The notes below the pieces were generated by a model, which was given only the letters and a program-made list of their open reading frames with translations, was not told the origin of the DNA and ran no database searches. A stretch of DNA of 64,000 nt from a bacterium (GTDB taxonomy: Bacteria; Patescibacteriota; Minisyncoccia; JAHIHE01): contig JAUYBG010000005.1 of NCBI GenBank assembly GCA_030693205.1, positions 9,017 through 73,016 of the forward strand, in the 5' to 3' direction. This document shows, one piece after another, positions 1 through 64,000 of the stretch. How positions within the stretch are numbered: the stretch's first letter is position 1; each line of letters begins with the position of its first letter. A program made the position numbers and the translations under genes.

Positions 1-898
1 CTTCGGCGTAAATATTAAAAGTGGGGTAATTTCCTTTCCAGGTGTTTTTGTCGGCGAAGTTGGCTGTTACTTTGAATTTTTTATCAGTGGCGGCAACACA
101 GGAAGATAATTTAGTTTTGTTTACACTTGCTTTCGTAAGACAGGTTGCCGAGTCTCCGCTTGTGCTTTCAATAAAACATTTTAAATAGTTATTAAATTTT
201 GCGGGTTCGTTTGTTTTGATGCAGTATTGGCTAAGCTCTTCCTGTAATTCTTTTTCCCCATGCATGGCATAATCAGTGAATTTAATATCAAAGTTTATTT
301 TATTTCCAAGAGCGCTGACTACAGGAAGAATTCCTTTTTCAATTTGCGTGCCATAAGGGCAGTGGCTCATAACAAAGAGCTCCACTTCCGGTTTGTCGCT
401 TTTTACCAATTCGGTTTGAGCGGCAGAATTAGATTGAGCCGCGTTTTTTTTATCATTTTCCGTTTTTTCTATATCCACGGCTTGAGGAAAAAATATTTTT
501 CCGTCCTTGGTCATGTAAGCGTCAATATCGTTTCCCGAACCGGTATTGACGGCGATTTTGTAAAGGCCGTTTTTTTCCTCAGCTCCTTTTATCGTGATTT
601 TGCTTCCCGGAGCCATAAGATTTTTGTTAATAAAAGTTTCAGCTTTTATTTTGGCTTGTTCCAATGTGATGGGATTTTTTATTGATCCGTTTTTAATAAG
701 AGGGGATAGTTTTAAGGAAACTATTCCGGTCGCCAAAATAGCCATGATAAAGAAACCCGCCAAAAATCCTTTGGAAAAGCTTTTATTGTCGAATAATTTT
801 TTCTTTTTTTTCTCAAGGGTTAATTCGAACACTGTTTCATCTGTCCTTTTGTGTGTTTCGTGACCGACACTTTTATGGTTTTCTTTCTTTGTTTCCAT
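1..898 (-). CDS. Thioredoxin/DsbA-like fold protein with N-terminal membrane anchor (CxxG active-site variant); 3' end runs off the window
   Basis: Own translation of the minus strand: ATG at 898, open to position 1 (about 299 codons, no stop). Begins METKKENHKS..., has a TM segment FLAGFFIMAILATGIV, and the motif ELFVMSHCPYGTQ resembles a CPxC thiol-disulfide oxidoreductase site with the second Cys replaced by Gly. Missing from the ORF track because the stop lies outside the window. Plus-strand ORFs 260-685 and 594-863 are antisense artefacts. Confidence 0.45.
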   Translation of the reverse strand, partial: METKKENHKSVGHETHKRTDETVFELTLEKKKKKLFDNKSFSKGFLAGFFIMAILATGIVSLKLSPLIKNGSIKNPITLEQAKIKAETFINKNLMAPGSKITIKGAEEKNGLYKIAVNTGSGNDIDAYMTKDGKIFFPQAVDIEKTENDKKNAAQSNSAAQTELVKSDKPEVELFVMSHCPYGTQIEKGILPVVSALGNKINFDIKFTDYAMHGEKELQEELSQYCIKTNEPAKFNNYLKCFIESTSGDSATCLTKASVNKTKLSSCVAATDKKFKVTANFADKNTWKGNYPTFNIYAE

Positions 899-989
899 AT
901 TTTTTATTTTATTTTTTTTATAACCGATAATGCATAGATTATAGCACAAAGCTTTTTTTTTGAAAAGATTTCGGTTTTTTAAAAAAACT

Positions 990-1019
990 AAAAAGCCCTT
1001 CCTTAGGAAGGGCTTTTTA
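990..1019. terminator. Intrinsic terminator hairpin (perfect 9-bp stem AGCCCTTCC/GGAAGGGCT, loop TTA) flanked by A5 and T5; can act in both directions; sits right after the helicase stop
   Basis: Sequence aaaaAGCCCTTCCttaGGAAGGGCTtttt at 990-1019, immediately downstream of the stop of the minus-strand helicase gene (1033). Confidence 0.65.
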
Positions 1020-1032
1020 TATGGAGTAAGTT

Positions 1033-2370
1033 CTACCATTTTTTAGTTTTAAATTTAAATTTGGATCTTTTGCGGTGATTTCCAAAATTTTCAAAAGATT
1101 TTGATGGTTCTTGCGATCCGCCATGAGATCTGCCTCGTGATTTGCCCCAGGGTTTTGCGCTTTGTTTTTCTTGCGAAGCAAAAGGATGCGTCTGAATGCG
1201 TGTTGCTCCGGTTTGCCGGAAGCTTCCCTGAAATCCGCCAGGCTGAGCTTGAGGTCTCGGTAAATTCGGCAGAGGAGAAACTGGCAATTGTTTTTTGATA
1301 AGGCGTTCAATGGTTTTAATATCAAATCTTTGGTTGGGCGTGGCAAAAGAGATCGCGTGTCCCGAATGTCCGGCGCGTCCGGTGCGGCCGATGCGGTGCA
1401 CATAGTCTTCGGGATTTTCCGGCAAGTCAAAGTTTACCACCAGTTCAATATTGGTGACATCAATGCCGCGGGCGGCAATGTCGGTAGCCACTAAAACTCG
1501 GAAAGCTCCGGTTTTAAATCCGGACAGCGCTTTCAGTCTCTGGCTCAGGCTGCGATTAGAATGAATTTCAGCCGCGGTGTGTCCCATGCCTCTGATGGTA
1601 TAAGCGATTTTTTTCGCGCCATGTTTTGTCCGGGAAAAAACCAGAGTGCTTCCTTTATGTTCTTTTAAAACCGTTTCCAATAAAGATAATTTTGATTCTT
1701 TTTGGACAAAGAAAATTTCATGCGTGACGTTGGTTGCCGCCGTGCCTTGAGGAGCCACCTCGACTCTTATCGGGAGCTTCATGTAAGAATTAGCCAGAGC
1801 GACGATCTTTGGCGGCATGGTCGCGGAAAAAAGCATGGTTTGCCGATCGCGCGGCACAGTCTGCAATATCTTGTTTATCTGCGGCGCAAATCCGATATCC
1901 AGCATATGATCAGCTTCATCGAGCACTAAAATTACCACATTGTTCAGGCTGACCGTTCTTTGTTCAAGGTGATCAATAAGCCGGCCGGGGGTGGCGATAA
2001 TAATATGAGGATCCCGGCTCAAGGCCCGGTTTTGGTGGAACATTTTTTCTCCGCCGATCAATACCGCGGTTCTTAAACTTAAAGGCCTGCCAATTTTATC
2101 AATCGCTTCATTTACTTGCAAAGCCAGCTCTCTGGTCGGAAGCAAGATAAGCCCTTTACCTTTTAAAGTTGCCAGCCGCTGGATCATTGGAATGCCAAAA
2201 GCCAGAGTTTTGCCGGTTCCGGTTTGAGCAATACCTACGATATCTTTTCCCGTCAGCGCGGGAGGGATAGATTGAAATTGTATCGGAGTTGGCGCGGTAA
2301 ATTTTAGCGCATCCAATATTTCTAAAATTTTTGGCGCAATGCCAAGTCCGTCGAATGTTGTTGGTGTCAT
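1033..2370 (-). CDS. DEAD-box ATP-dependent RNA helicase
   Basis: Motif I AQTGTGKT, motif II VLDEADHML (DEAD), SAT, HRIGRTGRAG; Arg-rich C-terminal tail typical of CsdA/DeaD-type helicases. Confidence 0.9.
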   Translation of the reverse strand: MTPTTFDGLGIAPKILEILDALKFTAPTPIQFQSIPPALTGKDIVGIAQTGTGKTLAFGIPMIQRLATLKGKGLILLPTRELALQVNEAIDKIGRPLSLRTAVLIGGEKMFHQNRALSRDPHIIIATPGRLIDHLEQRTVSLNNVVILVLDEADHMLDIGFAPQINKILQTVPRDRQTMLFSATMPPKIVALANSYMKLPIRVEVAPQGTAATNVTHEIFFVQKESKLSLLETVLKEHKGSTLVFSRTKHGAKKIAYTIRGMGHTAAEIHSNRSLSQRLKALSGFKTGAFRVLVATDIAARGIDVTNIELVVNFDLPENPEDYVHRIGRTGRAGHSGHAISFATPNQRFDIKTIERLIKKQLPVSPLPNLPRPQAQPGGFQGSFRQTGATRIQTHPFASQEKQSAKPWGKSRGRSHGGSQEPSKSFENFGNHRKRSKFKFKTKKW

Positions 2371-2778
2371 ATATTTATAAAAAATTCTGACCCATTCAAA
2401 GTCAGAAATATATACCTAAATATAAGCTGAGAAAGATGAGTCTGTTAATTAGAAACTACACTATATCATATCTAAATAGGTTTGTCAAGTCCATTAATAA
2501 TTTTATTTTGAATGGAATTTTGGTCTTGCCGGAAGATAATATAGTTTTTGTTATCATGGGAGCCGTTTTCATATCATATATTTGATTTTAGTGTGTTTAA
2601 TAAAGTTTACCCCGTACGATATTTTATATTCATTTGTGTTGCAAAATAATATTATTTATTTGTTTTGGCGATTTTAATTTTTATTCTTAGCTTATTGTAA
2701 ATTATCGTTTGGAGTTTACTTTTTACACAATTTATGTTATATTTTATATTAAGCAGTTAATAATTAATAAATAAAAAT

Positions 2779-3330
2779 ATGATCGAATATGTATTTTTAG
2801 TAGCGGTATTAGCGATAATTTTGTGGGCTGTTGGCATTTATAATGGCCTTGTAACCTTGAAAAACAGGGTAGACGAAGCCTGGAGCGATATTGATGTTCA
2901 GTTAAAAAGACGGTATGATTTGATCCCGAATCTTATCAATACAGTTAAGGGATATGCGACGCACGAAAAAGAGCTTTTTGAAAAAGTAACTCAAGCTAGA
3001 GCGAATGCGATGAACGCGCAGAGTCCTGAGCAAAAAGCTGGAGCGGAAAATATGCTTACGGGCGCACTTAAGAGCCTGTTCGCGGTTTCGGAAAATTACC
3101 CTCAACTTCGAGCTAGCGAGAATTTCTTGGAATTACAGCGCGAGCTGACTGATACGGAAGACAAAGTTCAGGCTTCCCGCCGATTCTATAACGGTAATGT
3201 GCGCGATTTCAATATCAAGCTTGAAGTTTTTCCGGATATGATTGTGGCCAATATGCTGGCTTATAAGAAGAGGGAATTCTTCGAGATTGCCAACGTGGCG
3301 GAAAAAGAACCGGTGCAAGTGAAATTCTAG
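2779..3330 (+). CDS. lemA: LemA family membrane protein
   Basis: N-terminal TM followed by conserved LemA core (GLVTLKNRVDEAWSDIDVQLKRRYDLIPNLI...RFYNGNVRDFN). Confidence 0.85.
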   Translation: MIEYVFLVAVLAIILWAVGIYNGLVTLKNRVDEAWSDIDVQLKRRYDLIPNLINTVKGYATHEKELFEKVTQARANAMNAQSPEQKAGAENMLTGALKSLFAVSENYPQLRASENFLELQRELTDTEDKVQASRRFYNGNVRDFNIKLEVFPDMIVANMLAYKKREFFEIANVAEKEPVQVKF

Positions 3331-3505
3331 TATTCGCTAGTTGCGAAATATGCTGTTTTGTCATTTCGAATTCGCCATCAGGCGAAGAGAAATCCCTTAT
3401 TCTTGTTATTTTGTATGTTCAAGGGATTCCTCGTGGAGTTTATCCTGAGGAACCGAAGGGCTCGGAATGACAAAAAGAGAGTATTTCGTGTTTAGAATTA
3501 AAATT

Positions 3506-4756
3506 ATGCCAACTTTATATACCCAATTAGATAAAAATACTCATAATCGTTATATTTTGGGTGTTTTTATTTTTTTATTTTTATTTTTTCAACCGCTGTC
3601 TCTCGATTCATCTTTTTCTGAGACGAAGACTTTCGGCATTAATATAGCAAAAGCGGCTTGTCCGACGGGGTTTGCGGATTGTGATGGAAATTCATTAAAT
3701 GCATGCGAAGTTGATTTATTAACTGATAAAAATAATTGCGGATATTGCGGAGTAAAATGCAATGGCGCCTGTACAAATGGCCAGTGTTTAAAGATTGCGG
3801 GAGGACTTATTTCTTGCGGCAGACTTTCCGATAATTGCGTTACTCCAATCGACGAATCTGCTCCTTGCGGCCTTTGTGCTTTATTTTATATGCTGAAAAA
3901 CATCATTAATTTTGTTATGACCTTGACAATCGGCGTCGGAGTATTTATCCTTGTCATCACCGGACTTCTCTATGCTTTTTCCGCCGGAAATTCTCGAAAG
4001 ATCGAATTGGCTAAATCAGCCGTCACCAGTGCAATTACTGGAATAGCCATTGTTTTTATTGCTTGGCTTGTTATCGCGGTAATTTTGCAAGGAATGGGAT
4101 ACGCTAATATGGCTACATGGAATCAGGTGAATTGTAATATGCCAAGCGCAACCGTAACTTGTGTTTGCGGTGATGGTATTTGGGATCCGGAATTGGGAGA
4201 AAGTTGTGATGGATTGAGCGGGGTAGCTCGCTCGCCGGAAGAAAGTTCCCCTTCTCACCAATATGCTTGTACCGCTAGCTGTACTCCTACTGGCGGATAT
4301 GCCGGGGATGGCATAGTGAACGGACCGGAAATTTGCGATCAAAATAGTCCTATTACAAATGATTGTTCAGGTATATATACGACAGGGCTTCCGGCATGGT
4401 GTACGGGTGTACCGGTTGCGGGGACGCAAACCTGCAACAGCACTAGCACGGATTGGGGCGCTTGTACTGTTTCAGAACCGCTTCCTGTAGGTAGTTCTTC
4501 TACCGCGTGCTCCAGCACAAGTCCGCAAATGAATGATTACGCTTGTTGCGAGCTAGTAAGTTGCACGAAAGACGGATGTGATTGCTGCGGGAGACCTGCG
4601 GGCGCCGCAATACCAGGCGGTTATACAAATGTTCAAAGCTTAAGTCCGTGCGGAACCAGCAATAATAGTTGCAGGTTGAATCAAAGCATTGCTATCCCTA
4701 GAAACTGGACGATAACCACAAATCATACAACAGCCGCTTTTAGATGTTGGGAATAA
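3506..4756 (+). CDS. Secreted Cys-rich protein containing a TrbC/VirB2-type pilin domain (CPR-type pilin-like surface protein)
   Basis: Central double-TM segment NIINFVMTLTIGVGVFILVITGLLYAFSAGNSRKIELAKSAVTSAITGIAIVFIAWLVIAVIL matches the CPR TrbC/VirB2 pilin motif. Flanked by Cys-rich modules (CPTGFADCDGNSLNACEV..., CGYCGVKCNGACTNGQC, ...CCELVSCTKDGCDCCG). Start chosen at the ATG at 3506 (MPTLYTQLDKN...), not the track start 3467, because this N-terminus parallels the HtpX N-terminus. Confidence 0.55.
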   Translation: MPTLYTQLDKNTHNRYILGVFIFLFLFFQPLSLDSSFSETKTFGINIAKAACPTGFADCDGNSLNACEVDLLTDKNNCGYCGVKCNGACTNGQCLKIAGGLISCGRLSDNCVTPIDESAPCGLCALFYMLKNIINFVMTLTIGVGVFILVITGLLYAFSAGNSRKIELAKSAVTSAITGIAIVFIAWLVIAVILQGMGYANMATWNQVNCNMPSATVTCVCGDGIWDPELGESCDGLSGVARSPEESSPSHQYACTASCTPTGGYAGDGIVNGPEICDQNSPITNDCSGIYTTGLPAWCTGVPVAGTQTCNSTSTDWGACTVSEPLPVGSSSTACSSTSPQMNDYACCELVSCTKDGCDCCGRPAGAAIPGGYTNVQSLSPCGTSNNSCRLNQSIAIPRNWTITTNHTTAAFRCWE

Positions 4757-4771
4757 AATAAACCCAGGTTT

Positions 4772-5563
4772 ATGTTTAATAAAACAATAAAAATTATTAT
4801 AGGAATTATAATATTGGCTTTAGTAGCTTTTGCAATTTTTTTATTTAAAGATACCGAAAACAACAACGGGAACGGGGGGTCAGAAAATATTGTAAATAGA
4901 TTGCCGGAAAGTGAAAATATTGCCAGTATTTTAGAGGAGTTAAAAAATAATCATCCGGAATTTAGCGCTTCGCAATTAGAATTTTATCGCGAAACAGCAA
5001 AGAGCGATAAAGAAATTATTAAACTATGTAAGGGGAGAGGCGATGAAAATGATTGTATCGCTTCGGTAGCTTTTATTAAAGGTGAAAGCGCCGTTTGCGG
5101 CGAAATTGAAAATTCAAAAATACGAATTGAATGCGCGAATGCAATCTTGCAAAGATTGGGCGTGGAAAAGATTGATAAATGTTGGTCTTTTGACGGCTAT
5201 GATCTTATGCACTGTTTGAGGAACATTTTTGTAATGTATGATAAGCCGGAAGATTGTTTAAATTTAAAATCTGAAAAAACGCAGCAAGTGTGCGAAAGCG
5301 TTTTTTATTACGAGATAGCTTTTATACAACATGACGGGGAATTGTGTAAAAAGATTACAAACGAGAAATTAAATCAATATTGCTTTGAAAATGCAGGCGG
5401 TAAATTTCCGGATAGCGATAACGATGGATTAACTGATTATGAAGAAATAAATAAATATCATACCGATCCAGCTAATCCCGATACAGACGGCGATGGCTAT
5501 ACCGACGGCGACGAAGTTAAAAATGGTTTTAATCCATTAGGGGAAGGCAAATTAAAATTCTAA
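4772..5563 (+). CDS. Secreted protein with N-terminal TM anchor and C-terminal thrombospondin type-3-like calcium-binding repeats
   Basis: TM segment IIIGIIILALVAFAIFLF; C-terminus DSDNDGLTDYEEINKYHTDPANPDTDGDGYTDGDEV matches DxDxDG TSP3 repeats. Confidence 0.55.
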   Translation: MFNKTIKIIIGIIILALVAFAIFLFKDTENNNGNGGSENIVNRLPESENIASILEELKNNHPEFSASQLEFYRETAKSDKEIIKLCKGRGDENDCIASVAFIKGESAVCGEIENSKIRIECANAILQRLGVEKIDKCWSFDGYDLMHCLRNIFVMYDKPEDCLNLKSEKTQQVCESVFYYEIAFIQHDGELCKKITNEKLNQYCFENAGGKFPDSDNDGLTDYEEINKYHTDPANPDTDGDGYTDGDEVKNGFNPLGEGKLKF

Positions 5564-5623
5564 TTTGTAGTTGGTAGGAAAATTTTGTTCCTGCTACTCA
5601 CTACAACCTACTCACTACTTACT

Positions 5624-6523
5624 ATGCCTACTTTATACAATCAAGCTGATAAAAATATACGAAACTCTTATCTGTTAATTACAGCTTTTTTGATATTCGC
5701 GATAGGAGTGGGCTGGGTTTTCAGCCGGGCAATGGATAGCCCCGGCATTTTGGTTTTTGCCGTGATATTCAGCATGATAATGAGTATCAGCAGCTATTGG
5801 TTTTCCGATAAAATTGTTTTGGCCATGAGCGGGGCCAAAGAAATTGATCACGACAGCAATCGCGAGCTTTATCATATCGTGGAAAATCTTTGCATTACGG
5901 CCGGACTTCCTGTGCCGAAAATTTATATTATTGACGACACGGCGCCGAACGCGTTTGCCACCGGCCGCGATCCCCAGCATGCAGTCATCGCGGTAACAAC
6001 AGGAATTTTGCAGAAACTCGAAAAATCCGAACTGGAAGGAGTATTGGCTCACGAATTAAGCCATGTAGGAAACCGCGATATTTTATTTTCCACGATCGTG
6101 GTGATTTTGGTGGGTTTTATTACTTTGCTGGCTGATATGTTTTGGCGATCGTCTTTATTCGGAGGCGGGCGCAGAAACAGGGAAGGCGGCGGGGCGATTA
6201 TGATTATCGCGCTTGTTTTGACAATTTTGGCGCCGATCGTGGCGACTTTGATTCAGTTGGCGATTTCCCGGAAGCGCGAGTTTTTGGCTGATGCCAGTGC
6301 CGCGCTTTTGACACGACATCCCGAAGGATTGGCCAGAGCGCTCGAAAAAATCTCCGGCGACACTGAACCGCTGGAAGTGGCGAACAAAGCCACGGCGCAT
6401 ATGTATATCGTGAATCCTCTGAAAGGCAACGGTAGCGGCCGGAGCTGGTTTGCCAATATGTTTTCCACTCATCCGGCCGTAGAGGAGCGAATTGCGGCGC
6501 TGAGAGGATTGGAAATAAAATAA
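5624..6523 (+). CDS. htpX: Zinc metalloprotease HtpX (peptidase M48)
   Basis: HEXXH motif AHELSHVGNRD, four TM segments, C-terminal FSTHPAVEERIAALR. Start moved to the ATG at 5624 (MPTLYNQADKNIRNSYLL...), typical of an HtpX N-terminus; the track start at 5585 adds 13 unlikely residues. Confidence 0.85.
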   Translation: MPTLYNQADKNIRNSYLLITAFLIFAIGVGWVFSRAMDSPGILVFAVIFSMIMSISSYWFSDKIVLAMSGAKEIDHDSNRELYHIVENLCITAGLPVPKIYIIDDTAPNAFATGRDPQHAVIAVTTGILQKLEKSELEGVLAHELSHVGNRDILFSTIVVILVGFITLLADMFWRSSLFGGGRRNREGGGAIMIIALVLTILAPIVATLIQLAISRKREFLADASAALLTRHPEGLARALEKISGDTEPLEVANKATAHMYIVNPLKGNGSGRSWFANMFSTHPAVEERIAALRGLEIK

Positions 6524-6549
6524 TTTATTAATTTTTTAAATACAAAAAT

Positions 6550-7431
6550 ATGAAAATAATAGAGAATATCAAATCCAGTATTTACAACTCCGCCTATTAC
6601 AGCGAAATTTTGAATAAGCCGTTTTCTTATTCACTAAAATATTTTTTATCCTTGATATGCTTGATCGCCTTGGTTTCCACTATTATTTTTACTTTTTCAA
6701 CATTGCCGAAAATCAATAAAGTCTTCGACGAGATCGGTTCCAATGTTTTAAATTATTATCCTGAAGAATTGGAAATAACCGTAAAAAATGGAATAATTTC
6801 AACTAATGTTTCGGAGCCGTACTTTATAAAAGCGCCGGCCGAGTTTAAAAATGACAGCAAAAGATCGGACAATAAAACAATAAAAGATGAAATTGATAAT
6901 TTATTGGTTATTGATACCCAGTCGCCTTTGAACCTGGACGCGTTTAAAGATTATAAAACCTTTGTTCTTATAAGCCGCGACAGTATTGCTTATCGCGACT
7001 CGAACGAAGCTATTAAGATCCAATTTTTAAATCAAGAGTTCAATGGAGTTATTACCAAAACGAAAATTTCCTCGGCGCTGAACAAAATTATGCCATATTT
7101 AAAAGTTATACCGCTTGTTTTGGTGCCGCTGGTTTTTGTCGGATCAATTTTAGGCGCTACTATTAAATATCTTATTTATTTGATCTTTGGCGCGCTTGTT
7201 ATCTGGATTATGGCTAAAGCGATGAAAAGGAATTTGAGATTTGGTAAAAGCTATCAGATCGGTATTCACGCGATAACGCTCGGAGTGATCTTGGAAGCGA
7301 CAGTTTTCCGATTTTATCCGAATTTGGAATTTCCTTTATTTTTTACGCTTTTAATGTTTGCGATCGTCTGGATAAATCTTAAATTTTTGCCTAGTGTAAG
7401 CATTCCCATACCGACATTGAAAAAAGATTAA
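6550..7431 (+). CDS. DUF1189-like multi-pass membrane protein
   Basis: N-terminus IKSSIYNSAYYSEILNKPFSYSLKYFLSL plus TM-rich C-terminal half resemble the DUF1189 (YqgC-like) family. Confidence 0.4.
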   Translation: MKIIENIKSSIYNSAYYSEILNKPFSYSLKYFLSLICLIALVSTIIFTFSTLPKINKVFDEIGSNVLNYYPEELEITVKNGIISTNVSEPYFIKAPAEFKNDSKRSDNKTIKDEIDNLLVIDTQSPLNLDAFKDYKTFVLISRDSIAYRDSNEAIKIQFLNQEFNGVITKTKISSALNKIMPYLKVIPLVLVPLVFVGSILGATIKYLIYLIFGALVIWIMAKAMKRNLRFGKSYQIGIHAITLGVILEATVFRFYPNLEFPLFFTLLMFAIVWINLKFLPSVSIPIPTLKKD

Positions 7432-7479
7432 CTTAAAGCGTTAATTTTTAAAAACTAATTTTGAACGGAGGTGATAAAA

Positions 7480-7842
7480 ATGGAAACTCAACAAATGCCG
7501 CCGCAAAATACGCCGCCGGTAGCGCCGCAAGCGCCGCTGACTGACGAGCAGGATATCCAGCAGAATAAAATCTGGGCGCTTTTGAGCTATTTGGGAATTT
7601 TGTTTTTAATTCCGCTTTTAGCTAAAAAGGACAGCAAATTCGCTCAATTTCACGCAAAACAGGGAGTGATTTTGTTTGTTATATCGTTTGTTAGCGTTAT
7701 ACCGATAATCGGATGGATGTTATCACCTTTAGTGATATTTGTATTATTTATCGTATCCGTGATTGGTATAATAAATGTTTTGCAGGGTAAATATTGGAAA
7801 ATTCCGGTGATTGGAGATTACGCGGAGAAGATAAATATATAA
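7480..7842 (+). CDS. DUF4870 (TM2-like) small membrane protein
   Basis: Pro-rich N-terminus then KIWALLSYLGILFLIPLLAKKDSKFAQFHAKQGVILFVISFV, the classic DUF4870 core. GGAGG ribosome-binding site 8 nt upstream of the ATG at 7480; the track start 7471 is GTG. Confidence 0.7.
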   Translation: METQQMPPQNTPPVAPQAPLTDEQDIQQNKIWALLSYLGILFLIPLLAKKDSKFAQFHAKQGVILFVISFVSVIPIIGWMLSPLVIFVLFIVSVIGIINVLQGKYWKIPVIGDYAEKINI

Positions 7843-7875
7843 AATTTAATAAAATCTATTGATTCTAATACCGCG

Positions 7876-7906
7876 ATATGAAACCCGCGGTATTTTGTTG
7901 TAAAAT
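7876..7906 (+). terminator. Intrinsic terminator after the DUF4870 gene
   Basis: ACCGCG-atatgaaac-CCGCGGT hairpin followed by ATTTTGTTG. Confidence 0.45.
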
Positions 7907-7950
7907 TAAAAGAATATGATATGATTTAAGTAAAGACAATCAAAAACAAA

Positions 7951-8106
7951 GCGATAAAATATTTGATTTTGAAGCACATTTTATCGCCCTTTGTAAAAAC
8001 TTTTAATAAATTCATTTTTGGGCGATAAAATCTGAGCGAGGTGGAGTTGATGTAGCTATCTGGTATAATTGCGGCCGAGCGTCTGAAAAATTAAGTATTT
8101 TATCGC
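7951..8106. promoter_or_regulatory. Promoter region with four copies of a GCGATAAAAT motif arranged as two inverted pairs around an extended -10 promoter (TTGATG ... TGGTATAAT) upstream of the DUF2207 gene
   Basis: Motif copies at 7951-7960 (+), 7978-7987 (inverted), 8022-8031 (+), 8097-8106 (inverted). TGGTATAAT at 8061-8069 with TTGATG at 8049-8054, spacer 8055-8062. Confidence 0.5.
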
Positions 8107-8140
8107 TTTGTATAAAATCTGTAGAATTATAAGAAATTTT

Positions 8141-10138
8141 ATGCTTCACTCCATTGCTAAAATTTTTAGTAAAAGATTTATTGCACTTCCCGCTATTTTT
8201 ATTTTCGGTTTTTTATTGTCTTTCCAAGCAGCGGAAGCGAAAAGTTACTCTTATGATTTAATTGATGTAAAAATCAATATAAATCAAGATTCCACTTTTG
8301 ACGCGGAAGAACAGCAGACTTTTAATTATATCGGCGAGTATCATTCGGGCTGGCGGAGCATTTTGCTTAATAAAACCGATGGAATTTCAGATATTGAAGT
8401 TGTCGATGGTCAAACAGGGCAAAAATTGGCGTATAGCAGAAAAAGATTGGATAAATTGGATTCGGCAAGCTGGGGGCGCTTCACTTATTTCAAGGAAAAT
8501 GGCGCTGAAAATATCGAATGGTATTATAATTTGGCGGATACAACCTATAAGTGGATCATTAAATATAAAGTTCATGGCGGTATTGGTTTTTTCCCTGATT
8601 ATGACGAGTTGTATTGGAATGTTTTTACTGATTACGAAATGCCGGTAAAAGAAGCGACAGCGCAAATAATGCTTCCCGAAGAGGTTAATTACAGTAATGT
8701 GATTTTTAAAGCCTATAGAACCGATGTTTATCAGGAATATTTTATCGATAAGTCTCCTTTGCCTGACAAAAAAAGTTTTCTTTTTGAAGCTAAAAATTTT
8801 AAATCCAAAGAAGCGTTCACCGTCCAGCTGGATTGGCCCAAAGGCATAGTGAGCCAGTCCGCTTACTGGCAGGATTTTTTAAGGATTTATTTATTTTATC
8901 TTTTGGCAGGACTTATTACGTTTGCCAATTTGATTTTTATATTTGTTCACTGGTATTGGCGGGAAGTGCGGCCAAAAGGCAGGGGAACGATCATTCCGCA
9001 ATACGCGCCGCCGGAAAATCTGCGTCCGGCAATGGCGGAAATATTGATCAAAGAAAGGGTGACGGATAAAGGCTGGTCGGCGACGGTAATTGATCTCGCG
9101 GTAAGGGGATATGTCAGGATTAAAGAAGATACTGCGGATTGGATGGATACCGCTAGAAATATTTTTCCGATCATTCCTATTATATTAATCTTGCTGATAT
9201 TTATCACTCAGATCGTAAGATTTTCTGCTTATAAAAATTTTTGGTTTGCTGTTAGTTTTGGCGGCATATTCATGTGGCTTATTTTTATGTTCGTTAAACC
9301 TTTATGGGCATTGTTAAAAAACGGCTTAAAAGATTTTTTTGTTCCCAAAAATTATATATTGGAAGAAGTGGAAGACGCTGATAGGTCATCGCTGGAAGAC
9401 TATGAAATTTTATTTTTAAGCGTGATTTTTGGGGAGACAAAAACTTTTTCAACTAAGGCAATGAAACACGCCAGTAATGCAAGAAAAAGAGAATTATTTG
9501 AAGCGATGGAAAAATTGAAAGAAAAATTATACAGCGAAACCACTATTGATACCGGGGCTTTTGAGATCGGGGTTGAAAAAGAAAAAACCGGGTGCGGGAT
9601 TTTAGCCGTTGCTTTTATTGCGGTTATTCTTATTTTTGCCTTTTTCCAAACCATCGTGGCATCATTTGCGATTTTTTTAGGCGCTGTTTTTTTAAACGGG
9701 ATACTTATCTACATTTATCTTAATTACGAGGCCCGGCTTTCTAAAAAAGGATTTATCCTGAAAGAAGACTGGCTGGGATTTAAAATGTATTTGGAAACCG
9801 CGGAGCGGTATCGGATGCAGAATTTGACGCCGGAAACTTTTGAAAAATATTTGCCGTATGCCATAATTTTCGGTATTGAGAAAAAATGGGGCAAAGCTTT
9901 TGAGGCTTCTAATATACAAAATCCTTCCTGGTATATCGGCGTTTATGTCGGGGGTGGAATTCACTCCGGTGGATTTTCCCAAGGCGGCGGATTTTCGCCT
10001 GCCGGTTTTTCCGCGTCTTTCAGTTCCAGTTTTTCCTCGGCATTTTCTTCGGCGGGTGGCGTGGGAAGCGCTGGCGGAGGCGGAGGCGGTGGCGCGGGAA
10101 GCGCTGGCGGGGGCGGTGGCGGGGGAGGAGCGGGGTAG
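8141..10138 (+). CDS. DUF2207 family membrane protein with a Gly/Ser-rich C-terminal tail
   Basis: Signal peptide MLHSIAKIFSKRFIALPAIFIFGFLLSFQAAEA, beta-rich N-domain, TM segments, and a C-terminal GGGFSQGGGFSP...GGGGGGAGSAGGGGGGGG tail typical of DUF2207. True start is probably the ATG at 8141; the track start 8108 is TTG. Confidence 0.7.
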   Translation: MLHSIAKIFSKRFIALPAIFIFGFLLSFQAAEAKSYSYDLIDVKININQDSTFDAEEQQTFNYIGEYHSGWRSILLNKTDGISDIEVVDGQTGQKLAYSRKRLDKLDSASWGRFTYFKENGAENIEWYYNLADTTYKWIIKYKVHGGIGFFPDYDELYWNVFTDYEMPVKEATAQIMLPEEVNYSNVIFKAYRTDVYQEYFIDKSPLPDKKSFLFEAKNFKSKEAFTVQLDWPKGIVSQSAYWQDFLRIYLFYLLAGLITFANLIFIFVHWYWREVRPKGRGTIIPQYAPPENLRPAMAEILIKERVTDKGWSATVIDLAVRGYVRIKEDTADWMDTARNIFPIIPIILILLIFITQIVRFSAYKNFWFAVSFGGIFMWLIFMFVKPLWALLKNGLKDFFVPKNYILEEVEDADRSSLEDYEILFLSVIFGETKTFSTKAMKHASNARKRELFEAMEKLKEKLYSETTIDTGAFEIGVEKEKTGCGILAVAFIAVILIFAFFQTIVASFAIFLGAVFLNGILIYIYLNYEARLSKKGFILKEDWLGFKMYLETAERYRMQNLTPETFEKYLPYAIIFGIEKKWGKAFEASNIQNPSWYIGVYVGGGIHSGGFSQGGGFSPAGFSASFSSSFSSAFSSAGGVGSAGGGGGGGAGSAGGGGGGGGAG

Positions 10139-10227
10139 GCTGTGCACTTTTTACGAATTGGCGAAAATATGGTATTATATATACATAGGTAAAATATTCT
10201 CTATTTTTTAAATACAAAAATAATTTT

Positions 10228-12747
10228 ATGCAAAATAATCAACTTCTCGCGCCTCCTCATAATCTGATCAATGACCATAAGCATAATGGCAAAGACAAAA
10301 GCAAAGAATTAATTCTTTGGTTTTCCGATGTCGGTATCGGGGATGTCGGGCTGGTCGGCGGGAAAAATGCCAGCCTGGGCGAGATGTATCAGAATCTTGC
10401 CGCAAAAGGGGTAAGCGTTCCGAATGGCTTTGCGACCACAGCTTACGCTTATCGATATTTTTTAGAACAAAGCGGATTGAAAGATAAAATTAAAAAAATA
10501 TTAAAAGGGTTAAATACTCATGACATCAGGAATCTGGCGAAGCGCGGTGCCGCGGTGAGAAAAGCAGTCTTGGCGGTGGAACTTCCTAAAGATTTTAAAA
10601 AAGAAATTCTTGAGGCGTATTATCAACTTGGCGCCAAATACGGCAGCCATAATATCGATGTCGCAGTAAGAAGTTCGGCGACAGCCGAGGATTTGCCGGA
10701 TGCTTCTTTTGCCGGCCAGCAGGAATCTTATTTGAATGTTCACGGTGAGAAAGCGCTTTTTAAAGCAGTGAGAGATTGCGTGTCTTCTTTGTTCACTAAT
10801 CGGGCGATTTCTTACCGTGTGGATAAGGGTTTTGATCATTTTTCCATCGCGCTTTCGGTCGGCGTGCAAAAAATGGTGCGAAGCGATTTGGCCACGAGCG
10901 GAGTGATGTTTTCCTGCGATCCGGATTCCGGATTTGCCGATGTTACCGTAATTAATGCCGCTTATGGATTGGGAGAAAATGTGGTCAAAGGCCGGGTAAA
11001 CCCCGATGAATATTGGATTTTTGAGCCGTTTTTAAAAGAAGGAAAAAATTCGATCATCGAAAAAACGATCGGCAGCAAAGAATGGAGAATGATTTATTCC
11101 GGCAGCGCGAATTCAACTAAAAATACTAAAGTTTCTCAGTCGGATAAGAAAAAATTCGTATTGACTGATAAAGAAATTATTCAGCTGGCTAAATGGTCGG
11201 TAATCATAGAAAATCATTATAAGCGGCCGATGGATATTGAATGGGCTAAGGATGGCAAAACGAATAAATTGTATATTGTCCAGGCGCGGCCTGAAACCGC
11301 TCATCAGAGCAAGCGCGATGTAAATATGCTGGAAGTTTATAAATTAACCGTACCCAAGACCGGACTGCAAGTGGTTTCAGTCGGAGTAAGCGTGGGCGCT
11401 AAGATCGGAGTTGGAAAAGCTAATGTGATAAAAAGCGTAAAGCAGATTAATAATTTCAAGCCCGGACAGGTTTTGGTGACAAAAATGACCGATCCCGACT
11501 GGGAGCCGATCATGAAGATCGCTTCGGCTATCGTGACCGATGCCGGAGGCAGGACTTGCCACGCGGCGATCATTTCCCGGGAACTCGGAATTCCGGCCGT
11601 GGTGGGCACGAAAAACGGCACCGCTACAATAAAAAATAATTCAGACGTTACGGTGGATTGCTCTCAAGGAGAGACCGGTTATATTTATAAAGGAATTATT
11701 CCGATAAAGGTGGAAAAAACCGATCTGGGCGCAATTCCCGCGCTTCCGGTGAAAATTCTTATTAATTTGGGCGAGCCTGATCAGGCGTTCAAATATTCTT
11801 TCTTGCCGCAAAGCGGGATCGGCTTGGCGCGTGAAGAATTTATCATTAATAATTACATTAAGATCCATCCGTTAGCCCTGATCAATTATAAATTTAAAAA
11901 AGGCGGAGTGAAGCTCGACAGGCAAACAATTAATAAAATCGATGAATTAACCGTCGGCTACACCGACAAAGTCCAGTTTTATGTGGATAAATTAGCCGAG
12001 GGAGTGGCGAAGCTGGCGGCCGCTTTTTATCCGAAAGAAATAATTGTCCGTTTTTCTGACTTTAAGACCAACGAATACGCGAATCTTGTCGGCGGCGCAT
12101 ATTTTGAGCCGAAAGAAGAAAATCCGATGATCGGCTGGCGCGGCGCTTCCCGATATTATGATAAAAAATTCAAGGAAGCGTTTAGACTGGAATGCCGGGC
12201 GATCAAAAAAGTTCGCGATACTTTCGGATTCACTAATGTCATTGTAATGATCCCGTTTTGCCGGACCGTCGAGGAAGGAAAAAAAGTTTTGGAAATTATG
12301 GCCGGCGAAGGATTGAAGCAAGGCGACAACGGCTTCAAGGTGTACGTGATGGCGGAAATTCCCGCGAATATTATTTTGGCCGAAGAATTCGCCAAGATTT
12401 TCGACGGATTCTCGATCGGCAGCAATGATCTGACTCAATTGACCCTTGGGCTTGATCGCGATAATGGCACTTTGGCGCATATCGGCAACGAAAAAAACGA
12501 AGCGGTAAAAATATTGATCAGGCAATTGATCAAAGTGGCGCACAAATATAATCGTAAAGTCGGCATTTGCGGCCAGGCGCCAAGCGACTTCCCGGATTTT
12601 GCGGAGTTTTTGGTACAGGAAGGCATAGATAGTATTTCTCTTAATCCGGATACGGTATTGAAGACGACAATAATGTTGGGAAAAATGGCAAAATCGGCTA
12701 AAAAATCTTCAATGTTCGCGGGACTTATCGGGTTGATCGGGTTATAA
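10228..12747 (+). CDS. ppsA: Phosphoenolpyruvate synthase (pyruvate, water dikinase)
   Basis: ATP-grasp N-domain (VGGKNASLGEMY), phosphohistidine domain TDAGGRTCHAAIISRELGIPAVVG, C-terminal PEP-utilising TIM barrel (GICGQAPSD). Confidence 0.92.
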   Translation: MQNNQLLAPPHNLINDHKHNGKDKSKELILWFSDVGIGDVGLVGGKNASLGEMYQNLAAKGVSVPNGFATTAYAYRYFLEQSGLKDKIKKILKGLNTHDIRNLAKRGAAVRKAVLAVELPKDFKKEILEAYYQLGAKYGSHNIDVAVRSSATAEDLPDASFAGQQESYLNVHGEKALFKAVRDCVSSLFTNRAISYRVDKGFDHFSIALSVGVQKMVRSDLATSGVMFSCDPDSGFADVTVINAAYGLGENVVKGRVNPDEYWIFEPFLKEGKNSIIEKTIGSKEWRMIYSGSANSTKNTKVSQSDKKKFVLTDKEIIQLAKWSVIIENHYKRPMDIEWAKDGKTNKLYIVQARPETAHQSKRDVNMLEVYKLTVPKTGLQVVSVGVSVGAKIGVGKANVIKSVKQINNFKPGQVLVTKMTDPDWEPIMKIASAIVTDAGGRTCHAAIISRELGIPAVVGTKNGTATIKNNSDVTVDCSQGETGYIYKGIIPIKVEKTDLGAIPALPVKILINLGEPDQAFKYSFLPQSGIGLAREEFIINNYIKIHPLALINYKFKKGGVKLDRQTINKIDELTVGYTDKVQFYVDKLAEGVAKLAAAFYPKEIIVRFSDFKTNEYANLVGGAYFEPKEENPMIGWRGASRYYDKKFKEAFRLECRAIKKVRDTFGFTNVIVMIPFCRTVEEGKKVLEIMAGEGLKQGDNGFKVYVMAEIPANIILAEEFAKIFDGFSIGSNDLTQLTLGLDRDNGTLAHIGNEKNEAVKILIRQLIKVAHKYNRKVGICGQAPSDFPDFAEFLVQEGIDSISLNPDTVLKTTIMLGKMAKSAKKSSMFAGLIGLIGL

Positions 12748-12781
12748 CTTCGCGATAAATATAAAATAGTTGAGTTATCAT

Positions 12782-12810
12782 TGCGGCGGAGCTACGAGCT
12801 CCGCCGCTTT
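12782..12810 (+). terminator. Intrinsic terminator after ppsA (11-bp stem GCGGCGGAGCT/AGCTCCGCCGC)
   Basis: tGCGGCGGAGCTacgAGCTCCGCCGCttt directly downstream of the ppsA stop. Confidence 0.6.
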
Positions 12811-12874
12811 AGCGCTATTGAAAAAATAACCATATTGTGGTAAATTTAGTAAGCTAAGTCGTTAATCTATATTT

Positions 12875-13405
12875 ATGAAATGTCCAAAATGTTCAGCAGA
12901 TCTCGGGGAGTTTTCTTCTCAAGATCTAAAACTTGCCAGGTGTTTTACCTGTCATGGCATTTGGTTCGACAAAAATGAATTAAAAAAAGTCATTGATGAG
13001 CGGGATATGGATCTTGCCTGGATGCATTTTAATCTGTGGAGCGATAAAGATAAGTTTAATGCCGTTTCCGGGAAAAAAATATGTCCAAAATGCAAAAAAA
13101 CGATGGCAGTGCTTAAATATGATAAGAGCGAAGTGGAAGTGGATGTTTGCGCGGATTGCGGCGGAATGTGGCTTGATAGTGGAGAGTTCACGAAAATCGT
13201 TGATTTTTTGGAAAAAGCATTATTGAAAAAAGATGTGCCGGGATATATCGCAGAGCTCGCGAAAGAAGGGGAGCGGGTTATCTTGGATCCCGCGCATGGC
13301 GCGGTGGAAGCCAGACATTTTTTAATTCTGACAAAATTGTTGCAATATCGCATTCTGGCCGAGAATACATTCATTGCCAGTATTATTTCCGCGCTTCCGA
13401 AATAG
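12875..13405 (+). CDS. Zinc-ribbon protein with two TFIIB-type zinc ribbons (zf-TFIIB-like)
   Basis: Two CPKC...C..C.G.WLD modules (CPKCSADL...CFTCHGIWFD and CPKCKKTM...CADCGGMWLD). Confidence 0.6.
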   Translation: MKCPKCSADLGEFSSQDLKLARCFTCHGIWFDKNELKKVIDERDMDLAWMHFNLWSDKDKFNAVSGKKICPKCKKTMAVLKYDKSEVEVDVCADCGGMWLDSGEFTKIVDFLEKALLKKDVPGYIAELAKEGERVILDPAHGAVEARHFLILTKLLQYRILAENTFIASIISALPK

Positions 13406-13442
13406 AAAATAATAAGTATTAGTTTCCGCCAATCGGCGGTTT

Positions 13443-13527
13443 GGAGAGGTCGCATAGTGGCCGAGTGCGTCCGCTTGGAAAGCGGATATACCGAAAGGTA
13501 TCGAGGGTTCGACTCCCTCCCTCTCCG
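13443..13527 (+). tRNA. tRNA-Ser (anticodon GGA)
   Basis: Manual fold: acceptor GGAGAGG/CCTCTCC, anticodon loop TTGGAAA (GGA), long variable arm TATACCGAAAGGTATC, T-arm GAGGGTTCGACTCCCTC, discriminator G. Confidence 0.85.
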
Positions 13528-13533
13528 CAGGTA

Positions 13534-13562
13534 TTGACATTAATGCTTTAATCGTTTATAAT
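13534..13562 (+). promoter_or_regulatory. Consensus sigma70-type promoter (TTGACA, 17-nt spacer, TATAAT) driving the RRM protein gene through a long 5' UTR
   Basis: TTGACA at 13534-13539, spacer 17 nt, TATAAT at 13557-13562; the ATG of the downstream gene is at 13706. Confidence 0.6.
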
Positions 13563-13705
13563 TGTTTTTGTAAGTTTCGAAGGGTTTTCTTTCCTTATAT
13601 AAAACAATTAAGTATAAGTTAAGTTGAGCCGTTTGGCTCCTGAAAGCAAATCCCAGAGAAGTAGTCGACTTGCAAAATTAATTAGTTTATATAAGGAAAA
13701 AACAC

Positions 13706-14044
13706 ATGGCAAAGAAATTATATGTGGGCAGCTTATCATATAGCACCACAGATGACGCTTTGAAAGCGACTTTTTCCGCAGCTGGAACAGTAACATCAGC
13801 CTCAATTATCATCGATAAGATGAGTGGCCGATCAAAAGGTTTTGGTTTCGTGGAAATGAGCTCCGACGAAGAAGCAGTCAAAGCTATTGAAATGTTCAAT
13901 GGCAAAGAAGTTGATGGCAGAACCATTATCGTTAACGAAGCGAGACCGATGACCGAGAGACCACCCCGCGCAGGCGGACGTGGCGGATTCGGCGGCGGTA
14001 ATCGCGGCGGCGGACGAGGTTTTGGCGGAAACGACAGATTCTAA
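13706..14044 (+). CDS. Glycine-rich RNA-binding protein (single RRM)
   Basis: RNP-2 LYVGSL and RNP-1 KGFGFVEM motifs; C-terminal RAGGRGGFGGGNRGGGRGFGG tail. Confidence 0.85.
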   Translation: MAKKLYVGSLSYSTTDDALKATFSAAGTVTSASIIIDKMSGRSKGFGFVEMSSDEEAVKAIEMFNGKEVDGRTIIVNEARPMTERPPRAGGRGGFGGGNRGGGRGFGGNDRF

Positions 14045-14229
14045 TTATAAAAATATTTAGAAAACAAGAAGACGGCTTTCGGGCCGTTTTTTTGTTTTTA
14101 GTTGAACAAAAGCGTTTTTTTTGATAAAATTAAAGGATGTTAGCGTTAATGACAAATTTTCAATGTCAAATGACAATTCAATATCAAAGCTCAAATATCA
14201 AAAGTAATAAATAAATTAAGGAATAATTC

Positions 14230-14928
14230 ATGGATTCTAAAAAAATAATCGCAAAATTAAAATCACAAAGAAATCCAAAAAATATCGCCGGAATGGCGCG
14301 ATTTGGAATTAGCGCGAAAAACACTTTGGGCGTAAGTATGCCGTATTTGAGAAGTTTGGCAAAAGAAATCAGGAAAGAGGCTAAGACAGATAAAAAAGGC
14401 GCGGAAAATCGCCATAAATTAGCGATAATGCTTTGGAAGTCAAAAATTCACGAAGCGCGGATTTTGGCGGCGTTGATCGATGAGCCGGAAATGGTTGGCG
14501 AAAAGCAAATGGAAAATTGGGCGAAGGATTTTGATTCGTGGGACGTGTGTGATCATGTCTGTATGAATCTTTTTGATAAAACAGAGATTGCCTGGCAAAA
14601 AGCGGCTGATTGGAGCAGGCGAAAAGAGGAATTTGTCAAAAGAGCCGGCTTTGCTCTTGTGGCGGCGCTGGCTTTTCACGATAAAAAAGCCGATAATAAA
14701 AAATTCATTGAATTTTTCCCGCATATTAAGCGTGAGGCGGTTGATGGGCGAAATTTTGTCCGCAAAGCCGTAAATTGGGCGCTTCGCCAGACCGGCAAAA
14801 GAAATAAATCTTTATGTGTGGCGGCTTTGAAAACGGCGCGGGAAATTCAATCAAAAAACCCCGAGAATAAAACCGCTAAATGGATCGCTTCCGACGCGAT
14901 CAGAGAATTGGAAAAGAAAAAGTTCTAG
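14230..14928 (+). CDS. DNA alkylation repair protein (AlkD/AlkC-like HEAT-repeat glycosylase family)
   Basis: N-terminus KLKSQRNPKNIAGMARFGISAKNTLGVSMPYLRSLAKEI and W..D.CD motif characteristic of the DNA alkylation repair enzyme family. Confidence 0.65.
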   Translation: MDSKKIIAKLKSQRNPKNIAGMARFGISAKNTLGVSMPYLRSLAKEIRKEAKTDKKGAENRHKLAIMLWKSKIHEARILAALIDEPEMVGEKQMENWAKDFDSWDVCDHVCMNLFDKTEIAWQKAADWSRRKEEFVKRAGFALVAALAFHDKKADNKKFIEFFPHIKREAVDGRNFVRKAVNWALRQTGKRNKSLCVAALKTAREIQSKNPENKTAKWIASDAIRELEKKKF

Positions 14929-14985
14929 CACCGCTTGTTATTAGGTTCGGCGTCTATAAAAAATTAATAAATTAATTTAAAAATT

Positions 14986-15336
14986 ATGACAATGAAGGTT
15001 GAGTACAATCCAGGTCTTGCTTTGAGAAATATTTCGGAATTTAAGAATGGAAATCGGAGAATCGAGGAATGCATTCCGGAAAATCTTGAAGTGGGTAAGA
15101 CCTATCCTTTTTTGAAAAAAGACCAGAGAAATTTTTGGCTTTACGGAGAAGTTCCTTTGGCTGAAACAAAAGGCAGCGAGATAATTTCGAGTTCGAAAGC
15201 AAGCATTCTGATCCTTGAAGCGACGCATTATATGGAAAATAATGAAATTTATACGAAAGGAATTTATAAGGTTTTGGAAATATGCAACGGGAAGGATAAT
15301 TGCAGGGTTTTTAACAGGATCGGGTTAAAAAAATAG
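14986..15336 (+). CDS. Hypothetical protein
   Basis: ORF only; no recognisable motif. Confidence 0.3.
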   Translation: MTMKVEYNPGLALRNISEFKNGNRRIEECIPENLEVGKTYPFLKKDQRNFWLYGEVPLAETKGSEIISSSKASILILEATHYMENNEIYTKGIYKVLEICNGKDNCRVFNRIGLKK

Positions 15337-15404
15337 TTAATAGCTGAATAGTCTTGCTTACGGCAGGGCTATTTTTTTTGGTTTAAATATGATAAAATAC
15401 ACTT

Positions 15405-16418
15405 ATGGTTAATATGGGCAAAGTTGTAAAAGATATAAAATCCATTAAAATTCAAGGTGCCACTAATATTGCGAAAGCATCGATTGGCGCGCTTTTGGAT
15501 TTCAGCAAAGATTTTAAGATCGGAGCTCTGCCAAAAATATCAAATGGCAAAATTTGCAATTTTTTAAGAGCCACAGAGATTAATGCCAATAAATTGGCCT
15601 GGGCCAGGCCTGACGAGCCGCTGAACCAAAATCTTCTGAATTTAATAATGGCGCAGCTCGCGCGGGATAAAAATAAAAATGTCAAGAAAAAGATTGCTAA
15701 TTTTCAAAAGTCGTGCCTGGAAACGCTCGATTTGATTCAAAAAAATGAGGCACGGATAACCGCTAATGGAATAAGTTTGGTCAAAAAAATCTATAAAAAA
15801 AAGAAGAAACCGGTTTTGGTTTTTACTCACTGCAATTCTTCGTCGGTGTTTAAGATACTGATCGGCGCGCGCAAGGAAAAAATACGGTTTAAGGTCTATA
15901 ATTCTGAAACCCGGCCAAGATTTCAAGGGAGGATCATGGCAAAAAATCTTGTTAAAAAAGGGATTGACGTGACGATGATGACTGACAGTGCGGCGCCGTT
16001 CGTGATCTCCAAAAATGATCCGGACAAGATCAATATTGACTTGGTGATCATCGGAGCGGACGTGGTCGGTATGGACGGTTCAGTACTGAATAAGATCGGC
16101 AGCTATTCTTTATCTCTCGCGGCTAAAAGCGCCGGTGTGCCTTTTTATGTGGCTGCCAGCCTTTTGAAAGCTAGGAAGGATATAGACTCTTACAGGGAAA
16201 TAGAAATTGAAAAAAGAGATCCAACTGAACTTTGGCCATCCTTCGCCAAGGCTACGGATGGCAAGCAAAAAGGAATTAAAGCGATCAATTACGCTTTTGA
16301 TACCGTGCCGCCGGAATACACCAAGAAATTAATTACGGAATTCGGGATTTTAAAGCCGGGGAAGGTCAAAAAAGCGGCGATGAAGAACTATAAGGAGATT
16401 TTTAAAAATAAACATTAA
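15405..16418 (+). CDS. eIF-2B alpha/beta/delta-family isomerase, probably ribose-1,5-bisphosphate isomerase (e2b2) of the AMP salvage pathway
   Basis: Family core LVIIGADVVGMDGSVLNKIGSYSLSLAAKSAGVPFYVAAS. Sits directly upstream of a RuBisCO fragment and near the AMP phosphorylase gene. Confidence 0.7.
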   Translation: MVNMGKVVKDIKSIKIQGATNIAKASIGALLDFSKDFKIGALPKISNGKICNFLRATEINANKLAWARPDEPLNQNLLNLIMAQLARDKNKNVKKKIANFQKSCLETLDLIQKNEARITANGISLVKKIYKKKKKPVLVFTHCNSSSVFKILIGARKEKIRFKVYNSETRPRFQGRIMAKNLVKKGIDVTMMTDSAAPFVISKNDPDKINIDLVIIGADVVGMDGSVLNKIGSYSLSLAAKSAGVPFYVAASLLKARKDIDSYREIEIEKRDPTELWPSFAKATDGKQKGIKAINYAFDTVPPEYTKKLITEFGILKPGKVKKAAMKNYKEIFKNKH

Positions 16419-16436
16419 ATTTCTCAAATAATTTTT

Positions 16437-16841
16437 ATGTCTAAATTATTCTATCTGTGTCTTGGCGCGGAAATCGATAAAACCAAGCATATTATTGCGA
16501 CCTTTAGAATTGAGTCGAGTTTGCCGCTTGAAGAAGCCGCCGGTGAAATTGCGGCGGAATCATCGATTGGCACTTGGACCAAGGTAGGAACTTTAAGCGA
16601 AGAAACTTTTGATCGCTTAGCGGCAAAAGTTTTTGATATTAAAAAGATTATTGGCGATTGTAGCGCTGATATTAGCGAGCTATTCTGGTATTTTTCCAAA
16701 AAAGGAAAGCCGCCGATCAACAGGGGGATCGTGAAAATTGCTTACCCTTTGGATTTATTCGAATTTGGCAATATTCCGCAATTGCTCTCATCGGTAGCGG
16801 GAAATATTTTCGGAATGAAAAAAACAAATTATCAGGCTTAG
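16437..16841 (+). pseudogene. RuBisCO large-subunit (form II/III-like) N-terminal fragment, truncated after about 134 aa
   Basis: IIATFRIESSLPLEEAAGEIAAESSIGTWT ... IVKIAYPLDLFEFGNIPQLLSSVAGNIFGMKK aligns to the archaeal type III RuBisCO N-domain (AAESSTGTWTT ... IAYP...AGNIFGMK). The stop follows immediately and the catalytic TIM-barrel C-domain is absent. An A7 tract (16818-16824) lies at the truncation point; a -1/+2 frame reads ...KLSGLEDACFV (compare RuBisCO GLRLEDLYFP) for a few residues only. Confidence 0.75.
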
Positions 16842-16867
16842 AGGATGCGTGTTTCGTAAATTTTATT

Positions 16868-17047
16868 ATGTCCACCGAACAACAAAAAATAAGATTGGCG
16901 AAAATCGCTTTTGAAAGATTTTTACAAAAAATCATTCTTTTGCTTGGTGAAGAAAAACAATTATTTGAACGGATTATGGGGAAAATCGAGCAAAGAAAAA
17001 TAAATGAATGCCGGGGAAAAATTTGCGAGATCTACAAAAATAAATAA
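16868..17047 (+). CDS. Small hypothetical ORF (59 aa) occupying the position where the RuBisCO C-domain would be
   Basis: ATG at 16868 to TAA at 17045-17047; MSTEQQKIRLAKIAFERFLQKIILLLGEEKQLFERIMGKIEQRKINECRGKICEIYKNK. No homology recognised; may be non-coding debris. Confidence 0.2.
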   Translation: MSTEQQKIRLAKIAFERFLQKIILLLGEEKQLFERIMGKIEQRKINECRGKICEIYKNK

Positions 17048-17064
17048 TTGATAATTTTAAAAAT

Positions 17065-17952
17065 ATGAGCGATGAAAAAGAAATAAAAAAACCAATAGAT
17101 CCGGAAAAAGAAAAAGCTGGCGAGATTAGAGGTGAAGCGCCGGAAAAAGAGCCAAAAACCTTAGAAGAGGAAATTAAGAGAGACGCGGTTGAAATAGAAA
17201 ACGCGAAAGCGGCTATTACAGAACAACAAGAAAAAGATGAGAAAACTTTGGCGATCAACGATGCGGACGAGTCAAATAAGGAAGAATTTAATAATGGGAA
17301 AAAAGTGATCGGTGAAAAAGTAAAAGCGGCGGAAGGCGAGTATGGGGAAGAAGTTAACAAAATACGGGGCGATGTTGCTAATAAAATAATTTATAATGAT
17401 AATAATATGGAAAATAAAGAAGGAGCAAGCCAAAATTTATCAAAAGAAGAAATAGGGGTAAAAGTGACAAAAATCAATGAACAATTAGATAGTGCGAGAT
17501 TAAGCCCTAGACAAATCACTGAATTAAAAAAAGAGAGAGAAGTATTGTTAAATATGCTTCCAGAGTATCAGGGAGATTGGGGAAAAGGACCGGGAGCGGA
17601 GAATGAGATTACCGATCTTGATGATAATAAAACAATAAAATCGACAGATAGAGAAAGTAAAACTAAAGAAGAACCGAAGGAATTTAAACAAACAACCTTG
17701 GATAAGATTGAGAAATTAATGAGAGACCCTAGCTCTGAACTTTTTATAATCAATAAAGCTGTAAATTTTGAAGAGGAAAAGATACCAAAGCTTGAATTTG
17801 AGCTTGCTGACACGGAGTCGTCGAAAAATAACATACAAAAGGAAGAAAGAATTAAATTCACAAAAGCTAACATTAGAGAACATAAAAAAATATTGGAAAA
17901 TTTAAAAATCAAGGTTAAAGAAATATTAAATAAGCTTGAAACGGAGGATTAA
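17065..17952 (+). CDS. Lys/Glu-rich coiled-coil hypothetical protein
   Basis: Highly charged low-complexity sequence (MSDEKEIKKPIDPEKEKAGEIRGE...), no TM, no catalytic motif. Confidence 0.4.
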   Translation: MSDEKEIKKPIDPEKEKAGEIRGEAPEKEPKTLEEEIKRDAVEIENAKAAITEQQEKDEKTLAINDADESNKEEFNNGKKVIGEKVKAAEGEYGEEVNKIRGDVANKIIYNDNNMENKEGASQNLSKEEIGVKVTKINEQLDSARLSPRQITELKKEREVLLNMLPEYQGDWGKGPGAENEITDLDDNKTIKSTDRESKTKEEPKEFKQTTLDKIEKLMRDPSSELFIINKAVNFEEEKIPKLEFELADTESSKNNIQKEERIKFTKANIREHKKILENLKIKVKEILNKLETED

Positions 17953-17994
17953 GCCGAATATTTATTAATAAAATAAAAATTAGAAATTTTAACT

Positions 17995-19494
17995 ATGCCA
18001 TATTTTAAAGCTAGAAAATTAGATTTTGAGTCAGGGCATCGTCCGGAGGTGGTATTGCGGGAAGAAGAGGCGCGGCGTTATGGGATCAGAAAAGCCGATA
18101 TTTTGAAAATAGTTTGGAAAAATAAAAGTTTTTTCGCCGCGGTTAATTATACTAATTCAAAAGTCGAGGAAGGAGAGATCGGGTTTTTCCGGGAAATTTG
18201 GCAGGATAGCAAGGGCAAAGCGATGAATAGCGCGGGGATAGTGGAAGTTTCTTTGATCAAAAGGCCGGATTCGATCAAAGCGATAAAGAAAAAATTATTA
18301 GGTTCCCCATTGAACTATAAAGAAATAAAATCCATTATCAAAGATATTAGTGACGGGCTTTTGGGCGACATTGAAACGACCTATTTCGTGGCTTCAAGCT
18401 TTCGGGGTAATTTTTCCGATACGGAATTATATTATCTCACCAAAGCGATGGTTGAAACAGGGGATCGGATGAAGTTTAAAGGAATAGTTGTCGACAAGCA
18501 TTCGGTAGGCGGACTTCCGGGGAATCGAGTGACGCCGATTTTAGTTGCCATTATGGCCAGCTTGGGTTTTACTATTCCTAAAACTTCTTCGCGGGCGGTT
18601 ACTTCCCCTGCCGGCACGGCGGACACGGTTGAAGTTTTTATGCCGGTATGCCTCGAAACGTGTGATATTAAAAGAGTGGTTGAAAAAACGGGAGGATGTT
18701 TGGTGTGGGGCGGCGCGCTTCGAATCGCTCCGGCTGACGATAAGATCATAAAAGTTTCTTATCCGCTGGTGATGGAGCCTTATAATAAAATGATCGTTTC
18801 AATTATGGCTAAAAAAGTCGCCATGGGCATAAAATATCTGATTATCGATATGCCGATTGGAAGAAATACCAAAATAAAAGACAAAAAAGCCGCTGATATG
18901 ATCGAAAGAAAAATGCAGTATATTGCGGGCAAGTTTGGCATAAAATTGAAAGTTATGGTTTCTCGGGTAATTGATCCTTCCGGCCGCGGGATTGGCCCGG
19001 CTCTTGAAGCGAGGGATATACTGAGAGTTTGGCAGCAAAAAAAGGATCGGCCGATGGATCTAGAAAAGAAAGCGTTGAAAATAACTTCCGCTTTATTGGC
19101 TTTAACCGGAAAATTCAGCGAAGTTGAAGCGCAGAAAGCCGCTCGAGAAAATCTTCGGTCTTTGAAAGCTTGGGATAAAGCAAAAGAGATAATCAAGGCT
19201 CAAGGCGGGAATCCTAATATCAATTCCGAGAAAATTAAATTAGGCGCGTATCGGCACAAAGTTAAAGCCGTGAAAAATGGGCGGATCGCTATGTATGACA
19301 ATAAAGCGATCATTGAATTTTGCCGGATTTTGGGAGCGCCGTCGATCAAGCAAGCTGGCATATATTTGGATAAAGTGATCGGCAATAAGTTTAAAAAAGG
19401 CGAAACGCTTTTTACGTTGTTTGCCGATAGTCCGGATCGTCTTGATTTGGCCAAAGCGGCTTTAAAAAAAGGAAATATTTTGAAGATAGTTTAG
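17995..19494 (+). CDS. AMP phosphorylase (archaeal-type DeoA; thymidine phosphorylase family with N-terminal extension)
   Basis: DKHSVGGLPGNRVTPILVAIMASLGFTIPKTSSRAVTSPAGTADTVEVF...VEKTGGCLVWGGALRIAPADDKIIKV aligns closely with Thermococcus AMP phosphorylase; the N-terminal roughly 90-aa extension is present. Confidence 0.85.
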   Translation: MPYFKARKLDFESGHRPEVVLREEEARRYGIRKADILKIVWKNKSFFAAVNYTNSKVEEGEIGFFREIWQDSKGKAMNSAGIVEVSLIKRPDSIKAIKKKLLGSPLNYKEIKSIIKDISDGLLGDIETTYFVASSFRGNFSDTELYYLTKAMVETGDRMKFKGIVVDKHSVGGLPGNRVTPILVAIMASLGFTIPKTSSRAVTSPAGTADTVEVFMPVCLETCDIKRVVEKTGGCLVWGGALRIAPADDKIIKVSYPLVMEPYNKMIVSIMAKKVAMGIKYLIIDMPIGRNTKIKDKKAADMIERKMQYIAGKFGIKLKVMVSRVIDPSGRGIGPALEARDILRVWQQKKDRPMDLEKKALKITSALLALTGKFSEVEAQKAARENLRSLKAWDKAKEIIKAQGGNPNINSEKIKLGAYRHKVKAVKNGRIAMYDNKAIIEFCRILGAPSIKQAGIYLDKVIGNKFKKGETLFTLFADSPDRLDLAKAALKKGNILKIV

Positions 19495-19699
19495 AAGACA
19501 ATGTTTCTTTGACACTATAACCGAATATAATTTAATTTTTATACTGCGGGGATTAGTCATTGATTTTTTATTACAATATATAAATTGTTTTGGCAATTGA
19601 GCGTGTGTTCATTGGTTATGTTTTTTACTCACTAATCCATGTCCTCGTAAAAAAATTAAAATATATTCGGTTTTTTTAATTATTTATTAAAAAATTAAT

Positions 19700-20233
19700 A
19701 TGACAAATTTTATAGTTCCGATTCTGGGAATTTCGGCATTATCCTTGTTCGCTTTTTGTTATTTTATTTTTACTTTTTTATTTGTTTATGCGTTGCTTTT
19801 TGGGGCGCCATATGTGCCAATTCCGAAATACGGTCTTGATAAAATGATCGAATATGCTAATGTTAAGTTTGGCCAGAAAGCGGTGGATCTGGGGAGCGGC
19901 GACGGAAGGATTATGATCGCTTTGGCCAAAGTCGGCGCAGTTGTGCATGGCTATGAAATCAATCCTTTATTGGTTTTATGGACTAAATGGAAAATTAAGA
20001 AAGAGGGGCTGGAAGGCAGAGCCTTCGTGCACTTGAAGAGTTTTTGGGATACAGACCTGTCCTCTTTTGATATTGTGACTCTTTTTGGTGTCAGAAAAAT
20101 TATGGGACGGCTCGAGGAAAAATTAAATAAAGAATTAAAGCCTGGCGCGAAGATCATTTCTTTTGGATTTTCTTTTTACGGCTGGGAATATTTAAAAAAA
20201 GAGCAGGCGACGTTTTTGTATGAGAAAAAATAA
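19700..20233 (+). CDS. Small class I SAM-dependent methyltransferase with N-terminal TM segment
   Basis: Motif I VDLGSGDGRIMIALAK, followed by the acidic GYEINP motif. Confidence 0.6.
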   Translation: MTNFIVPILGISALSLFAFCYFIFTFLFVYALLFGAPYVPIPKYGLDKMIEYANVKFGQKAVDLGSGDGRIMIALAKVGAVVHGYEINPLLVLWTKWKIKKEGLEGRAFVHLKSFWDTDLSSFDIVTLFGVRKIMGRLEEKLNKELKPGAKIISFGFSFYGWEYLKKEQATFLYEKK

Positions 20234-20235
20234 TT

Positions 20236-21192
20236 ATGGAAAACTTCTGGAAAAAATTAAAGCATCCGATAATTGCTTTGGCGCCGATGGCGGGAATTAC
20301 CGATCAGCCCTTCCGGCAGATTTGCAGGGGCTATGGCGCGGATGTGGTATATTCGGAAATGGCCAGTACGAGTGCGATTTTCTACAATAAGAAAAAAACC
20401 ATCGGTATTACGCGTTTTAACAGCAAAAAAGAAAGTCCGTATGTGGTACAGCTCTTCGGCGATAAACCGGAGCATTTTTTGTTTGCGGCAAAAATTATCG
20501 CCAAGCAGATCAGGCCTGACGGAATTGATATAAATTTCGGCTGTCCGGCGCGGAAAATCATCGCTTGCGGGTCGGGCGCGGTTTTGATGGATAATATAAA
20601 ATTGGCCCGTGAAATAATCGAGGCTACACTGGAAGGCGTGGCCGGAAAAATCCCGGTTTCAATAAAGATTCGCGCCGGTGTGAAAAAAACTACAGCGTTG
20701 GATTTTATAAAAAAAATCAAGGATTTGCCGATTAGCGCGATTATGATCCACGGCCGGACATTGGAGCAGGGCTTTACTGGAACGCCGGATTATGAGATGA
20801 TAAGAAAAATTAAAGAGGCGGTGGATATTCCGGTTTTAGCCAATGGAGGGATTTTGAAGCCGGAAGACGCGAAAAATATGCTTGAAAAGACCGGAGCGGA
20901 CGGAATTGGCCTTGCCCAGGGAGTTTTAGGCAAGCCATGGCTTTTTAAACAAGTGAAAGATTATTTGACCAAAGGTTCGTATGCCGAATTTGAATTATCG
21001 GAAATAAAAAAAGTGGCGATCAAGCATGCTGAGATGATGTATAAAAAACGAGGCAAGCAAGGGGTGATCGAAATGCGAAAACACTTAGCCTGGTATTTTA
21101 AAGGATTTTCCGGCGCCAGCGAGCTGAGGCAGAAATTAGTGCATGTAAAAACAATTAGTGAAATTAAAAAAATACTAAATACTATTTTATGA
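20236..21192 (+). CDS. dus: tRNA-dihydrouridine synthase
   Basis: IALAPMAGITDQPFR, INFGCPARK, catalytic Cys and FMN-binding TIM-barrel motifs. Confidence 0.88.
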   Translation: MENFWKKLKHPIIALAPMAGITDQPFRQICRGYGADVVYSEMASTSAIFYNKKKTIGITRFNSKKESPYVVQLFGDKPEHFLFAAKIIAKQIRPDGIDINFGCPARKIIACGSGAVLMDNIKLAREIIEATLEGVAGKIPVSIKIRAGVKKTTALDFIKKIKDLPISAIMIHGRTLEQGFTGTPDYEMIRKIKEAVDIPVLANGGILKPEDAKNMLEKTGADGIGLAQGVLGKPWLFKQVKDYLTKGSYAEFELSEIKKVAIKHAEMMYKKRGKQGVIEMRKHLAWYFKGFSGASELRQKLVHVKTISEIKKILNTIL

Positions 21193-22151
21193 TCATTGAT
21201 GAAGTGAAAATCAAGATTTCAGCCGGAAAAGGCGGCGACGGCATGGTGGCTTTTGATCGCAGTAAATTCAGCCAAGGGCCAAGCGGCTCCAAAGGCGGCG
21301 ACGGCGGAAGTGTTTATCTGGAAGGAGTTTCCAATCTCAACGCTCTGAGCCAGTTTCGTTTTACGAAAGATTTTGCCGCCAAAGACGGAGAAGGTGGAAA
21401 ATCTCGCCGGCTGGACGGTGCGCGCGGCGAAGAACTGGTGCTAAAAGCTCCGGTAGGTACTATTGCGCATAATCTTACAACAGGGAAAGATATGGAAGTT
21501 GTTGAGGTCGGACAGCGGTTGCTTTTAGCGCGCGGGGGAAAAGGCGGAAGAGGCAATTGGTATTTCCGTTCTTCTACCAATGTTACTCCGAAAGAGTTTG
21601 AGAGGGGAACGCTGGGAGAGAATTTTGATATAGTTTTGGAGTTGCAGCTTATAGCCGACGTAGGATTGATTGGTTTGCCCAATGCCGGTAAGTCCAGCCT
21701 GATAAATCTTTTAACCAGAGCGGGGTCAAAAGTTGCTCCTTATGCTTTTACCACTCTCGAACCGGTTCTTGGCGCTTTTTTTGATATTGTTATTGCGGAT
21801 ATTCCCGGTTTAATTGAAGGAGCGGCGGCGGGAAAAGGCTTGGGCATAAAATTTTTGCGCCATATTAAGCGGACAAAAGTTTTATTCCATTGTATTTCTT
21901 CGGAGTCGGAAAATTTAACTCGAGATTATAAGACCATAAGAGAAGAATTGCAAAAATACGATTCCGATTTGGCGAAAAAACAAGAATATGTTTTACTGAC
22001 CAAGACAGATCTGGTTGATGCGAAGGAAGTAACTAAAAAAATAAAGGAATTAAAAAAAGTCAATCCCGAAGTGCATCCTCTTTCAATTTATGACGAAAAA
22101 AGCATTGAAAAAATAAAGAATTTATTGAGTAAGATAAAAATACAAAAATAA
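21189..22151 (+). CDS. obg: GTPase Obg/CgtA
   Basis: Obg fold N-domain with GGDGG repeats (AGKGGDGMVAF...GGDGGSV) plus G-domain GLPNAGKSSL; 4-bp overlap with dus. Confidence 0.9.
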   Translation: MIIDEVKIKISAGKGGDGMVAFDRSKFSQGPSGSKGGDGGSVYLEGVSNLNALSQFRFTKDFAAKDGEGGKSRRLDGARGEELVLKAPVGTIAHNLTTGKDMEVVEVGQRLLLARGGKGGRGNWYFRSSTNVTPKEFERGTLGENFDIVLELQLIADVGLIGLPNAGKSSLINLLTRAGSKVAPYAFTTLEPVLGAFFDIVIADIPGLIEGAAAGKGLGIKFLRHIKRTKVLFHCISSESENLTRDYKTIREELQKYDSDLAKKQEYVLLTKTDLVDAKEVTKKIKELKKVNPEVHPLSIYDEKSIEKIKNLLSKIKIQK

Positions 22152-22285
22152 AATTTTCAGCCACTTGCTAATAATTGTATAAATAAGTATAATACCTCTA
22201 TACATTATATTTTTAAGAATTAAATATTTTTAAAATTTAGCATTTTTATTAAAATGTTAAATTGTTAAAATATTGAAACGGGTTT

Positions 22286-22477
22286 ATGAGAATTAAAATT
22301 GATCGGGAACTTTGCATCGGCGACGGCTCCTGCGCCTCAATCGCCCCAAAAACTTTTAAATTGGATTTGGAAGGTAAAGCGGTAGTGATCGATGATTACG
22401 GCGATGATGACGAAACAATTAAAATGGCCATTGAGTCATGTCCGGTGCAGGCGATTGTCATAGAAGATGAAAAATAA
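22286..22477 (+). CDS. Small ferredoxin (single Fe-S cluster)
   Basis: CIGDGSCASIAP...CPVQAI cysteine pattern of small 3Fe-4S/4Fe-4S ferredoxins. Confidence 0.7.
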   Translation: MRIKIDRELCIGDGSCASIAPKTFKLDLEGKAVVIDDYGDDDETIKMAIESCPVQAIVIEDEK

Positions 22478-22596
22478 GCAAAACGCAGAATTTGTCGTTG
22501 ACTTATCGGTTTATTTGGGTTTTTAAAGCAAATCCAAGTGTTTTTTCGCCAAAGCTATTGACTAAATATAGATTATAGGGTAATATTTAATAATCA

Positions 22597-22625
22597 TCCG
22601 CCAATGGGCGGACTGATTTTAATTT
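22597..22625 (+). terminator. Hairpin TCCGCC-aatg-GGCGGA followed by a T-rich run
   Basis: Seen between the ferredoxin and typA genes; weak U-tract. Confidence 0.3.
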
Positions 22626-22666
22626 TAGTTTAAAGTAGAGAAAAAAGAACAGAAAGTGCATTTATT

Positions 22667-24490
22667 ATGACCATTAAAACCACACAACCAAATATCCGCA
22701 ATGTTGCCATTATCGCTCACGTTGATCATGGTAAAACCACCCTGGTAGACGGTTTGCTCAAACAAACCGGGACTTTTCGCGTTGGGCAGGAAGTGGCTGA
22801 ATGTATTATGGATTCCAATGTGCTGGAGCGTGAGCGCGGGATCACTATTTTGGCCAAAAATGCGGCGGTGAATTATAAAGGCGTAAAAATAAATATTATT
22901 GATACTCCGGGACATGCGGATTTTTCCAGCGAAGTGGAAAGAGTTTTAAAAATGGCGGAAGGTGTCTTGCTTTTGGTCGACGCGGCCGAAGGTCCTTTGG
23001 CGCAGACAAGATTTGTTTTAAGCAAAGCGCTTCAACTAGGACTTCAGCCAATCGTGGTAATAAATAAAATTGACAGAAAAGATGCCAGAGTTGAAGAAAC
23101 CCTGGATCTGATCTATGAATTATTCATGGATTTGGGAGCAAACGACAAACAGCTGGAGTTTCCAATTATTTATGCGATCGCGCGCGAAGGAATTGCCAAG
23201 ACCTCAATGACCGAAGATTCCAAAGACTTAACCCCTCTTTTAGACAAGCTTATAGAATATATACCAGCGCCGCAAGTATCAGATGAAGGTCCTTTGCAAG
23301 TTATGATCACGGGACTGGATTATAATGATTTTGTCGGCAGGATCGGTATTGGTAAAGTTGTGCGCGGAAAGATCAAGGCCGGAGAAAAAGTCGCTTTGAT
23401 CAATATTAAAGGCGAGATAAAAAATTATCCGATAACCAAGCTTTATTCTTTTGATAAAATGGGAAAATGCGAAGTGCCGGAAGTATCGGCGGGCGATTTA
23501 ATGGCTTTGGCCGGTATTGGGGAAATATCAATCGGCGATACAGTGGCGAGTGTTGAAAAGCCGGAAGCGCTGGAACGAATTAAAGTGGAAGATCCGACGA
23601 TCACTATGGATTTTATAACTAATGATGGTCCGTTTGCCGGCCGCGAAGGAAAACTTATTACTTCCAGGCACTTACGAGACAGACTAACGAAAGAACTGGA
23701 AAGCAATGTCGGATTGAAAGTGGAAGAAACTGATTCGGCCAAAGCATATAAGGTTTCCGGCCGGGGAGTATTGCATTTGGGAGTATTGGTTGAGAATATG
23801 CGCCGCGAAGGCTATGAAGTGGCGCTTTCCAAACCGCAAGTTATTTATAAGGAAGTAAACGGCGAGAAACTGGAGCCAATGGAGGAGCTTCACGTCAATG
23901 TACTTGACCCGGATGCGGGAAAAGTTATCGAGCTTGTCGGAAAAAGAAGAGGCGAGATGAGCAATATGAAATCGCATTTGGGGCATACGGATCTGAATTT
24001 TACGATCAGTTCGCGCGGACTTATCGGGTTTCGCTCGGAATTTATTATGATCACTCATGGTACCGGTACGATGGATCACAGGTTTACCGAATATGGAAAA
24101 GTAAAAGGCGATATTCCTTTCCGGACGAACGGCGTAATGGTTTCGATGACCGGCGGAAAGGTTTTGGCCTATGCTCTGGATCTACTGCAACAGCGGGGAA
24201 AGATGTTCGTGAAACCGGGAGACGAAGTTTATGAGGGTTTAATTGTCGGTTTGCGGCCGGAATCCGGCGACCTGGCAGTCAATCCTTGCAAAGCAAAACA
24301 TGTTTCAAATGTCCGAAAATCAGGCGGCGAAGAGGCGATCGTGCTGGTTCCGCCGGAAGAAATGACGCTGGAAAAAGCCATTGAATTCATTGATGACGAT
24401 GAGTTGGTGGAAGTAACGCCGAAAAGCATTAGATTAAGAAAAAAATTGCTTACCGATAACGCGAGAAGAAGGCAGGAAAAAGAACAATAG
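22667..24490 (+). CDS. typA: Translational GTPase TypA/BipA
   Basis: AIIAHVDHGKTTLVDGLLKQTGTF, DTPGHADF, NKIDR; EF-G-like domain architecture; 607 aa. Confidence 0.92.
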   Translation: MTIKTTQPNIRNVAIIAHVDHGKTTLVDGLLKQTGTFRVGQEVAECIMDSNVLERERGITILAKNAAVNYKGVKINIIDTPGHADFSSEVERVLKMAEGVLLLVDAAEGPLAQTRFVLSKALQLGLQPIVVINKIDRKDARVEETLDLIYELFMDLGANDKQLEFPIIYAIAREGIAKTSMTEDSKDLTPLLDKLIEYIPAPQVSDEGPLQVMITGLDYNDFVGRIGIGKVVRGKIKAGEKVALINIKGEIKNYPITKLYSFDKMGKCEVPEVSAGDLMALAGIGEISIGDTVASVEKPEALERIKVEDPTITMDFITNDGPFAGREGKLITSRHLRDRLTKELESNVGLKVEETDSAKAYKVSGRGVLHLGVLVENMRREGYEVALSKPQVIYKEVNGEKLEPMEELHVNVLDPDAGKVIELVGKRRGEMSNMKSHLGHTDLNFTISSRGLIGFRSEFIMITHGTGTMDHRFTEYGKVKGDIPFRTNGVMVSMTGGKVLAYALDLLQQRGKMFVKPGDEVYEGLIVGLRPESGDLAVNPCKAKHVSNVRKSGGEEAIVLVPPEEMTLEKAIEFIDDDELVEVTPKSIRLRKKLLTDNARRRQEKEQ

Positions 24491-24507
24491 AATTTTGAAT
24501 AATATAA

Positions 24508-24536
24508 AAGAGCGGCGGATCCGCTTTTTTATTATT
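24508..24536 (+). terminator. Intrinsic terminator after typA
   Basis: AGCGG-cggat-CCGCT followed by TTTTTTATT. Confidence 0.6.
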
Positions 24537-24541
24537 TATTA

Positions 24542-24569
24542 TTGACATTTGTATAATATCTGCTATAAT
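24542..24569 (+). promoter_or_regulatory. Sigma70-type promoter (TTGACA, 16-nt spacer, TATAAT)
   Basis: TTGACA at 24542-24547, TATAAT at 24564-24569, upstream of the CDS at 24628. Confidence 0.5.
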
Positions 24570-24627
24570 GAAAAGTCTTTCAAAACGATCATAAAATTGT
24601 AATTTAAAAGACAAAACAGGAGGGAAT

Positions 24628-25002
24628 TTGGTGAGAAAAAAGAATGGGTATAAGTATAGGCCACTATCGACACATGTACTATTTGATGAAGCGACTGTCG
24701 TCGCAATCGGTCAGATGTTTAATGAGGAGGATCCCGATCAAATAAAATTTTTTGAGAAAAATATTCGCGCGTATTATTCAGAGCAAGATTGTCCTCTTGT
24801 GCTGGAAGCAATGCAAGAAGTAAAAAATGAAACAAAGGGAACAGATATAAAGAGAGTGGAATTTATTGCAAGCGTGAATAGGCGGTATGAAAAAAAGCTT
24901 GAAAAAAGGATAAAAGAAAGAAATAGAAGAAAAAATTTAAAAAAACGCAGAGCAAAGAAGAGAAAAGGCGGGGCAAAAAGCCTCAGTAGTCAAAACCTTT
25001 GA
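24628..25002 (+). CDS. Hypothetical protein with a strongly basic C-terminal tail
   Basis: GTG start preceded by AGGAGGG; C-terminus RIKERNRRKNLKKRRAKKRKGG. Confidence 0.4.
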   Translation: MVRKKNGYKYRPLSTHVLFDEATVVAIGQMFNEEDPDQIKFFEKNIRAYYSEQDCPLVLEAMQEVKNETKGTDIKRVEFIASVNRRYEKKLEKRIKERNRRKNLKKRRAKKRKGGAKSLSSQNL

Positions 25003-25093
25003 TCTTCTTTTTTATTTTGACACCTTAACAAATTATTGCTACCATATAATAAAATCATACTTTTTTATTATATTTAAGACATAACACAAAACT

Positions 25094-26416
25094 ATGCTCG
25101 ATATAAGATTTATCAGAGAAAACAAAGAAGAAATCAAAAAAGCGGCAAAGAATAAGCATGTTGATTTGGATTTGAAGCGGCTTTTGGCGCTTGATGATAA
25201 ACGTTTGAAAGCTATGCAAGAAGTTGAAGGCTTGCAGGCGGAAAAGAACAAGATCAATGATTCCATTCGCTCGGCGAAAAATAAGAACGAGAGGGCTAAA
25301 ATTATCGCAGGGGGAAAGAAAATTAAAAGCAAGATTGATCTGGTGGAGCCGGATTATAATAAGATTTTAAGCGAATACAATTCCTTAATGATAAAAGTTC
25401 CGACTATTCCTTCAGCTGATACGCCGATAGGAAAGGGCGAAGAGGATAATAAGGAAGTTTATGTTTGGGGAGAGAAGCCAAAATTCGACTTCAAGCCGAA
25501 AGACCATATTGAGATCGGAAAAAACCTGGATCTTTTAGATTTGGAGCGCGGCAAGAAGGTGGCCGGTTATCGGGGTTATTACTTGAAAAACGAAGGCGCG
25601 CTTTTGGCGATGGGGCTTATGATGTACGCGCTTAAAAAAATGGTTCAAAGTGGATATACGCCGATAATCCCACCGACTCTAGTGAAAGGCGGAGCGCTTT
25701 TTGGCAGCGGGTATTTCAAAGGATTGGAATATAGTGATGAAGTAGATGAAATATATCAGATTGCCAGTCAGGATAAAGAGGTGGATGGTGCAGCTAGCAA
25801 AGAAAGGAAATTTTTAGTGGGTACATCAGAGCCGTCGCTTTTGGCATATTATGGGGGAGAGGTTTTGGAGGAGAAAAATTTACCGCTTAAAATGACAGGC
25901 TATAGTCAATGTTATCGAAGCGAGATAGGAAGTTATGGCCGGGATACGAAAGGAATTTATCGCGTTCATGAATTTATGAAAGTAGAACAGGTGGTATTTT
26001 GCAAGGCTGATAAAAAAGAGGCGGAGAAATTACAAGATGAAATGTTGGGTATTTCTCAGGAAATCTTGGAAGACTTGGGCTTGCCGTATCGAAAAATTAT
26101 TATTTGCACCGGGGATCTGAGTGCCGGCAAGTATCGGCAATACGATCTGGAAGTGTGGCTGGCGGCGAATAGCTGGTATCGGGAGAGCGGTTCGGCAAGT
26201 ATTTTTCTGGACTGGCAGTCGCGCCGTTTGGACGTGAAGTATAAGGATGCGAATGATAAAAAGCAATATGTTTATATGCTGAATAACACCGCCATTGCCA
26301 CGCCGCGTGTTTTGATTGGGATTTTGGAAAATTATCAGCAGAAAGATGGAACGGTGCGGGTGCCGAAAGCGCTCGTGGAATATGTGGGGAAAGAGATAAT
26401 AAGGCCGAGAAAATAA
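25094..26416 (+). CDS. serS: Seryl-tRNA synthetase
   Basis: N-terminal coiled-coil arm (MLDIRFIRENKEEIKKAAKNK...), class II motifs, 440 aa. Confidence 0.9.
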   Translation: MLDIRFIRENKEEIKKAAKNKHVDLDLKRLLALDDKRLKAMQEVEGLQAEKNKINDSIRSAKNKNERAKIIAGGKKIKSKIDLVEPDYNKILSEYNSLMIKVPTIPSADTPIGKGEEDNKEVYVWGEKPKFDFKPKDHIEIGKNLDLLDLERGKKVAGYRGYYLKNEGALLAMGLMMYALKKMVQSGYTPIIPPTLVKGGALFGSGYFKGLEYSDEVDEIYQIASQDKEVDGAASKERKFLVGTSEPSLLAYYGGEVLEEKNLPLKMTGYSQCYRSEIGSYGRDTKGIYRVHEFMKVEQVVFCKADKKEAEKLQDEMLGISQEILEDLGLPYRKIIICTGDLSAGKYRQYDLEVWLAANSWYRESGSASIFLDWQSRRLDVKYKDANDKKQYVYMLNNTAIATPRVLIGILENYQQKDGTVRVPKALVEYVGKEIIRPRK

Positions 26417-26420
26417 GAAT

Positions 26421-27008
26421 TTGATTCTAATAAATAATCTTACAAATATGGAACAATTCGAAACTTTTCTAAGCAATTTTTTAAAAAACTACGGAAACGG
26501 AATTTTTTGGATTTTGATTCTGATAATTTTTGACAGAGTTTTTTTAAAGATAGCGGTGAAGCGGTTAGTTAAGCTGATTATTAAATTTGATTTTAGTAAA
26601 AACGGCGCGAAAGAAAAATTAGAGATGAAAATGAAAACACTGGGAGGCGTGGCGGTTAATACAGGGAATATGCTGATTCTGTTTGCCATTGTTTTGATTT
26701 TACTGCGGATGTTCAAAGTTGACACGGGACCGGTTTTGGCAGGAGCCGGCATTATCGGATTGGTTATAGGTTTTGGAACCCAATCCTTAATCAAGGACTT
26801 CGTGTCGGGACTTTTTATTTTAATAGAGAATCAATATAATGTCGGCGATCGGGTGAAAATCGGGACATTTGAAGGCAAGGTTAAAAAAATCACGATACGC
26901 TCCACGATTTTAGAAGATAATGAAGGCAGGATTATTTATTTGCCTAACGGAATCATTACCACGGTTATAAATTATTCACAAGGTTTGCCGCCCGGGAAAA
27001 CGGCTTAA
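26421..27008 (+). CDS. Small-conductance mechanosensitive channel (MscS family)
   Basis: TM3-beta domain motif GAGIIGLVIGFGTQSLIKDFVSGLFILIENQYNVGDRVKI. Confidence 0.8.
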   Translation: MILINNLTNMEQFETFLSNFLKNYGNGIFWILILIIFDRVFLKIAVKRLVKLIIKFDFSKNGAKEKLEMKMKTLGGVAVNTGNMLILFAIVLILLRMFKVDTGPVLAGAGIIGLVIGFGTQSLIKDFVSGLFILIENQYNVGDRVKIGTFEGKVKKITIRSTILEDNEGRIIYLPNGIITTVINYSQGLPPGKTA

Positions 27009-27012
27009 TTTT

Positions 27013-27990
27013 ATGATTTGGCTTTACATCCTAATTTTTATAATTTCTTGCATTCTGCTTTATTTTTCCGGAGAACTTTTAGTTGGAAGCCTGACAAGAA
27101 TAGCCAAATTCATGGGCTGGAAGGAATTCGTAGTCGCTTTTTTATTAATGGCTTTTGCAAGTTCCCTGCCTAATCTTTTTGTTGGTGTTTTTTCGGCTTT
27201 GCACGGAGTCCCCCAGCTTTCTTTCGGCGATGTTTTGGGAAATAATATGGTAGCTATGACCTTGGCCGTAGGTTTGGCAGCTTTCTTTTCCCATACCGGA
27301 ATTCCAGGCAATAGCCAAACGATTCAAACAACGGCGGTTTTCGTTTTAGTCTCTGCGATTCTGCCTTTGCTTTTGTCGGCGGACGGAATCCTTTCAAGGG
27401 TTGATGGCGTTTTACTCATATCTTTTTTTGTGTTTTACCTTTATTGGCTCTTTTCAAAAAAAGAAAGATTTTCACGAGTTTATAACGGCGAACATAGCGC
27501 TTGTATTTACTCAAAGGTTTTAAGTATTTACAAAGACTTGGGCAGGGTAATTATAGCGGCAGTTTTCATAATAATTGCGGCCGAAGGAATCGTAAAATCA
27601 GCTGCTTTTTTTTCCTTTACTTTTAATTTGCCGCTGATTTTAATCGGAATTTTTATTACCGGACTGGGAAATGCCTTGCCGGAAATATATTTTACCGTAG
27701 CTTTGGCTAAGAAAGGGCATAACTGGATGATTTTGGGAACTTTGATGGGTGCTGTTATAATACCCGCTACTTTAGTTTTAGGAATTGTCTCTTTAATACA
27801 TCCGATTGAAATTATTAATTCTTCATACGGAGTTATCGCAAGATTATTTTTAATTATTGCGTCTTTATTCTTCTTTTTCTCGGTGCTAACCGGAAAAAGA
27901 ATTACGAAAAAGGAAGCTTTGGTTTTACTGGGACTCTACTTTATTTTTATCTTAGTCGCAATCGCCGTAGGAACATATGAAAATATTTAA
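27013..27990 (+). CDS. Sodium/calcium exchanger family membrane protein (CaCA, YrbG-like)
   Basis: Two alpha-repeat signatures GNNMVAMTLAVG and GNALPEIYFTVALAKKG. Confidence 0.8.
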   Translation: MIWLYILIFIISCILLYFSGELLVGSLTRIAKFMGWKEFVVAFLLMAFASSLPNLFVGVFSALHGVPQLSFGDVLGNNMVAMTLAVGLAAFFSHTGIPGNSQTIQTTAVFVLVSAILPLLLSADGILSRVDGVLLISFFVFYLYWLFSKKERFSRVYNGEHSACIYSKVLSIYKDLGRVIIAAVFIIIAAEGIVKSAAFFSFTFNLPLILIGIFITGLGNALPEIYFTVALAKKGHNWMILGTLMGAVIIPATLVLGIVSLIHPIEIINSSYGVIARLFLIIASLFFFFSVLTGKRITKKEALVLLGLYFIFILVAIAVGTYENI

Positions 27991-29332
27991 TAGCGCTAAG
28001 ACAGAGCGTTTTATCTGCGATTTTCACATTCATTCCAAATATTCCCGCGCTACCAGCCGCGATATGGAGCCCGAAGCGTTGGCTTATTGGGCCGCGATTA
28101 AAGGCATTAAAGTAGTGGGAACCGGGGATTTTACGCATCCGGTTTGGATCAAGGAATTGAAAGAGAAACTGGAGCCGGCGGAAAAGGGGCTTTATAAATT
28201 GAAAGACGCGAAGCTTGCGATAAAAAATAATTTTAATAATGCTAAAATTCCCGCGGAAGTAGTTTCGAAGATCCAAGCTTCCGCTCTTGGCGAGATAAGA
28301 TTTATTCTGACCGCGGAGATTTCCAGTATTTATTCGAAGGGCGGCAAAGTGCGGCGGGTTCATAATATTGTTTTTGCGCCTTCTTTTGAAATAGCCGATA
28401 AGATAAACGAGAAATTGAACACTATTGGAAATTTGCATTCGGACGGACGGCCGATCTTGGGACTAGACTCGAAGGATCTTTTAAAAATTATTTTAAATAT
28501 TTCCACTTCCGCGGTGCTGGTTCCCGCGCATGCCTGGACTCCTTGGTTTTCGGTTTTCGGTTCCAAATCCGGTTTTGATTCACTGGAAGAATGTTTTGAC
28601 GAATACACAAAATTTATTTTTGCCGTTGAAACCGGATTATCCAGCGATCCGGCGATGAATTGGCGCTTGAGCAAGCTTGATAATATTTCGTTGATCTCCA
28701 ATTCCGACGCGCATTCTCCGGAAAATTTGGGACGAGAAGCCAATATTTTTGAAGGAGAGGTGGTCGATTATTATTCAATAATGAGCGCGATAAAGAATAA
28801 AGGGGAATCTGACGTTAAAAAAACCTTACCGTTGAAATTTGTTTCGACTGTCGAGTTTTTTTCCGAGGAAGGGAAATATCATTATGACGGTCATCGGCTT
28901 TGCAAGATTTCCATGAGTCCCGAGGAAACCAAAAAGGCGAAAGGCATTTGTCCGGTTTGCGGAAAACCGCTGACCATAGGCGTGATGTACCGGGTGGATG
29001 AATTAGCTGATAGAGCGATTGGCGGAAAACCGGCTAAATTCGTGCCTTATAAAAATTTAATTCCGCTGAAGGAGATCATTGCGGATGCTATGGGCGTGGC
29101 CAAAGGCGCAAAAAAAGTAAATGAAGAATATTTTAAACTAATAAGCCATTTCGAGACAGAGTTTGCCATTCTGCTTGACGTTGATATTAAAGAGATAGCC
29201 AAAAATACGACTTCTTTGATTGCGGAAGGAATTGAGAAAATGAGAGCCGGACATGTGCAGCTTGTACCAGGTTTTGACGGAGAGTATGGAAAAATCAAGA
29301 TTTTTGACGGTAAGAAAAAGGAAAAACAATAA
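27977..29332 (+). CDS. PHP-domain nuclease with C-terminal zinc ribbon, endonuclease Q-like
   Basis: N-terminal PHP signature DFHIHSKYSRATSRDM...GTGDFTHP (compare EndoQ DLHIHS...GTGD); C-terminal CPVCGKPLTIGV Zn-binding motif; size about 450 aa. Confidence 0.5.
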   Translation: MKIFNSAKTERFICDFHIHSKYSRATSRDMEPEALAYWAAIKGIKVVGTGDFTHPVWIKELKEKLEPAEKGLYKLKDAKLAIKNNFNNAKIPAEVVSKIQASALGEIRFILTAEISSIYSKGGKVRRVHNIVFAPSFEIADKINEKLNTIGNLHSDGRPILGLDSKDLLKIILNISTSAVLVPAHAWTPWFSVFGSKSGFDSLEECFDEYTKFIFAVETGLSSDPAMNWRLSKLDNISLISNSDAHSPENLGREANIFEGEVVDYYSIMSAIKNKGESDVKKTLPLKFVSTVEFFSEEGKYHYDGHRLCKISMSPEETKKAKGICPVCGKPLTIGVMYRVDELADRAIGGKPAKFVPYKNLIPLKEIIADAMGVAKGAKKVNEEYFKLISHFETEFAILLDVDIKEIAKNTTSLIAEGIEKMRAGHVQLVPGFDGEYGKIKIFDGKKKEKQ

Positions 29333-29364
29333 AGTTTGGTATAAAGCATAAATCCGCGCAGGGC

Positions 29365-29393
29365 TTGACAAGAAAATTAATTATTGCTATACT
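29365..29393 (+). promoter_or_regulatory. Consensus promoter (TTGACA, 17-nt spacer, TATACT)
   Basis: TTGACA at 29365-29370, TATACT at 29388-29393. Confidence 0.55.
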
Positions 29394-29399
29394 TTTTAA

Positions 29400-29500
29400 C
29401 GCTAACCACTTAGTAATCACAAAGGTAATCACAGGTGGCTTACTGCTTAGTTTTTGGCAGGTTCTTCCGCCAACACTCCTCCCTTTGTGATTCTTTTTTA
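29400..29500 (+). ncRNA. Candidate small RNA or leader: long-range stem (AATCACAAAGG / CCTTTGTGATT) enclosing a sub-hairpin, ending in a U-tract
   Basis: Transcript predicted from the promoter above; 11-bp complementary arms at 29415-29425 and 29482-29492, followed by TCTTTTTTAAAA. Confidence 0.35.
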
Positions 29501-29536
29501 AAATCAAGCTTAAATAAGCTTGGTGTGTGGTCAGGT

Positions 29537-29613
29537 GGGCGATAGTTCGTAATTTCTAATGATACTTTGCCGGGATGCAAAGATTAAGATACGAACTATA
29601 CGCCCTTTTAATT
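29537..29613 (+). ncRNA. Second structured element: long imperfect stem GGGCGATAGTTCGTA / TACGAACTATACGCCC with internal CTTTGC/GCAAAG hairpin, then TTTTAATTTT
   Basis: Seen directly in the sequence between the first structure and tRNA-Arg. Confidence 0.3.
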
Positions 29614-29654
29614 TTGCCAAAAAAGCTTAAAATGGTAGAATTGATGTTAGAGAA

Positions 29655-29729
29655 AGCTCTCGTAGTTCAATGGATAGAATGCGAGCCTCCGAAGCTTGTG
29701 ATACAGGTTCGATTCCTGTCGAGAGCACC
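29655..29729 (+). tRNA. tRNA-Arg (anticodon CCG), CCA encoded
   Basis: Manual fold: acceptor GCTCTCG/CGAGAGC, anticodon loop CTCCGAA (CCG), T-arm ACAGGTTCGATTCCTGT, discriminator A, then CCA. Confidence 0.85.
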
Positions 29730-29745
29730 AATTAAATAATTTTTA

Positions 29746-30738
29746 ATGACCGATTTTATGCAAATTATTAAACCAAAAAAACTTCAAAAAGGCGATATGG
29801 TGGCAATTGTTTCGCCGTCCGGAGGAGTGTCAGAAGAATTAAAAAATCAATTTAATAGTGGCATTAAATTTCTGGAAAATTTGGGTTTAAAAGTAAAAAT
29901 TAGCAAGAATGCTTTAGGTAGATATTATTATTCTTCAGGAACGACAGAAGCGCGATTGAGTGATTTTCACGAAGCATTTAGGGATAAAGAGGTTAAGGCG
30001 GTAATAATGTCTATTGGAGGAACAACAGCTAATAATCTTTTGGACGGATTGGATTTTGATTTGATCAGAAGAAACCCAAAAATATTTTTAGGGATCAGTG
30101 ATGGTACAACCTTATTGAATCCGATATTTTCTAAAACAGGTTTAATTACTTATCATGGGCCTGATCTAATTTTTACTTTCGGCTTGCCAGTGTCGCCGGT
30201 AATCAAAGAAAACTTAGTTAAAACTTTATTTGAAGGAAAAGGAGGGCAATTATCGCCGAATCCGGAATGGAAGGGTCTGGATAAACTGAATGAAAATGAA
30301 AAGTATCAAGGGTGGCGAACAGTGCGGCCGGGCAAAGCGAATGGGCGATTAATCGGCGGGAATATTGCTTGTCTTGAAAATTTGGATAATACCGAATTTA
30401 GACCGGATTATAAAAAAGTGATTTTGTTTTTGGAAGCGTATATGGTTAAAATCGAAGATATTGATATGACACTTACGCACTTTCGCCAGGCGAAAATTTT
30501 TGATGAAATCAGTGGTTTGATTCTTGGTCAATTTTATGGTTCGCATATGGCGGACAAAAAGCAAGACAGGGAAGTGCGGGATGTAATTTTAGAAGTTACA
30601 AAAAACTATTTTTTTCCGATTTTGGAAGTCGGAGAAATTGGGCATAATGTAGAAAATTATATTATACCTATCGGTTGCCGGGCAACTGTTGATGCCGAGC
30701 GGAAATATTTTTCAATTGACGAAGAAACGGTTATATAA
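29746..30738 (+). CDS. LD-carboxypeptidase (peptidase S66; LdcA/MccF family)
   Basis: KGDMVAIVSPSGGV, catalytic Ser region ILGISDGTTLL, C-terminal His/Glu region; 330 aa. Confidence 0.8.
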   Translation: MTDFMQIIKPKKLQKGDMVAIVSPSGGVSEELKNQFNSGIKFLENLGLKVKISKNALGRYYYSSGTTEARLSDFHEAFRDKEVKAVIMSIGGTTANNLLDGLDFDLIRRNPKIFLGISDGTTLLNPIFSKTGLITYHGPDLIFTFGLPVSPVIKENLVKTLFEGKGGQLSPNPEWKGLDKLNENEKYQGWRTVRPGKANGRLIGGNIACLENLDNTEFRPDYKKVILFLEAYMVKIEDIDMTLTHFRQAKIFDEISGLILGQFYGSHMADKKQDREVRDVILEVTKNYFFPILEVGEIGHNVENYIIPIGCRATVDAERKYFSIDEETVI

Positions 30739-30762
30739 GCAAATAGTTTAAACAATAAATCT

Positions 30763-31302
30763 ATGGCGGGAAAAATCAAAAAAATATCTTCAGAAGTAGA
30801 TTATAAGACCCCATATTTTAAAATTGTTAAAAGCGGTTTTTTGATTCCTGGGCAAAAAAAGCCGATTTATTGGTATCTTTTGAAACGCGCAAGTTACGCC
30901 GCGATTTTAGCGAAGGAGGGAAATTATTTTTATATGGTGGAGACATATAGGTTTGCGGTGGAGAAAAAAATGCTGGAATTTCCGGCAGGAGTTATTGAAA
31001 AAGGAGAAACGCCGCGGGTGGCGGCAAAAAGAGAGCTTGGCGAAGAAGCCGGCATTGTTGCCAAAAAATTTACTTTTTTGGGCTGGTATTACGCTTTTGT
31101 CGGAATGTCAGATAGCAAATCTTATGTTTTTTTGGCTGAAAATTTAAGTTTTACAAAACAAAAACTGGACGAAAGCGAATATGGTATGAAAGTGAAAAAA
31201 ATAAAAATTTCCGATGTGGAAAATTTAATAAGAAAAGGAAAAATCCGGGGCGAGCATAGTATAAATAGTTTTTATATTTATAAGCTAAAAAATAAAAAAT
31301 AA
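30763..31302 (+). CDS. NUDIX hydrolase
   Basis: Nudix box FPAGVIEKGETPRVAAKRELGEEAGI. Confidence 0.8.
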   Translation: MAGKIKKISSEVDYKTPYFKIVKSGFLIPGQKKPIYWYLLKRASYAAILAKEGNYFYMVETYRFAVEKKMLEFPAGVIEKGETPRVAAKRELGEEAGIVAKKFTFLGWYYAFVGMSDSKSYVFLAENLSFTKQKLDESEYGMKVKKIKISDVENLIRKGKIRGEHSINSFYIYKLKNKK

Positions 31303-31318
31303 GCCGAATGGTTTCGGC

Positions 31319-33031
31319 TTATAGATTTTTTACCATATATTCATCTTTTAGTCTATAACTCAATTTTCTGTAATAATCGCGCACTCCAATTCCGGAGATG
31401 ACCGCGATTTTTTTTATGCCAAATTCTTCGCGCACGATCCGTTCGGCTTCGGCGATCAATTGTTTGCCCAATCCGATATGTTGAGCGTTCCTTGTGCCTT
31501 TTTCCGCGATTGGCACAAGTTGGCCGTAAGTATGCACTTCTCGGATAATTGCCGCGTTTTGCAATGCTGGAATAAAATGTTTACCCTCCGAAGCCTTGGC
31601 GAAGGGGGGCTTTTTGCGTGATAATACTTTCGAAGGTATTCTCAGGCGCAAAAGCGCGAATAGTTTATCTTGTTTGGTGTCCTCAAAAGATAAGAAAATT
31701 TCTTTTCCGCCCGATGCCGGATAATCCATTCTTTTTAATTTTAGATTTTTAGGCGCGAATGTTTTATCTTTGATCTCGCGGCAGCGGATGCATCGGCAAT
31801 GCAGAATATCTTGGCGAGTTTTTTGCTCGATTATTTGGCGCAGGTTGGAAATCTTACTTCCGGCGATAATGCTTTGCGAAGGGATATCGCGCACAAGGCG
31901 CATAATTCGGACATAGGGCGGAATATCTTTTTTTATATCAATCAAAAGATTCAGCAGTTGCTTGTCGGAGTATGGCTTGTATTTACCTCGTTTCCACCAT
32001 TGATAAAGCTCGGAATTTTTTACCACTACGGTCGGATAAATTTTTAAAATATCCGGCTGGAAGTTTTTGTTGCTGAAAATCTCTCGAAACATTTTTTTAT
32101 CGCGGCTTATGCTGGATCCGGGAAGATTCGGCATCATATGGTAATTGATCTTTAGCCCGGCGTCTTTCAGAAGTTTTGTAGCTTGAATGGTTTGGGAAAT
32201 ATTGTGTCCGCGTTTATTTAATTTTAAGACATCGTCATAAATGCTTTGTACGCCGAGCTCTACCCGAGTTACGCCGAGTTCGCGCAGTTTCAAAACTTCT
32301 TTTTCATTAATATAGTCTGGCCGGGTCTCAATAGTAATACCGACAAGACGATGTTTAGATTTCTCGTTTATTTTTTTAATTTGTTTTAAAGTTTGTGTTT
32401 TGGAATTTTTGATTTGTTTGGGATTTGGGATTTGGGATTTGGGATTTGTGGCAAAAGTATTTGCCGCTTGGTAGCATCTTTTAATAAATTCGTATCTATA
32501 CTTATCCGGTATGGAACTAAAAGTCCCTCCAATAATAATTAATTCTATCTTGTCTGTAGGGTGGCCGGAATTTTCCAGTCCCTCAAGGCGCGTTTGGACT
32601 TGCCGGTATGGATCAAAGTCGTTGGCAATTGCCCGCATTACCGCCGGTTCGTTGGAAAGATAGCTTTTGGGCATGCCTTTTTCTGTGGGGCAATAAAGGC
32701 AATTGCCCGGACAGCCGAAGTCTTTGGTCAGCACCGCTACTACTGCTACGCCGGATTGGGAGCGCACTTTTCGAGTGCGGAGGAGGTTTTTTATCTCTTC
32801 TTGGCGGCTCAAAGAGGGCTTAAGCGCGCCGCTTTTTATCATTGTATTATACTCTTTAAGGAGTATAATATTTGTAGGCGTTTTAAGGTATTTTTTGCCG
32901 AATTTCCGCTTCAAAACGGAAAGAGCGTCAGGATTATTGACGTTGTTTTTAATGATTAATCTAATAAGCTGTTGGTTAATTGTCATCCCGTTTTTATTTA
33001 TTATTGCAAGATATGGATATTCAATACGCAA
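31319..33031 (-). CDS. Elp3-like radical SAM / GNAT acetyltransferase (tRNA wobble-uridine modification enzyme homolog)
   Basis: Radical SAM motif AVLTKDFGCPGNCLYCP (Cx4Cx2C) in an Elp3-like context; C-terminal GNAT region (HIGLGKQLIAEAERIVREEFGIKKIAVISGIGVRDYYRKL); 570 aa. Contains a low-complexity insert encoded by a 7-bp microsatellite. Confidence 0.65.
   Translation of the reverse strand: MRIEYPYLAIINKNGMTINQQLIRLIIKNNVNNPDALSVLKRKFGKKYLKTPTNIILLKEYNTMIKSGALKPSLSRQEEIKNLLRTRKVRSQSGVAVVAVLTKDFGCPGNCLYCPTEKGMPKSYLSNEPAVMRAIANDFDPYRQVQTRLEGLENSGHPTDKIELIIIGGTFSSIPDKYRYEFIKRCYQAANTFATNPKSQIPNPKQIKNSKTQTLKQIKKINEKSKHRLVGITIETRPDYINEKEVLKLRELGVTRVELGVQSIYDDVLKLNKRGHNISQTIQATKLLKDAGLKINYHMMPNLPGSSISRDKKMFREIFSNKNFQPDILKIYPTVVVKNSELYQWWKRGKYKPYSDKQLLNLLIDIKKDIPPYVRIMRLVRDIPSQSIIAGSKISNLRQIIEQKTRQDILHCRCIRCREIKDKTFAPKNLKLKRMDYPASGGKEIFLSFEDTKQDKLFALLRLRIPSKVLSRKKPPFAKASEGKHFIPALQNAAIIREVHTYGQLVPIAEKGTRNAQHIGLGKQLIAEAERIVREEFGIKKIAVISGIGVRDYYRKLSYRLKDEYMVKNL
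32417..32450. repeat. 7-bp microsatellite (TTTGGGA, about 4.7 copies) inside the Elp3-like coding sequence
   Basis: TTTGGGATTTGGGATTTGGGATTTGGGATTTGTGG; encodes the PNPKSQIPNPKQIK linker on the minus strand. Confidence 0.8.
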
Positions 33032-33744
33032 AATTTTTAATGGAAAAAACCAAGCGAGATTACGATGAAATTGCCGAGGAATTTTCGGCTACTCGGAAGT
33101 CTATGTGGCCGGAGCTCGGGGATTTGGATAAATACGCGGAAGAAGGCGATAGTGTTCTTGACATCGGCTGCGGAAACGGCAAACTTTTCGGATTTTTGGC
33201 GGAGAAAAGAAAAAATTTTTCGTATGTCGGTTTGGATATTTCGGAAAATCTTATAAATATTGCGAAACAGAATTTTAAAGCGGAAAATGCCGAATTTAAG
33301 GTTTTTGACGGAATCGAAATTCCATATGCTGAAAATAGCTTTGATATTATTTATTGTCTCGCCACATTGCCTCATCTTCCTGGCCGCGAAATGCAGATAA
33401 ACTTCTTGGAAAATGTCCGAAAAATTGCGAAACCCGGGGCAAAACTGATCATAACTTGCTGGAATCTTTGGCAGTTTAAGTTTATCAAATATCAAGCAAA
33501 AATGATAGTTAATTGTATCACAGATAAGATTTTAGGCAAGGATGAGTATGATTGGGGTGATTTGTATATTCCTTGGAAAAAACGCGGAGTTCCGCCGATT
33601 TTTCGCTTTTATCATGCTTTTACACTTGCTGAATTAAATAGTATTTTGAAAAAAGCGGGATGGGAAGTGGAAGAAATCGGTTATAAAAATCGCAACGGGA
33701 AGAAAAATTTCAATCTTTTCGCAGTGGCAAGAAAACCGATATAG
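32980..33744 (+). CDS. Class I SAM-dependent methyltransferase (Methyltransf_11-like)
   Basis: Motif I VLDIGCGNGKLFGFLAE, motif II/III present; its 5' end overlaps the convergent Elp3 gene by about 50 nt on the opposite strand. Confidence 0.7.
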   Translation: MSSRFYLLLQDMDIQYAKFLMEKTKRDYDEIAEEFSATRKSMWPELGDLDKYAEEGDSVLDIGCGNGKLFGFLAEKRKNFSYVGLDISENLINIAKQNFKAENAEFKVFDGIEIPYAENSFDIIYCLATLPHLPGREMQINFLENVRKIAKPGAKLIITCWNLWQFKFIKYQAKMIVNCITDKILGKDEYDWGDLYIPWKKRGVPPIFRFYHAFTLAELNSILKKAGWEVEEIGYKNRNGKKNFNLFAVARKPI

Positions 33745-33861
33745 TTAAAGTATGTTAAAAAGCAGGGTATTTCGCTCCGCTTTTTAAAATAGTGTTTTTA
33801 GTTGATTTTAAGCGGGTTTTGGGGTAAAATTAGGTAATAGTTGAATTTAAGGAAAATAATT

Positions 33862-36570
33862 ATGCAAGAACAAGCGAAAGAAAAAATAAAAGCGCTGGTG
33901 GAAAAATACGAGAAAATCAAGAGTTCGGGGAAATTAAAATCATATACCGAAGAAGAAACCAAGAAAGATCTAATCCTTCCTCTTTTGGAAGCGCTGGGCT
34001 GGAATGTTTTCGACAAAAACGAAGTTTCAGCCGAAGAACATATCATTTCTTCTGGCAGGGTTGATTACGGGATCTATCTTAACGGCAGGGCTAAATTTTA
34101 TCTGGAAGCAAAAAAGCTTAGCGCGGATTTGCAGCGAGAGGATTTTGCCAACCAATCAATTCGCTATTCGTGGAACAAAGGCGTGACTTGGGCCGTTTTG
34201 ACCGATTTTGAAAGTTTTAAAGTATTCAATGCTCAAGAAATTGATAAATCGCTGGCGGATAAATTGCTTTTTGAAATCCCTTATACCCAATATCTTGAAC
34301 GTTTTGACGAACAATTAAGCCTTCTTTCCAAAGAAGCGTTTGAAAAAGGCCTGATTGATAAATACGCCGAGGAACACGGCAAAAAACTGCAAAAAATATC
34401 CGTAAGCGCGCTTTTATACAAAGATTTGCAAAAAGCCAGAGATATTCTTACTAAAAGTCTGGCGGCGTGGAATGAAAAAGTTCCCAAAGACCTGCTTGAC
34501 GAAGGCGTGCAAAAATTGCTTGATCGCCTTATATTTCTTAGAGTAGCCGAAGATCGCGGCGTTGAGCCGCCGACATTGATTCCGATGATTAGGCAGTGGC
34601 AGGCCAGAAGCAAACAAGAACGCATTTACAAATCAATGATTGAGAAATTTCGGGAATTCGATAAGATTTATAATTCCAATTTATTCTCGCCGCATCCTTT
34701 TGAAGAGTGGGAAGAATACGACGACTCGACTGAAAAGGTGATTAATATTCTCTATGGTAAAAAAGGATATTATGAATACGATTTCAGCGCGATGCCGGCC
34801 GATGTGTTGGGTAGCGTTTACGAGAATTATCTGGGCTATCGGCTTTCACAGTCCAAAAAAGGAATGACTGTTGATAAGGATGCCAAAAAGCGCAAAGAGC
34901 AAGGTATTTATTACACGCCGACTTTTGTGGTTGATTATATTGTCAAAAACGCTTTGGGTCCGGTTTTGGCTGAATGTAAAAGCATCACCGATCTTAAAAA
35001 AATCAAGGTTCTTGATCCGGCTTGCGGTTCGGGCTCGTTTCTTGTCAAGGCTTTGGAAGCGATAAATGATAAATATAAGGATTTCGGCGCTGACGGCGGG
35101 GTTTATACCAAGCTTCAGATTTTAACCGAAAATATCTACGGGGTTGATCTTGACGAACAGGCGGTGGAAATCGCCAGATTGAATTTGTTGATTAACGCTT
35201 TGGATAGCAAGATTAAACTGCCGTCGCTCGCGAAAAATATTAAAAATGGTAATTCACTGATCTCCGACACCGACGAAGAATTAAAAAAATATTTTGGCAA
35301 AAATTTCAGGGACAAAAAGCCATTTAATTGGCAGGAAGAATTTCCAGAAGTTTTCGCGCAAGGCGGTTTTGATGTGATTATTGGCAATCCGCCGTATATT
35401 TTTGCTCGTGGCGGTAATTTTGATGAAAATGAAAAGAAATATTATTATGATAACTTTAAATTGCAGCAGTATCAACTAAATACTTTTTTGCTTTTTATAG
35501 AGCAAGGTTATAATTTATTAAAACAAAACGGCGAGTTTGGTTTTATTGTTCCCAATAATTGGTTGACTATAAATTCATTTTCAAAACTGAGAGAATTTTT
35601 GCTAAAAAATGTTGCTGATTTAAAAATTATTAACGCTATCGAAACTGTTTTTGATCAAGCTAGTGTGGATACAGGCCTTTTGTTATTTCAAAAATCAAAA
35701 CCGACAGAAATTCAACTTGGGGAATTGAAAGAGGGTAATATGCTCGATTTAACTACCTATAAACCAGAAAATTTCTATCAAAATGATTTTATTATTAATA
35801 TTTCAAAATCTAAGAATGTTAACGATAACAATATTTTGAGTAAATTTGAAAAATGTGTTCAACTTAATGAAATTGCGATTGTAAAATCTGGGCTAAAAGC
35901 ATACGAAGTCGGAAAAGGTATTCCTGCTCAAACTAAACAAATGAAGGATGATAGAGTTTATCATTCAAAAACAAAAATTGATCAAAATTATTTTCCCTAC
36001 TTAGAAGGTAAAAATGTTCAAAGGTTTAAAATAAACTGGAGTGGTTGGTATTTGAAATACGGAAAATGCCTTGCTGCCTCCCGAGAAGAAAAGTTATTTA
36101 AAAGTGAAAGAATTTTAGTTAGGCAAATTCCGTCTCCTTTTCCTAGTTGTATAAACGGTGTATTTACCAATAAAGATTATTTAAACGATATAAACAGCAT
36201 GATAATTTATGCTTCTACTAAAGAGTATAATCTTAAATATATTTTAGGGGTTATAAACTCTAGATTAATTTCTTATTGGTTTGTAAAGACTTTTGATAAA
36301 TTTCAGAGAAAGATATTTCCGCAATTTAAGGTTAATGAGCTTGCAAAATTTCCTATTTATCCAGCCAACAGGAAGCAACAGATGACTGTTGTAAATTTAG
36401 TTAATAAAATGCTTGCGTTTAACGAGGAGCTTTTAGAAGCTCCCAAAAATTCCAATAAATGGAATTCGATAAAAGAGGAAATTGAGAAGACGGATAGAAA
36501 AATAGACAAGGAAGTTTATGAGCTTTATGGATTGAGGGAGGAGGAAATTAGGATCGTGGAAAATATATGA
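33862..36570 (+). CDS. Single-chain Type IIG restriction-modification enzyme (N-terminal PD-(D/E)xK nuclease, gamma-class N6-adenine methyltransferase, C-terminal target-recognition domain)
   Basis: N-terminal HsdR_N-like nuclease motif (GRVDYGIYLNGRAKFYLEAKK); methyltransferase motif I VLDPACGSGSFLV and motif IV GNPPYI; long C-terminal specificity domain. Start set to the ATG at 33862; the track start is TTG. Confidence 0.75.
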   Translation: MQEQAKEKIKALVEKYEKIKSSGKLKSYTEEETKKDLILPLLEALGWNVFDKNEVSAEEHIISSGRVDYGIYLNGRAKFYLEAKKLSADLQREDFANQSIRYSWNKGVTWAVLTDFESFKVFNAQEIDKSLADKLLFEIPYTQYLERFDEQLSLLSKEAFEKGLIDKYAEEHGKKLQKISVSALLYKDLQKARDILTKSLAAWNEKVPKDLLDEGVQKLLDRLIFLRVAEDRGVEPPTLIPMIRQWQARSKQERIYKSMIEKFREFDKIYNSNLFSPHPFEEWEEYDDSTEKVINILYGKKGYYEYDFSAMPADVLGSVYENYLGYRLSQSKKGMTVDKDAKKRKEQGIYYTPTFVVDYIVKNALGPVLAECKSITDLKKIKVLDPACGSGSFLVKALEAINDKYKDFGADGGVYTKLQILTENIYGVDLDEQAVEIARLNLLINALDSKIKLPSLAKNIKNGNSLISDTDEELKKYFGKNFRDKKPFNWQEEFPEVFAQGGFDVIIGNPPYIFARGGNFDENEKKYYYDNFKLQQYQLNTFLLFIEQGYNLLKQNGEFGFIVPNNWLTINSFSKLREFLLKNVADLKIINAIETVFDQASVDTGLLLFQKSKPTEIQLGELKEGNMLDLTTYKPENFYQNDFIINISKSKNVNDNNILSKFEKCVQLNEIAIVKSGLKAYEVGKGIPAQTKQMKDDRVYHSKTKIDQNYFPYLEGKNVQRFKINWSGWYLKYGKCLAASREEKLFKSERILVRQIPSPFPSCINGVFTNKDYLNDINSMIIYASTKEYNLKYILGVINSRLISYWFVKTFDKFQRKIFPQFKVNELAKFPIYPANRKQQMTVVNLVNKMLAFNEELLEAPKNSNKWNSIKEEIEKTDRKIDKEVYELYGLREEEIRIVENI

Positions 36571-37166
36571 ATGTAAAAGATAAACAAATTTTAAAAGATT
36601 CAATTGATGTTATTATTTCAAATATTCCAGCATTGAATATTGCTTGGGGGTTAAGTAGAGCACTTTATGGAGCGGGGTTGAAATTACGGGAACAAAGAGC
36701 TTTGGAGTGGGTGGAGATGGTAAGGGATAATCCAGAAGTTTTTACTCAGGAAATATTGCAACAGGAAGAGTTTCAGGACGGATTTGTGTTTTCTCTTGAA
36801 AAGTATTTAACATCACGAAACGAAGAAAAACGTAGATATTTTCGGAATATATTTTTAGGATATTCTAAAAATGATAATAAATACGAGTTTGAATTGGAAA
36901 GATTTGTTCATGTTTTGTCGCAACTAAGTTTAGAAGATATAGATGTTCTTAAATATGTTAATGTTAAAACTCGCAATAGTTACCAAGTTTTTGACGATTC
37001 AAAGTGCTTATCAAGCATTTATCATTTGATTAATTTAGGTATTTTATACAATGATCCTTCGTCTCGAGTTGGTCCTATTGAATTTCCGTTTGTTTATACT
37101 TCGACACTCGGGATAAATTTTATTAAATACCTTAAAAATGAAAAATGTTTGGCCAATAAAAAATAG
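36567..37166 (+). CDS. Hypothetical protein translationally coupled (ATGA overlap) to the Type IIG RM gene
   Basis: 4-nt start/stop overlap with the upstream gene; no recognisable domain. Confidence 0.5.
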   Translation: MNVKDKQILKDSIDVIISNIPALNIAWGLSRALYGAGLKLREQRALEWVEMVRDNPEVFTQEILQQEEFQDGFVFSLEKYLTSRNEEKRRYFRNIFLGYSKNDNKYEFELERFVHVLSQLSLEDIDVLKYVNVKTRNSYQVFDDSKCLSSIYHLINLGILYNDPSSRVGPIEFPFVYTSTLGINFIKYLKNEKCLANKK

Positions 37167-37175
37167 GAGAAATAT

Positions 37176-38639
37176 ATGAATGATAACGATTTATTAAAAA
37201 TATTTTTAGCCGCGCAAGAATGGCAAACATTCGAATGCAAAAGAGCTGCCATTAAACCTGCTGATTTATTAGAAACAGCGGTTGCTTTTGCAAATGCCGA
37301 TGGCGGTCTTGTTGTTATAGGTCTTGAAGATTCCATGAAGGCTCAAGGAGAAAAAAGGTTTATTGGAATTAGTGAGAACGCGAGTAATGTTTCTGACTTT
37401 TTGAAACTGCTAGAAAAAGAAATCGAACCGCCGCTTATGTTGTGGGGAAAGTTTGAGCTTGATATTACAAACACGCAAGGCAAGGCGGATAAGCTTGTGG
37501 TAATAAATATTAAAAAGAGCAATGATGTGCACTCGCTTAAAAGAGGCGATACTTTCGTGAGGAAAGGCCATCAAAATGTTAAAATTGGCTCTACGGAAAT
37601 AATACGGCTTAAATATGAAAAAGGCGCCATAAAGTTTGAAAATGAAAAATCCGATATTGGCCAGCTTAATGATTTAAACCGCGACCTTTTTGAACAGTAT
37701 AAAAAAGATACATCATCCAGCGGTTTAGATGACTGGCAATTCTTGAAAGACAACGGATTAGCTCTAAATGAGGGTGGCAAATATGAATTAACTAAGGCGG
37801 GAATACTTCTTTTTGGTAAAAATCCGTCTGTTATTCTTAAAAGTAAGTGCGGAATAAAAATTTCTCATTACTATGGAACAAAGCCAACATATACCGATAA
37901 ACCGAATTTTGTAAATCGACCGTTTACGATAGAAGGACCGCTAATAAAGCAAATAGAACAAGCCATTGAATATTTTAGCAGTGTTGTTAAAAAGTCTCCG
38001 CCAAAGTTAATTGGCGCTTCTTTTGTTCCGACCTTTTTAATACCGGAATGGGCATTTCAAGAAGCAATAACTAATGCGGTTATCCATCGCAATTATTTTG
38101 TGCAAGACGATATTCAGGTTAGATTTTTTGATGATCGGGTTGAAATAGAAAGTCCAGGCACATACCCTGGTCATATTACAGTTGACAATATTAGATCGGA
38201 AAGATTTTCAAGAAACCCCTTGATTTTAAGAACACTAAATCGTTTTCAGATTGCTCCTAATTTGGATATTGGTGAGGGCGTTGATCGCATGTTTAAGGTA
38301 ATGAAAGAACAAAATTTATATGAACCGTTGTATTTTCCGCCGACCTTAAGGCCAAATTCCGTATTATTGATTTTATTAAATTTACACAAAGTCCAATATT
38401 GGGATACTGTCAGTAAATACGTAGACGAGAATTATCGAATTACAAACAAGAAAGCTCGCGAAATAACCGGTTTAAATGATGTGTTAAAAATGTCTAGGCT
38501 TTTAAAGGCATGGGTTGATAAAGGATTACTTGAAAAAATTGGATTGGCAAAAAAAGATAGCTATTATAGAAAGCCGGGTCAAGAAATACCTAAGCGTTTA
38601 TTTTCAACAGGTATTGATAATAAAATAAAAAATAGGTAA
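37176..38639 (+). CDS. AlbA_2 (Schlafen-like) DNA-binding domain protein with C-terminal HATPase_c_4-like domain and wHTH
   Basis: N-terminus LLKIFLAAQEWQTFECKRAAIKPADLLETAVAFANADGGLVVIGLED is the AlbA_2/divergent AAA-4 signature; C-terminal ITNAVIHRNY...VEIESPG resembles HATPase_c_4; terminal wHTH-like segment. Confidence 0.6.
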   Translation: MNDNDLLKIFLAAQEWQTFECKRAAIKPADLLETAVAFANADGGLVVIGLEDSMKAQGEKRFIGISENASNVSDFLKLLEKEIEPPLMLWGKFELDITNTQGKADKLVVINIKKSNDVHSLKRGDTFVRKGHQNVKIGSTEIIRLKYEKGAIKFENEKSDIGQLNDLNRDLFEQYKKDTSSSGLDDWQFLKDNGLALNEGGKYELTKAGILLFGKNPSVILKSKCGIKISHYYGTKPTYTDKPNFVNRPFTIEGPLIKQIEQAIEYFSSVVKKSPPKLIGASFVPTFLIPEWAFQEAITNAVIHRNYFVQDDIQVRFFDDRVEIESPGTYPGHITVDNIRSERFSRNPLILRTLNRFQIAPNLDIGEGVDRMFKVMKEQNLYEPLYFPPTLRPNSVLLILLNLHKVQYWDTVSKYVDENYRITNKKAREITGLNDVLKMSRLLKAWVDKGLLEKIGLAKKDSYYRKPGQEIPKRLFSTGIDNKIKNR

Positions 38640-38881
38640 TTATCCTTTGTTTATGCAGGTTTTCTTTAATGTCATTTTCACAGCTTTTAAAATTCAAATT
38701 CTCCAAAAAGCTAGGCTTTTTAAAATAATTTTATACGGATACAAAATTTTCAAAAGATTCAATCAAACCCAAAATCGCGGAAATTTTTGAGCAATATTTC
38801 GCAAAAATCGGACATTGTAATATCTCGACTGAATTTTCTTGCCATGGCATAAATTTTCAGTTACAGTAATTTATTTTTAAA

Positions 38882-39487
38882 ATGATTTTACCTAAAATTT
38901 TTAAAAAGAAAGATATTGAGAAGCCAAACGCAATATATGTGTTTATTGATGCGTCGAATTTATGGCAGGCGCAAAAGGCCAAAGGAAAAATGTTTGATTA
39001 TCAGAAGTTGAAAATATTTTTGAAAATAAAATTTGGCGCTTCCGAGATTCAAGTATTTTATTATACCGCCTATCCCGCCAAAGGAACGCGAGATTACTGC
39101 CTTGACGGCAGACATAAGTTTTTTACCTATTTAAAGAAAGGGCTTGGATTTATTGTGAGAAAGAAAGAATTAAAAAGAATAACAACCCATAGCGATGAAC
39201 TTGGCGATTCAATTCAGGAAAAAGGAAATATGGATGTCGAAATGACGATTGATGTAATTCATCATATGAAAAAGTATGATGTTGCTGTATTATTTACGGG
39301 CGATTCTGATTTTCTTGAGTTGGTAACTTATGTAAAAAATGGAGGCAAAAAAGTTTATATCTTTTCTTCAAAGAATAATATTTCCCAAGAATTGCGAACA
39401 GGCGGGGATGGTTATTTTGATGTACTTAATATTGGAGAAGATATTTGGGGCAGAGAATTAAAGCGTAGGGAGAATATGCCGAAATAA
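38882..39487 (+). CDS. NYN/LabA-like (PIN-fold) domain protein, putative ribonuclease
   Basis: VFIDASNLW...GNMDVEMTIDVI...DVAVLFTGDSDF acidic catalytic pattern of NYN/LabA domains. Confidence 0.6.
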   Translation: MILPKIFKKKDIEKPNAIYVFIDASNLWQAQKAKGKMFDYQKLKIFLKIKFGASEIQVFYYTAYPAKGTRDYCLDGRHKFFTYLKKGLGFIVRKKELKRITTHSDELGDSIQEKGNMDVEMTIDVIHHMKKYDVAVLFTGDSDFLELVTYVKNGGKKVYIFSSKNNISQELRTGGDGYFDVLNIGEDIWGRELKRRENMPK

Positions 39488-39659
39488 AAAGCAACCCTCC
39501 TCGCGGAAGGTTGCCCTTGGATGTAAAACCCTATCAGTTTATGGAAAACCAATAGATACTTATAATATACTCTTTCTAAATTTAAAGTCAATAGTCTATC
39601 CACATAATCAATAAAATTAAAATTTTCCAAAGATCTAATCAAAGAATAAGATAAATATT

Positions 39660-40033
39660 ATGGAAACTACAAAAATAGCTTTATTTAAAGGAAAAAAAAT
39701 TAGACGAATTATTTTTAAAAATGAGTGGTATTTTTCAGTTGTTGATATTATTGAGGCGTTAACGGATAGCGTTCAGCCGAGTAAATATTGGACCGCAATG
39801 AAAGCAAGGGTTAATTTGGAAGATGAAGTTCAGTTATCTACAATTTGTAGACGACTGAAATTCATCGCCAAGAAAATTCAGAAGGCATACCAAAATTAAA
39901 GCAAGATGCCGGCAGGGGAGGGAAGATAGCCGGAAACGCCAGAAAAGAACTGGAAAAAGAATTAGGCAGACCAATTGTGTCTAAAAAGAATTATTTGCAA
40001 AAACCGAAAAATAAAAAGTTATTAGATAAATAA
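39660..40033 (+). pseudogene. Decayed DinD / Bro-N family gene (N-terminal roughly 79 aa in frame 0, C-terminal tail in the -1 frame, middle deleted)
   Basis: N fragment KKIRRIIFKNEWYFSVVDIIEALTDSVQPSKYWTAMKARV parallels the DinD N-terminus (GQEFWSARELAPLLDYRDWRNFQKVLARA). From 39851 a different frame reads ...EGIPKLKQDAGRGGKIAGNARKELEKELGRPIVSKKNYL, matching the DinD C-terminus (...HFDVGRKVRQTIQELGGTMPEEL). A full-length homolog would be about 270 aa. Confidence 0.55.
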
Positions 40034-40147
40034 TATGAACTTAAAAATCTTAAAAATCAATTCATATTGAAAATCTGAACACAAAATTTTCAAAAGATTT
40101 AATTAAAGGACAAGATAAATATTTGGCGCTTTTCAAGAGTATAATTT

Positions 40148-41407
40148 ATGAAAACAAAAACAAAAGAAAATGATCTATGGGATGTCGTGGTGATCGGCGG
40201 AGGGCCGGCGGGAATGATGGCGGCGGGAAGGGCGGCGGAGCGCGGTTTGTCAGTTTTACTCTTGGAAAAAAATGCGGTACTCGGAAAAAAACTTCTGCTT
40301 ACTGGCGGCGGGCGGTGCAATTTAACTAATAATATTTCCGATATTCGCTTGTTGTCAGCGAAGTATAAAAAAAGCGGCAAGTTTTTATTGTCGGCTTTTT
40401 CACAGTTTGGCGTTGAGGAAACGCTTGAGTTTTTCAATAGCCGGGGAATGGCGACGAAAGAAGAAGACGACGAAAGAATTTTTCCTGTTTCCAATCAGGC
40501 GCAATCGGTTTTAGATGTGCTGATTCGCTATATGAAAAAAGGCGGAGTAAAAATTGAGACTAATTCTGAAGTTAACGATTTGACGATTGGCGCGAAAAAA
40601 AAGCATTTTAACATTCGGATCAAGGACGGAAAAGAGTTAAAAGCGAAATCATGTATTGTCGCGACCGGAGGCACTGCGCTTTCTGTTACCGGTTCCACCG
40701 GCGATGGATTTATTTGGCTTAAAAAACTTGGACATGCTATTGCCGAAAATAATCTCGCGCTTGTGCCGGTCGCGTTGAAAGATATTTGGGCGAAAAAATT
40801 AAGCGGAATAATTCTTGAAGATATTAAGCTTACGATATTTCAGAATGGCCGCAAATACGGAGCGGAAAAAGGCAAGATGCTTTTTGCCCATTTTGGGATT
40901 ACCGGACCGCTAGTGCTTAATATGAGCAGGGAAATCGGCGAGCTGATAAAGAATGGCGAAGTTATTATATCGCTTGATCTTTTTCCGGGCCTTGATCAAA
41001 ATGCATTGAGTAAAAAATTTCTGGAACTTCTCCAAAACGAGAGTAATAAAAAATTGAAAAATACATTAAGCCTTTTTATTCCTTCGGCGCTTGCTTTAGA
41101 AGTTTTAGAGATGGCGAGTATTGATGGCGAAACTTTTAACCATAGTTTAAAAAGCGAAGAACGGGTGAAATTACTTGCGATGTTAAAAAATATTACTCTT
41201 AATGTCCGGGGCTTGCTTGGAGCGGATAAAGCGATTGCTTCTTCGGGCGGTGTTGAGCTCCGAGACGTAGACTTTAAGACAATGCAGTCGCGTCTTGTGC
41301 CTCGCTTGTATATTATCGGAGACGCGTTAAATATTGATCGCGCTTCCGGCGGCTACAGCCTGCAGCTTTGTTGGACGACCGGTTTTGTGGCGGGAGATAA
41401 TTGCTGA
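40148..41407 (+). CDS. HI0933-like (aminoacetone oxidase family) FAD-dependent flavoprotein
   Basis: Dinucleotide-binding motif DVVVIGGGPAGMMAAGRAAERG and GGGRCNLTN signature. Confidence 0.8.
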   Translation: MKTKTKENDLWDVVVIGGGPAGMMAAGRAAERGLSVLLLEKNAVLGKKLLLTGGGRCNLTNNISDIRLLSAKYKKSGKFLLSAFSQFGVEETLEFFNSRGMATKEEDDERIFPVSNQAQSVLDVLIRYMKKGGVKIETNSEVNDLTIGAKKKHFNIRIKDGKELKAKSCIVATGGTALSVTGSTGDGFIWLKKLGHAIAENNLALVPVALKDIWAKKLSGIILEDIKLTIFQNGRKYGAEKGKMLFAHFGITGPLVLNMSREIGELIKNGEVIISLDLFPGLDQNALSKKFLELLQNESNKKLKNTLSLFIPSALALEVLEMASIDGETFNHSLKSEERVKLLAMLKNITLNVRGLLGADKAIASSGGVELRDVDFKTMQSRLVPRLYIIGDALNIDRASGGYSLQLCWTTGFVAGDNC

Positions 41408-41521
41408 AGGCTATAAAGACTTTATTTGCTTCTCATACCGGGCGCAAAACCCGGTTTTTAATTTTATGGCAGATTTACAGGGTTTGTGATATAATTAAAC
41501 AAAATAGCTTAGAATAATCTT

Positions 41522-41848
41522 ATGTTTAGTCCCGTTATTAATTTTTTTTACGGCTGGTATATTGATGATACGAGAAATTTTTGGAATTGGCTCGGCAAGC
41601 TTTTAAAAACCCTTGATCGCGACATAGGATTAGTTGGTAATTTGCAAAACTGGGCAAGTCCTCTTTATGGAGACTATACTTATGTTGGGATAGTGATAGG
41701 GCCGATCCTAAGGACTATGAGGATTTTTTTTGGTCTGGCTTTTTACTCGGTAATAGCTTTTTTTTCGTTGATGGTTTATTTATTTTGGATAGCTTTGCCA
41801 ATGGTGGCAATTATAATGGTATTTTTAAATTTATTTGATAAAAGATAA
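41522..41848 (+). CDS. Small membrane protein (2 TM), hypothetical
   Basis: ORF with two hydrophobic segments; no motif. Confidence 0.35.
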   Translation: MFSPVINFFYGWYIDDTRNFWNWLGKLLKTLDRDIGLVGNLQNWASPLYGDYTYVGIVIGPILRTMRIFFGLAFYSVIAFFSLMVYLFWIALPMVAIIMVFLNLFDKR

Positions 41849-41850
41849 TA

Positions 41851-44586
41851 ATGGCGGGGATCAATGTCAATAAAAACAAGGATAGTATGGAAATTATAAC
41901 TTGCTCTGTTTGCGGCGGCTTGGGAATTGTTGTCGCTCGTCAATCGGAAGCAAAAAGCCAAACGTGCCAAGAATGCGGCGGCGCGGGAGTGTGGCTCGCA
42001 AAAGGCAATGAAAAATATTTTTGGCAGCCGCAAAACAAAATAGGTTCGTCCTTATCCCGATGGCTAAAGACCGTTGTAGCTGTTGCTATTAAGATTTTGG
42101 CGATTTTTTTTATCATTTCTTCTTATGACAAAGCGATTGTTTTTCTGGAATCTTCCGATGATATTTTTGCTTTGTTCACTCAAAAAGGCGTCGAACCTTT
42201 TCTTTTTTGGGCATCAACGCTTGTTTTGGTTTACTGGATCTATCTTTTGCGGGCGGCGGCAAAAAAAGAGCGCGAACAAGATTTTGATATTTTTAAAATA
42301 GTATTCGGTGTGTTTGATAAAGCGGAAACAAATCGGGGAAGCGGGTTCAATATTGAGCCGCTTTTGGATTCTTCGGCCAAGGGAAAAATTTACGAAGCCG
42401 GAGCGATTGCCGAAGGATCAAAAAACCAGGTTGGCGTTTGGCATTTACTGAAAGCGCTGTTTAGTGATCGGGATATTGAACGGATCATTGCTATGCTTGA
42501 AGTCAGCCAAAAAGAAATGATCGAATTAATAAATAATAAGATCAAAGAAACCGCCGAGCCGATCTTAGGAGAGCAAAAAGTTCAATTCAATGCCGATATT
42601 AAGAAAGCCGTGATCGGTTCTTTGCTGGAAGCGGTAAAAATGGGTAGGAAAGATATTGATAAAATAAGCCTTTTTTCTTCGGTGGCGATAAATCTTAAGG
42701 ATGTTAATTTTTTCTTGCAGGGATCGGGGATCAACGCGGAGAATCTTCATACGGGAGTATTGTGGTCTCAAAAGGAAAATAACGGAGGATTCTTACAAAA
42801 GTTATTTATAAAAAAAGGGCTCAGAAGAGTAACGATCAAGCATCGGATAATGAATAGCGCGTGGACAGCCAGGCCGACGCCGACTCTTGATAAATTCAGC
42901 TACGACATAACCGATTATGCGGCGGCGGGGGTTTTGCCTCCGATCGTGGGCAGAGAAAAGGAGATCAGCGAAGTAATGAGAATTTTGGAGAGAAACAGCA
43001 AGAATAATGTGCTTTTGATCGGCGAGACAGGGAGCGGCAGAAGATCTATCGTTAACGCGATCGGCAGATTAATGGCTAGTGATAAATGTTTGTCAAAACT
43101 TAGAGACAAGCGTCTGGTTTCTCTTGATGCTTCATTGGTAGTTTCCGGAGTGACGGCAGGCGGTGAGCTTGAGGAGAGAATACAAGATATTTTGCAGGAA
43201 ATCCAATTGGCGGGGAATATTATTTTTTTTATTCCCGATATTCATAATTTAGCCGACTCGGGCGCTGAGCATGGTTTTGATGTTTCGGAAATCCTAACTC
43301 CGGTTTTCAGACAAAGCTATTTACAGGTAATTGGTACGACAACTTTTTTTGATTATCACCAGACGATCGAGAAGCGCGGCGATTTTGCCGATACTTTTGA
43401 TATAGTTAAGGTGGAAGAGGTTACTCCCGATGTTGCTTTGGAAATTTTATCAAGGGAATCATACGGAATAGAGGAAAAAGAAGAAGTTCGGTTTACTTTT
43501 AATGCTCTTAAAAAAGCGGTTGATCTTTCCCAAAGGTACATTTTTAACAAGCTTTTGCCCGCCAAGGCTGTGGATCTATTAAGCGAGGCTGCGGTTATGG
43601 TGAAAGTGCGATCGGGAAAAGATTCTTTGGTAAAGAGCGAAGACATCATGGCTTTGGTGACCGAAAAGACAGGGGTGCCGGTTATTGATATTACAAGCAA
43701 GGAAGCGAATATATTAAATAATCTTGAATCAGAGATTCACAAAAGAATGATCGGCCAGGATTTGGCGGTTAAAGCGATTTCCGAAGCGATCAAAAGAATG
43801 CGAGTGGGTTTGAAGAACGAGAAAAAACCTATGGGTGTGTTTCTTTTTTTGGGGCCGACGGGAGTGGGGAAAACAGAGCTGGCTAAGACTCTGGCTGAGG
43901 TTTATTTCGGTTCGGAAAAATTAATGGTGCGCCTGGATATGAGCGAGTTTCAGTCGGTGCAAAGCATTGAAAAACTGATCGGTTCTCCGGACGGAGTTGT
44001 CAGCGGCCAGTTGACCGAGGCGGTAAAAAAGAAGCCGTTTTCGCTTGTCTTGCTTGATGAGTTTGAAAAAGCGCATCCCAATGTTCTAAATTTATTTTTG
44101 CAGGTTTTTGACGATGGCCGCCTTACGGACAGTTTGGGCCGGTTGGTGGATTTTACCAATACTATTATTATTGCCACATCCAATGCCGGATCGAAGATCA
44201 TTCAGGAGCGGCTAAGGGAAGGAAAAACCATACCGGAATTCCAGGCGGAATTCGAAAAGAATTTATTGGAATATTTCAAACCGGAACTTTTGAATCGTTT
44301 TAACGCGCAGATCATATTCAAGACTTTATCCGAGGACGATATTACTCAGATCGCGAAGCTGCAGATCAAGAATCTTTCCAAGCGCATGGAGAAGGCTCAG
44401 GGCATTGAAATAAAGATCACAGATGAGGCGGTGGCAAAAATTTCAAGAATAGGATATAATCCTTTTTTTGGCGCTCGTAATTTGCAGAGGGTGATCACAG
44501 AAAAGATCGAAAACGTTATTGCCGATAAGTTTTTGAAAGGGGAGATCAAGCGCGGACAGGTTTATACGGTTAAAGATATAGAATAA
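41851..44586 (+). CDS. Clp/Hsp100-family two-ring AAA+ ATPase (ClpC/ClpB-like) with N-terminal zinc ribbon and two TM segments
   Basis: N-terminus CSVCGG...CQECGG (Zn ribbon) then TM segments (VVAVAIKILAIFFIISSY, LFWASTLVLVYWIYLL); a Clp_N-like repeat; D1 with atypical Walker A GETGSGRRS (Lys replaced by Arg); D2 with canonical GPTGVGKTELAKTLA, sensor and ClpB_D2-small motifs. No IGF/LGF ClpP-docking loop noticed. Confidence 0.75.
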   Translation: MAGINVNKNKDSMEIITCSVCGGLGIVVARQSEAKSQTCQECGGAGVWLAKGNEKYFWQPQNKIGSSLSRWLKTVVAVAIKILAIFFIISSYDKAIVFLESSDDIFALFTQKGVEPFLFWASTLVLVYWIYLLRAAAKKEREQDFDIFKIVFGVFDKAETNRGSGFNIEPLLDSSAKGKIYEAGAIAEGSKNQVGVWHLLKALFSDRDIERIIAMLEVSQKEMIELINNKIKETAEPILGEQKVQFNADIKKAVIGSLLEAVKMGRKDIDKISLFSSVAINLKDVNFFLQGSGINAENLHTGVLWSQKENNGGFLQKLFIKKGLRRVTIKHRIMNSAWTARPTPTLDKFSYDITDYAAAGVLPPIVGREKEISEVMRILERNSKNNVLLIGETGSGRRSIVNAIGRLMASDKCLSKLRDKRLVSLDASLVVSGVTAGGELEERIQDILQEIQLAGNIIFFIPDIHNLADSGAEHGFDVSEILTPVFRQSYLQVIGTTTFFDYHQTIEKRGDFADTFDIVKVEEVTPDVALEILSRESYGIEEKEEVRFTFNALKKAVDLSQRYIFNKLLPAKAVDLLSEAAVMVKVRSGKDSLVKSEDIMALVTEKTGVPVIDITSKEANILNNLESEIHKRMIGQDLAVKAISEAIKRMRVGLKNEKKPMGVFLFLGPTGVGKTELAKTLAEVYFGSEKLMVRLDMSEFQSVQSIEKLIGSPDGVVSGQLTEAVKKKPFSLVLLDEFEKAHPNVLNLFLQVFDDGRLTDSLGRLVDFTNTIIIATSNAGSKIIQERLREGKTIPEFQAEFEKNLLEYFKPELLNRFNAQIIFKTLSEDDITQIAKLQIKNLSKRMEKAQGIEIKITDEAVAKISRIGYNPFFGARNLQRVITEKIENVIADKFLKGEIKRGQVYTVKDIE

Positions 44587-44680
44587 TTTTTAAGTTATAA
44601 AGTTATAAAGTGAAAAGTTATAAAGTAAATTAAATTACGACCTTACAACTTTAAGAACTTTATAAACTTTTTACTAATTC

Positions 44681-44815
44681 ATGGGTGTTATTGAAAATAA
44701 TTCCAAGTGGTTTTTTAAGAGGACGCTCTTTCTTTGGCTGCCATTTGCCGCGATCATTTTACTTATTCAAAAATGGCGAGAGGAAAGAAAGAAAAAAGAA
44801 GAGGAAGAAAAATGA
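44681..44815 (+). CDS. Possible 44-aa single-TM micro-protein upstream of the permease
   Basis: ATG at 44681 to TGA at 44813-44815: MGVIENNSKWFFKRTLFLWLPFAAIILLIQKWREERKKKEEEEK; coding status unproven. Confidence 0.2.
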   Translation: MGVIENNSKWFFKRTLFLWLPFAAIILLIQKWREERKKKEEEEK

Positions 44816-44841
44816 TCAGTTTATAAATTTTTTACCGGGAC

Positions 44842-45984
44842 ATGCTTAATGCCAGATTTTTCAATGCTCTTGCGATGCTCGTCGGCACTATTATCGGCGC
44901 CGGTATTTTTGGTTTGCCATATGTCGCGGCAAAAACGGGCTTGGTTCCCACGGTGATTTATTTGACAGTGCTGACTTTTATCGTTTTGTTGATGCATCTT
45001 TTGTACGGAGAAGTCGTTTTGAGGACCAAAGGCAAGCATCGCTTGGTGGGTTACGCCGAGATCTATCTGGGAAAATGGGGGAAAAGGGTCGCGACTTTAT
45101 CCGTTGTTTTGGGCGGTTACGCCGGCCTTTTGATCTATATAATCTTAAGCGGCGTTTTTTTATCCAATCTTTTGGGAGAATTTTTTGGCCATGATCCGCG
45201 GCCTTATAGCATAATCGTATTTTTTGTCTCTTTTATTTTTATTGCCGGCGGGCTCAAAGTTGTTTCGTGGGTAGAGTCATTTTTGTCTTTTTTGCTTGTT
45301 GCCGCTATTTTTCTTTTTTTAGCAAAAGGATCTTCTTCAATCAGCCTTTCCAGTTTTACAGAGAGTATTAATTGGTCCGAAATTTTCTTGCCCTACGGGG
45401 TGCTTCTTTTTGCTTTGACCGGCGGTTCGATCATTCCAGATTTGATATCGGTTTTGGAAAAAAAAGAAAATTTGATCAAAAAAACAATCATTATCGGCAC
45501 TTTGATCCCCGCCGTTATTTATTTTTTATTTATCGTAATAATTTTTGGAATTACCGGAGAAGCTACTACGCCGGACGCGATAACGGGATTAAAAAATTTT
45601 TATGGCGACGGGTTCGTGAAGATCGGCGCGCTAGTCGGATTTTTGGCGGTGATCACTTCGTTTTTGGCTTTTGGCATCAATTTGAAAAAAACCCTACAGC
45701 ATGATTATAAATTTTCCAAAGCTTTATCTCTGGTGCTGGCGCTATTTGTTCCGTTCTTGATATTTTCAACCGGCTTTAACGATTTTATCCGCGTGATCGG
45801 ATTTTCGGGAGCGGTAATGGGTGGCATTGACGGCGTCTTGATAATTTTGATGTATCAGAAAGCCGATCGCGAAGGCAAAGGCACAAGAAAGCCGGAGTAT
45901 GATATTCCAACTTCAAAAGCTTTGGAATATTTGCTAGTTGTTGTTTTTGCGTTGGGAATTATTTATGCGATTTTAAATCCATAA
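44842..45984 (+). CDS. Amino acid permease (aromatic amino acid / HAAAP-like transporter family)
   Basis: N-terminus FNALAMLVGTIIGAGIFGLPYVAAKTGL and about 11 TM segments. Confidence 0.65.
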   Translation: MLNARFFNALAMLVGTIIGAGIFGLPYVAAKTGLVPTVIYLTVLTFIVLLMHLLYGEVVLRTKGKHRLVGYAEIYLGKWGKRVATLSVVLGGYAGLLIYIILSGVFLSNLLGEFFGHDPRPYSIIVFFVSFIFIAGGLKVVSWVESFLSFLLVAAIFLFLAKGSSSISLSSFTESINWSEIFLPYGVLLFALTGGSIIPDLISVLEKKENLIKKTIIIGTLIPAVIYFLFIVIIFGITGEATTPDAITGLKNFYGDGFVKIGALVGFLAVITSFLAFGINLKKTLQHDYKFSKALSLVLALFVPFLIFSTGFNDFIRVIGFSGAVMGGIDGVLIILMYQKADREGKGTRKPEYDIPTSKALEYLLVVVFALGIIYAILNP

Positions 45985-45997
45985 AACAAAGTTTTGC

Positions 45998-46378
45998 TTG
46001 AAAAATATTTATATGAATTTTAAAGATAAAAATATTTTGAATTGGATATTGCTCATTTTTTGGATGGGAGTTATTTTTTATTTTTCCAATCAGCTGGATC
46101 TGAAATCCGGATTTGAAAGCCGGCTGGATTTTATTTTGCGAAAAGCTGCGCATATTGCCGAATACGCGATTTTGACATATTTGGCCTGGCAGGCGATAGG
46201 CGACGGGGTGAAAAGTAAAAAATATTTGATCTATGCCGTGATTTTTTCCATATTATACGCGATTGGCGATGAATATCATCAGACATTTGTGCGCTCAAGG
46301 ATCGGAAGTCCCATTGATGTTTTAGTTGATAGTGTGGGAATAACTCTGGCCGGGTTGATAATTTGGAAAAGAAAATAA
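45998..46378 (+). CDS. VanZ-like family membrane protein
   Basis: KAAHIAEYAILTYLAW ... DEYHQTFVRSRIGSPIDVLVDSVG. Confidence 0.75.
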   Translation: MKNIYMNFKDKNILNWILLIFWMGVIFYFSNQLDLKSGFESRLDFILRKAAHIAEYAILTYLAWQAIGDGVKSKKYLIYAVIFSILYAIGDEYHQTFVRSRIGSPIDVLVDSVGITLAGLIIWKRK

Positions 46379-46395
46379 AACAGGTTATAATAAAA

Positions 46396-46420
46396 ACTGC
46401 CGTAAAGGGCAGTTTTTATT
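46396..46420. terminator. Bidirectional terminator hairpin ACTGCC-gtaaag-GGCAGT between the convergent VanZ and rplT genes
   Basis: aaaaACTGCCgtaaagGGCAGTttttatttt. Confidence 0.6.
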
Positions 46421-46441
46421 TTTACAGAAATATGCTTTAAC

Positions 46442-46789
46442 TTATTTTCGCGCCGTTTCCACTATTGTTTTGAAAACTTCGGGATTTTTGACGGCCAATT
46501 CCGATAATACTTTCCGATTTAATTTGATATTGGCTTTTTTAAGTCCGCCCATGAATTTGCTGTATGAAAAATCATAAGGCATCAATGCGGCGGAAATTCT
46601 GATATTCCAAAGCGCGCGGAAATCGCGTTTTTTAAGCCGTCGGCCGATCCAGGCGTATTTGCCGGCTTTGAGCAGAGCTTCATTGGCCGCGCGGAAAGTC
46701 GTGCTTCTTCTGCCAAGAAATCCTTTGGCTCGTTTTAATATTTTTTTGTGGCGCTTTCTGGTTATTACGCCTCTTTTTACTCTGGTCAT
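46442..46789 (-). CDS. rplT: 50S ribosomal protein L20
   Basis: MTRVKRGVITRKRHKKILKRAKGF... Confidence 0.95.
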   Translation of the reverse strand: MTRVKRGVITRKRHKKILKRAKGFLGRRSTTFRAANEALLKAGKYAWIGRRLKKRDFRALWNIRISAALMPYDFSYSKFMGGLKKANIKLNRKVLSELAVKNPEVFKTIVETARK

Positions 46790-46844
46790 AGGTTTAAATT
46801 TTTAATTTCTAATTTTGTGATTTTAAAATTTCGTTCGGTAAAAA

Positions 46845-47039
46845 TTACTTATACGGCATCATTTTTTTAATGCCTCTTTCGTATTTTGGCAATAGGTCGG
46901 AATCTTTTCTTTTTGATCTGGTAGTTTTGCCGGTTTCTCCGGCGTTGAAATGATCCTGTCCAGCCTTGCGATGGCGAAGCTTGTTGGTCGGCGTGATCTT
47001 AAATCTTTTTGCTACCGCTTTTATTGTCTTTAATTTCAT
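46845..47039 (-). CDS. rpmI: 50S ribosomal protein L35
   Basis: MKLKTIKAVAKRFKITPTNKLRHRKAGQDH... Confidence 0.93.
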   Translation of the reverse strand: MKLKTIKAVAKRFKITPTNKLRHRKAGQDHFNAGETGKTTRSKRKDSDLLPKYERGIKKMMPYK

Positions 47040-47043
47040 AAAT

Positions 47044-47574
47044 TTATTTTTTAGCTTTTGATATTATTGCGATCAATCCCCATGATTGGCGTTTTGGCCT
47101 TTGTTCCATTATTATTTTTCCCGTAAATTTCGGATTGGAGTTTATTATTTGCAAGAATTCATTTACTTTTTTTTCAGCCAGATCGGCATGCGCTTTTTCG
47201 CGGCCTTTCATCAGGAGGTCGATCTTGATTTTTGATCCTTCATCCATAAATTTTTCGGCTTGCCTGGCTTTGGTTTCCATATCGTGCAGACTGATGCGCG
47301 GACTCAATCTTATTCCTTTCGTCTCGATCGTTTTTTGTTTTGCTTTGTGCTGGCGTTCCTGCTTGGCGATCTTATATAAATATTTTCCGAAATCCATTAT
47401 CTTGCATATCGGGGGAATGGTTTTTGGCGAGACTTCGATCAGATCCAGCCCTTGCGCCTTGGCAAGGTTGATCGCTTCCAGAGTGTTCATTGGACCGAGA
47501 TTTTTCCCCTCGCTGTCGATCACCGAAACTTCAGGAACTCTAATTTGTTCATTTATTCTAAATTTTTTTGCTAT
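47044..47574 (-). CDS. infC: Translation initiation factor IF-3, probably with a non-AUG (AUA) start
   Basis: Conserved FRINEQIRVPEVSVIDSEGKNLG...EVSP...CKIMDFGKYLY. The conserved RINEQIRV segment lies upstream of the track's GTG start (47523), so the start must be at 47559 or higher. The only in-frame candidate after the upstream TAA is ATA at 47574 (xAKKFRINEQ...), consistent with the atypical AUU/AUA starts known for infC. Confidence 0.8.
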   Translation of the reverse strand: MAKKFRINEQIRVPEVSVIDSEGKNLGPMNTLEAINLAKAQGLDLIEVSPKTIPPICKIMDFGKYLYKIAKQERQHKAKQKTIETKGIRLSPRISLHDMETKARQAEKFMDEGSKIKIDLLMKGREKAHADLAEKKVNEFLQIINSNPKFTGKIIMEQRPKRQSWGLIAIISKAKK

Positions 47575-47595
47575 ATTTTTAAAATTAATTATTAG

Positions 47596-48026
47596 GGGTG
47601 GAGATGGCGGGAATTGAACCCGCGTCTAGAAAGAAAACCTTAAAATTATCTACTGATGTAGTCTGTTCGTTGTTTTTCGGATCTTTGGTTAGTGAACAAA
47701 CAAGAATACAAAGATCTTATGCTCGGTCTTTTCGGTGAAAGCTCGGAGCCGGGAGAATCCACCTATCCTAATTAATGACACCAGATAACCGACTATTAGG
47801 AGTTATCGGTCTGATGGGTCGTGAACCTTCAACTTGGCTTGTGGCCGAGTAATATTAGGCTACGGCGGCAGCAAAGCTAGGAACTGCAAAAGCTTGCGCT
47901 ACTGCAGACTTAACTTTACCAATAAGTGTTTTGGCACTTAAGTTTGATTCTAAAAGTTTTACGAGGTTTTAGAATACTCGATCAGCAATTTTAAGTTTCA
48001 GCTTCCTATCGAAGCCGGTCATCCCC
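47596..48026 (-). ncRNA. ssrA: tmRNA (SsrA)
   Basis: 5' end GGGGAUGACCGGCUUCGAUAGG (minus strand from 48026). tRNA-like 3' domain with T-arm CGGGTTCAATTCCCG and acceptor CAUCUCC-A-CC giving a G3:U70 pair (the Ala identity element). Internal tag ORF reading ...GCA GUU CCU AGC UUU GCU GCC GCC GUA GCC UAA (AVPSFAAAVA*). Located immediately downstream of smpB. Confidence 0.8.
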
Positions 48027-48045
48027 AAGCGCTGCGAACAAAGCG

Positions 48046-48495
48046 TCACTTTCCGCGCAAGGCTCGCTGGATATTTCTTTTGGATTCTCGTTCACCAATC
48101 GCCGCGCGCTTGTCGAACTGCTTCTTTCCGCGCGCTACAGCAAAGGAAACTTTAATTTTTCCTATTGTGTTAGTATATACCGAAAGTGGTATCAGTGTCA
48201 AGCCTTTTTCCTTGGATTCTCCAATTAAACGGTTGATCTGATTTTTATGGAGAAGGAGCTTTCTGGTGCGGGTCGGCTCGTAGTTCAGAGGCATATTTTT
48301 GGGCTGATAATGCGAAATATGGGCGTTTAAAAGAAAGGCTTCGCCGCCGATGATGACGACGTAAGCGCCTTTTAGGCTGATATGGCCCAGTCTCGCGGCT
48401 TTTACTTCATACCCGGCCAATACCAAACCAGCCTCGAATTTATCCAGGATCTCATAATCAAATGTCGCTCGTTTGTTGGTGGCTAGTGTTGGCAT
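48046..48495 (-). CDS. smpB: SsrA-binding protein SmpB
   Basis: ATFDYEILDKFEAGLVLAGYEVKAARLG...; basic C-terminal tail; adjacent to the tmRNA. Confidence 0.92.
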   Translation of the reverse strand: MPTLATNKRATFDYEILDKFEAGLVLAGYEVKAARLGHISLKGAYVVIIGGEAFLLNAHISHYQPKNMPLNYEPTRTRKLLLHKNQINRLIGESKEKGLTLIPLSVYTNTIGKIKVSFAVARGKKQFDKRAAIGERESKRNIQRALRGK

Positions 48496-48654
48496 ATAGT
48501 TTTTTAATTACTTTAATACTACCGTAAAAAAGCGATTTTGACAATTAAATATTAAGGCACTGAATTGAATTTTTCTTTTAGTTTCATTGACGTTTCACTC
48601 AAAAAATGTTAAATTTAACATAGGAGTTGTCTATAAATTCTTAATTCTAAACCT

Positions 48655-49857
48655 ATGCGCATTGGCATTGACGCTCGCACAATTTTAAATCCCGAGCTTG
48701 GCGAAGCGATCGGGATCGGCCACTATACTTTTATGCTGATCCGCCATTTATTGAAAATGGACGCGGATTTTAAAAATGGAAAAAATGAATACGTTTTATT
48801 TTTTGATAATCGCGTAAGGAAAAAAGATATTGAACGGTTTAAGATTACCGGAGTAAAGATCGTTAACTTTCCTTTTTCTTCGTACCGAAGGTATTTGCCG
48901 GGAGTTTATTCGGAAATTTTGGTTAACGCGATGTTTTCGCGCGAGAAGCTGGACATTCTTCATTCACCCGGCGGTTCAATCCCGTTGTCTTATCGTGGCA
49001 AGACAGTAGTGACGGAATCCGGCATCGGTATTCGCAAATTCAGCGATATGTTTCCGCCTTATCAGAGGTTGAGTGCGTCTTTCGCCAAATCTATTTTAGT
49101 CAAAACAAATCATATCATTGTTAATTCCTGGGCGGCGAAAAAAGACACGATTGATTGCTTTGGCATTAAAGCGGAAAAAATAACCCCGATATATAAAGGC
49201 GTTGATCAGAGGTTTTTCGATAAGGTTAGTCAAAATGAAATTGCCAGAGTAAAAGAAAAATATAAGATCAAAGGCAGATATTTCTTGTTTTTGAGCACTA
49301 TCAAGCCGATCAATAATTTGGTTGGGTTAGTCAGGTCTTTTGCCGAAGTGCGCGGAAAAATTCTCAAAGACGCGAAGGATACGCATTTTGCGCTGGAGAA
49401 CGATTGCTCCAACTGCCAGTTGGTTTTAGCCGGCAAGGAAGGGTGGCTGAGCGCCGAAGAAGTGGCGGAAACGGCCAAAGAACTGCAAATTGAAAAAGAT
49501 ATTATTTTAACCGGCTATGTTCCGCCGGAAGATCTGAATGGAATTATCCAGGGAGCGGATCTGTTTTTGTTCCCGCCATTTTATGAGGAATTCGGCGCGC
49601 CGGCCCTAGAAGCGATGGCTTCCGGAGTGCCGGTCATAGCTTCGAGAATTCCGTCGCTGGAAGAAATTTTGGGAAATGGCGCGATATTTATTGATCCGAA
49701 TAATACTGATCATTGGGCGCGAGAAATTGTTAGCCTGATCAATAACAAAAGCCGCCAGAGCGAACTTATCCGGCTTGGCGCGGCGCAAGCAAAAAAATAT
49801 ACTTGGGAAAAAACGGCGGAAGAAACGCTTAGGGTTTATAAAAATATTGTAAAGTAG
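48655..49857 (+). CDS. Glycosyltransferase family 4 (GT-B, glycosyl transferase group 1)
   Basis: C-terminal EX7E-type region EEFGAPALEAMASGVPVIASRIPSLEEILG. Confidence 0.8.
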   Translation: MRIGIDARTILNPELGEAIGIGHYTFMLIRHLLKMDADFKNGKNEYVLFFDNRVRKKDIERFKITGVKIVNFPFSSYRRYLPGVYSEILVNAMFSREKLDILHSPGGSIPLSYRGKTVVTESGIGIRKFSDMFPPYQRLSASFAKSILVKTNHIIVNSWAAKKDTIDCFGIKAEKITPIYKGVDQRFFDKVSQNEIARVKEKYKIKGRYFLFLSTIKPINNLVGLVRSFAEVRGKILKDAKDTHFALENDCSNCQLVLAGKEGWLSAEEVAETAKELQIEKDIILTGYVPPEDLNGIIQGADLFLFPPFYEEFGAPALEAMASGVPVIASRIPSLEEILGNGAIFIDPNNTDHWAREIVSLINNKSRQSELIRLGAAQAKKYTWEKTAEETLRVYKNIVK

Positions 49858-49884
49858 TTGTTTAAGCGGCTATTTTTTGCAACG

Positions 49885-50208
49885 ATGACAGAATTTTTAG
49901 AAAAAAACATAAAAAAACTTAAGAAAATTGCCGGATCCTCATTATTCGCGGCTCTGCCTCTAGAACCGGTTACGATGAAGCCGATGGCAAACTTGATCGA
50001 TTCGCTTCTTAATACTATTTTGGCAATAGTTGCCGGCCTTGGAATTTTGTTTTTGATCATCGGCGGCATAAGATACATCAGAAGCTGGGGAGATTCCGAC
50101 CAAATGGAAAAGGCGAAAAAAATGATCACTTATGTGATTATAGGTTTGGTAGTGATTTTAGTGTCTTATTCCGTGATAGCTACTTTGGATACGATAATTA
50201 ACGGATAG
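49885..50208 (+). CDS. TrbC/VirB2-family pilin-like protein
   Basis: Signal region then LNTILAIVAGLGILFLIIGGIRYIRSWGDSDQMEKAKKMITYVIIGLVVILVSYSVIA, the canonical CPR T4SS-pilin-like double-TM motif. Start set to the ATG at 49885; the track start 49858 is TTG. Confidence 0.7.
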   Translation: MTEFLEKNIKKLKKIAGSSLFAALPLEPVTMKPMANLIDSLLNTILAIVAGLGILFLIIGGIRYIRSWGDSDQMEKAKKMITYVIIGLVVILVSYSVIATLDTIING

Positions 50209-50303
50209 TTGACAAAATGCAAAATTAGTTTATGATTAATTTAAACAAATTACAGGAGGAATAAAGTATAAAAGGAAAAAATAACAATATTGTTTCTCCT
50301 ATT

Positions 50304-50567
50304 GTGGATAATGGGGGAAACGGAAGAAAAGTAGCATATTGTCCTCATCATGAAATGATATTATGCAATGAATTTATGGCAAAAAAAGGGTGTCTTAAAA
50401 ACTGCAATCATGTAATGACGGTAAAAAAGAAGTATATACATAAATTAAAAAAATATACAAGAACGACGGATATAGACACAAAACTGCGTGATCTGCAAAA
50501 TACCGTAAATAATGGCATAAAAGTGGATTATGATTATTGGAATGCAGTTCTGTATAGCAGGCATTGA
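50304..50567 (+). CDS. Small Cys/His-rich hypothetical protein
   Basis: GTG start; CPHHEMILCNEF...CLKNCNH pattern suggests metal binding; no family recognised. Confidence 0.3.
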   Translation: MDNGGNGRKVAYCPHHEMILCNEFMAKKGCLKNCNHVMTVKKKYIHKLKKYTRTTDIDTKLRDLQNTVNNGIKVDYDYWNAVLYSRH

Positions 50568-50702
50568 TTGTCTGCTTATTTTTTTTGACCAAATTGTTTT
50601 TTTCAGTTAAACTAAAAGAAGTATTAAAAGTAATTCACCCCGTTAAATAGGTTGCAATACAACCTAAAATTCTGAAGGATTTTATTTAACAGGGTAAAAT
50701 AT

Positions 50703-53700
50703 ATGAAAAATAAAGCGGAACAAAAGCAAAAATCTGAAGTGGCGCTTCGGGAAGAAGCGATTTTGAAATTTTGGGAGGAAAACAAGATTTTTCAAAAATC
50801 CGTCAATCAGCGTTCGGGATCAAAAGAATTCGTTTTTTATGAAGGTCCGCCGACTGCCAACGGGAAACCCGGAATTCATCATGTTTTGGCGAGGTCTTTC
50901 AAAGACATAGTCTGCCGTTATAAAACAATGCGGGGATATAGGGTTGAGCGGAAAGCCGGCTGGGATACGCATGGGCTTCCGGTAGAGCTTCAGGTGGAAA
51001 AAGAATTAAAAATTTCTTCTAAGCCTGAAATAGAAAAATATGGCATTGAAGAATTTAATAAGAAATGCAAAGCGTCGGTTTGGGAATACAAAGACGAGTG
51101 GGAACGCCTGACCAAGCGCATCGCTTTCTGGCTGGACTTGGAGCATCCTTACATAACTTATAGCAACGAGTATATTGAATCAGTTTGGTGGATTCTGTCG
51201 GAAATTTACAAAAAAGGCTTGCTTTACGAAGGCCACAAAGTTGTGCCGTATTGTTCGCGCTGCGGCACGGGGCTCTCGAGCCATGAAGTGGCGCAAGGAT
51301 ATAAAAAAATACCGGAAAAATCCGTATATGTGAAATTCAAAGTCAAAAGCCGGCTGGGCACGGGGATTGTCGTCGTCAACGAAAAAGGCGAGATATTGTT
51401 GGGGAAAAGGATCAAAACCGGTCAATGGACTTTGCCCGGAGGAAAAGTGGAAAAAGGCGAAACATACGAAGAAACGATCGTACGCGAGACCAAAGAAGAA
51501 ACAGGGATTGATATCGAGATCGTGAAAACTTTGGGATTGGCCGAAAGCATAATTGACGGCGCGCATTGGCGGTATCAGAATTTCATCGGCCGCGCAAAAG
51601 GCGGGGAATTGAAAGACGAAAAAGGAAAGATCGAAGGCTGGAAATGGATCGCGCCGGATAAATTGCCGGAAAATATTTACGAGCCGAGCGGAAAAACCTT
51701 GAAGCTTTTTTTGGCTGATAAAAAAGGGATTATAAGTGATGTCTTGGTGCATGAAAATGATTCCACATATTTTTTGGTTTGGACCACTACGCCGTGGACT
51801 TTGCCGGGAAATGTGGCACTGGCAGTAGGAAAGGATATTGATTATGTAATAATTAAGTATTTTGGCAATAAATCGTCCAGAAGTATCATTGGGAGCGGGA
51901 ATAGAAAAGAAGGATTAACTGAATCTACAATATTAGCTCCAGGTAATTATATAATAGCCAAAGATATTTTACAAAAAAACTTGGAATCAAATGCGGGGCT
52001 TATAGAAATCAGATATTTGTTCGGTAACATTGATGTGTTTAATGAGAATTTAAGGAAGCATCCTGCGCATCAAGATCTTGACGGTTTATTAAAAGCATAT
52101 AATTTTGATGTTATTAAAGGATCTGAACTTGTCGGTTTGGAATACAAACAATTATTTGATTTTGTAAAACCGGACCCGCTTTCTCCGTCAGTAGGCGGAT
52201 TCAGCGAGGCAAGTAAGCCTGCATTTCGAGTCGTGGCTGGGGATTTTGTGACCACGCAAGACGGTTCGGGCATAGTTCATATTGCGCCGGCGTTTGGCGA
52301 GGATGATATGCGAGTGGCAAAAGAAAATGATTTGCCGGTTTTGATGACTGTGAATTTGCAAGGCAAATTTATTCCGGAAATTACTCCATGGGCGGGAAAA
52401 TATGTGGCCAGAGAAGAAACCAATAAAGAGATTATTACCGAATTGGACAAGAGAAAAGTTTTATTCAAAACCGAAGATATAGAGCATGATTATCCTTTTT
52501 GCTGGCGATGCAATACGAAACTGATCTATTACGCCAAAAAATCTTGGTTTATTAAGATGTCTGATCCGAAAATCAAGAAAGCTTTGATCGAAAATAACGA
52601 AAAAATAAACTGGATACCGGAACATATCAAGAAAGGCCGGATGGGCGAGTGGCTCCGCGAAATAAAAGATTGGGCACTGAGCCGCGAGCGCTATTGGGGA
52701 ACGCCGCTGCCGATTTGGAAATGCGCCAAATGCGGAGATGATAAAATAATCGGTTCGATCGCGGAACTGGAAAAATTTGGCGGTAAGAAACTGGAAGACT
52801 TGCACAGACCGTTCATAGACAAAGTTATTTTTAAGTGCGATAAATGCGGCGGCGAAATGAAGAGGATCACGGACGTGATTGATTGCTGGTTTGATTCCGG
52901 CTCAATGCCTTTCAGTCAATGGCATTATCCTTTTGAAAACAAAGAATTAGTCGACCCTTCGACAGGCTCAGGGCAGGCTAAAGGCAAGAAATTTCCGGCT
53001 GATTATATTTCCGAAGCGATCGATCAGACAAGAGGGTGGTTCTATACTTTGCTGGCGATTGCCACGCTTTTGGGAAAAAGCGCGCCTTACAAGAATGTCA
53101 TAACTTACGGCCATATTCTGGACGCGAAAGGCCAAAAAATGAGCAAATCCAAAGGCAATGTCGTCAGTCCATGGGAAGTGGCTGATAAATATGGCATAGA
53201 TATTTTGCGCTGGTATTTTTATACGGTCGGCGGACCCGGAGAGCCGAAGCGTTTTGATTTCAAGGATCTTAATGAAGTGCAAAATAAATTTTATCGCACT
53301 TTATGGAATTCATATCAATTTTTTAAGACATACGCGGGCAAAGCCAAAAGCCAAAAGCCCACAGCCAAAAATCAAAATTTATTGGATAAGTGGATTGTTT
53401 CGCGGCTCAATGAAACGATTTTTGAAACGACAAAACTTTTGGATGATTATGATATTATTCGCTCGGCTCGTCTTATCGGCGATTTTACGGATGATCTGTC
53501 GAATTGGTATATCCGCCGCTCACGCGACAGGATGCGGGTTGAGGAATCCGCGGCCCTTTGGACGCTTTTGGCGGTCTTGAGCGAATTGACAAAGCTTGCC
53601 GCGCCTTTCGTGCCGTTTATTTCAGAAGAAATTTATCGAGATATTAAAACAGGCGGTTCTCCGGAAAGCATTCATCTTTCGGATTGGCCGAAAGCCGATG

Positions 53701-54266
53701 AAAAATTAATTGATAAGAAATTAAACGAGGAAATGAAATTAGTCCGTGAAATTGTTACTTTGGGTTTGGCCGCGCGCGCGAAATCAAAAATTAAAGTCAG
53801 GCAGCCTTTGGCCCTGCTGGAAGTTCAGGGAACGAAAGAAAAAATAAAAGCCGACTTGTTGGAATTAGTAAACGATGAATTGAATGTTAAAAAAGTAGCT
53901 TTTGTTTCTGAGGTTAGCGCAAAGAGCGGTTGGATATCGGAAACTAATGGCCGGATTGCAATTGCGCTTGATACAAAAATCACCGATGAACTTAAAGAAG
54001 AGGGAGTTGTTCGCGATATTGCGCGGCATATCCAGACAATGCGCAAAGACTTGGGTTTGACCAAGGAAGATTTGATCGAAGTTTTTTACGGAAAAAACGG
54101 AAGTGCGGGGAAAATTTTCGCCAATGCCAAATGGCAAAAATATATCAAAGAAAAAACCATTACGAAAAATATCGATAAATATGAAGAAGGCGGAAAATAC
54201 GATATGGAAAAAGATTTGGAGATCGAAGGCGAAAAAATTAAATTCGCGGTTAAGAAAGTGAAATAA
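50703..54266 (+). CDS. ileS: Isoleucyl-tRNA synthetase carrying an inserted NUDIX hydrolase domain (about aa 217-348)
   Basis: Class I signatures PPTANGKPGIHH (HIGH region) and KMSKSKGN; editing-domain hallmark LVWTTTPWTLPGN; anticodon-binding C-terminal region. Between SVYVKFKVKS and YFLVWTTTPWTLP sits a roughly 130-aa insert with a perfect Nudix box GGKVEKGETYEETIVRETKEETGI. Confidence 0.9.
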   Translation: MKNKAEQKQKSEVALREEAILKFWEENKIFQKSVNQRSGSKEFVFYEGPPTANGKPGIHHVLARSFKDIVCRYKTMRGYRVERKAGWDTHGLPVELQVEKELKISSKPEIEKYGIEEFNKKCKASVWEYKDEWERLTKRIAFWLDLEHPYITYSNEYIESVWWILSEIYKKGLLYEGHKVVPYCSRCGTGLSSHEVAQGYKKIPEKSVYVKFKVKSRLGTGIVVVNEKGEILLGKRIKTGQWTLPGGKVEKGETYEETIVRETKEETGIDIEIVKTLGLAESIIDGAHWRYQNFIGRAKGGELKDEKGKIEGWKWIAPDKLPENIYEPSGKTLKLFLADKKGIISDVLVHENDSTYFLVWTTTPWTLPGNVALAVGKDIDYVIIKYFGNKSSRSIIGSGNRKEGLTESTILAPGNYIIAKDILQKNLESNAGLIEIRYLFGNIDVFNENLRKHPAHQDLDGLLKAYNFDVIKGSELVGLEYKQLFDFVKPDPLSPSVGGFSEASKPAFRVVAGDFVTTQDGSGIVHIAPAFGEDDMRVAKENDLPVLMTVNLQGKFIPEITPWAGKYVAREETNKEIITELDKRKVLFKTEDIEHDYPFCWRCNTKLIYYAKKSWFIKMSDPKIKKALIENNEKINWIPEHIKKGRMGEWLREIKDWALSRERYWGTPLPIWKCAKCGDDKIIGSIAELEKFGGKKLEDLHRPFIDKVIFKCDKCGGEMKRITDVIDCWFDSGSMPFSQWHYPFENKELVDPSTGSGQAKGKKFPADYISEAIDQTRGWFYTLLAIATLLGKSAPYKNVITYGHILDAKGQKMSKSKGNVVSPWEVADKYGIDILRWYFYTVGGPGEPKRFDFKDLNEVQNKFYRTLWNSYQFFKTYAGKAKSQKPTAKNQNLLDKWIVSRLNETIFETTKLLDDYDIIRSARLIGDFTDDLSNWYIRRSRDRMRVEESAALWTLLAVLSELTKLAAPFVPFISEEIYRDIKTGGSPESIHLSDWPKADEKLIDKKLNEEMKLVREIVTLGLAARAKSKIKVRQPLALLEVQGTKEKIKADLLELVNDELNVKKVAFVSEVSAKSGWISETNGRIAIALDTKITDELKEEGVVRDIARHIQTMRKDLGLTKEDLIEVFYGKNGSAGKIFANAKWQKYIKEKTITKNIDKYEEGGKYDMEKDLEIEGEKIKFAVKKVK
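51351..51746 (+). other. NUDIX hydrolase domain inserted in-frame within ileS
   Basis: Nudix box Gx5Ex7REUxEExGU fully satisfied (G-KVEKG-E-TYEETIV-RE-T-K-EE-T-G-I); flanked on both sides by conserved IleRS segments in the same frame. Confidence 0.8.
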
Positions 54267-54267
54267 T

Positions 54268-54912
54268 ATGGAACTCCCTTATTCGCAGGAAGGTATAATT
54301 TTAGCCAGCGATTATTATAAAGACAGGGACAGGATACTGACTGTCTATACCAAGGATATAGGCAAGATCCGCGCTATTTGCCGCGGGTCAAGAAGCATTA
54401 CTTCAAAACTGGCGCCGCACTTGAAAGTGCTCGATTACGTGGATTTAATGCTATTTGACGGCAAGGCCTTGATCACTATTACTAAGGCATCCGAGATCAG
54501 ATCTTTCCGGAATTTAAAAAACGATTTTGAGCGATCCGCGATCGCGCTATACGCGGCGGAATTGGTTAATATTTCGACAATAGAAAGATTACCCGATCAA
54601 AAAATTTTCAACCTTTTATTGGATCTGTTCGAGTATTTAGATTCGAAAAGCATTGGTAAAAACGCAATACCTGCCAGTGAAGAAATAGTATTGGCGTTCA
54701 AGTTGAAGCTGCTGGATATTTTAGGATTGCGGCCGATGGAGATAGCGGAAGACCATAAAGATGGTTTAAGAATAATCGAGGAAGGTTTTTCATATTTGGA
54801 AAATATTGGCTGGCAAGCGATAGGGAAGGAGAAGCTGGGAAAGCTCTTGGATCATTCGCTGGAAGATATACTGAACAGGCAAGTGATGAGCTTTGGCAAG
54901 TTTATTTGTTGA
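54268..54912 (+). CDS. recO: DNA repair protein RecO
   Basis: N-terminal OB-fold GIILASDYYKDRDRILTVYTKDIGKIRAICRGSRS; 214 aa. Confidence 0.75.
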   Translation: MELPYSQEGIILASDYYKDRDRILTVYTKDIGKIRAICRGSRSITSKLAPHLKVLDYVDLMLFDGKALITITKASEIRSFRNLKNDFERSAIALYAAELVNISTIERLPDQKIFNLLLDLFEYLDSKSIGKNAIPASEEIVLAFKLKLLDILGLRPMEIAEDHKDGLRIIEEGFSYLENIGWQAIGKEKLGKLLDHSLEDILNRQVMSFGKFIC

Positions 54913-54985
54913 TAATTATTTTTTAAAAATAGAAGAAAGTGATATAATAAGTAATAGTTATAAAGCTTCTAAAGCAATAATAAAC

Positions 54986-56725
54986 ATGAAGAAAATCTTT
55001 TTAGGAATAGCGATTCTGGCTATCGTCGGTCTTATAGCGGGAGTGGCTTATCAAATTTTTTATAAGAATCAAAAAGCTTTTGCCGAATCCAATACCGTTG
55101 TGAAAATTTTTGGAACGGAAACTTTGGATGTAGGGGGAGAAACTGATATAGAGATTACCTATAAAAATGACAATCGGACAAATTTGAAAAATGCGGTTTT
55201 GTCTTTGAGTTATCCCGCGGAAGGGTTTAGCGATATTAAAGATAAATCCGGTTTTGGCAAGATAAAAGGTTCGCAGATAGTTTGGGAGCTGGGAGAAATT
55301 TCTGCCGGTTATGACGGATCGGTTAAAATTTCCGCAAAAATTACCGATGTTAACGCTAATGTGATATCCGCTTCGCTTGATTATGATCCGGAAAATTTTA
55401 ATTCCAGTTTTTCAGCCAAAGCCAATCATAGGTTTAACGTTAAAATAGCCAAAGTTTCTGTTAATTTATTTGCGCCCAAAGAAGCGGTCGCGGGCCAGGA
55501 AATTAAATATATTTTGACTTATACGAATGCCACGGCGATGGATTTTGAAATGATCAGGATAAAACTCAATTATCCTTCCAGTTTCGTATTTACAAGCAGC
55601 AATCCTTCCGCAACGCAAGCGCCGGATACTTGGGAAGTGTCTGGTTTTACTCGGGCTTCAAGCGGGCAGATAGAGATTATCGGGACATTAAATAGTTCGG
55701 AAGTGGAAACTAAAATAGTCGGGGCGGTGATCGAGCAGAGAAACAGAGACGGAAAATATATTTTTAATAATGAAATAAGCGCCAACACCAGCTTGATAGG
55801 TTCGCCTTTTGTTGTTGTTCAGACGGTCAATGACAAAGAGAATTATGCCGCCGATATCGGGGAAACATTGAATTATAAAATTAAGATCAGGAACTTAAGC
55901 AATACTAAGCAGGAAAATCTTATTATTAGCGCGGTTTTGGATGGTCAGGCATTGGATTTTACCTCTTTGGTTGCCGAAAACGCCAATCTTGATCGGGCGC
56001 TTCACACTATAATATGGGATAGCAAGGTAAGAAGCGATTTGGCGGCAGTTGATCCGAATAAAGAAATAGAAGTTGAATTTAGTGTAAAGACCAATGGAAG
56101 CATTACGATAATGGACGGCAACAGCAAGAATTTTCTGGTAAAAAATACCGTTACTATTAAAGATGGAAATATTTTTAATGCTGACGGATTAAATAAAGTA
56201 ATTGTTGCGGCCTCTTTTGAGACAAAGATCAACTCCAGTCCTGTTCTGTTTGTCAGAGGATATTTTAATGACGATGATCGCCTGAAAACTTCCGGGGTTA
56301 TTCCGCCGAAAGTCGGACAGACTACCGCTTACAATATCCATTGGCAAATTTTAAATACGGTCAATAAAATTAAAAATGTAAAAGTTACGGGGGTTTTGCC
56401 GGCCAATATCAAATGGACGGGAAATATTTTTCCTCTCGACGCCAAGATCTTTTACGATATAAATACCAGGACCATTACTTGGGAAGCGGGCGATATAGAA
56501 GTCGGCACCGGAATAATTTCGCCGTTGAAAGAGGTGTTATTCCAAGTAAGCGTTGCGCCGACTATCAGCGATGTCGGAAATTATTTAGTGCTGATCGATA
56601 AAAACTTCCTGAACGCTACTGATGAATTTACATTGAGTGAAATTGCGGTTACGGCCGAAGGCATAACTAGCCGTTTGCCGGATGATCTGAGCGTCACGCC
56701 CGAGGAAGGGAAAGTGGCGCTATAA
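54986..56725 (+). CDS. Large secreted/cell-surface protein with N-terminal signal anchor and repeated beta-sandwich (DUF11/CARDB-like) modules
   Basis: Signal anchor MKKIFLGIAILAIVGLIAGVAY, then Thr/Asn/Val-rich beta-strand repeats; start set to the ATG at 54986 rather than the track start that overlaps recO. Confidence 0.45.
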   Translation: MKKIFLGIAILAIVGLIAGVAYQIFYKNQKAFAESNTVVKIFGTETLDVGGETDIEITYKNDNRTNLKNAVLSLSYPAEGFSDIKDKSGFGKIKGSQIVWELGEISAGYDGSVKISAKITDVNANVISASLDYDPENFNSSFSAKANHRFNVKIAKVSVNLFAPKEAVAGQEIKYILTYTNATAMDFEMIRIKLNYPSSFVFTSSNPSATQAPDTWEVSGFTRASSGQIEIIGTLNSSEVETKIVGAVIEQRNRDGKYIFNNEISANTSLIGSPFVVVQTVNDKENYAADIGETLNYKIKIRNLSNTKQENLIISAVLDGQALDFTSLVAENANLDRALHTIIWDSKVRSDLAAVDPNKEIEVEFSVKTNGSITIMDGNSKNFLVKNTVTIKDGNIFNADGLNKVIVAASFETKINSSPVLFVRGYFNDDDRLKTSGVIPPKVGQTTAYNIHWQILNTVNKIKNVKVTGVLPANIKWTGNIFPLDAKIFYDINTRTITWEAGDIEVGTGIISPLKEVLFQVSVAPTISDVGNYLVLIDKNFLNATDEFTLSEIAVTAEGITSRLPDDLSVTPEEGKVAL

Positions 56726-57014
56726 ATTTGACAGATTTTTTATATATGCTAATATATTTATAGATTAGTGAAATTTATGAATTATACGCAAAACAACAAT
56801 TTCTTTTTCTTTTTTACACCGTCCTAAGGCAGGTTGTTTATGCGTATAAGTTAAAGAGAAAAAAGATTCAGAAGATTACGCGAACAAGCCTGTCGAGGGC
56901 TGTTTTTTTGTTGCCTCAAACGGAAGATTTTAGAAAAAAAAGTTTTCCGCCTGCGGCAAAAATCGCGGGATAAGATTATTGTCTTATCGATTAAGTATAA
57001 GGAGGAATTGAACC

Positions 57015-57194
57015 TTGAAAACAAATGTTAAAATAGAGTCTGAAGATGCAATAAAAAGCTTAGAAGCTATGGTAAAAAGGTTTTCACTAAAAGCCCAAAG
57101 AGCTGTAAAATTCAAAGATACAAGGTCGCAAAACTATAATACTAATAAAGTTGCGGGGCTGAAACTAAAAATCAAATACCTGAGAGATAAATAG
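57015..57194 (+). CDS. Possible small basic protein (59 aa, TTG start) with strong ribosome-binding site
   Basis: AAGGAGG 8 nt upstream of the TTG at 57015; MKTNVKIESEDAIKSLEAMVKRFSLKAQRAVKFKDTRSQNYNTNKVAGLKLKIKYLRDK; weak resemblance to the ribosomal protein S21 N-terminus (VKV..E....ALRRFKR). Confidence 0.3.
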   Translation: MKTNVKIESEDAIKSLEAMVKRFSLKAQRAVKFKDTRSQNYNTNKVAGLKLKIKYLRDK

Positions 57195-57341
57195 CAGGAG
57201 GACAAAATGGAAGAAATTATTATAGAGGTAAAAGAAAAAGAAGAAAAAATAAAAATAAAAATCGTGGAGCATAAATTTATGTCTTCTCTTTTTTTGCCAA
57301 AAAGCCGGAATTAGTATAATGTATTATGTATCGGGCATTAA

Positions 57342-58580
<1,239 letters not shown>

Positions 58581-58589
58581 AAGGTAGAT

Positions 58590-58622
58590 AAAAAAAAGAG
58601 CGGTTAAGCCGCTCTAAAATTT
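58590..58622. terminator. Bidirectional terminator hairpin AGAGCGG-ttaa-CCGCTCT between the convergent tgt and large minus-strand genes
   Basis: aaaaaaAGAGCGGttaaGCCGCTCTaaaatttt. Confidence 0.6.
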
Positions 58623-60950
58623 TAGAGATATTGTTTCTCCGTTTATTGTTATCACATCGAGCTTTGCCATAAAATCTAAGTATGGCGTGAGGGTGATATC
58701 CTTTATTCTAAATATTTCTCTTATTTTTCTCTTTTTTAAAGATCCTCCTGCGTCATTCAGCTTCTCCAATATTTCTTTTTGTTTATCACAAAGTTCGGGT
58801 GTGGCTTTGAGTTGCGCTAACGTTCTTTTAGGTTTTCCTGCGATATCTGTACCGTTTACATTGCTTTCATTTTGCAACTTTTCTCTCAGCTCATTCATCG
58901 TAACTATTTTTTCCTCCGGTTTTTCTTGCGGCGGCTTATCTTTTTCGAGCTCGCTCAAGAACTCTGTTTCACTCAATAGTTCGATCGTGCTATTTTCGAA
59001 ATCGTCTTCGTTAAGGCTGATTTTTATAGCTTTTATTCGGTCGTTTGGATTGTCGGTTTTTTTATTCATTGTTTTGACAATTGCCGAAATAAAAGTTTTT
59101 GCTTGATTTTTCTTAACGCCCGCCTTACTGCAAACAACAGACAAACTGATTTTTTCTCCTTTTTCCAGATAGTCATTTAAGTAGTCTTCCACTTGTTGTT
59201 TTCTATTATCTGGTAAGGAACTTAGCAAGCCGGGTTCTTTGTTTGTTAAAGAATCGGACAAGAGCAATAATTCAGCTTTTATTGTTTCGTTTGGCTCTGT
59301 TTTTGTTTCCGTCGATTTCGGCGGTTTTTGAACGATTTCCGGCTCTGCGATTTTTTCTTCCGGTTTTTTCTGTTCTGACGGTTGGCGCTGGCTATTCTCG
59401 TCTTTTTCTGGAGTTATTTCTGGTTTTGTCTGCTCCGTAGGTTTTATCATATCCGGAAGCTGGAGTCGGATTTGATCCACTTGAGCTGTTACTCTGGAAC
59501 GTATGCCCTCTTGCCTATTTTTAACCAAACCTTTTTCAGCCAGTGTTCTTACGGATAGGTTTACTCTGGTCTGGATAATGCGGGTTTTTTCGATTATTTC
59601 TTGTTGCAAAATACCAGCTTGTCCGTTTTCAATTATTACCCGCAAGACTTGCAAGTCTTTTAGAGACAGCTTTACGTCTGCCAAAGACTTTTTTTCTTTC
59701 GCAGGATTTTTTTCCGCAATTGTTTCATTTGACGTTTTTAGTTTTACCGAGTGTTTATGCTTTTCGGCGATTCCCAAAGTTTCCAGCTCTTTTGCCAAGC
59801 TACGGACAGTAGCGGTTGTGCATCGCATTCTTTCCGCCAGATCTGTTATTGTTGTTTGCTGCTGATCGCTGTTGATAATAATACCGACAGCGGCAGCTAA
59901 ACTGCTTACCCTTGTGTGATTTCTATTAAGATTGGCTTTCCGCAATTTTTCCTCTATCAGCTCCTGGATTTTTTTCATTTGTTCGTCTAGAGAACCGATC
60001 AGTTTTAGATCTATTATCTCTTTATAAAGATCGCCGGTTTCCGGTGCTGGTTCACTTGGTTTATCGGTTATTTTTGTCAGCTCGTTAACTTTTTGAGTTT
60101 TTTCGCCTAACAATAAACTGAGTTTGATTATTTCTCCATCGAGCCGTTTAATTGTCGCGTTGCGATCGGCGATTGTTTTTTGAGCTTCTTCAAGCCGCAG
60201 GTTTTTTTCATCAAGCCATTCTTTGAATTTGCCTTTTTCTTTTAACGCTTGATCGAGCCGTCTTTCTAATTCGGCAACTTGATTTAACAGTTCTTTGTCT
60301 GTCGGTAACCCTTTTTCCCGAGCTTCTCCGAGGGCTTTTTTAAGTCCTTCTATTTCAGTATAAGCCATTTGGCAAATTTCCTCGGATTTTTTAAGAGCTA
60401 TCGTCAGTTTCTTGATTTCTTTCTCGTCCGGTTTTGGGATTTCGGCAGAGTGGCCATTTCCTGTTAAATTTGTTAGCACGCTTCCGTTATTGGAAATACT
60501 GTAGAAGTCAGTATTTGTCTTGTCAATGCCGTTTACGAAACCCTTTTTAAGGAGAATTCCCGGCAAGCCGTCGCCGCTTGAAACCATCAAGGTAATAAGC
60601 GACAAGTGCATTTCTTTAAACGCGCACTCTTTGAAGCTTTCTATGGCGCTTGCGATCATTTCTTGGTTATTCCGCATCGATTTTTCAAAAGCGATGCTGA
60701 ATATCCCGAAGCTATTTTTAATAATCGTATGCGCCAGCACAACCCCGATGGCCGTTTGTTTTTGATCTTCGTTTTTTTCTATTATAAATACGCGTCCGCA
60801 GGTTGTTTCTTTCTGCAAGGTTTCATCGCAAAACGGCTTATCAATACAGACAGCCTCTGTTGAATTAATTATACTAAGTATGGCTGGGATCAATTTCTGA
60901 TCCGATGCGAACTTGCTCATTACTCTAATGCCTATTCCATCATTTCCCAT
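58614..60950 (-). CDS. Large hypothetical protein (about 778 aa): N-terminal globular domain, long coiled coil, two MarR-like winged-helix segments, Pro/Glu/Lys-rich linker, C-terminal domain
   Basis: Start placed at the ATG at 60950 (MGNDGIGIRVMSKFASDQK...), because the track's longer N-terminus overlaps the upstream HTH gene. The start has a GGGAAGTG ribosome-binding site and a TTGACA/TAATAT promoter. wH-like segments TTITDLAERMRCTTATVRSLAKELETLGI and LQVLRVIIENGQAGILQQEIIEKTRIIQTRVNLSVRTLAEKGLV. Confidence 0.5.
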   Translation of the reverse strand: MGNDGIGIRVMSKFASDQKLIPAILSIINSTEAVCIDKPFCDETLQKETTCGRVFIIEKNEDQKQTAIGVVLAHTIIKNSFGIFSIAFEKSMRNNQEMIASAIESFKECAFKEMHLSLITLMVSSGDGLPGILLKKGFVNGIDKTNTDFYSISNNGSVLTNLTGNGHSAEIPKPDEKEIKKLTIALKKSEEICQMAYTEIEGLKKALGEAREKGLPTDKELLNQVAELERRLDQALKEKGKFKEWLDEKNLRLEEAQKTIADRNATIKRLDGEIIKLSLLLGEKTQKVNELTKITDKPSEPAPETGDLYKEIIDLKLIGSLDEQMKKIQELIEEKLRKANLNRNHTRVSSLAAAVGIIINSDQQQTTITDLAERMRCTTATVRSLAKELETLGIAEKHKHSVKLKTSNETIAEKNPAKEKKSLADVKLSLKDLQVLRVIIENGQAGILQQEIIEKTRIIQTRVNLSVRTLAEKGLVKNRQEGIRSRVTAQVDQIRLQLPDMIKPTEQTKPEITPEKDENSQRQPSEQKKPEEKIAEPEIVQKPPKSTETKTEPNETIKAELLLLSDSLTNKEPGLLSSLPDNRKQQVEDYLNDYLEKGEKISLSVVCSKAGVKKNQAKTFISAIVKTMNKKTDNPNDRIKAIKISLNEDDFENSTIELLSETEFLSELEKDKPPQEKPEEKIVTMNELREKLQNESNVNGTDIAGKPKRTLAQLKATPELCDKQKEILEKLNDAGGSLKKRKIREIFRIKDITLTPYLDFMAKLDVITINGETISLKF

Positions 60951-61072
60951 AGTATCACTTCCCGCGCTTGAAGCGCTTTTGTTGTTCGTCCTTGTTTTTA
61001 ATTGTAAGGTACAGTGATTCCATATTAATATAAACAAGAATTTTGTCAATAAAAATAGCAGCCGATTTTGCG

Positions 61073-61390
61073 TTATGGCTGCTTTTTCTTTTTTATTTTT
61101 ATGTACCAGATTTCCAGCTTTCCTTCTGTTTCGGAAAATATTTCTATTTTCGTATCCGGGCTGCGGTAGTTGGCGCGCATATCCCATATTCCCCGTTCGC
61201 TAGTATCCATTATTTTAGCCGCTTCTTCCAGCGTGATCGCTTGATCTCTTCCGGTTAGTAAGGCCTCAAGCTCTTTAAGTTTTCCAACAATCAGGTTTTT
61301 TTCAGGGTTTTTCATCATTCTTTGCAGCCTTTCAAAATTTATCCGCTGTTGTTCCGGCGACACAGTTTTGGTTTTTTGATTTTTTGGCAC
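61073..61390 (-). CDS. Excisionase-family helix-turn-helix (HTH_17-like) DNA-binding protein
   Basis: GTG start with AAAGGAGG ribosome-binding site; C-terminal ITLEEAAKIMDTSERGIWDMRANYRSPD matches the excisionase/MerR-like HTH pattern (lt..EaAe.lgvs..tiy.l...g); own TTGACA-16-TAATAT promoter; hairpin terminator GCAGCC...GGCTGC after the stop. Confidence 0.55.
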   Translation of the reverse strand: MPKNQKTKTVSPEQQRINFERLQRMMKNPEKNLIVGKLKELEALLTGRDQAITLEEAAKIMDTSERGIWDMRANYRSPDTKIEIFSETEGKLEIWYIKIKKKKQP

Positions 61391-61512
61391 GGTTGATTCC
61401 TCCTTTAAAGTGCTTTTTGATAAATTTTATCTATATTAGCATATATCCACAGCTTGTCAATCGTGGTTGTTTATGATAAATTAAAAGAGTTAAACTACAT
61501 CAAATTATATTT

Positions 61513-62922
61513 ATGGCAGAAAAAAATACAGACAAAATGGAAAAAATCGTTTCGCTTTGCAAAAGACGGGGTTTTGTGTATCCGGGAAGCGAAATTTATG
61601 GCGGATTAGCCAATACTTGGGATTACGGTCCTTTGGGCGCAGAATTGAAAAATAATATTAAAAGGCTTTGGTGGAAGACGTTTGTTCAGCAAAGAGATGA
61701 TATGGTGGGAATTGACGCCAGTATTTTAATGAATCCGAAAGTCTGGGAAGCGTCCGGACATACGACCAGTTTTGCCGATGCGAAAATTGATTGTCTCGCG
61801 TGCAAAGCCAGGATCAGAGCGGATCATATGATCGAAGATGAGCTGAAAATAAGCGTGGAAGGGAAAAGCTTGGAAGATATCAATAAAATTATTTCTGACA
61901 ATAAATTAAAATGCCCGGTTTGTAAGTCCGTAAAATTGACCGAAGCGAGGAAGTTCAATTTGCTTTTCAAAACCCAAGTCGGATCGCTGGAAGACGCGAA
62001 GGCCGCGGTTTATCTTCGCGGCGAGACGGCTCAAGCAATGTTTGTAAATTTCAAAAATGTTTTGAATTCCAGCCGCAAGAAAATTCCTTTTGGTATCGCG
62101 CAGGTCGGAAAAGCTTTCCGGAACGAGATCACTCCGGGCAATTTTATTTTCCGCACTTTGGAATTCGAGCAGATGGAAATAGAATATTTTATCCGCGAGA
62201 AGGATTGGGAGAAAACTTTTGATTACTGGAAAGATGAAATGAAAAAATGGGCTACGAAAATTTTAGGGCTTAAAAAAGAAAACATTCGGGTGCGCGAGCA
62301 TGCCAAGGAAGAATTGTCGCATTATTCCCGGCGCACTGTTGATTTCGAGTTTAATTTTCCGTTCGGAGGATTCAAAGAATTATATGGTTTGGCATATCGC
62401 ACGGATTTTGACCTGACGGCGCATCAAAAAGCGAGCGGCGAGGATATGAGCTATTTTGACGAAGCAGCCAAAGAGAAATTTATTCCGCACGTGATCGAGC
62501 CGACTTTTGGAGTGGACAGAAGTATTTTGGCAGTGCTGGCCGACAGTTTCGAGGTTATTAAAGGCGGGCGAACGACAACTACGGAATCGATCAAGGAAGA
62601 AGAATTTGTTTTGCGTTTGGCTCCGCGCATCGCGCCGATCAAAGCCGCGATTCTGCCTTTGGTAAAAAAAGATCCGCTGAAAAAGCTGGCTGGGGAAATT
62701 TACAAAGACCTTCGCGAGCAGTGGATGGTGCAGTACGATGAAACCGGTTCGGTTGGCAAGCGATATCGCCGGCAAGACGAGATCGGCACGCCATTTTGCG
62801 TGACGGTGGATTTTGATTCGCTGGAAGACAATGCGGTCACGGTTCGCGACCGCGACACGATGAAACAAGAGAGAATAAAGATTGCCGAGCTCGCGGATTA
62901 TCTGGAAGAAAAATTAATTTAA
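61513..62922 (+). CDS. glyQS: Glycyl-tRNA synthetase (dimeric class II, GlyQS type)
   Basis: RRGFVYPGSEIYGGLANTWDYGPLG N-terminus, class II motifs, 469 aa. Confidence 0.92.
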   Translation: MAEKNTDKMEKIVSLCKRRGFVYPGSEIYGGLANTWDYGPLGAELKNNIKRLWWKTFVQQRDDMVGIDASILMNPKVWEASGHTTSFADAKIDCLACKARIRADHMIEDELKISVEGKSLEDINKIISDNKLKCPVCKSVKLTEARKFNLLFKTQVGSLEDAKAAVYLRGETAQAMFVNFKNVLNSSRKKIPFGIAQVGKAFRNEITPGNFIFRTLEFEQMEIEYFIREKDWEKTFDYWKDEMKKWATKILGLKKENIRVREHAKEELSHYSRRTVDFEFNFPFGGFKELYGLAYRTDFDLTAHQKASGEDMSYFDEAAKEKFIPHVIEPTFGVDRSILAVLADSFEVIKGGRTTTTESIKEEEFVLRLAPRIAPIKAAILPLVKKDPLKKLAGEIYKDLREQWMVQYDETGSVGKRYRRQDEIGTPFCVTVDFDSLEDNAVTVRDRDTMKQERIKIAELADYLEEKLI

Positions 62923-62926
62923 AAAG

Positions 62927-63883
62927 ATGACGATAAAAGAAATTTATAATTTGGCGATAAAGATGGGAATCGAATCCGATCTGCGCGGGAAAGAAAAAGT
63001 CCAGCGGCTTTTGAAGCGCGCAAAAGAACAATATGAGAAATTAAACAAAGAAGAAAAAGAAGAATTTGATGCGGAAAAATTAAGCAATCCTTATTCGGAT
63101 TCAAGAATACTTTTGACGGATTCGGATAAAAAAGTAAAAAAAATATTGGCGGGCATAGATATTGATACGGGAGAGGTGTTGCTGGCCGATAAGCTAGGGG
63201 TTGATTTAATTATTAGTCATCATCCAATGGGGAAAGCGCTGGCAAAACTTGATGACGTGATGCATTTGCAGGCAGAGGTGCTGAATATTAAATATGGCGT
63301 GCCGATAAACATTGCTCAAGGAGTGATTAGGGAAAAAATCAGTGAAGTGGGGCGTTCGGTTATTAGGGGGAATTATAATCAGTCAATTGATGCCGCTCGG
63401 CTGATTAAGCAAAGCATGATCTGTGTTCATACGCCTTGTGATAACTTGGTGGCAAAATTTCTTTGCGAAAATATTGAAAAAGAAAATTTTGAATATGTTG
63501 GTGATTTGCTTAAGTTTTTAAAAGAAATTTCTGAATATAAGGAAGCGATAAAATTAAATGCCGGACCGCGTCTTTTTGCCGGTTTGCCGGAAAATTATAC
63601 CGGAAAAATTGCCATAACGGAAATTACCGGAGGCACCGAAGGCGCGCCGCAAATTTACGAAAAAATGGCGCAAGCGGGAATTGGGACGATTATAGGCATG
63701 CATATGAGCGAAGAGCACAAAAAAGAGGCGGAAAAGGCGCATATCAATGTTGTAATTGCCGGCCATATGTCCAGTGATTCGCTCGGAATGAATTTATTTC
63801 TTGATGAATTGGAGAAAAAAGGAATTGAAGTTATCCCATGCTCGGGATTAATCAGGATTAAAAGGTTTTTAAAGAAATCATAA
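62927..63883 (+). CDS. Nif3-like dinuclear metal centre protein (YqfO/NIF3 family)
   Basis: DLIISHHP motif and C-terminal metal-binding His/Glu pattern (MSEEHKKEAEKAHINVVIAGHMSSD). Confidence 0.7.
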   Translation: MTIKEIYNLAIKMGIESDLRGKEKVQRLLKRAKEQYEKLNKEEKEEFDAEKLSNPYSDSRILLTDSDKKVKKILAGIDIDTGEVLLADKLGVDLIISHHPMGKALAKLDDVMHLQAEVLNIKYGVPINIAQGVIREKISEVGRSVIRGNYNQSIDAARLIKQSMICVHTPCDNLVAKFLCENIEKENFEYVGDLLKFLKEISEYKEAIKLNAGPRLFAGLPENYTGKIAITEITGGTEGAPQIYEKMAQAGIGTIIGMHMSEEHKKEAEKAHINVVIAGHMSSDSLGMNLFLDELEKKGIEVIPCSGLIRIKRFLKKS

Positions 63884-63902
63884 TCAACGTGAATTCAGAT
63901 TT

Positions 63903-64000
63903 ATGTATAAAAAAACCATTTTAAATAACGGGCTTCGCGTGATTATCGCGCCGATGGAAGGCACTAAAACCGCTACGGTTTTGGTAATGGTGGGGACCGG
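63903..64000 (+). CDS. M16-family zinc peptidase, N-terminal fragment (continues past the window end)
   Basis: MYKKTILNNGLRVIIAPMEGTKTATVLVMVGT, the typical insulinase-family N-terminus. Confidence 0.5.
   Translation, partial: MYKKTILNNGLRVIIAPMEGTKTATVLVMVGT

What the first reader, a model, noticed from the sequence alone, without database searches (positions are those of the whole stretch)
3506..5690. Near-identical N-terminal signal-anchor shared by a Cys-rich pilin-domain protein and HtpX
Both CDS begin MPTLY(T/N)Q(L/A)DKN(T/I)(H/R)N(R/S)Y(I/L)L, at 3506 and 5624, with roughly 70% nucleotide identity over about 60 nt, and then diverge completely. The HtpX-type N-terminus appears to have been duplicated onto, or recombined with, the 5' end of the surface pilin-like gene 2 kb upstream. 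This could be shared targeting or regulatory sequence, for example a common translational or membrane-insertion signal, or a recent 5'-end duplication.
Basis: seen in the sequence. Interest (0 to 1): 0.5.

Follow-up and report, generated by a model that had tools for sequence, protein, structure and literature searches.

The report
Pilin gene carrying a copied htpX start
A surface pilin-like gene in an uncultured Patescibacteria genome begins with an old, diverged copy of the first 18 codons of its neighbour, the membrane protease gene htpX; this is a real chimeric gene that reuses a membrane-targeting tail, but it is an ordinary kind of evolutionary event.

Summary
The pilin-like CDS (3506-4756) and htpX (5624-6523) share MPTLY.Q.DKN..N.Y.L. 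That is 12 of 19 residues and 38 of 57 nt, starting exactly at the ATG and ending at the edge of the hydrophobic segment. No other 19-mer in the window comes close (BLOSUM62 score 62; next best 30).

The motif is the family-typical N-terminal tail of HtpX in 118 of the 120 listed Patescibacteria homologues. Among pilins it occurs only in one small clade. All members with enough context lie in the same lemA-pilin-TSP3-htpX cluster. Related pilins in that same position, and paralogues in the same MAG, have ordinary leaders. So the pilin gene picked up a copy of the htpX 5' end.

The event is old, not recent. Third codon positions are nearly randomised, and pilins carrying the leader are only 36-56% identical overall. 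The copy is translated, because its indels are whole codons. It most likely serves as the positively charged n-region of a Sec signal peptide. In pilins it decays, whereas in HtpX it is nearly invariant.

A second, young htpX-5'::pilin-fragment chimera exists in another genome (55 of 57 nt). A regulatory role at the mRNA level is not supported. The best mechanistic analogue is the short-junction tandem-duplication chimeras of Staphylococcus aureus. Interest is modest.

The parts
2779..3330 (+). lemA, the first gene of the cluster. In most Patescibacteria it lies directly upstream of htpX.
   Evidence: PF04011 E=2e-61. lemA lies upstream of htpX on the same strand in 70 of 80 species-level loci, with a gap of 150 nt or less in 35.
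3331..3505 (+). 175-nt lemA-pilin spacer. It is specific to this lineage and is not the hairpin spacer found in this position in relatives.
   Evidence: Sequence comparison; folding z=-2.3; no Rfam match.
3506..3562 (+). HtpX-derived leader: start codon plus about 18 codons (MPTLYTQLDKNTHNRYILG). It forms the n-region of the pilin precursor's signal peptide.
   Evidence: 12 of 19 aa and 38 of 57 nt identical to 5624-5680. 15 of 18 residues match the HtpX variant MPTLYTQADKNTRNSYIL. Outlier against six-frame nulls.
3506..4756 (+). Chimeric pilin-like gene (416 aa). It comprises the HtpX-type n-region, a 13-residue hydrophobic core, a Cys-rich insert, a VirB2-like two-helix pilin core and a C-terminal Cys-rich beta domain ending NHTTAAFRCWE.
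   Evidence: PF18895 at 21.5 bits, below the 26.6 cutoff, but all 9 aligned relatives hit it (best E=1e-8). The AF2 model has helices 12-27, 124-157 and 163-196 and a C-terminal beta domain, at low confidence. Orthologues.
4772..5563 (+). TSP3-repeat protein gene, the constant partner of the pilin's C-terminal Cys-rich domain. Its last 8 nt, AAATTCTA(A), mimic the lemA 3' end AAATTCTA(G).
   Evidence: PF18884 E=3e-14. A TSP3 gene follows the Cys-rich-domain gene in 24 of the 25 metagenome loci where that domain was detected. 3'-end similarity.
5564..5623 (+). Hairpin spacer (GTAG-rich and CTAC-rich arms, CTACTCACTAC twice) ending at the htpX ATG. It is homologous to the lemA-htpX spacer of L007 and to the lemA-pilin spacers of L088 and L090.
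   Evidence: Alignment; fold -16.4 kcal/mol, z=-3.1; these are the only two copies of the motif in the window.
5624..5680 (+). Parental copy: the conserved N-terminal cytoplasmic tail of HtpX (MPTLYNQADKNIRNSYLLI).
   Evidence: Nearly invariant in HtpX homologues. In 36 close homologues the leaders average 16 of 18 identical to the consensus.
5624..6523 (+). htpX (M48 zinc metalloprotease, 299 aa), intact.
   Evidence: PF01435 E=1e-34. The HELSH motif is read in the translation. 8000 homologues at E<=1e-20.

Best explanation
The first 18 or so codons of the pilin-like gene are a diverged paralogous copy of the first 18 or so codons of the neighbouring htpX gene. The pilin gene is therefore a chimera, htpX'-'pilin.

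Ancestral state (shown): in Patescibacteria, lemA is normally followed directly by htpX. In one broad group a two-gene surface module, VirB2-like pilin plus TSP3-repeat protein, sits between them. In that group the pilin has its own ordinary signal peptide.

The event (direction shown, mechanism inferred): in the ancestor of a small subclade that includes this MAG, the pilin's start codon and n-region were replaced by a copy of the htpX start codon and cytoplasmic N-tail, while htpX stayed intact. The most likely route is a short-junction tandem duplication running from just inside the pilin gene to codon 18 or so of htpX. Such a duplication places the downstream gene's 5' end in front of the upstream gene's body. 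Loss of the redundant copy would follow.

How it works now (inferred): the copied segment (net charge +1, N-in) supplies the n-region of a Sec-type signal peptide. The pilin's own 13-residue hydrophobic core follows it. This works because the HtpX tail also sits on the cytoplasmic side, ahead of TM1, so the two are topologically interchangeable.

Later history (shown): in the pilin the segment evolves under relaxed constraint. Only KNT(R)N.YIL stays recognisable, whereas in HtpX the tail remains almost invariant.
For: Homology is real.

Direction: M(P/A/S)T(L/I)Y.Q.DKN.R..Y.L heads 118 of the 120 listed HtpX homologues at 67-100% identity, and tblastn-confirmed relatives down to 56% identity in the loci also begin with it. 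Among pilins it occurs only in the window protein and in P0005-P0009, and in decayed form in P0002 and P0003.

The majority consensus of the pilin leaders, MPTLYTQSNKNTRNRYIL, is 15 of 18 identical to an HtpX variant.

Every leader-bearing orthologue with enough context lies in lemA-pilin-TSP3-htpX.

The gene order predates the swap. L117 (P0004), L097, L071, L056 and L028 have the same order with ordinary pilin leaders.

Paralogous pilins of the same MAG (P0015, P0026; 72-77% identical in the pilin core) have ordinary leaders.

The leader is translated. It is in frame in all 7 orthologues and its indels are whole codons.

In L088 and L090 the homology to the htpX 5' region extends upstream through the whole hairpin spacer to the lemA stop codon. 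L004 has a stem-loop of the same architecture in that position.

A second chimera exists. L028 positions 2766-2822 match its own htpX start at 55 of 57 nt and are joined to the C-terminal half of a pilin domain, now frameshifted.

Experimental precedent for the mechanism: the S. aureus nusG'-'sigH and rplK'-'sigH chimeras, in which the downstream gene stays intact (PMC3486894).
Against: No tandem-duplication intermediate (lemA-pilin-TSP3-htpX'::pilin-TSP3-htpX) was found in any locus.

In the window itself the spacer upstream of the chimeric gene is not the htpX-type hairpin spacer. That spacer sits before htpX instead, so extra rearrangements or spacer turnover must be assumed.

L007 is the closest of the 80 species-representative genome loci by HtpX (91% identical). 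It lacks pilin and TSP3 altogether, which requires either a secondary deletion there or a re-acquisition here.

Signal-peptide function and the cleavage site are read from the sequence only. No predictor or experiment was available.

The KNTRN.YILG part is well conserved among pilin leaders, including some synonymous sites. That leaves some room for selection on this segment.
Confidence: 0.8

Rival explanations
1. The shared N-terminus is a functional signal kept by selection in both genes. Examples would be a common membrane-insertion, SRP or YidC determinant, a shared translational control element in the 5' coding region, or a tag that couples the pilin precursor to the LemA-HtpX module.
For: The segment KNT(R)N.YILG is well conserved among pilin leaders whose proteins are only 36-56% identical, and several synonymous positions are conserved too. 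In L088 both genes start with the identical 15 nt ATGCCGACAATTTAC (MPTIY). Own-genome identity there is 36 of 57 nt against 27-32 cross-genome, which suggests local homogenisation.
Against: The first 9 residues decay freely in pilins: MPNLRIHSN, MPTFNTHSG, MSYLFSKPG, MALRKKSN. Orthologous pilins in the same position (P0004/L117, L097) and paralogues in the same MAG use ordinary leaders. The window shares no upstream sequence between the two genes. Among orthologues the htpX leader is 65-86% identical at nucleotide level, similar to the rest of the gene. No Rfam element was found.
Confidence: 0.1
2. The similarity is chance or convergence. Two N-in membrane proteins in an AT-rich genome would both begin with K/N/I/Y-rich tails.
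For: Composition does produce weak look-alikes. One example is the small membrane protein at 46013, MNFKDKNILNWILLI, with 9 of 19 identities and a score of 29.
Against: The pilin scores 62 against a next-best of 30 among 59,381 six-frame 19-mers, a z-score of about 8.7. The match is anchored at both start codons of genes 2 kb apart. Nucleotide identity is 67% with runs of 13-14 nt. The leader consensus across orthologues converges on the HtpX sequence. L028 holds a copy identical at 55 of 57 nt.
Confidence: 0.03
3. The duplication is recent, or gene conversion between the two copies is still going on in this genome.
For: L028 shows that a fresh copy can arise (55 of 57 nt). L088 shows an own-genome excess of identity.
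Against: In the window the pilin leader is no closer to its own htpX (38 of 57) than to htpX of other genomes (33-42 of 57). Third codon positions are 10 of 19 identical. The chimera is shared by lineages whose pilins are 36-56% identical.
Confidence: 0.04
4. The leader is an untranslated relic of an htpX 5' end lying upstream of a pilin gene that really starts further downstream. On this view the shared N-terminus is an annotation artefact.
For: An in-frame TTG exists at codon 18.
Against: Starting at codon 18 would remove every positive charge in front of the hydrophobic core. There is no other ATG before about residue 129. The frame is kept open across 7 orthologues and only whole-codon indels occur.
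Confidence: 0.03

Closest known systems
Short-junction tandem-duplication chimeras in Staphylococcus aureus (nusG'-'sigH and rplK'-'sigH; PMC3486894)
   Same: The upstream gene loses its own start and first codons. It gains the start codon and first tens of codons of a downstream neighbour, which stays intact. In L088 and L090 the donor's upstream region also drives the chimera.
   Different: In S. aureus the events are laboratory-observed and reversible, and both original genes persist beside the chimera. Here the event is ancient and fixed in a clade, the original pilin copy is gone, the junction repeats can no longer be read, and the captured piece serves membrane targeting rather than escape from translational repression.
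VirB2-like T4SS_pilin (PF18895) genes and arrays of Patescibacteria (PMC12102498)
   Same: The central two-helix pilin core and the GGLVPCGR...C.LC motif are shared. These genes are highly variable, multi-copy surface proteins with Sec-type leaders.
   Different: This gene is not in a pilin array and has no T4SS gene among the seven neighbouring ORFs scanned (2779-10138). It sits inside the lemA-htpX pair, carries large Cys-rich extensions and a partner TSP3 gene, and its leader n-region comes from a protease gene.
HtpX (peptidase M48B) with its upstream partner LemA
   Same: The window's htpX is a regular member of the family. It has the family-typical N-tail, two N-terminal hydrophobic segments, the HELSH motif and lemA upstream.
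   Different: Nothing unusual was found in htpX itself. The oddity is that its first 57 nt have a second, diverged copy 2.1 kb upstream, heading another gene.
Pilin families that share a conserved N-terminal leader, such as type IV prepilins and pilE/pilS cassettes (from general knowledge, not tested here)
   Same: A constant N-terminal segment is joined to variable bodies.
   Different: In those families the constant part is shared among paralogous pilins and is recognised by a dedicated prepilin peptidase or used for cassette recombination. Here it is shared with a non-pilin gene and is absent from the other pilins of the same genome.

Membership tests
Peptidase M48 / HtpX (gene 5624-6523) | Pfam PF01435 score above the gathering cutoff | tested here: met
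   120.5 bits against a cutoff of 20.3, E=1e-34.
Peptidase M48 / HtpX (gene 5624-6523) | HEXXH zinc-binding motif | tested here: met
   AHELSH is read in the translation. H143, E144 and H147 are invariant in the 28-sequence alignment.
Peptidase M48 / HtpX (gene 5624-6523) | Family-typical N-terminal tail followed by two hydrophobic segments | tested here: met
   MPTLYNQADKNIRNSYLL, then ITAFLIFAIGVGWVF and ILVFAVIFSMIMSISSYWF. The tail is shared with 118 of the 120 listed homologues. Topology (N-in, cytoplasmic catalytic domain) is taken from knowledge of E. coli HtpX and was not tested.
T4SS_pilin / VirB2-like pilin, PF18895 (gene 3506-4756) | Pfam score above the gathering cutoff | tested here: inconclusive
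   The window protein scores 21.5 bits, below the 26.6 cutoff. All 9 aligned relatives hit PF18895 at E<=0.01 (best 1e-8). The core is 59-77% identical to proteins with precomputed PF18895 hits or named pilin by NCBI.
T4SS_pilin / VirB2-like pilin, PF18895 (gene 3506-4756) | Hairpin of two long hydrophobic helices | tested here: met
   The AF2 model has helices 124-157 and 163-196 at pLDDT of about 57-70. The overall model is poor, with mean pLDDT 49.
T4SS_pilin / VirB2-like pilin, PF18895 (gene 3506-4756) | Genomic association with VirB4 or other T4SS genes | not tested
   Only the seven ORFs from 2779 to 10138 were scanned: LemA, TSP3, M48, DUF1189, DUF4870 and DUF2207. The rest of the window was not examined for T4SS genes.
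Chimeric gene made by short-junction tandem duplication | The 5' end, including the start codon, derives from the downstream neighbour, and that neighbour remains intact | tested here: met
   htpX is intact.
Chimeric gene made by short-junction tandem duplication | The donor's upstream region lies in front of the chimera | tested here: inconclusive
   Met in L088 and L090, where the hairpin spacer is homologous to the lemA-htpX spacer of L007. L004 has a similar stem-loop. Not met in the window, L001, L087 or L089.
Chimeric gene made by short-junction tandem duplication | An intact original copy of the recipient gene lies upstream of the chimera (the tandem intermediate) | tested here: not met
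   No locus among L001-L119 shows pilin-TSP3-chimera-TSP3-htpX. L028 has pilin-TSP3-chimeric remnant-...-htpX, which is partly compatible.
Chimeric gene made by short-junction tandem duplication | Short direct repeats at the duplication junction | not testable with these tools
   The junction region has diverged too far to read such repeats.
Sec-type cleavable signal peptide (pilin residues 1 to about 50) | Positively charged n-region followed by a 7-15-residue hydrophobic core | tested here: met
   Read directly from the sequence. MPTLYTQLDKNTHNR carries D-, K+ and R+. YILGVFIFLFLFF is 13 uncharged residues. The model has a helix at 12-27.
Sec-type cleavable signal peptide (pilin residues 1 to about 50) | Signal-peptidase cleavage site and actual export | not testable with these tools
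   The conserved small-x-small motif AKA|AC lies unusually far (22 residues) after the hydrophobic core. No predictor or experiment was available.

The most novel reading that the evidence does not exclude
The HtpX-derived tail is not just a convenient n-region. It functionally couples the pilin precursor to the LemA-HtpX membrane quality-control module encoded in the same operon. For example, HtpX might recognise or process a leader that mimics its own N-terminus, or both nascent chains might be delivered to the same insertion site. On this reading the htpX 5' end acts as a recurrent capture point for surface-protein genes, with two independent chimeras: the window clade and L028.
Probability: 0.06. 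Interest if true: 0.6.

Novelty: new member of a known kind. Interest (0 to 1): 0.3.

Why it matters
This is a clean natural example, in the reduced genomes of Patescibacteria, of a new gene start made by copying the 5' end of a neighbouring gene. It shows that the cytoplasmic N-tail of a polytopic membrane protease can replace the n-region of a secretory signal peptide and persist across a clade.

On the practical side:
- It warns against reading N-terminal word matches as functional links between a pilin and HtpX.
- It gives a marker (leader copy plus hairpin spacer) for tracing rearrangements at the widely conserved lemA-htpX junction.
- It points to that junction as a place where surface-protein and toxin-antitoxin cassettes repeatedly land.

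It does not reveal a new system or mechanism.

Tried and rejected
1. A third protein search, using only the first 60 residues of the pilin, was meant to find other proteins with the leader. It returned nothing because no candidate shared enough 5-residue words. That search was wasted.

2. An exact degenerate DNA pattern for the chimeric junction found no match in JGI metagenome contigs. The leader-bearing orthologues come mostly from Logan and NCBI assemblies.

3. Gene conversion in the window was tested by comparing own-genome with cross-genome leader identity. The result was negative for the window and positive only for L088.

4. I tested whether the window acquired pilin-TSP3 by homology-facilitated illegitimate recombination. 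Sliding-window identity of lemA and htpX against L007, L001, L004, L087, L090 and L117 showed no clear breakpoint. The idea is kept only as speculation, resting on the AAATTCTA repeat at the lemA and TSP3 3' ends.

5. The AlphaFold2 model of the pilin was too poor (mean pLDDT 49) for fold searches, so none were run.

6. The Rfam scan found no known RNA element.

7. The promoter and terminator scan gave counts no higher than shuffled sequence. The best promoter-like site is upstream of lemA, at 2722-2750.

8. The alternative starts, ATG 3467 for the pilin and TTG 5585 for htpX, were rejected on homologue N-termini and NCBI gene models.
Full report
**1. What is in the sequence**

The region holds five co-oriented genes with short spacers:
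- lemA (2779-3330)
- a Cys-rich pilin-like gene (3506-4756)
- a TSP3-repeat protein gene (4772-5563)
- htpX, an M48 peptidase gene (5624-6523)
- a DUF1189 gene (6550-7431)

The proteins match NCBI entries of a Patescibacteria-type MAG with locus tags Q8N37_, on a 124-kb contig.

Without gaps, 12 of 19 residues and 38 of 57 nt are identical. Identity by codon position is 15, 13 and 10 of 19. The 30 nt upstream match at chance level (7 of 30). Similarity ends where the hydrophobic segments begin.

**2. Is it more than chance?**

Yes. I scored the HtpX 19-mer against all 59,381 stop-free six-frame 19-mers of the window. The pilin start scored 62 (BLOSUM62) and the next best scored 30. The background had mean -17 and sd 9.

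The runner-up with the most identities (9 of 19, score 29) is the N-terminus of a small membrane protein at 46013. It shows how far composition alone can go.

A PSSM built from 118 HtpX N-termini was run over the window and 86 related loci. Beyond genuine htpX starts it picked out only the window pilin (31 bits) and one site in L028 (44 bits).

**3. Which gene is the donor?**

The tail M(P/A/S)T(L/I)Y.Q.DKN.R..Y.L heads 118 of the 120 listed HtpX homologues, at 67-100% identity. In 36 close homologues the leaders average 16 of 18 identical to the consensus. Relatives confirmed by tblastn in the genome loci, down to 56% identity, also begin with it.

Among pilin-like proteins the tail occurs only in the closest full-length relatives of the window protein:
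- P0005: MPNLRIHSNKNTRNFYIL
- P0006: MPTIYAQTNGKNTKKK
- P0007: MPTLNTQVNKNTRIIYIL
- P0008: MPTFNTHSGKNTRNAYIL
- P0009: MSYLFSKPGKKNTRNSYIL
- It is barely recognisable in P0002 and P0003.

The majority consensus of these leaders, MPTLYTQSNKNTRNRYIL, is 15 of 18 identical to an existing HtpX variant, MPTLYTQADKNTRNSYIL.

More distant pilins with the same C-terminal domain have ordinary n-regions such as MITKDIAKKITR. These include P0010-P0013 and 23 metagenome loci. So do two paralogous pilins of the same MAG, P0015 and P0026, which are 72-77% identical in the pilin core. HtpX is therefore the source and the pilin the recipient.

**4. Genomic context and age**

Among 80 species-representative Patescibacteria loci, lemA lies upstream of htpX on the same strand in 70. 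The gap is 150 nt or less in 35. lemA-htpX is thus the ancestral pair.

Every leader-bearing pilin with enough context sits in lemA-pilin-TSP3-htpX: L001-L006 and L087-L090.

The same gene order, but with ordinary pilin leaders, occurs in L117 (P0004), L097, L071, L056 and L028. The pilin-TSP3 module was therefore already between lemA and htpX before the leader was swapped.

The pilin's C-terminal Cys-rich domain is followed by a TSP3 gene in 24 of the 25 metagenome loci where the domain was detected. Most of these have no lemA or htpX nearby. The pair is an independent two-gene module.

The swap is old. Leader-bearing pilins are only 36-56% identical overall, while their HtpX proteins are 85-86% identical. 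In the window, the leader is no closer to its own htpX (38 of 57 nt) than to htpX of other genomes (33-42 of 57).

The leader is translated. It stays in frame in seven orthologues and its indels are whole codons.

**5. Traces of the rearrangement**

The 60-nt spacer before the window's htpX forms a stem-loop of GTAG-rich and CTAC-rich arms (-16.4 kcal/mol, z=-3.1). It aligns with the lemA-htpX spacer of L007. L007 is the closest of the 80 species-representative genome loci (HtpX 91%, LemA 87%), and it has no pilin or TSP3 at all.

The same spacer lies between lemA and the chimeric pilin in L088 and L090, ending in the same ...CTTACT-ATG-CC context. L004 has a stem-loop of the same architecture in that position. 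In those genomes the chimeric pilin occupies the original htpX 5' region: spacer, start codon and about 18 codons.

In the window the hairpin is in front of htpX instead. The TSP3 gene ends in AAATTCTAA, mimicking the lemA end AAATTCTAG. So either the hairpin was once present at both positions, or the block 3331-5563 was lost and regained at the lemA stop codon. This cannot be resolved here.

**6. A second, young example**

In L028 (Ca. Parcubacteria RS_2_6), positions 2766-2822 match the first 57 nt of its own htpX (3751-3807) at 55 of 57 nt. About 14 upstream nt are also similar.

This copy is joined to the C-terminal half of a T4SS_pilin domain, GGILYIFSAGNSSSVTIAKLAITKSILGFAIVLI...FGFSDPLGDGSWKIFNC. 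That half is now broken by frameshifts. Two ORFs follow before the intact htpX. I read them from their sequences as a nucleotidyltransferase/HEPN-type toxin-antitoxin pair, but this was not scanned against any family library.

Joining the htpX 5' end to a neighbouring pilin has therefore happened at least twice. Only the in-frame junction at the boundary between n-region and h-region was kept.

**7. How it most likely arose and works**

The topology is this: the upstream gene's body acquires the downstream gene's start, and the downstream gene stays intact. That is the expected product of a short-junction tandem duplication spanning from inside the upstream gene to inside the downstream one.

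S. aureus gives an experimental precedent. There, nusG'-'sigH and rplK'-'sigH chimeras arise in this way. They are expressed from the downstream gene's promoter, RBS and start codon (PMC3486894). The tandem intermediate was not found here, so this step is inferred.

Functionally, the copied piece (D9-, K10+, R15+) precedes a 13-residue uncharged core, YILGVFIFLFLFF. That is the layout of a Sec signal peptide. In HtpX the same piece precedes the longer first hydrophobic segment (TM1), ITAFLIFAIGVGWVF.

In E. coli HtpX the catalytic domain is cytoplasmic, which places the N-tail inside. This is general knowledge and was not tested here. Both tails are then N-in and interchangeable.

In pilins the first nine residues drift freely and only KNT(R)N.YIL persists. 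That fits relaxed, generic n-region constraint.

**8. Alternatives**

- A shared regulatory or translational element is not supported. The window shares no upstream sequence between the two genes. The htpX leader shows no excess nucleotide conservation relative to the rest of the gene. No Rfam match was found.
- Ongoing gene conversion is not seen in the window. It is suggested only in L088, where both genes start ATGCCGACAATTTAC.
- An untranslated relic is unlikely, given frame conservation and the need for the positive charges.
- Chance is excluded by the nulls in section 2.

**9. What the genes are**

- htpX meets all tested M48 criteria.
- The pilin-like protein scores below the Pfam cutoff for PF18895 (21.5 against 26.6 bits). 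All nine aligned relatives hit the family. A low-confidence AF2 model shows the two long helices expected of a VirB2-like pilin, plus a C-terminal beta-rich Cys domain.
- VirB2-like pilins are widespread and multi-copy in Patescibacteria (PMC12102498).

**10. Verdict**

The event is ancient and fixed in a small clade, not recent. It is best described as a chimeric htpX'-'pilin gene whose captured segment serves as a signal-peptide n-region. It is a new instance of a known kind of event, and of modest interest.

Noticed in passing
window 5564-5623; also L007:754-828, L088:370-460, L090:665-749, L004:5913-6000: A stem-loop built from short tandem motifs (GTAG-rich arm, CTAC-rich arm) fills the spacer after the lemA stop and ends at the next ATG. 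Many other lemA-htpX spacers hold hairpins of the same architecture but with unrelated repeat motifs (L033, L049, L015, L073, L052). It could be a lemA terminator or a structure controlling htpX translation, for example a heat sensor. This was not tested.
   Followed up: partly
L028:2739-3716 (JAGLIN010000004.1): A near-identical copy (55 of 57 nt) of the htpX start is fused to a frameshifted C-terminal half of a pilin domain. Two ORFs that look like a nucleotidyltransferase/HEPN toxin-antitoxin pair follow, inserted just upstream of the intact htpX. This reading rests on the sequences only, with no family scan.
   Followed up: partly
window 3322-3330 and 5555-5563: lemA ends AAATTCTAG and the TSP3 gene ends AAATTCTAA. 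This 8-nt direct repeat brackets the block 3331-5563, which is absent from L007, the closest species-representative genome locus. It may mark a short-junction insertion or deletion of the whole pilin-TSP3 block.
   Followed up: partly
L091-L116 (metagenome loci); window 4140-5563: The C-terminal Cys-rich domain of the pilin (...CCEL..C..D.C.CCG...NHTTA.FRCW) also occurs on large non-pilin surface proteins. In 24 of the 25 loci where it was detected, a TSP3-repeat protein gene follows directly. This is a conserved two-gene module of unknown function.
   Followed up: partly
L007:203-1722 (JAHILZ010000058.1): L007 is the closest of the 80 species-representative genome loci (HtpX 91%, LemA 87%). 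It has lemA and htpX directly adjacent (77-nt hairpin spacer) with no pilin or TSP3. That implies loss there, possibly by recombination between the two leader copies, or regain in the window lineage.
   Followed up: partly
L088:461-475 and 2137-2151: The pilin and htpX of this genome both start with the identical 15 nt ATGCCGACAATTTAC (MPTIY rather than MPTLY). This hints at local gene conversion between the two leader copies in that lineage.
   Followed up: partly
window 46013-46378: A small membrane protein starts MNFKDKNILNWILLI, a weak look-alike of the HtpX tail (9 of 19 identities, score 29). I judged it to be compositional and used it as a control.
   Followed up: yes
lemA-htpX gaps in L009-L076: In 25 of 70 loci, 0.4-5.4 kb of varied cargo sits between lemA and htpX. 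From N-terminal sequences read by eye, it appears to include SPFH/band-7-like proteins, four-helix-bundle proteins, a DUF2207-like protein and small membrane proteins. The junction looks like a frequent insertion site.
   Followed up: no
window 9950-10138: The DUF2207 protein (8108-10138) ends in a long Gly/Ser/Ala-rich tail (...GGGGGGGAGSAGGGGGGGGAG).
   Followed up: no

What the first reader, a model, noticed from the sequence alone, without database searches (positions are those of the whole stretch)
29365..29640. Perfect promoter followed by two structured RNAs ending in U-tracts, immediately upstream of tRNA-Arg
TTGACA-17-TATACT (29365-29393) would start transcription near 29400. What follows is an 11-bp long-range stem (29415-29425 / 29482-29492) ending in a U6 run. 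Then comes a HindIII-site palindrome AAGCTTaaatAAGCTT, then a second roughly 75-nt imperfect hairpin (29537-29605) plus a U-run, then tRNA-Arg. No ORF is present. These could be one or two small RNAs co-transcribed with, or attenuating transcription into, the tRNA.
Basis: seen in the sequence. Interest (0 to 1): 0.5.

Follow-up and report, generated by a model that had tools for sequence, protein, structure and literature searches.

The report
Clade-specific structured small RNA gene
The stretch between an endonuclease Q gene and tRNA-Arg in this Patescibacteria (CPR) genome is one independently transcribed, about 215-nt structured non-coding RNA that matches no described RNA family, is kept in seven related metagenomic loci, and has no known function.

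Summary
This includes the near-consensus promoter (TTGACA-17-TATACT with an extended TG), the 11-bp long-range stem, the HindIII palindrome, the 69-nt hairpin and the U-runs.

Comparison with seven homologous loci shows one RNA, not two (window about 29398-29615). The 5' end pairs with the segment just before the 3' hairpin (P1). P1 encloses a variable stem domain (P2), an exposed C/U-rich tract plus U-run, and a small hairpin (P3, the palindrome). A long hairpin (P4) follows, with an A/U-rich asymmetric internal loop and an invariant YGGGA apical motif, then U-tracts.

Synonymous sites of the flanking gene are near saturation among these relatives. Even so, the promoter, the RNA 5' end, the apical motif and all helices persist, with compensatory changes.

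tRNA-Arg has its own conserved promoter, so the RNA is not a tRNA attenuator.

No Rfam family matches the RNA in any of the eight copies. It is absent at the same locus in other close relatives and in all more distant ones.

Function is inferred only. The most likely role is a trans-acting regulatory RNA, acting through base-pairing or protein binding.

It is a new, narrow RNA family of an ordinary kind, and of moderate interest.

The parts
29365..29393 (+). Sigma-70-type promoter of the RNA: -35 TTGACA (29365-70), 17-nt spacer, TG (29385-86), -10 TATACT (29388-93)
   Evidence: It scores 11 of 12 plus TG. The same promoter, followed by a T-rich discriminator, precedes the RNA in L054, L055, L056, L058, L059, L074 and L076. 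W and L055 are identical at 41 of 43 positions from -35 to +11 by hand count, while 4-fold degenerate sites of the flanking gene are only 50% identical.
29398..29615 (+). The inferred single RNA, about 215 nt, from the presumed start (A at 29398/29399) to the U-tract after P4
   Evidence: It folds at -75.3 kcal/mol, z = -6.46. The same architecture is predicted independently in eight homologues. The ends are inferred from the promoter and the U-tract, not measured.
29399..29409 (+). P1, 5' strand (core ACCAC at 29405-29409)
   Evidence: It pairs with 29527-29536 in the minimum-free-energy fold. Pair probabilities are 0.97-1.0. Its position is conserved in 8 of 8 copies. Compensatory changes occur at five or more columns of a hand alignment.
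29415..29492 (+). P2 domain: an 11-bp stem (29415-25 / 29482-92) enclosing a variable region with the sub-hairpin UGGCAGG/CCGCCA
   Evidence: (I1). Most homologues (clearly L054, L055, L056, L058, L059) have a long stem at the same place with an unrelated sequence.
29476..29486 (+). C/U-rich tract CUCCUCCCUUU, the same sense as the 16S anti-Shine-Dalgarno sequence
   Evidence: Every homologue has at least one C-rich pyrimidine tract in the middle domain. Its predicted unpaired probability is 0.5-0.96, against a whole-RNA mean of about 0.4.
29494..29499 (+). Internal U6 run
   Evidence: Sequence. A U-rich run is present at this point in all homologues, but in them it does not directly follow a stable stem. 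It is therefore probably a single-stranded linker, or at most a weak, leaky terminator in this genome.
29505..29522 (+). P3: a small hairpin, the HindIII palindrome CAAGCUUA-AA-UAAGCUUG
   Evidence: (I6). A structurally equivalent palindromic hairpin with a different sequence is seen in L058 and L074 (GAGCUC aaa GAGCUC), L059 and L054. It is absent in L055, L056 and L076.
29523..29536 (+). P1, 3' strand (core GUGGU at 29527-29531), abutting P4
29537..29605 (+). P4: a long hairpin with a GCG/CGC base, a 15-bp lower stem, an A/U-rich asymmetric internal loop and a 6-bp upper stem
   Evidence: It folds at -31.4 kcal/mol, z = -5.96. Homologous hairpins give z = -4.1 to -5.8. A covariance model built only from L055 and L056 finds the window hairpin at E = 4e-5. 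In the model-fitted alignment 94% of cells pair, 9 pairs changed on both sides, 0 of 500 shuffles reached this, and slid controls gave 38-52%.
29571..29576 (+). Conserved apical loop motif CGGGAU (YGGGAU in seven copies, UGGGAG in L074)
   Evidence: GGGAT is invariant in the alignment of seven copies; the eighth, L074, reads GGGAG. The motif is predicted to be unpaired.
29606..29615 (+). U-tract UUUUAAUUUU after P4, the presumed intrinsic termination site
   Evidence: Sequence. U-rich tracts follow P4 in every copy whose 3' end is held. L056 and L076 add a second, classical terminator (ACCGGUUAAACCGG plus U8).
29614..29641 (+). Separate promoter of tRNA-Arg (TTGCCA-16-TAGAAT with TG). A neighbour of the RNA, not part of it
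   Evidence: It is conserved in L058, L059, L056 and L076, and its -10 is kept in the RNA-less L075.
29656..29730 (+). tRNA-Arg(CCG), the downstream neighbour

Best explanation
The interval holds one independent gene for a structured non-coding RNA of about 215 nt, belonging to a so far undescribed family restricted to a narrow Patescibacteria clade.

**Shown or strongly supported**
- A strong sigma-70-type promoter sits at the right distance upstream.
- All eight copies share one architecture. P1 closes a variable P2 domain, an exposed C/U-rich tract with a U-run, and usually a small P3 hairpin.
- A long P4 hairpin with an invariant YGGGA apex follows, then a U-tract.
- These features are maintained by selection although neutral sites are saturated.
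- The RNA is independent of the tRNA-Arg promoter.

**Inferred**
- The RNA is abundant and acts in trans as a regulator.
- Most probably the single-stranded C/U-rich tract pairs with G-rich ribosome-binding regions of a subset of mRNAs.
- Alternatively or additionally, the YGGGA loop is presented to a target or an RNA-binding protein.
- P1, P2 and P4 would serve as scaffold, stabiliser and terminator.

I put about 0.85 on 'one real, selected, independently transcribed structured RNA'. I put only about 0.3 on the specific Shine-Dalgarno-pairing mechanism. The overall confidence given is a compromise between the two.
For: - **Promoter.** It scores 11 of 12 plus TG, and promoters of this quality are rare in the window.
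- **Folding.** z = -6.46 for the whole RNA and -4.1 to -6.0 for P4 in seven copies.
- **Homologues.** Seven loci from other samples carry the same promoter, 5' end, P1, C/U tract, P4 and YGGGA(U) apex.
- **P1.** Its position is conserved in 8 of 8 copies. Pair probabilities are mostly 0.9 or higher. A hand alignment shows compensatory changes.
- **P4.** A model built from L055 and L056 alone finds the window, L076 and L054. Pair counts are 94% paired with 9 double changes, and 0 of 500 shuffles reached this.
- **Neutral background.** Only 37-62% of 4-fold degenerate sites in the flanking gene are identical between subgroups. The RNA bodies are about as divergent, so the retained helices and motifs reflect selection.
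- **Strand.** The promoter and U-tracts are on the + strand. The helices contain many G-U pairs. The model scores 85.9 bits on the + strand of L056 against 21 bits on the - strand.
- **No known family, no coding.** No Rfam family matches any copy, and there is no conserved peptide in any frame.
- **C/U tracts.** They are predicted to be exposed. Promoter-proximal genes in the window do carry GGAGG-type ribosome-binding sites.
Against: - There are no expression data. The transcript ends are inferred.
- The family was found only next to the endonuclease Q gene in relatives with 79% or higher protein identity. It is missing at that locus in equally close relatives (L002/L057, L073, L075), so it is dispensable or has moved elsewhere in those genomes.
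- Most genes around the locus have no Shine-Dalgarno sequence. This weakens a general anti-SD mechanism.
- The position of the C/U tract relative to P2 differs between subgroups.
- Matches to the complement of the apical loop are no more frequent in the window than chance.
- The covariation evidence rests on eight sequences in about four subgroups. It uses a hand alignment for P1 and a model-fitted alignment for P4.
- P1 in the window copy is the weakest of the eight (duplex shuffle p = 0.31).
Confidence: 0.6

Rival explanations
1. There are two separate small RNAs. The first, about 100 nt, ends at the P2 stem plus U6 (29499). The second comprises the palindrome and the long hairpin.
For: In this window the 11-bp stem is followed after one base by U6. 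The isolated halves each fold well, z = -4.5 and -5.7. P1 is weakest in this copy.
Against: - No promoter-like site lies between 29400 and 29614.
- The P2 stem encloses 56 nt and has an A/U-rich base, so it is a poor terminator, and the scan did not call it.
- In the homologues the U-run does not directly follow a stem.
- The P1 helix spanning both halves is conserved in 8 of 8 copies with compensatory changes.
Confidence: 0.12
2. The RNA is a cis-acting leader of tRNA-Arg. It is co-transcribed with the tRNA and either attenuates or times its expression, or is merely a precursor segment removed by RNase P.
For: - The RNA always lies immediately upstream of tRNA-Arg(CCG) on the same strand.
- The U-tract after P4 in the window is interrupted (UUUUAAUUUU), so some read-through is plausible.
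Against: - The tRNA has its own conserved promoter.
- L056 and L076 insert an extra strong terminator between the RNA and the tRNA promoter.
- Close relatives express the same tRNA from the same -10 element without the RNA (L075; L002/L057).
- No T-box or other leader family matches.
Confidence: 0.08
3. The RNA binds or sequesters a protein. Its conserved YGGGA hairpin loop, pyrimidine tract or both are the binding site of an abundant RNA-binding protein. That protein could be, for example, the RRM-type protein encoded at 13707-14045 or a CsrA-like protein. The rest of the RNA is scaffold.
For: - The most conserved elements are a GGA-containing apical loop and U/C-rich single strands. These are typical protein-recognition features.
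- The promoter is strong.
- An RRM protein gene with a 12 of 12 promoter is present in the window.
Against: - There is only one conserved GGA loop per RNA, whereas CsrA sponges have many.
- No CsrA, Hfq or KhpA homologue is found in any sequence held. This is weak evidence, since only a small part of each genome was available.
- Nothing links the RNA to the RRM gene.
Confidence: 0.2
4. The interval is functionless debris left by recombination at the tRNA-Arg hot spot, such as a scar of an integrative element that happens to fold.
For: - tRNA-Arg fragments and allele swaps in L003, L056, L059 and L075 show that the locus is recombination-prone.
- The RNA is present or absent in a patchy way among close relatives.
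- There are no repeats of it elsewhere in the window, and no phage match.
Against: - The promoter, 5' end, apical motif and four helices are retained while synonymous sites are near saturation.
- Debris would not keep compensatory pairs or a consensus promoter.
- No integrase or transposase lies nearby.
Confidence: 0.05

Closest known systems
Multi-hairpin regulatory RNAs of Gram-positive bacteria that expose C-rich (UCCC/CCUCC) motifs to pair with Shine-Dalgarno regions: S. aureus RNAIII, RsaE/RoxS, Listeria LhrC (Geissmann et al. 2009, PMC2790875; Sievers et al. 2014, PMC4132741)
   Same: It has its own promoter and an intrinsic terminator. It folds into several stable hairpins, with C/U-rich tracts predicted to be unpaired. 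It encodes no peptide.
   Different: There is no sequence or Rfam relationship. The organism is a Patescibacteria in which most nearby genes lack a Shine-Dalgarno sequence. The position of the C/U tract is not fixed. The most conserved element is a YGGGA loop, which these families do not have. No target is known.
6S RNA (Rfam RF00013)
   Same: It is driven by a strong housekeeping-type promoter, is about 200 nt long and is highly structured. P4 resembles a closing stem, an asymmetric bubble and an upper stem.
   Different: The 5' end pairs with an internal segment, not with the 3' end. The molecule is branched rather than a single rod. P4 is only 70-95 nt. There is no RF00013 match even at E <= 10. 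It is dispensable in close relatives.
Small RNAs linked to tRNA genes or operons, such as the E. coli 3'ETS-leuZ sponge and sRNAs encoded next to tRNA integration sites (from my own knowledge)
   Same: It lies directly beside a tRNA gene at a recombination-prone locus and may be partly co-transcribed with the tRNA.
   Different: It lies upstream of the tRNA, with its own promoter and terminator. It is not a spacer or trailer of the tRNA precursor.

Membership tests
Any Rfam 15 family | Covariance-model match at or near the family's gathering score | tested here: not met
   The only gathering-score matches in the window are two tRNAs and a tmRNA. There is no match inside the RNA (29394-29615) at E <= 10 apart from one chance-level snoRNA match on the minus strand, SNORD57 at 14.6 bits against a gathering score of 47. 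There is no credible match inside the RNA in seven homologous loci at E <= 10; the only overlap is a minus-strand lncRNA match in L058, PART1_3 at 21 bits against 40.
6S RNA | A single irregular hairpin closed by pairing of the 5' and 3' ends, with a large central bubble | tested here: not met
   In all eight folds the 5' end pairs with an internal segment, and a separate 3' hairpin follows.
Bacterial SRP (4.5S) RNA | Helix 8 with a GNRA tetraloop and the conserved symmetric and asymmetric loops; a match to RF00169 or RF01854 | tested here: not met
   The apex is YGGGAU in a 6-14-nt loop, and no SRP motifs are seen by eye. There is no Rfam match.
T-box leader | Stem I with a specifier loop, the T-box antiterminator sequence, and a position upstream of an aminoacyl-tRNA synthetase or amino-acid gene | tested here: not met
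   There is no RF00230 match. The element is followed by a terminator, a separate promoter and a tRNA gene, not an ORF.
TIGR array (tigRNA precursor; Faure et al. 2025, PMC12045711) | Five to fifteen tandem units of about 36 nt with alternating edge and loop repeats, next to a gene for a Nop-domain Tas protein | tested here: not met
   The only repeats are a 9-nt direct repeat in two copies and a 10-nt, two-copy tandem. The neighbours are endonuclease Q, LD-carboxypeptidase, NUDIX and radical SAM genes.
C-rich-motif, Shine-Dalgarno-targeting sRNAs (functional class) | A C-rich motif displayed unpaired in loops or linkers | tested here: met
   Pyrimidine tracts with three or more C are present in all eight copies. 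Their mean unpaired probability is 0.5-0.96.
C-rich-motif, Shine-Dalgarno-targeting sRNAs (functional class) | Complementary G-rich ribosome-binding sites on target mRNAs that are repressed by pairing | tested here: inconclusive
   Some strongly promoted genes carry AGGAGG, but seven of seven genes around the locus have no Shine-Dalgarno sequence. No specific target stands out, and repression cannot be tested here.
CsrA/RsmA-sequestering sRNAs (CsrB/RsmZ type) | Many GGA motifs in hairpin loops, and a csrA gene in the genome | tested here: not met
   There is one conserved GGA loop per RNA. No CsrA homologue is found in the window or in any locus held. Whole genomes were not available.
Intrinsic (Rho-independent) terminator, for P4 plus the U-tract | A stable stem-loop immediately followed by a U-run | tested here: met
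   P4 folds at -31 kcal/mol and is followed by UUUUAAUUUU. U-rich tracts follow P4 in the copies whose 3' end is held. P4 is much longer than a usual terminator, and the simple scan did not call it.

The most novel reading that the evidence does not exclude
The RNA is the abundant RNA subunit or decoy of a ribonucleoprotein specific to this Patescibacteria lineage. It might, for example, partner the RRM-type RNA-binding protein or act as a functional stand-in for a global regulator such as 6S RNA. In that reading the invariant YGGGA loop is the protein handle. The hypervariable P2 domain would carry lineage-specific specificity. That would make it the first described regulatory RNP of CPR bacteria.
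Probability: 0.1. Interest if true: 0.7.

Novelty: new member of a known kind. Interest (0 to 1): 0.4.

Why it matters
These organisms have tiny genomes and few recognisable regulators.
- A strongly promoted, structurally conserved RNA with no Rfam counterpart gives a concrete candidate for study.
- It could be checked in existing groundwater or sediment metatranscriptomes, and a covariance model of it could annotate further MAGs.
- Its narrow distribution and patchy loss suggest an accessory regulator rather than a universal housekeeping RNA. That limits its general importance.

Tried and rejected
1. **Rfam.** Searches at gathering score and at E <= 10 on the window and on seven homologues found nothing in the RNA.
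2. **BLAST and nhmmer.** The element was searched against 52 endonuclease Q loci from GTDB species representatives and against the rest of the window. No other copy was found.
3. **Metagenome pattern scan.** It gave 13 hits, all unrelated. It did not even recover the JGI contigs known to carry the RNA, so that collection seems not to hold them. In hindsight, using the scan on the endonuclease Q protein would have yielded more homologues.
4. **Covariance model R2 of P4.** It was searched over 63 sources (450 kb). Only the known copies scored well. Hits in L032 and L048 lie inside coding sequence and were rejected. L058 and L059 score only 10-13 bits even with filters off.
5. **MAFFT and RNAalifold.** These could not align P4 across subgroups. 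I therefore used a model-fitted alignment and a hand alignment.
6. **Phage database.** No similarity was found.
7. **Minus-strand gene preceded by GGAGG.** The ORFs differ completely between L058, L059 and the window (checked by hand), and no peptide is conserved in any frame.
8. **TIGR array, 6S, SRP, T-box, CsrB-like.** All rejected; see the membership tests.
9. **Pseudoknot between the YGGGA loop and the C-rich tract.** A 9-nt complement exists in L059 only, so it is not conserved (checked by hand on the sequences).
10. **Targets of the apical loop.** The complement ATCCCRG occurs in the window no more often than chance.

Full report
**Setting.** The window comes from a Patescibacteria (CPR) genome.
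- The gene upstream of the finding (27977-29332) belongs to the endonuclease Q / TIGR00375 family. Its best relatives are named Patescibacteria, Portnoybacteria, Nealsonbacteria and Wildermuthbacteria.
- The finding occupies the 323-nt gap between this gene and tRNA-Arg(CCG) at 29656-29730.
- The same sequence is present on a 24-kb Logan contig, L001.

- The promoter TTGACA-17-TATACT with an upstream TG is the best promoter-like site in 28000-31000. Only about ten sites of this quality exist in the 64 kb. The three others I inspected precede a gene.
- The 11-bp inverted repeat (29415-25 / 29482-92), the palindrome (29505-12 / 29515-22) and the core of the long hairpin are all reported by the repeat finder.
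- The stretch 29398-29612 folds at -75.3 kcal/mol, z = -6.46. The long hairpin alone gives z = -5.96.
- No Rfam family matches the interval, even at E <= 10.

**Homologues.** I fetched contigs that encode close relatives of the endonuclease Q protein. Seven of them carry a recognisably homologous element between that gene and tRNA-Arg: L054, L055, L056, L058, L059, L074 and L076. They share:
- the consensus promoter followed by a T-rich discriminator;
- a conserved 5' end (A-W-Y-R-C-U-R);
- a variable middle with C/U-rich tracts and a U-run;
- a long 3' hairpin whose apical loop begins YGGGA(U);
- U-tracts after the hairpin.

Plain BLAST and nhmmer had not found these copies because the bodies are almost unalignable.

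The element is absent at the same locus in several other relatives:
- L002/L057, where the stop codon lies 15 nt before the tRNA;
- L073, which has no tRNA there;
- L075, where the stop codon is directly followed by the tRNA -10 element and a tRNA identical to the window's;
- all relatives with 72% or lower protein identity.

**One RNA, not two.**
- Independent folding of each homologue gives the same plan.
- In all eight copies the best duplex partner of the first 20 nt anywhere in the molecule is the segment immediately before the 3' hairpin.
- These P1 pairs have ensemble probabilities mostly of 0.9 or higher.
- In a hand alignment, nine core columns are almost entirely canonical. Changes on both sides occur at five or more columns, for example G-C to A-U and C-G to U-A.
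- In the homologues the internal U-run does not directly follow a stable stem, so it is not a conserved terminator. In this window it may at most cause partial termination.
- The palindrome is a small hairpin (P3). It recurs with different sequences in L054, L058, L059 and L074.

**The 3' hairpin (P4) is a functional module.**
- All copies fold significantly better than shuffles.
- All share a GCG/CGC base, a 12-16-bp lower stem of unrelated sequence, an A/U-rich internal loop that is long on the 5' side, an upper stem and the YGGGA(U) apex.
- A covariance model built only from L055 and L056 retrieves L076 (E = 2e-11), the window (E = 4e-5) and L054 (E = 0.02).
- On the model-fitted four-sequence alignment 94% of cells pair and 9 pairs changed on both sides. 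None of 500 shuffles reached these values, and slid registers gave 38-52%. This alignment leans towards the structure and has few sequences.
- L056 and L076 have an additional classical terminator after P4. P4 is therefore more than a terminator.

**Selection.**
- Identity at 4-fold degenerate sites of the flanking gene is only 0.37-0.62 between subgroups. The RNA bodies are equally divergent.
- Against this near-saturated background, several features are retained: the promoter (41 of 43 positions identical between the window and L055 by hand count), the 5' end, the apex and the helices.
- This argues for purifying selection on a structured + strand RNA.
- The strand is supported by the promoter, the U-tracts, many G-U pairs, and the much lower model score on the minus strand.
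- No peptide is conserved in any frame.

**Relation to the tRNA.**
- The tRNA promoter is conserved. It persists in L075 without the RNA.
- Extra terminators insulate the two units in L056 and L076.
- The RNA is therefore not an attenuator of the tRNA, although some read-through is possible.
- The locus is recombination-prone. There are tRNA-Arg fragments and allele swaps in L003, L056, L059 and L075. This probably explains the patchy loss of the RNA.

**Function (inferred).**
- The strong promoter suggests an abundant RNA.
- The best-conserved single-stranded elements are C/U-rich tracts of the same sense as the anti-Shine-Dalgarno sequence, predicted to be exposed, and the YGGGA loop.
- Some strongly promoted genes in the window carry AGGAGG sites, but most genes near the locus have none.
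- I therefore favour a trans-acting regulator, by analogy with C-rich-motif sRNAs of Gram-positive bacteria (PMC2790875, PMC4132741). This carries low confidence.
- A protein-binding role, for example with the RRM protein at 13707-14045, is a serious rival.
- 6S, SRP, T-box, CsrB-like and TIGR-array identities were tested and not met.

**Verdict.** This is a real, selected, single structured sRNA gene of an undescribed, narrowly distributed family. It is an ordinary kind of object in an under-studied phylum, its function is unknown, and it is of moderate interest.

Noticed in passing
L003 4337-4360; L056 2024-2100; L059 4229-4294; L075 about 1885-1902: The tRNA-Arg(CCG) locus is a recombination hot spot in this clade. 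5' or 3' fragments of a tRNA-Arg gene lie beside the intact gene. In L056 the fragment has a 43-nt hairpin insert in the D-loop. Two tRNA-Arg alleles (GTCCTCGTAG... and GTCCCTATAG...) replace each other between close relatives, each preceded by a shared leader tttacNccKtatat. This suggests repeated integration or gene-conversion events by an unidentified element.
   Followed up: partly
window 13534-14045: A perfect 12 of 12 promoter (TTGACA-17-TATAAT) lies directly after tRNA-Ser. It is followed by a 5' UTR of about 140 nt and then a gene for an RRM-type, glycine-rich RNA-binding protein (MAKKLYVGSLSY...). This protein is a possible partner for pyrimidine-rich RNAs.
   Followed up: no
window 24542-24993: Another 12 of 12 promoter with TG is followed by a strong AGGAGGG ribosome-binding site and a small, very basic ORF upstream of the seryl-tRNA synthetase gene. 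This shows that strong Shine-Dalgarno sites exist in this genome, although most neighbouring genes lack them.
   Followed up: no
window 47597-48026 (-): The tmRNA is unusually long (430 nt) and has a 26-residue tag, AKTLIGKVKSAVAQAFAVPSFAAAVA.
   Followed up: no
L058 2326-2431: A long, near-perfect hairpin lies in the gap between the seryl-tRNA synthetase and endonuclease Q genes. It shows up only as sub-threshold matches to plant microRNA precursor families. Its nature is unknown.
   Followed up: no
L058 4136-4147; the same motif in L059 and L074: In the L058/L059/L074 subgroup the 3' strand of P1 contains AAGGA(G/C)...AUG GUU UGG UAG. This is a ribosome-binding-like site followed by a 3-codon ORF. 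It is absent in the window copy and is probably coincidental.
   Followed up: partly
L002 4762-4862; L057 4243-4343: In the relatives that lack the RNA, the LD-carboxypeptidase gene downstream of the tRNA is truncated after about 33 codons. This is further evidence of rearrangement at this locus.
   Followed up: no

What the first reader, a model, noticed from the sequence alone, without database searches (positions are those of the whole stretch)
33862..40033. Defence-island-like block: Type IIG RM enzyme, coupled unknown gene, AlbA_2/Schlafen-HATPase protein, NYN nuclease, DinD/Bro-N pseudogene
Within 6 kb there is a single-chain Type IIG restriction-modification enzyme (PD-(D/E)xK nuclease, NPPY methyltransferase and target-recognition domain). 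Next are a 199-aa protein overlapping its stop, an AlbA_2 (Schlafen-like) protein fused to HATPase_c_4 and a wHTH, an NYN/LabA PIN-fold nuclease, and the wreck of a DinD/Bro-N gene. The block sits about 4 kb downstream of a tRNA-Arg gene and is flanked by housekeeping genes. This arrangement is typical of horizontally acquired immunity islands, and uncharacterised genes embedded in them often belong to novel systems. The AlbA_2-HATPase plus NYN pair, or the RM plus 199-aa pair, could each be a unit.
Basis: partly seen in the sequence, partly recalled or inferred. Interest (0 to 1): 0.6.

Follow-up and report, generated by a model that had tools for sequence, protein, structure and literature searches.

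The report
Small defence island in a Patescibacteria genome
About 6 kb of an ultra-small (Patescibacteria-type) bacterium's genome holds an ordinary cluster of independent anti-virus genes; its two unusual parts are an uncharacterised DNA-binding protein that rides inside restriction systems and an undescribed small RNA that always accompanies one of the RNA-cutting genes.

Summary
On the + strand, 33862-40033 carries five items. They are an intact Type IIG restriction-modification enzyme; a 199-aa unknown gene overlapping its stop; a Schlafen/AlbA_2 + GHKL-ATPase protein; an NYN nuclease; and a Bro-N/DinD gene wrecked by an internal deletion. Housekeeping genes flank the block, and 35-40 kb is the strongest compositional outlier in the window.

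It is a defence-type variable islet, but neither proposed unit recurs.
- Homologues of the 199-aa protein sit next to many different restriction or defence genes, including inside two Type I RM operons.
- Homologues of the Schlafen protein never had an NYN neighbour.
- No integrase or tRNA-end repeat links the block to tRNA-Arg.

The Schlafen protein belongs to the commonest published prokaryotic Schlafen class ("Schlatpase") and keeps the catalytic Ex4ExK motif.

Two things are new:
- The NYN gene travels with a conserved, convergently transcribed ~70-nt structured small RNA. It was found beside all seven distinct NYN loci examined and nowhere else, with compensatory base changes and no Rfam match.
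- The 199-aa protein represents a Patescibacteria-wide family with no model in four libraries: a helical domain plus a winged helix.

Overall this is an ordinary island with two uncharacterised passengers.

The parts
33862..36570 (+). Intact single-chain Type IIG restriction-modification enzyme (902 aa): PD-(D/E)xK nuclease, gamma-class N6-adenine methyltransferase and TaqI_C-type target-recognition domain
   Evidence: Pfam and PADLOC hits. Motifs D68..E82xK84, DPACGSG385 and NPPY509. PDB sequence matches only to methyltransferase cores: PglX/BrxX, M.TaqI, BsaXI.
35395..35395 (.). GC3 change point inside the RM gene, at the NPPY motif; probable left edge of the low-GC segment
   Evidence: GC3 is 0.43 upstream and 0.25 downstream. 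The log-likelihood gain is 16.3 over a one-composition model.
36567..37166 (+). 199-aa protein of an unannotated Patescibacteria-wide family: helical N-domain plus C-terminal winged helix-turn-helix; start overlaps the RM stop
37176..38639 (+). Stand-alone prokaryotic Schlafen ('Schlatpase'): SLFN_AlbA_2 RNase domain + GHKL ATPase (PF13749) + probable C-terminal HTH
   Evidence: Pfam. E15-x4-E20-x-K22. E296, N300 and D364-x-G366-x-G368 are invariant in 31 homologues. Full-length match to phrog_12156, 1.6e-96. Published classes in PMC13056530 and bioRxiv 10.64898/2026.05.29.728809.
38743..38768 (.). D1 direct repeat, copy 1 (core CAAAATTTTCAAAAGATT)
   Evidence: three matches found against 0.01 expected by chance.
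38882..39487 (+). NYN/LabA-type PIN-fold nuclease (201 aa) with the acidic residues D23, D118, D124, D141 and D143
   Evidence: Pfam NYN 1e-20. Alignment to PDB 2QIP. Top 120 listed homologues are 73-91% identical, across several Patescibacteria lineages.
39484..39562 (-). Conserved ~70-nt structured small RNA convergent with NYN: a 10-bp hairpin, a conserved single-stranded linker (GGGUWUUACAUCYRAGRG), and a 10-bp GC hairpin with a U-run that abuts the NYN stop codon
   Evidence: DNA homology to other NYN loci runs about 120 nt past the stop. The covariance model R1 scores 93-104 bits in all seven distinct NYN loci, with no hit at E<=0.01 on that strand in the other loci searched. 99% of cells are paired and 6 of 20 pairs show compensatory changes. 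Fold z-score -5.6. No Rfam family.
39564..39591 (-). Sigma-70-like promoter of the small RNA (TTGACT, 16 nt, TATATT)
   Evidence: Best promoter match in the region, 10 of 12. Both hexamers and the spacing are conserved in 6 of 7 loci.
39619..39644 (.). D1 direct repeat, copy 2; it begins about 4-15 nt after the last base of homology with other NYN loci (39604-39615)
39660..40033 (+). Bro-N/DinD-type pseudogene: N-terminal ~67 codons (39660-39899), then the C-terminal ~45 codons in frame +3 (open from 39851 to 40033); about 160 codons deleted
   Evidence: PDC-S13 2.3e-21 and phrog_15286 1.5e-13. Three-frame translations compared with the 280-aa homologue in L009.
40083..40108 (.). D1 direct repeat, copy 3; lies left of the point (40140) where homology to HI0933 orthologue loci begins

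Best explanation
The block is a small defence or variable islet made of independently mobile one-gene modules, not of multi-gene systems.

1. Type IIG restriction-modification enzyme. It is intact. It would methylate its own site and cut unmodified incoming DNA. Its part downstream of NPPY, including the target-recognition domain, appears to have arrived with the low-GC segment.
2. The 199-aa winged-helix protein. It belongs to a Patescibacteria-wide family that plugs into the 3' side of many different restriction or defence operons. It is most likely a DNA-binding accessory or regulator co-expressed with whatever system it sits in. This step is inferred, with low confidence.
3. A stand-alone 'Schlatpase' Schlafen. 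By analogy with characterised relatives, ATP binding to the GHKL domain drives oligomerisation that activates a tRNA-cleaving nuclease, giving abortive infection.
4. An NYN ribonuclease gene that always travels with a convergent small RNA. This is most simply read as a toxin plus RNA-antitoxin-like pair. This step is inferred.
5. A decayed Bro-N gene.

Shown here: gene content, motifs, family contexts, the conservation and structure of the small RNA, and the composition. Inferred: all activities.
For: - Domains and motifs are intact.
- Composition is an outlier at 35-40 kb, with a GC3 break at NPPY.
- 199-aa family. It is translationally coupled to Mrr_cat (L019, L025), a KAP NTPase (L021/L022), SMODS+AGS_C (L031) and a helicase-MTES_1575 protein (L040). 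It also follows a 367-aa unknown gene downstream of DUF2254 (L005/L018). In L014 and L016 it is embedded between hsdM and hsdS. Neighbour families are dominated by NERD, Type I S subunits, KAP, Mrr, AAA_21 and Type IIG enzymes.
- Schlafen homologues are 70-84% identical in several Patescibacteria lineages. Their neighbours differ each time: Dcm/Vsr with a serine recombinase; AbiEii, Bro-N and MNT/HepT; dnaJ with a Gp49/HTH pair.
- The Schlafen + GHKL fusion is the majority class of prokaryotic Schlafens. Schlafen-Argonaute, which carries the same supradomain, defends by ATP-driven tetramerisation and tRNA cleavage.
- NYN with its small RNA occurs in seven different contexts. These include a site between hsdS and hsdR, one next to OLD/MutH/Dcm and one next to Dcm/Dam/HNH. 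The RNA is always present, at fixed spacing from the stop codon.
Against: - Nothing has been tested experimentally.
- No close relative with an empty site was found. The nearest HI0933 orthologue loci (~80% identity) share no synteny at all, so acquisition rests on composition and family mobility only.
- Some flanking housekeeping genes are also low in GC3 (0.31-0.37).
- Some homologue contexts are not defence-like: L001, L066 between pyrG and dnaG, and L090.
- In published tests only the DUF262 and Ig-like Schlafen fusions protected E. coli; none of the HisKinase-type fusions tested did. The NYN candidate HEC-09 gave no defence against the phages tried.
- The small RNA shows no better-than-random pairing to the NYN mRNA 5' region or coding region.
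Confidence: 0.7

Rival explanations
1. The Type IIG enzyme and the 199-aa protein form a dedicated two-gene system, for example with the small protein as a specificity or control subunit of this enzyme class.
For: There is a 4-nt ATGA overlap. The 199-aa protein has a winged-helix DNA-binding domain. The family is nearly always tightly coupled to a neighbouring gene.
Against: The coupled partner differs in almost every locus: Mrr, KAP, SMODS, a helicase-nuclease, hsdS, DUF2726-like proteins, a muramidase and unknowns. Some loci have no defence gene at all. A single-chain enzyme with fused restriction and methylation activities does not obviously need a controller.
Confidence: 0.12
2. The 199-aa protein is an autonomous abortive-infection or second-line effector that merely hitch-hikes inside other systems, following the logic of PrrC in EcoprrI. 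It is not a regulator or accessory.
For: It is embedded between hsdM and hsdS in the same orientation in two operons, which is the pattern used for 'guilt by embedding'. The N-terminal ~135 aa are the conserved module, while C-termini vary, including one Mrr_cat fusion. Abi_alpha gives faint hits (E 0.058; 2 of 105 relatives).
Confidence: 0.3
3. The Schlafen-ATPase protein and the NYN nuclease work as a pair.
For: They are adjacent on the same strand, 242 nt apart.
Against: There is no co-occurrence in three other Schlafen loci or six other NYN loci. DNA homology to relatives stops at each gene's own borders. A D1 repeat and a separate promoter-like region lie between them.
Confidence: 0.04
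4. NYN and its small RNA are a housekeeping RNA-processing enzyme with a cognate RNA (substrate, cofactor or regulator), not a toxin-antitoxin or defence module.
For: Sequence conservation is very high: 73-91% identity among the 120 listed homologues, which come from several Patescibacteria lineages. Some contexts are housekeeping or neutral. NYN domains include protein-only RNase P and LabA (recalled, not tested). HEC-09 gave no defence.
Against: The seven contexts are all different, and three are inside or beside restriction systems. DNA homology ends sharply at the cassette borders. No trans target was detected.
Confidence: 0.25
5. The block is an integrative island inserted at tRNA-Arg.
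For: A tRNA-Arg gene lies 4.1 kb upstream.
Against: No Pfam-scanned ORF from 27977 to 47523 matched a recombinase family. No second copy of the tRNA 3' end exists in 64 kb. Four ordinary genes separate the tRNA from the block. The compositional break is at about 35.4 kb.
Confidence: 0.04

Closest known systems
Type IIG restriction-modification enzymes (Eco57I/MmeI-like single-chain enzymes; PADLOC REase_MTase_IIG)
   Same: One polypeptide with an N-terminal PD-(D/E)xK nuclease, a gamma-class N6-adenine methyltransferase (DPACGSG before NPPY) and a TaqI_C recognition domain.
   Different: No close solved relative; PDB matches cover only the methyltransferase core. The recognition site is unknown. 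The gene is compositionally chimeric at the NPPY motif.
Prokaryotic Schlafens of the Schlafen + GHKL ATPase ('Schlatpase', HisKinase-HTH) class; Schlafen-Argonaute (RzAgo)
   Same: SLFN_AlbA_2 and PF13749 domains in the same order, the Ex4ExK motif, and the GHKL N-box and DxGxG box. The PADLOC pAgo model matches only across this supradomain. The class is described.
   Different: There is no Argonaute or other sensor domain, only about 100 C-terminal residues with an unconfirmed HTH-like pattern. In the published test only the DUF262 and Ig-like fusions protected; none of the HisKinase-type fusions tested did. The trigger is unknown.
HEC-09 and other stand-alone NYN candidates (PADLOC 'NYN', PDLC01154)
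   Same: NYN/PIN-like fold with conserved aspartates; found embedded in defence systems.
   Different: The match to HEC-09 is partial (E 2e-5, residues 112-181). HEC-09 has an extra N-terminal HTH-like domain. The source read here mentions no associated small RNA.
Type I toxin-antitoxin loci with convergent, 3'-overlapping antisense RNAs (for example txpA/RatA and bsrG/SR4 of Bacillus; recalled, not tested)
   Same: A short RNA with its own promoter is transcribed towards the 3' end of the protein gene, and the two share a terminator hairpin.
   Different: Here the 'toxin' would be a 201-aa soluble nuclease rather than a small membrane peptide. Overlap with the mRNA is proven only for the terminator. 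Neither toxicity nor neutralisation has been shown.
Genes embedded in Type I RM, BREX and Hma systems (PrrC in EcoprrI; 'guilt by embedding', Payne et al. 2024)
   Same: The 199-aa family lies between hsdM and hsdS (L014, L016). NYN with its small RNA lies between hsdS and hsdR (L063). [quoted passage not shown]
   Different: Neither family is in PADLOC-DB v2 as a candidate: there is no hit for the 199-aa protein and only generic NYN hits. Both families are largely confined to Patescibacteria metagenome-assembled genomes.
Defence-associated transcription regulators (RM controller C-proteins; BrxR/CapW WYL regulators; recalled)
   Same: A small DNA-binding protein associated with many different defence systems.
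   Different: No Xre-type HTH or WYL domain was found. The gene is usually the downstream, translationally coupled gene rather than the first gene. No operator has been identified.

Membership tests
Type IIG RM enzyme | PD-(D/E)xK nuclease domain in the same chain | tested here: met
   HSDR_N 3.4e-10; D68...E82-A-K84.
Type IIG RM enzyme | N6-adenine methyltransferase with a SAM-binding motif and NPPY | tested here: met
   Eco57I 1.4e-40 and N6_Mtase 1e-24; DPACGSG385 and NPPY509.
Type IIG RM enzyme | Target-recognition domain in the same uninterrupted ORF | tested here: met
   TaqI_C 8.7e-25 at residues 719-839 of the 909-aa ORF.
Type IIG RM enzyme | Cleavage at a fixed distance from an asymmetric site; SAM-stimulated | not testable with these tools
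   Needs enzyme assays or methylome data.
Prokaryotic Schlafen / Schlatpase | SLFN_AlbA_2 domain with the catalytic Ex4(E/D)xK motif | tested here: met
   PF04326 6.4e-16; E15WQTFE20CK22; motif definition from PMC13056530.
Prokaryotic Schlafen / Schlatpase | GHKL ATPase domain PF13749 fused C-terminally | tested here: met
   HATPase_c_4 2.5e-16 at residues 312-386. E296, N300 and D364xG366xG368 are invariant. Supradomain definition.
Prokaryotic Schlafen / Schlatpase | C-terminal HTH (HisKinase-HTH subclass) | tested here: inconclusive
   No Pfam hit in the last 97 aa. The low-confidence AF2 model shows H-H-H-beta-beta at 409-465.
Prokaryotic Schlafen / Schlatpase | tRNA cleavage and phage protection | not testable with these tools
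   Experimental.
NYN / LabA nuclease (PF01936) | NYN domain with conserved acidic active-site residues | tested here: met
   PF01936 1e-20. D118/D124 and the G-D141-S-D143-F motif align with 2QIP. D23 lies in the IDASN motif.
HEC-09 (PADLOC candidate) | N-terminal HTH-like domain plus C-terminal NYN; full-length match | tested here: not met
   Only residues 112-181 match model positions 102-174 of 203, at E 2e-5. Architecture described.
Type III toxin-antitoxin (ToxIN-like) | Tandem-repeat RNA antitoxin upstream of, and co-transcribed with, the endoribonuclease toxin | tested here: not met
   The RNA is single-copy, downstream and on the opposite strand.
Type I toxin-antitoxin (3'-overlapping antisense) | Convergent small RNA overlapping the toxin mRNA 3' end | tested here: inconclusive
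   The arrangement and shared terminator are present. The extent of mRNA overlap and any regulation are untested.
Type I toxin-antitoxin (3'-overlapping antisense) | Toxin is a small hydrophobic peptide | tested here: not met
   NYN is a 201-aa soluble nuclease-fold protein.
Bro-N / DinD-type protein (PDC-S13) | Full-length ~280-aa ORF with Bro-N and the C-terminal region | tested here: not met
   Only residues 1-72 match positions 1-74 of 286. The C-terminal remnant is in another frame and the middle is deleted. It is a pseudogene.
tRNA-targeted integrative island | Integrase plus a direct repeat of the tRNA 3' end | tested here: not met
   No Pfam-scanned ORF matched a recombinase family. 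The tRNA 3' end occurs once in the window.
Abi_alpha (PF14337), considered for the 199-aa protein | Significant match to the family profile | tested here: not met
   E 0.058 and 13.8 bits against a cutoff of 29. Only 2 of 105 relatives match at E>=0.006.
Known RNA family (Rfam 15), considered for the NYN-linked RNA | Score at or above a family's gathering threshold | tested here: not met
   The best hit is BTnc231 at 24.9 bits against a threshold of 80.4. Nothing at E<=0.1 in the 13-kb search.

The most novel reading that the evidence does not exclude
The NYN nuclease and its convergent ~70-nt structured RNA form a new kind of mobile two-part module, widespread in Patescibacteria. It would be an RNase toxin or defence effector held in check by, or loaded with, a cis-encoded small RNA, and it inserts inside restriction systems. 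A second, independent possibility is that the 199-aa helical + winged-helix family is a new restriction-embedded accessory or effector specific to this phylum.
Probability: 0.3. Interest if true: 0.7.

Novelty: new member of a known kind. Interest (0 to 1): 0.4.

Why it matters
As a defence island the block is routine. It adds one Type IIG enzyme and one Schlatpase-type Schlafen to large known classes. Its value lies in the passengers.

Patescibacteria are said to carry few recognised defence systems beyond restriction-modification. Most discovery pipelines use RefSeq genomes, where this phylum is scarce.

Two families are highly conserved, mobile and repeatedly embedded in restriction operons. 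They are the 199-aa winged-helix protein, which has no model in Pfam, NCBIfam, PHROGs or PADLOC, and the NYN gene with its own covarying small RNA. Both are concrete, testable candidates for phylum-specific immunity or addiction modules.

The NYN-linked RNA is also a clean candidate for a new RNA family.

Tried and rejected
- Synteny test for an empty site. The metagenome scan with the HI0933 flank gene gave orthologues of 79-81% identity that share no neighbouring genes and no upstream DNA. The island borders therefore could not be set by comparison.
- L063 check. The 212-aa gene between hsdM and hsdS in L063 is not a 199-aa family member (hhalign probability 0.3%, no BLASTP hit).
- Four-helix-bundle (23S IVS protein) idea for the minus-strand reading of the D1 repeats. 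Pfam gives no hit, so it was dropped.
- Trans base-pairing of the small RNA with the NYN mRNA. Duplex energies are no better than shuffles, and the predicted sites are inconsistent across six loci.
- Viral origin. There is no exact match of the RNA core in IMG/VR. The only NYN relatives there are 30-34% identical and lack the RNA. No Schlafen relative was found there.
- Fold search of the 199-aa model against viral structures found nothing at E<=0.001. The afdb50 library was unavailable.
- The AF2 model of the Schlafen protein was too poor (pLDDT 49) to use for a fold search.
- Abi_alpha membership for the 199-aa family is sub-threshold only.
- Rfam gave nothing other than the tRNA.

Full report
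**Source.** The window's proteins are exact matches to an NCBI metagenome-assembled 'bacterium' (locus tag Q8N37_00485, 124-kb contig). Their relatives are nearly all from Patescibacteria/CPR genomes such as Paceibacterota, Saccharibacteria and Kaiserbacteria.

The 902-aa ORF from the ATG at 33862 has an AAGGAA Shine-Dalgarno sequence upstream. It has HSDR_N, Eco57I/N6_Mtase and TaqI_C domains and a 2.3e-109 match to PADLOC's Type IIG model. Its motifs are D68...E82xK84, DPACGSG385 and NPPY509. It is uninterrupted and so probably active.

The 199-aa ORF starts within the RM stop codon as ATGA. It matches nothing in Pfam, PADLOC, NCBIfam or PHROGs.

The 487-aa ORF follows 9 nt later with its own AGGAG. 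It has SLFN_AlbA_2 and HATPase_c_4 domains.

The NYN ORF (Pfam 1e-20) keeps the acidic residues that align with PDB 2QIP.

The Bro-N gene is a wreck. About 67 N-terminal codons and about 45 C-terminal codons survive, in different frames. About 160 codons are missing relative to a 280-aa homologue.

The flanks are housekeeping genes.

**Is it an acquired island?** Windows covering 35001-40000 are the strongest tetranucleotide outliers of the 64 kb (z 2.6-3.0; GC 0.33 against 0.395).

The compositional left edge is not at the start of the RM gene. GC3 drops from 0.43 to 0.25 at codon ~511, exactly at the NPPY motif. This suggests that everything downstream of the catalytic motif, including the recognition domain, was exchanged together with the downstream genes. 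That is an inference.

On the right, DNA homology to HI0933 orthologue loci starts only at 40140. The low-GC segment therefore runs from about 35.4 to 40.14 kb.

I could not find a close relative with an empty site. The nearest orthologues share no synteny.

tRNA-Arg is not the integration point. No Pfam-scanned ORF matched a recombinase family, and the tRNA 3' end is not duplicated.

**The two proposed 'units' do not hold.**

The 199-aa family has 260 hits of 55-67% identity and about 195 aa, and 336 clusters at 50% identity. I examined 33 further loci. Its neighbours are extremely diverse, but it is usually tightly coupled to one of them:
- Mrr-type endonucleases (L019, L025)
- a KAP NTPase (L021/L022)
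- a SMODS + AGS_C cyclase (L031)
- a helicase-MTES_1575 nuclease (L040)
- a 367-aa unknown gene downstream of DUF2254 (L005/L018)
- embedded directly before and overlapping hsdS in two Type I operons: L014 (hsdM, DUF3800, x, hsdS) and L016 (hsdM, AAA_14/DUF4143, HEPN, x, hsdS, ParA, hsdR)

Among 106 neighbours, the recurrent families are NERD, Type I S subunits, KAP, Mrr, AAA_21 and Type IIG/MADS methyltransferases, alongside some housekeeping genes. The protein is therefore a promiscuous resident of restriction and defence operons, not a partner of Type IIG enzymes.

For the Schlafen protein, homologues of 70-84% identity occur in several Patescibacteria lineages. They lie in three unrelated contexts, and none has an NYN gene.

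**What the Schlafen protein is.** It carries the catalytic Ex4ExK motif (E15, E20, K22) that defines prokaryotic and human Schlafen RNases (PMC13056530). It also has the GHKL N-box and DxGxG box.

Schlafen + HisKinase-like ATPase (34%) and the same with an HTH (19%) are the commonest prokaryotic Schlafen architectures. A 2026 preprint names the fusion 'Schlatpase' and finds it in 58.6% of 103,533 prokaryotic Schlafen proteins. In a Schlafen-Argonaute, it shows that ATP binding to the GHKL domain drives tetramerisation, which builds the active tRNase.

The gene here is thus a new member of a known, partly characterised class. Its trigger is unknown, and the HTH is unconfirmed.

**The NYN gene has a different, constant partner.** DNA homology between the window and NYN loci elsewhere runs about 120 nt beyond the NYN stop codon.

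On the minus strand this stretch contains, in order:
- a conserved TTGACT-16 nt-TATAYT promoter, the best promoter match in the region
- a 10-bp hairpin
- a conserved linker
- a 10-bp GC hairpin with a U-run that ends at the NYN stop codon

The region folds with z = -5.6. Across seven distinct sequences, 99% of cells pair and 6 of 20 pairs show compensatory changes. Slid controls collapse to 38-62% paired. Several positions are G-U pairs, which would be A-C mismatches on the + strand, so the RNA is the minus strand.

A covariance model built from six sequences scores 93-104 bits next to every NYN gene of this subfamily, including one not used to build it. On that strand it gave no hit at E<=0.01 in the rest of the ~730 kb of Patescibacteria and other loci searched. 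One- and two-nucleotide indels in the loop exclude a coding reading. Rfam has no such family.

The NYN + RNA cassette sits in seven different places:
- between hsdS and hsdR of a Type I system
- beside OLD, MutH and Dcm
- beside Dcm, Dam and HNH
- in this island
- in neutral or housekeeping sites

I read it as a mobile nuclease-plus-RNA module, most simply a toxin with an RNA-antitoxin-like partner. No activity has been shown, no trans target was found, and a housekeeping role is not excluded.

**Unexplained.** Three copies of a ~26-45-nt direct repeat (core CAAAATTTTCAAAAGATT) lie at 38743, 39619 and 40083. Only 0.01 would be expected by chance. They bracket the NYN + RNA cassette and the Bro-N wreck.

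A fourth exact 18-19-nt copy lies in the 3' end of a DEAD-box helicase gene at 1083-1101. None occurs in the other loci. They may be cassette junctions, duplicated promoters or operators. I could not decide.

**Verdict.** The 'defence island' reading is supported, but the proposed gene pairs and the tRNA link are not.

By type the island is ordinary. The Type IIG enzyme and the Schlafen are new members of known kinds, and the Bro-N gene is dead. The interest lies in two Patescibacteria-wide, unannotated, mobile modules: the 199-aa winged-helix protein and the NYN gene with its covarying small RNA.

Noticed in passing
window 39484-39591 (minus strand); also L062 10603-10681, L063 6583-6660, L064 6571-6651, L066 3607-3685, L076 3583-3662, L090 6595-6673: A conserved promoter plus a ~70-nt two-hairpin small RNA is transcribed convergently with every NYN gene of this subfamily. 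It has compensatory base changes and no Rfam match.
   Followed up: yes
window 38743-38768, 39619-39644, 40083-40108 and 1083-1101: A direct repeat with core CAAAATTTTCAAAAGATT brackets the NYN cassette and the Bro-N wreck. A fourth exact 18-19-nt copy lies inside the 3' end of a DEAD-box helicase gene (1033-2370, minus strand). Its meaning is unknown.
   Followed up: partly
window ~35395 (codon ~511 of the RM gene): A sharp GC3 drop from 0.43 to 0.25 falls at the NPPY motif. It suggests that the part of the Type IIG enzyme downstream of NPPY, including the recognition domain, was swapped in by recombination together with the downstream genes.
   Followed up: partly
window 39596-39604; L062, L064, L066 and L076 at the equivalent position: A 9-mer lies about 5 nt beyond the -35 box of the small-RNA promoter in 5 of 7 loci: TTATCCACA, with CTATCCACA in the window. 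As I recall, this equals the DnaA-box consensus. Not tested.
   Followed up: no
window 38828-38861: An imperfect 34-nt palindrome, ACTGAA-N6-TGCCA|TGGCA-N6-TTCAGT, lies 20 nt upstream of the NYN start codon. It is absent from other NYN loci and could be an operator.
   Followed up: no
L063 2780-9084: This Type I RM operon carries two embedded passengers. One is an unrelated 212-aa unknown gene overlapping hsdM and hsdS. The other is NYN with its small RNA, between hsdS and hsdR.
   Followed up: partly
P0330 (514 aa), P0257 (273 aa): Distant relatives of the 199-aa family keep the N-terminal ~135 aa but are fused to an Mrr_cat endonuclease domain (P0330) or a thymidylate-kinase segment (P0257). 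The second may be a gene-calling fusion.
   Followed up: partly
L053 10001-11107; L055 2-2039: In two groundwater contigs the 3' end of the HI0933-like gene is repeated two or three times in tandem fragments. In L055 a Bro-N-like fragment lies between the copies. This hints at repeated insertions at that gene's end.
   Followed up: no
window 47597-48026 (minus strand): A tmRNA gene of 430 nt with a long 26-residue tag, AKTLIGKVKSAVAQAFAVPSFAAAVA.
   Followed up: no
L066-L075, about 4564-6609: The DnaG primase gene downstream of one NYN locus carries Hint and LAGLIDADG (intein) domains.
   Followed up: no
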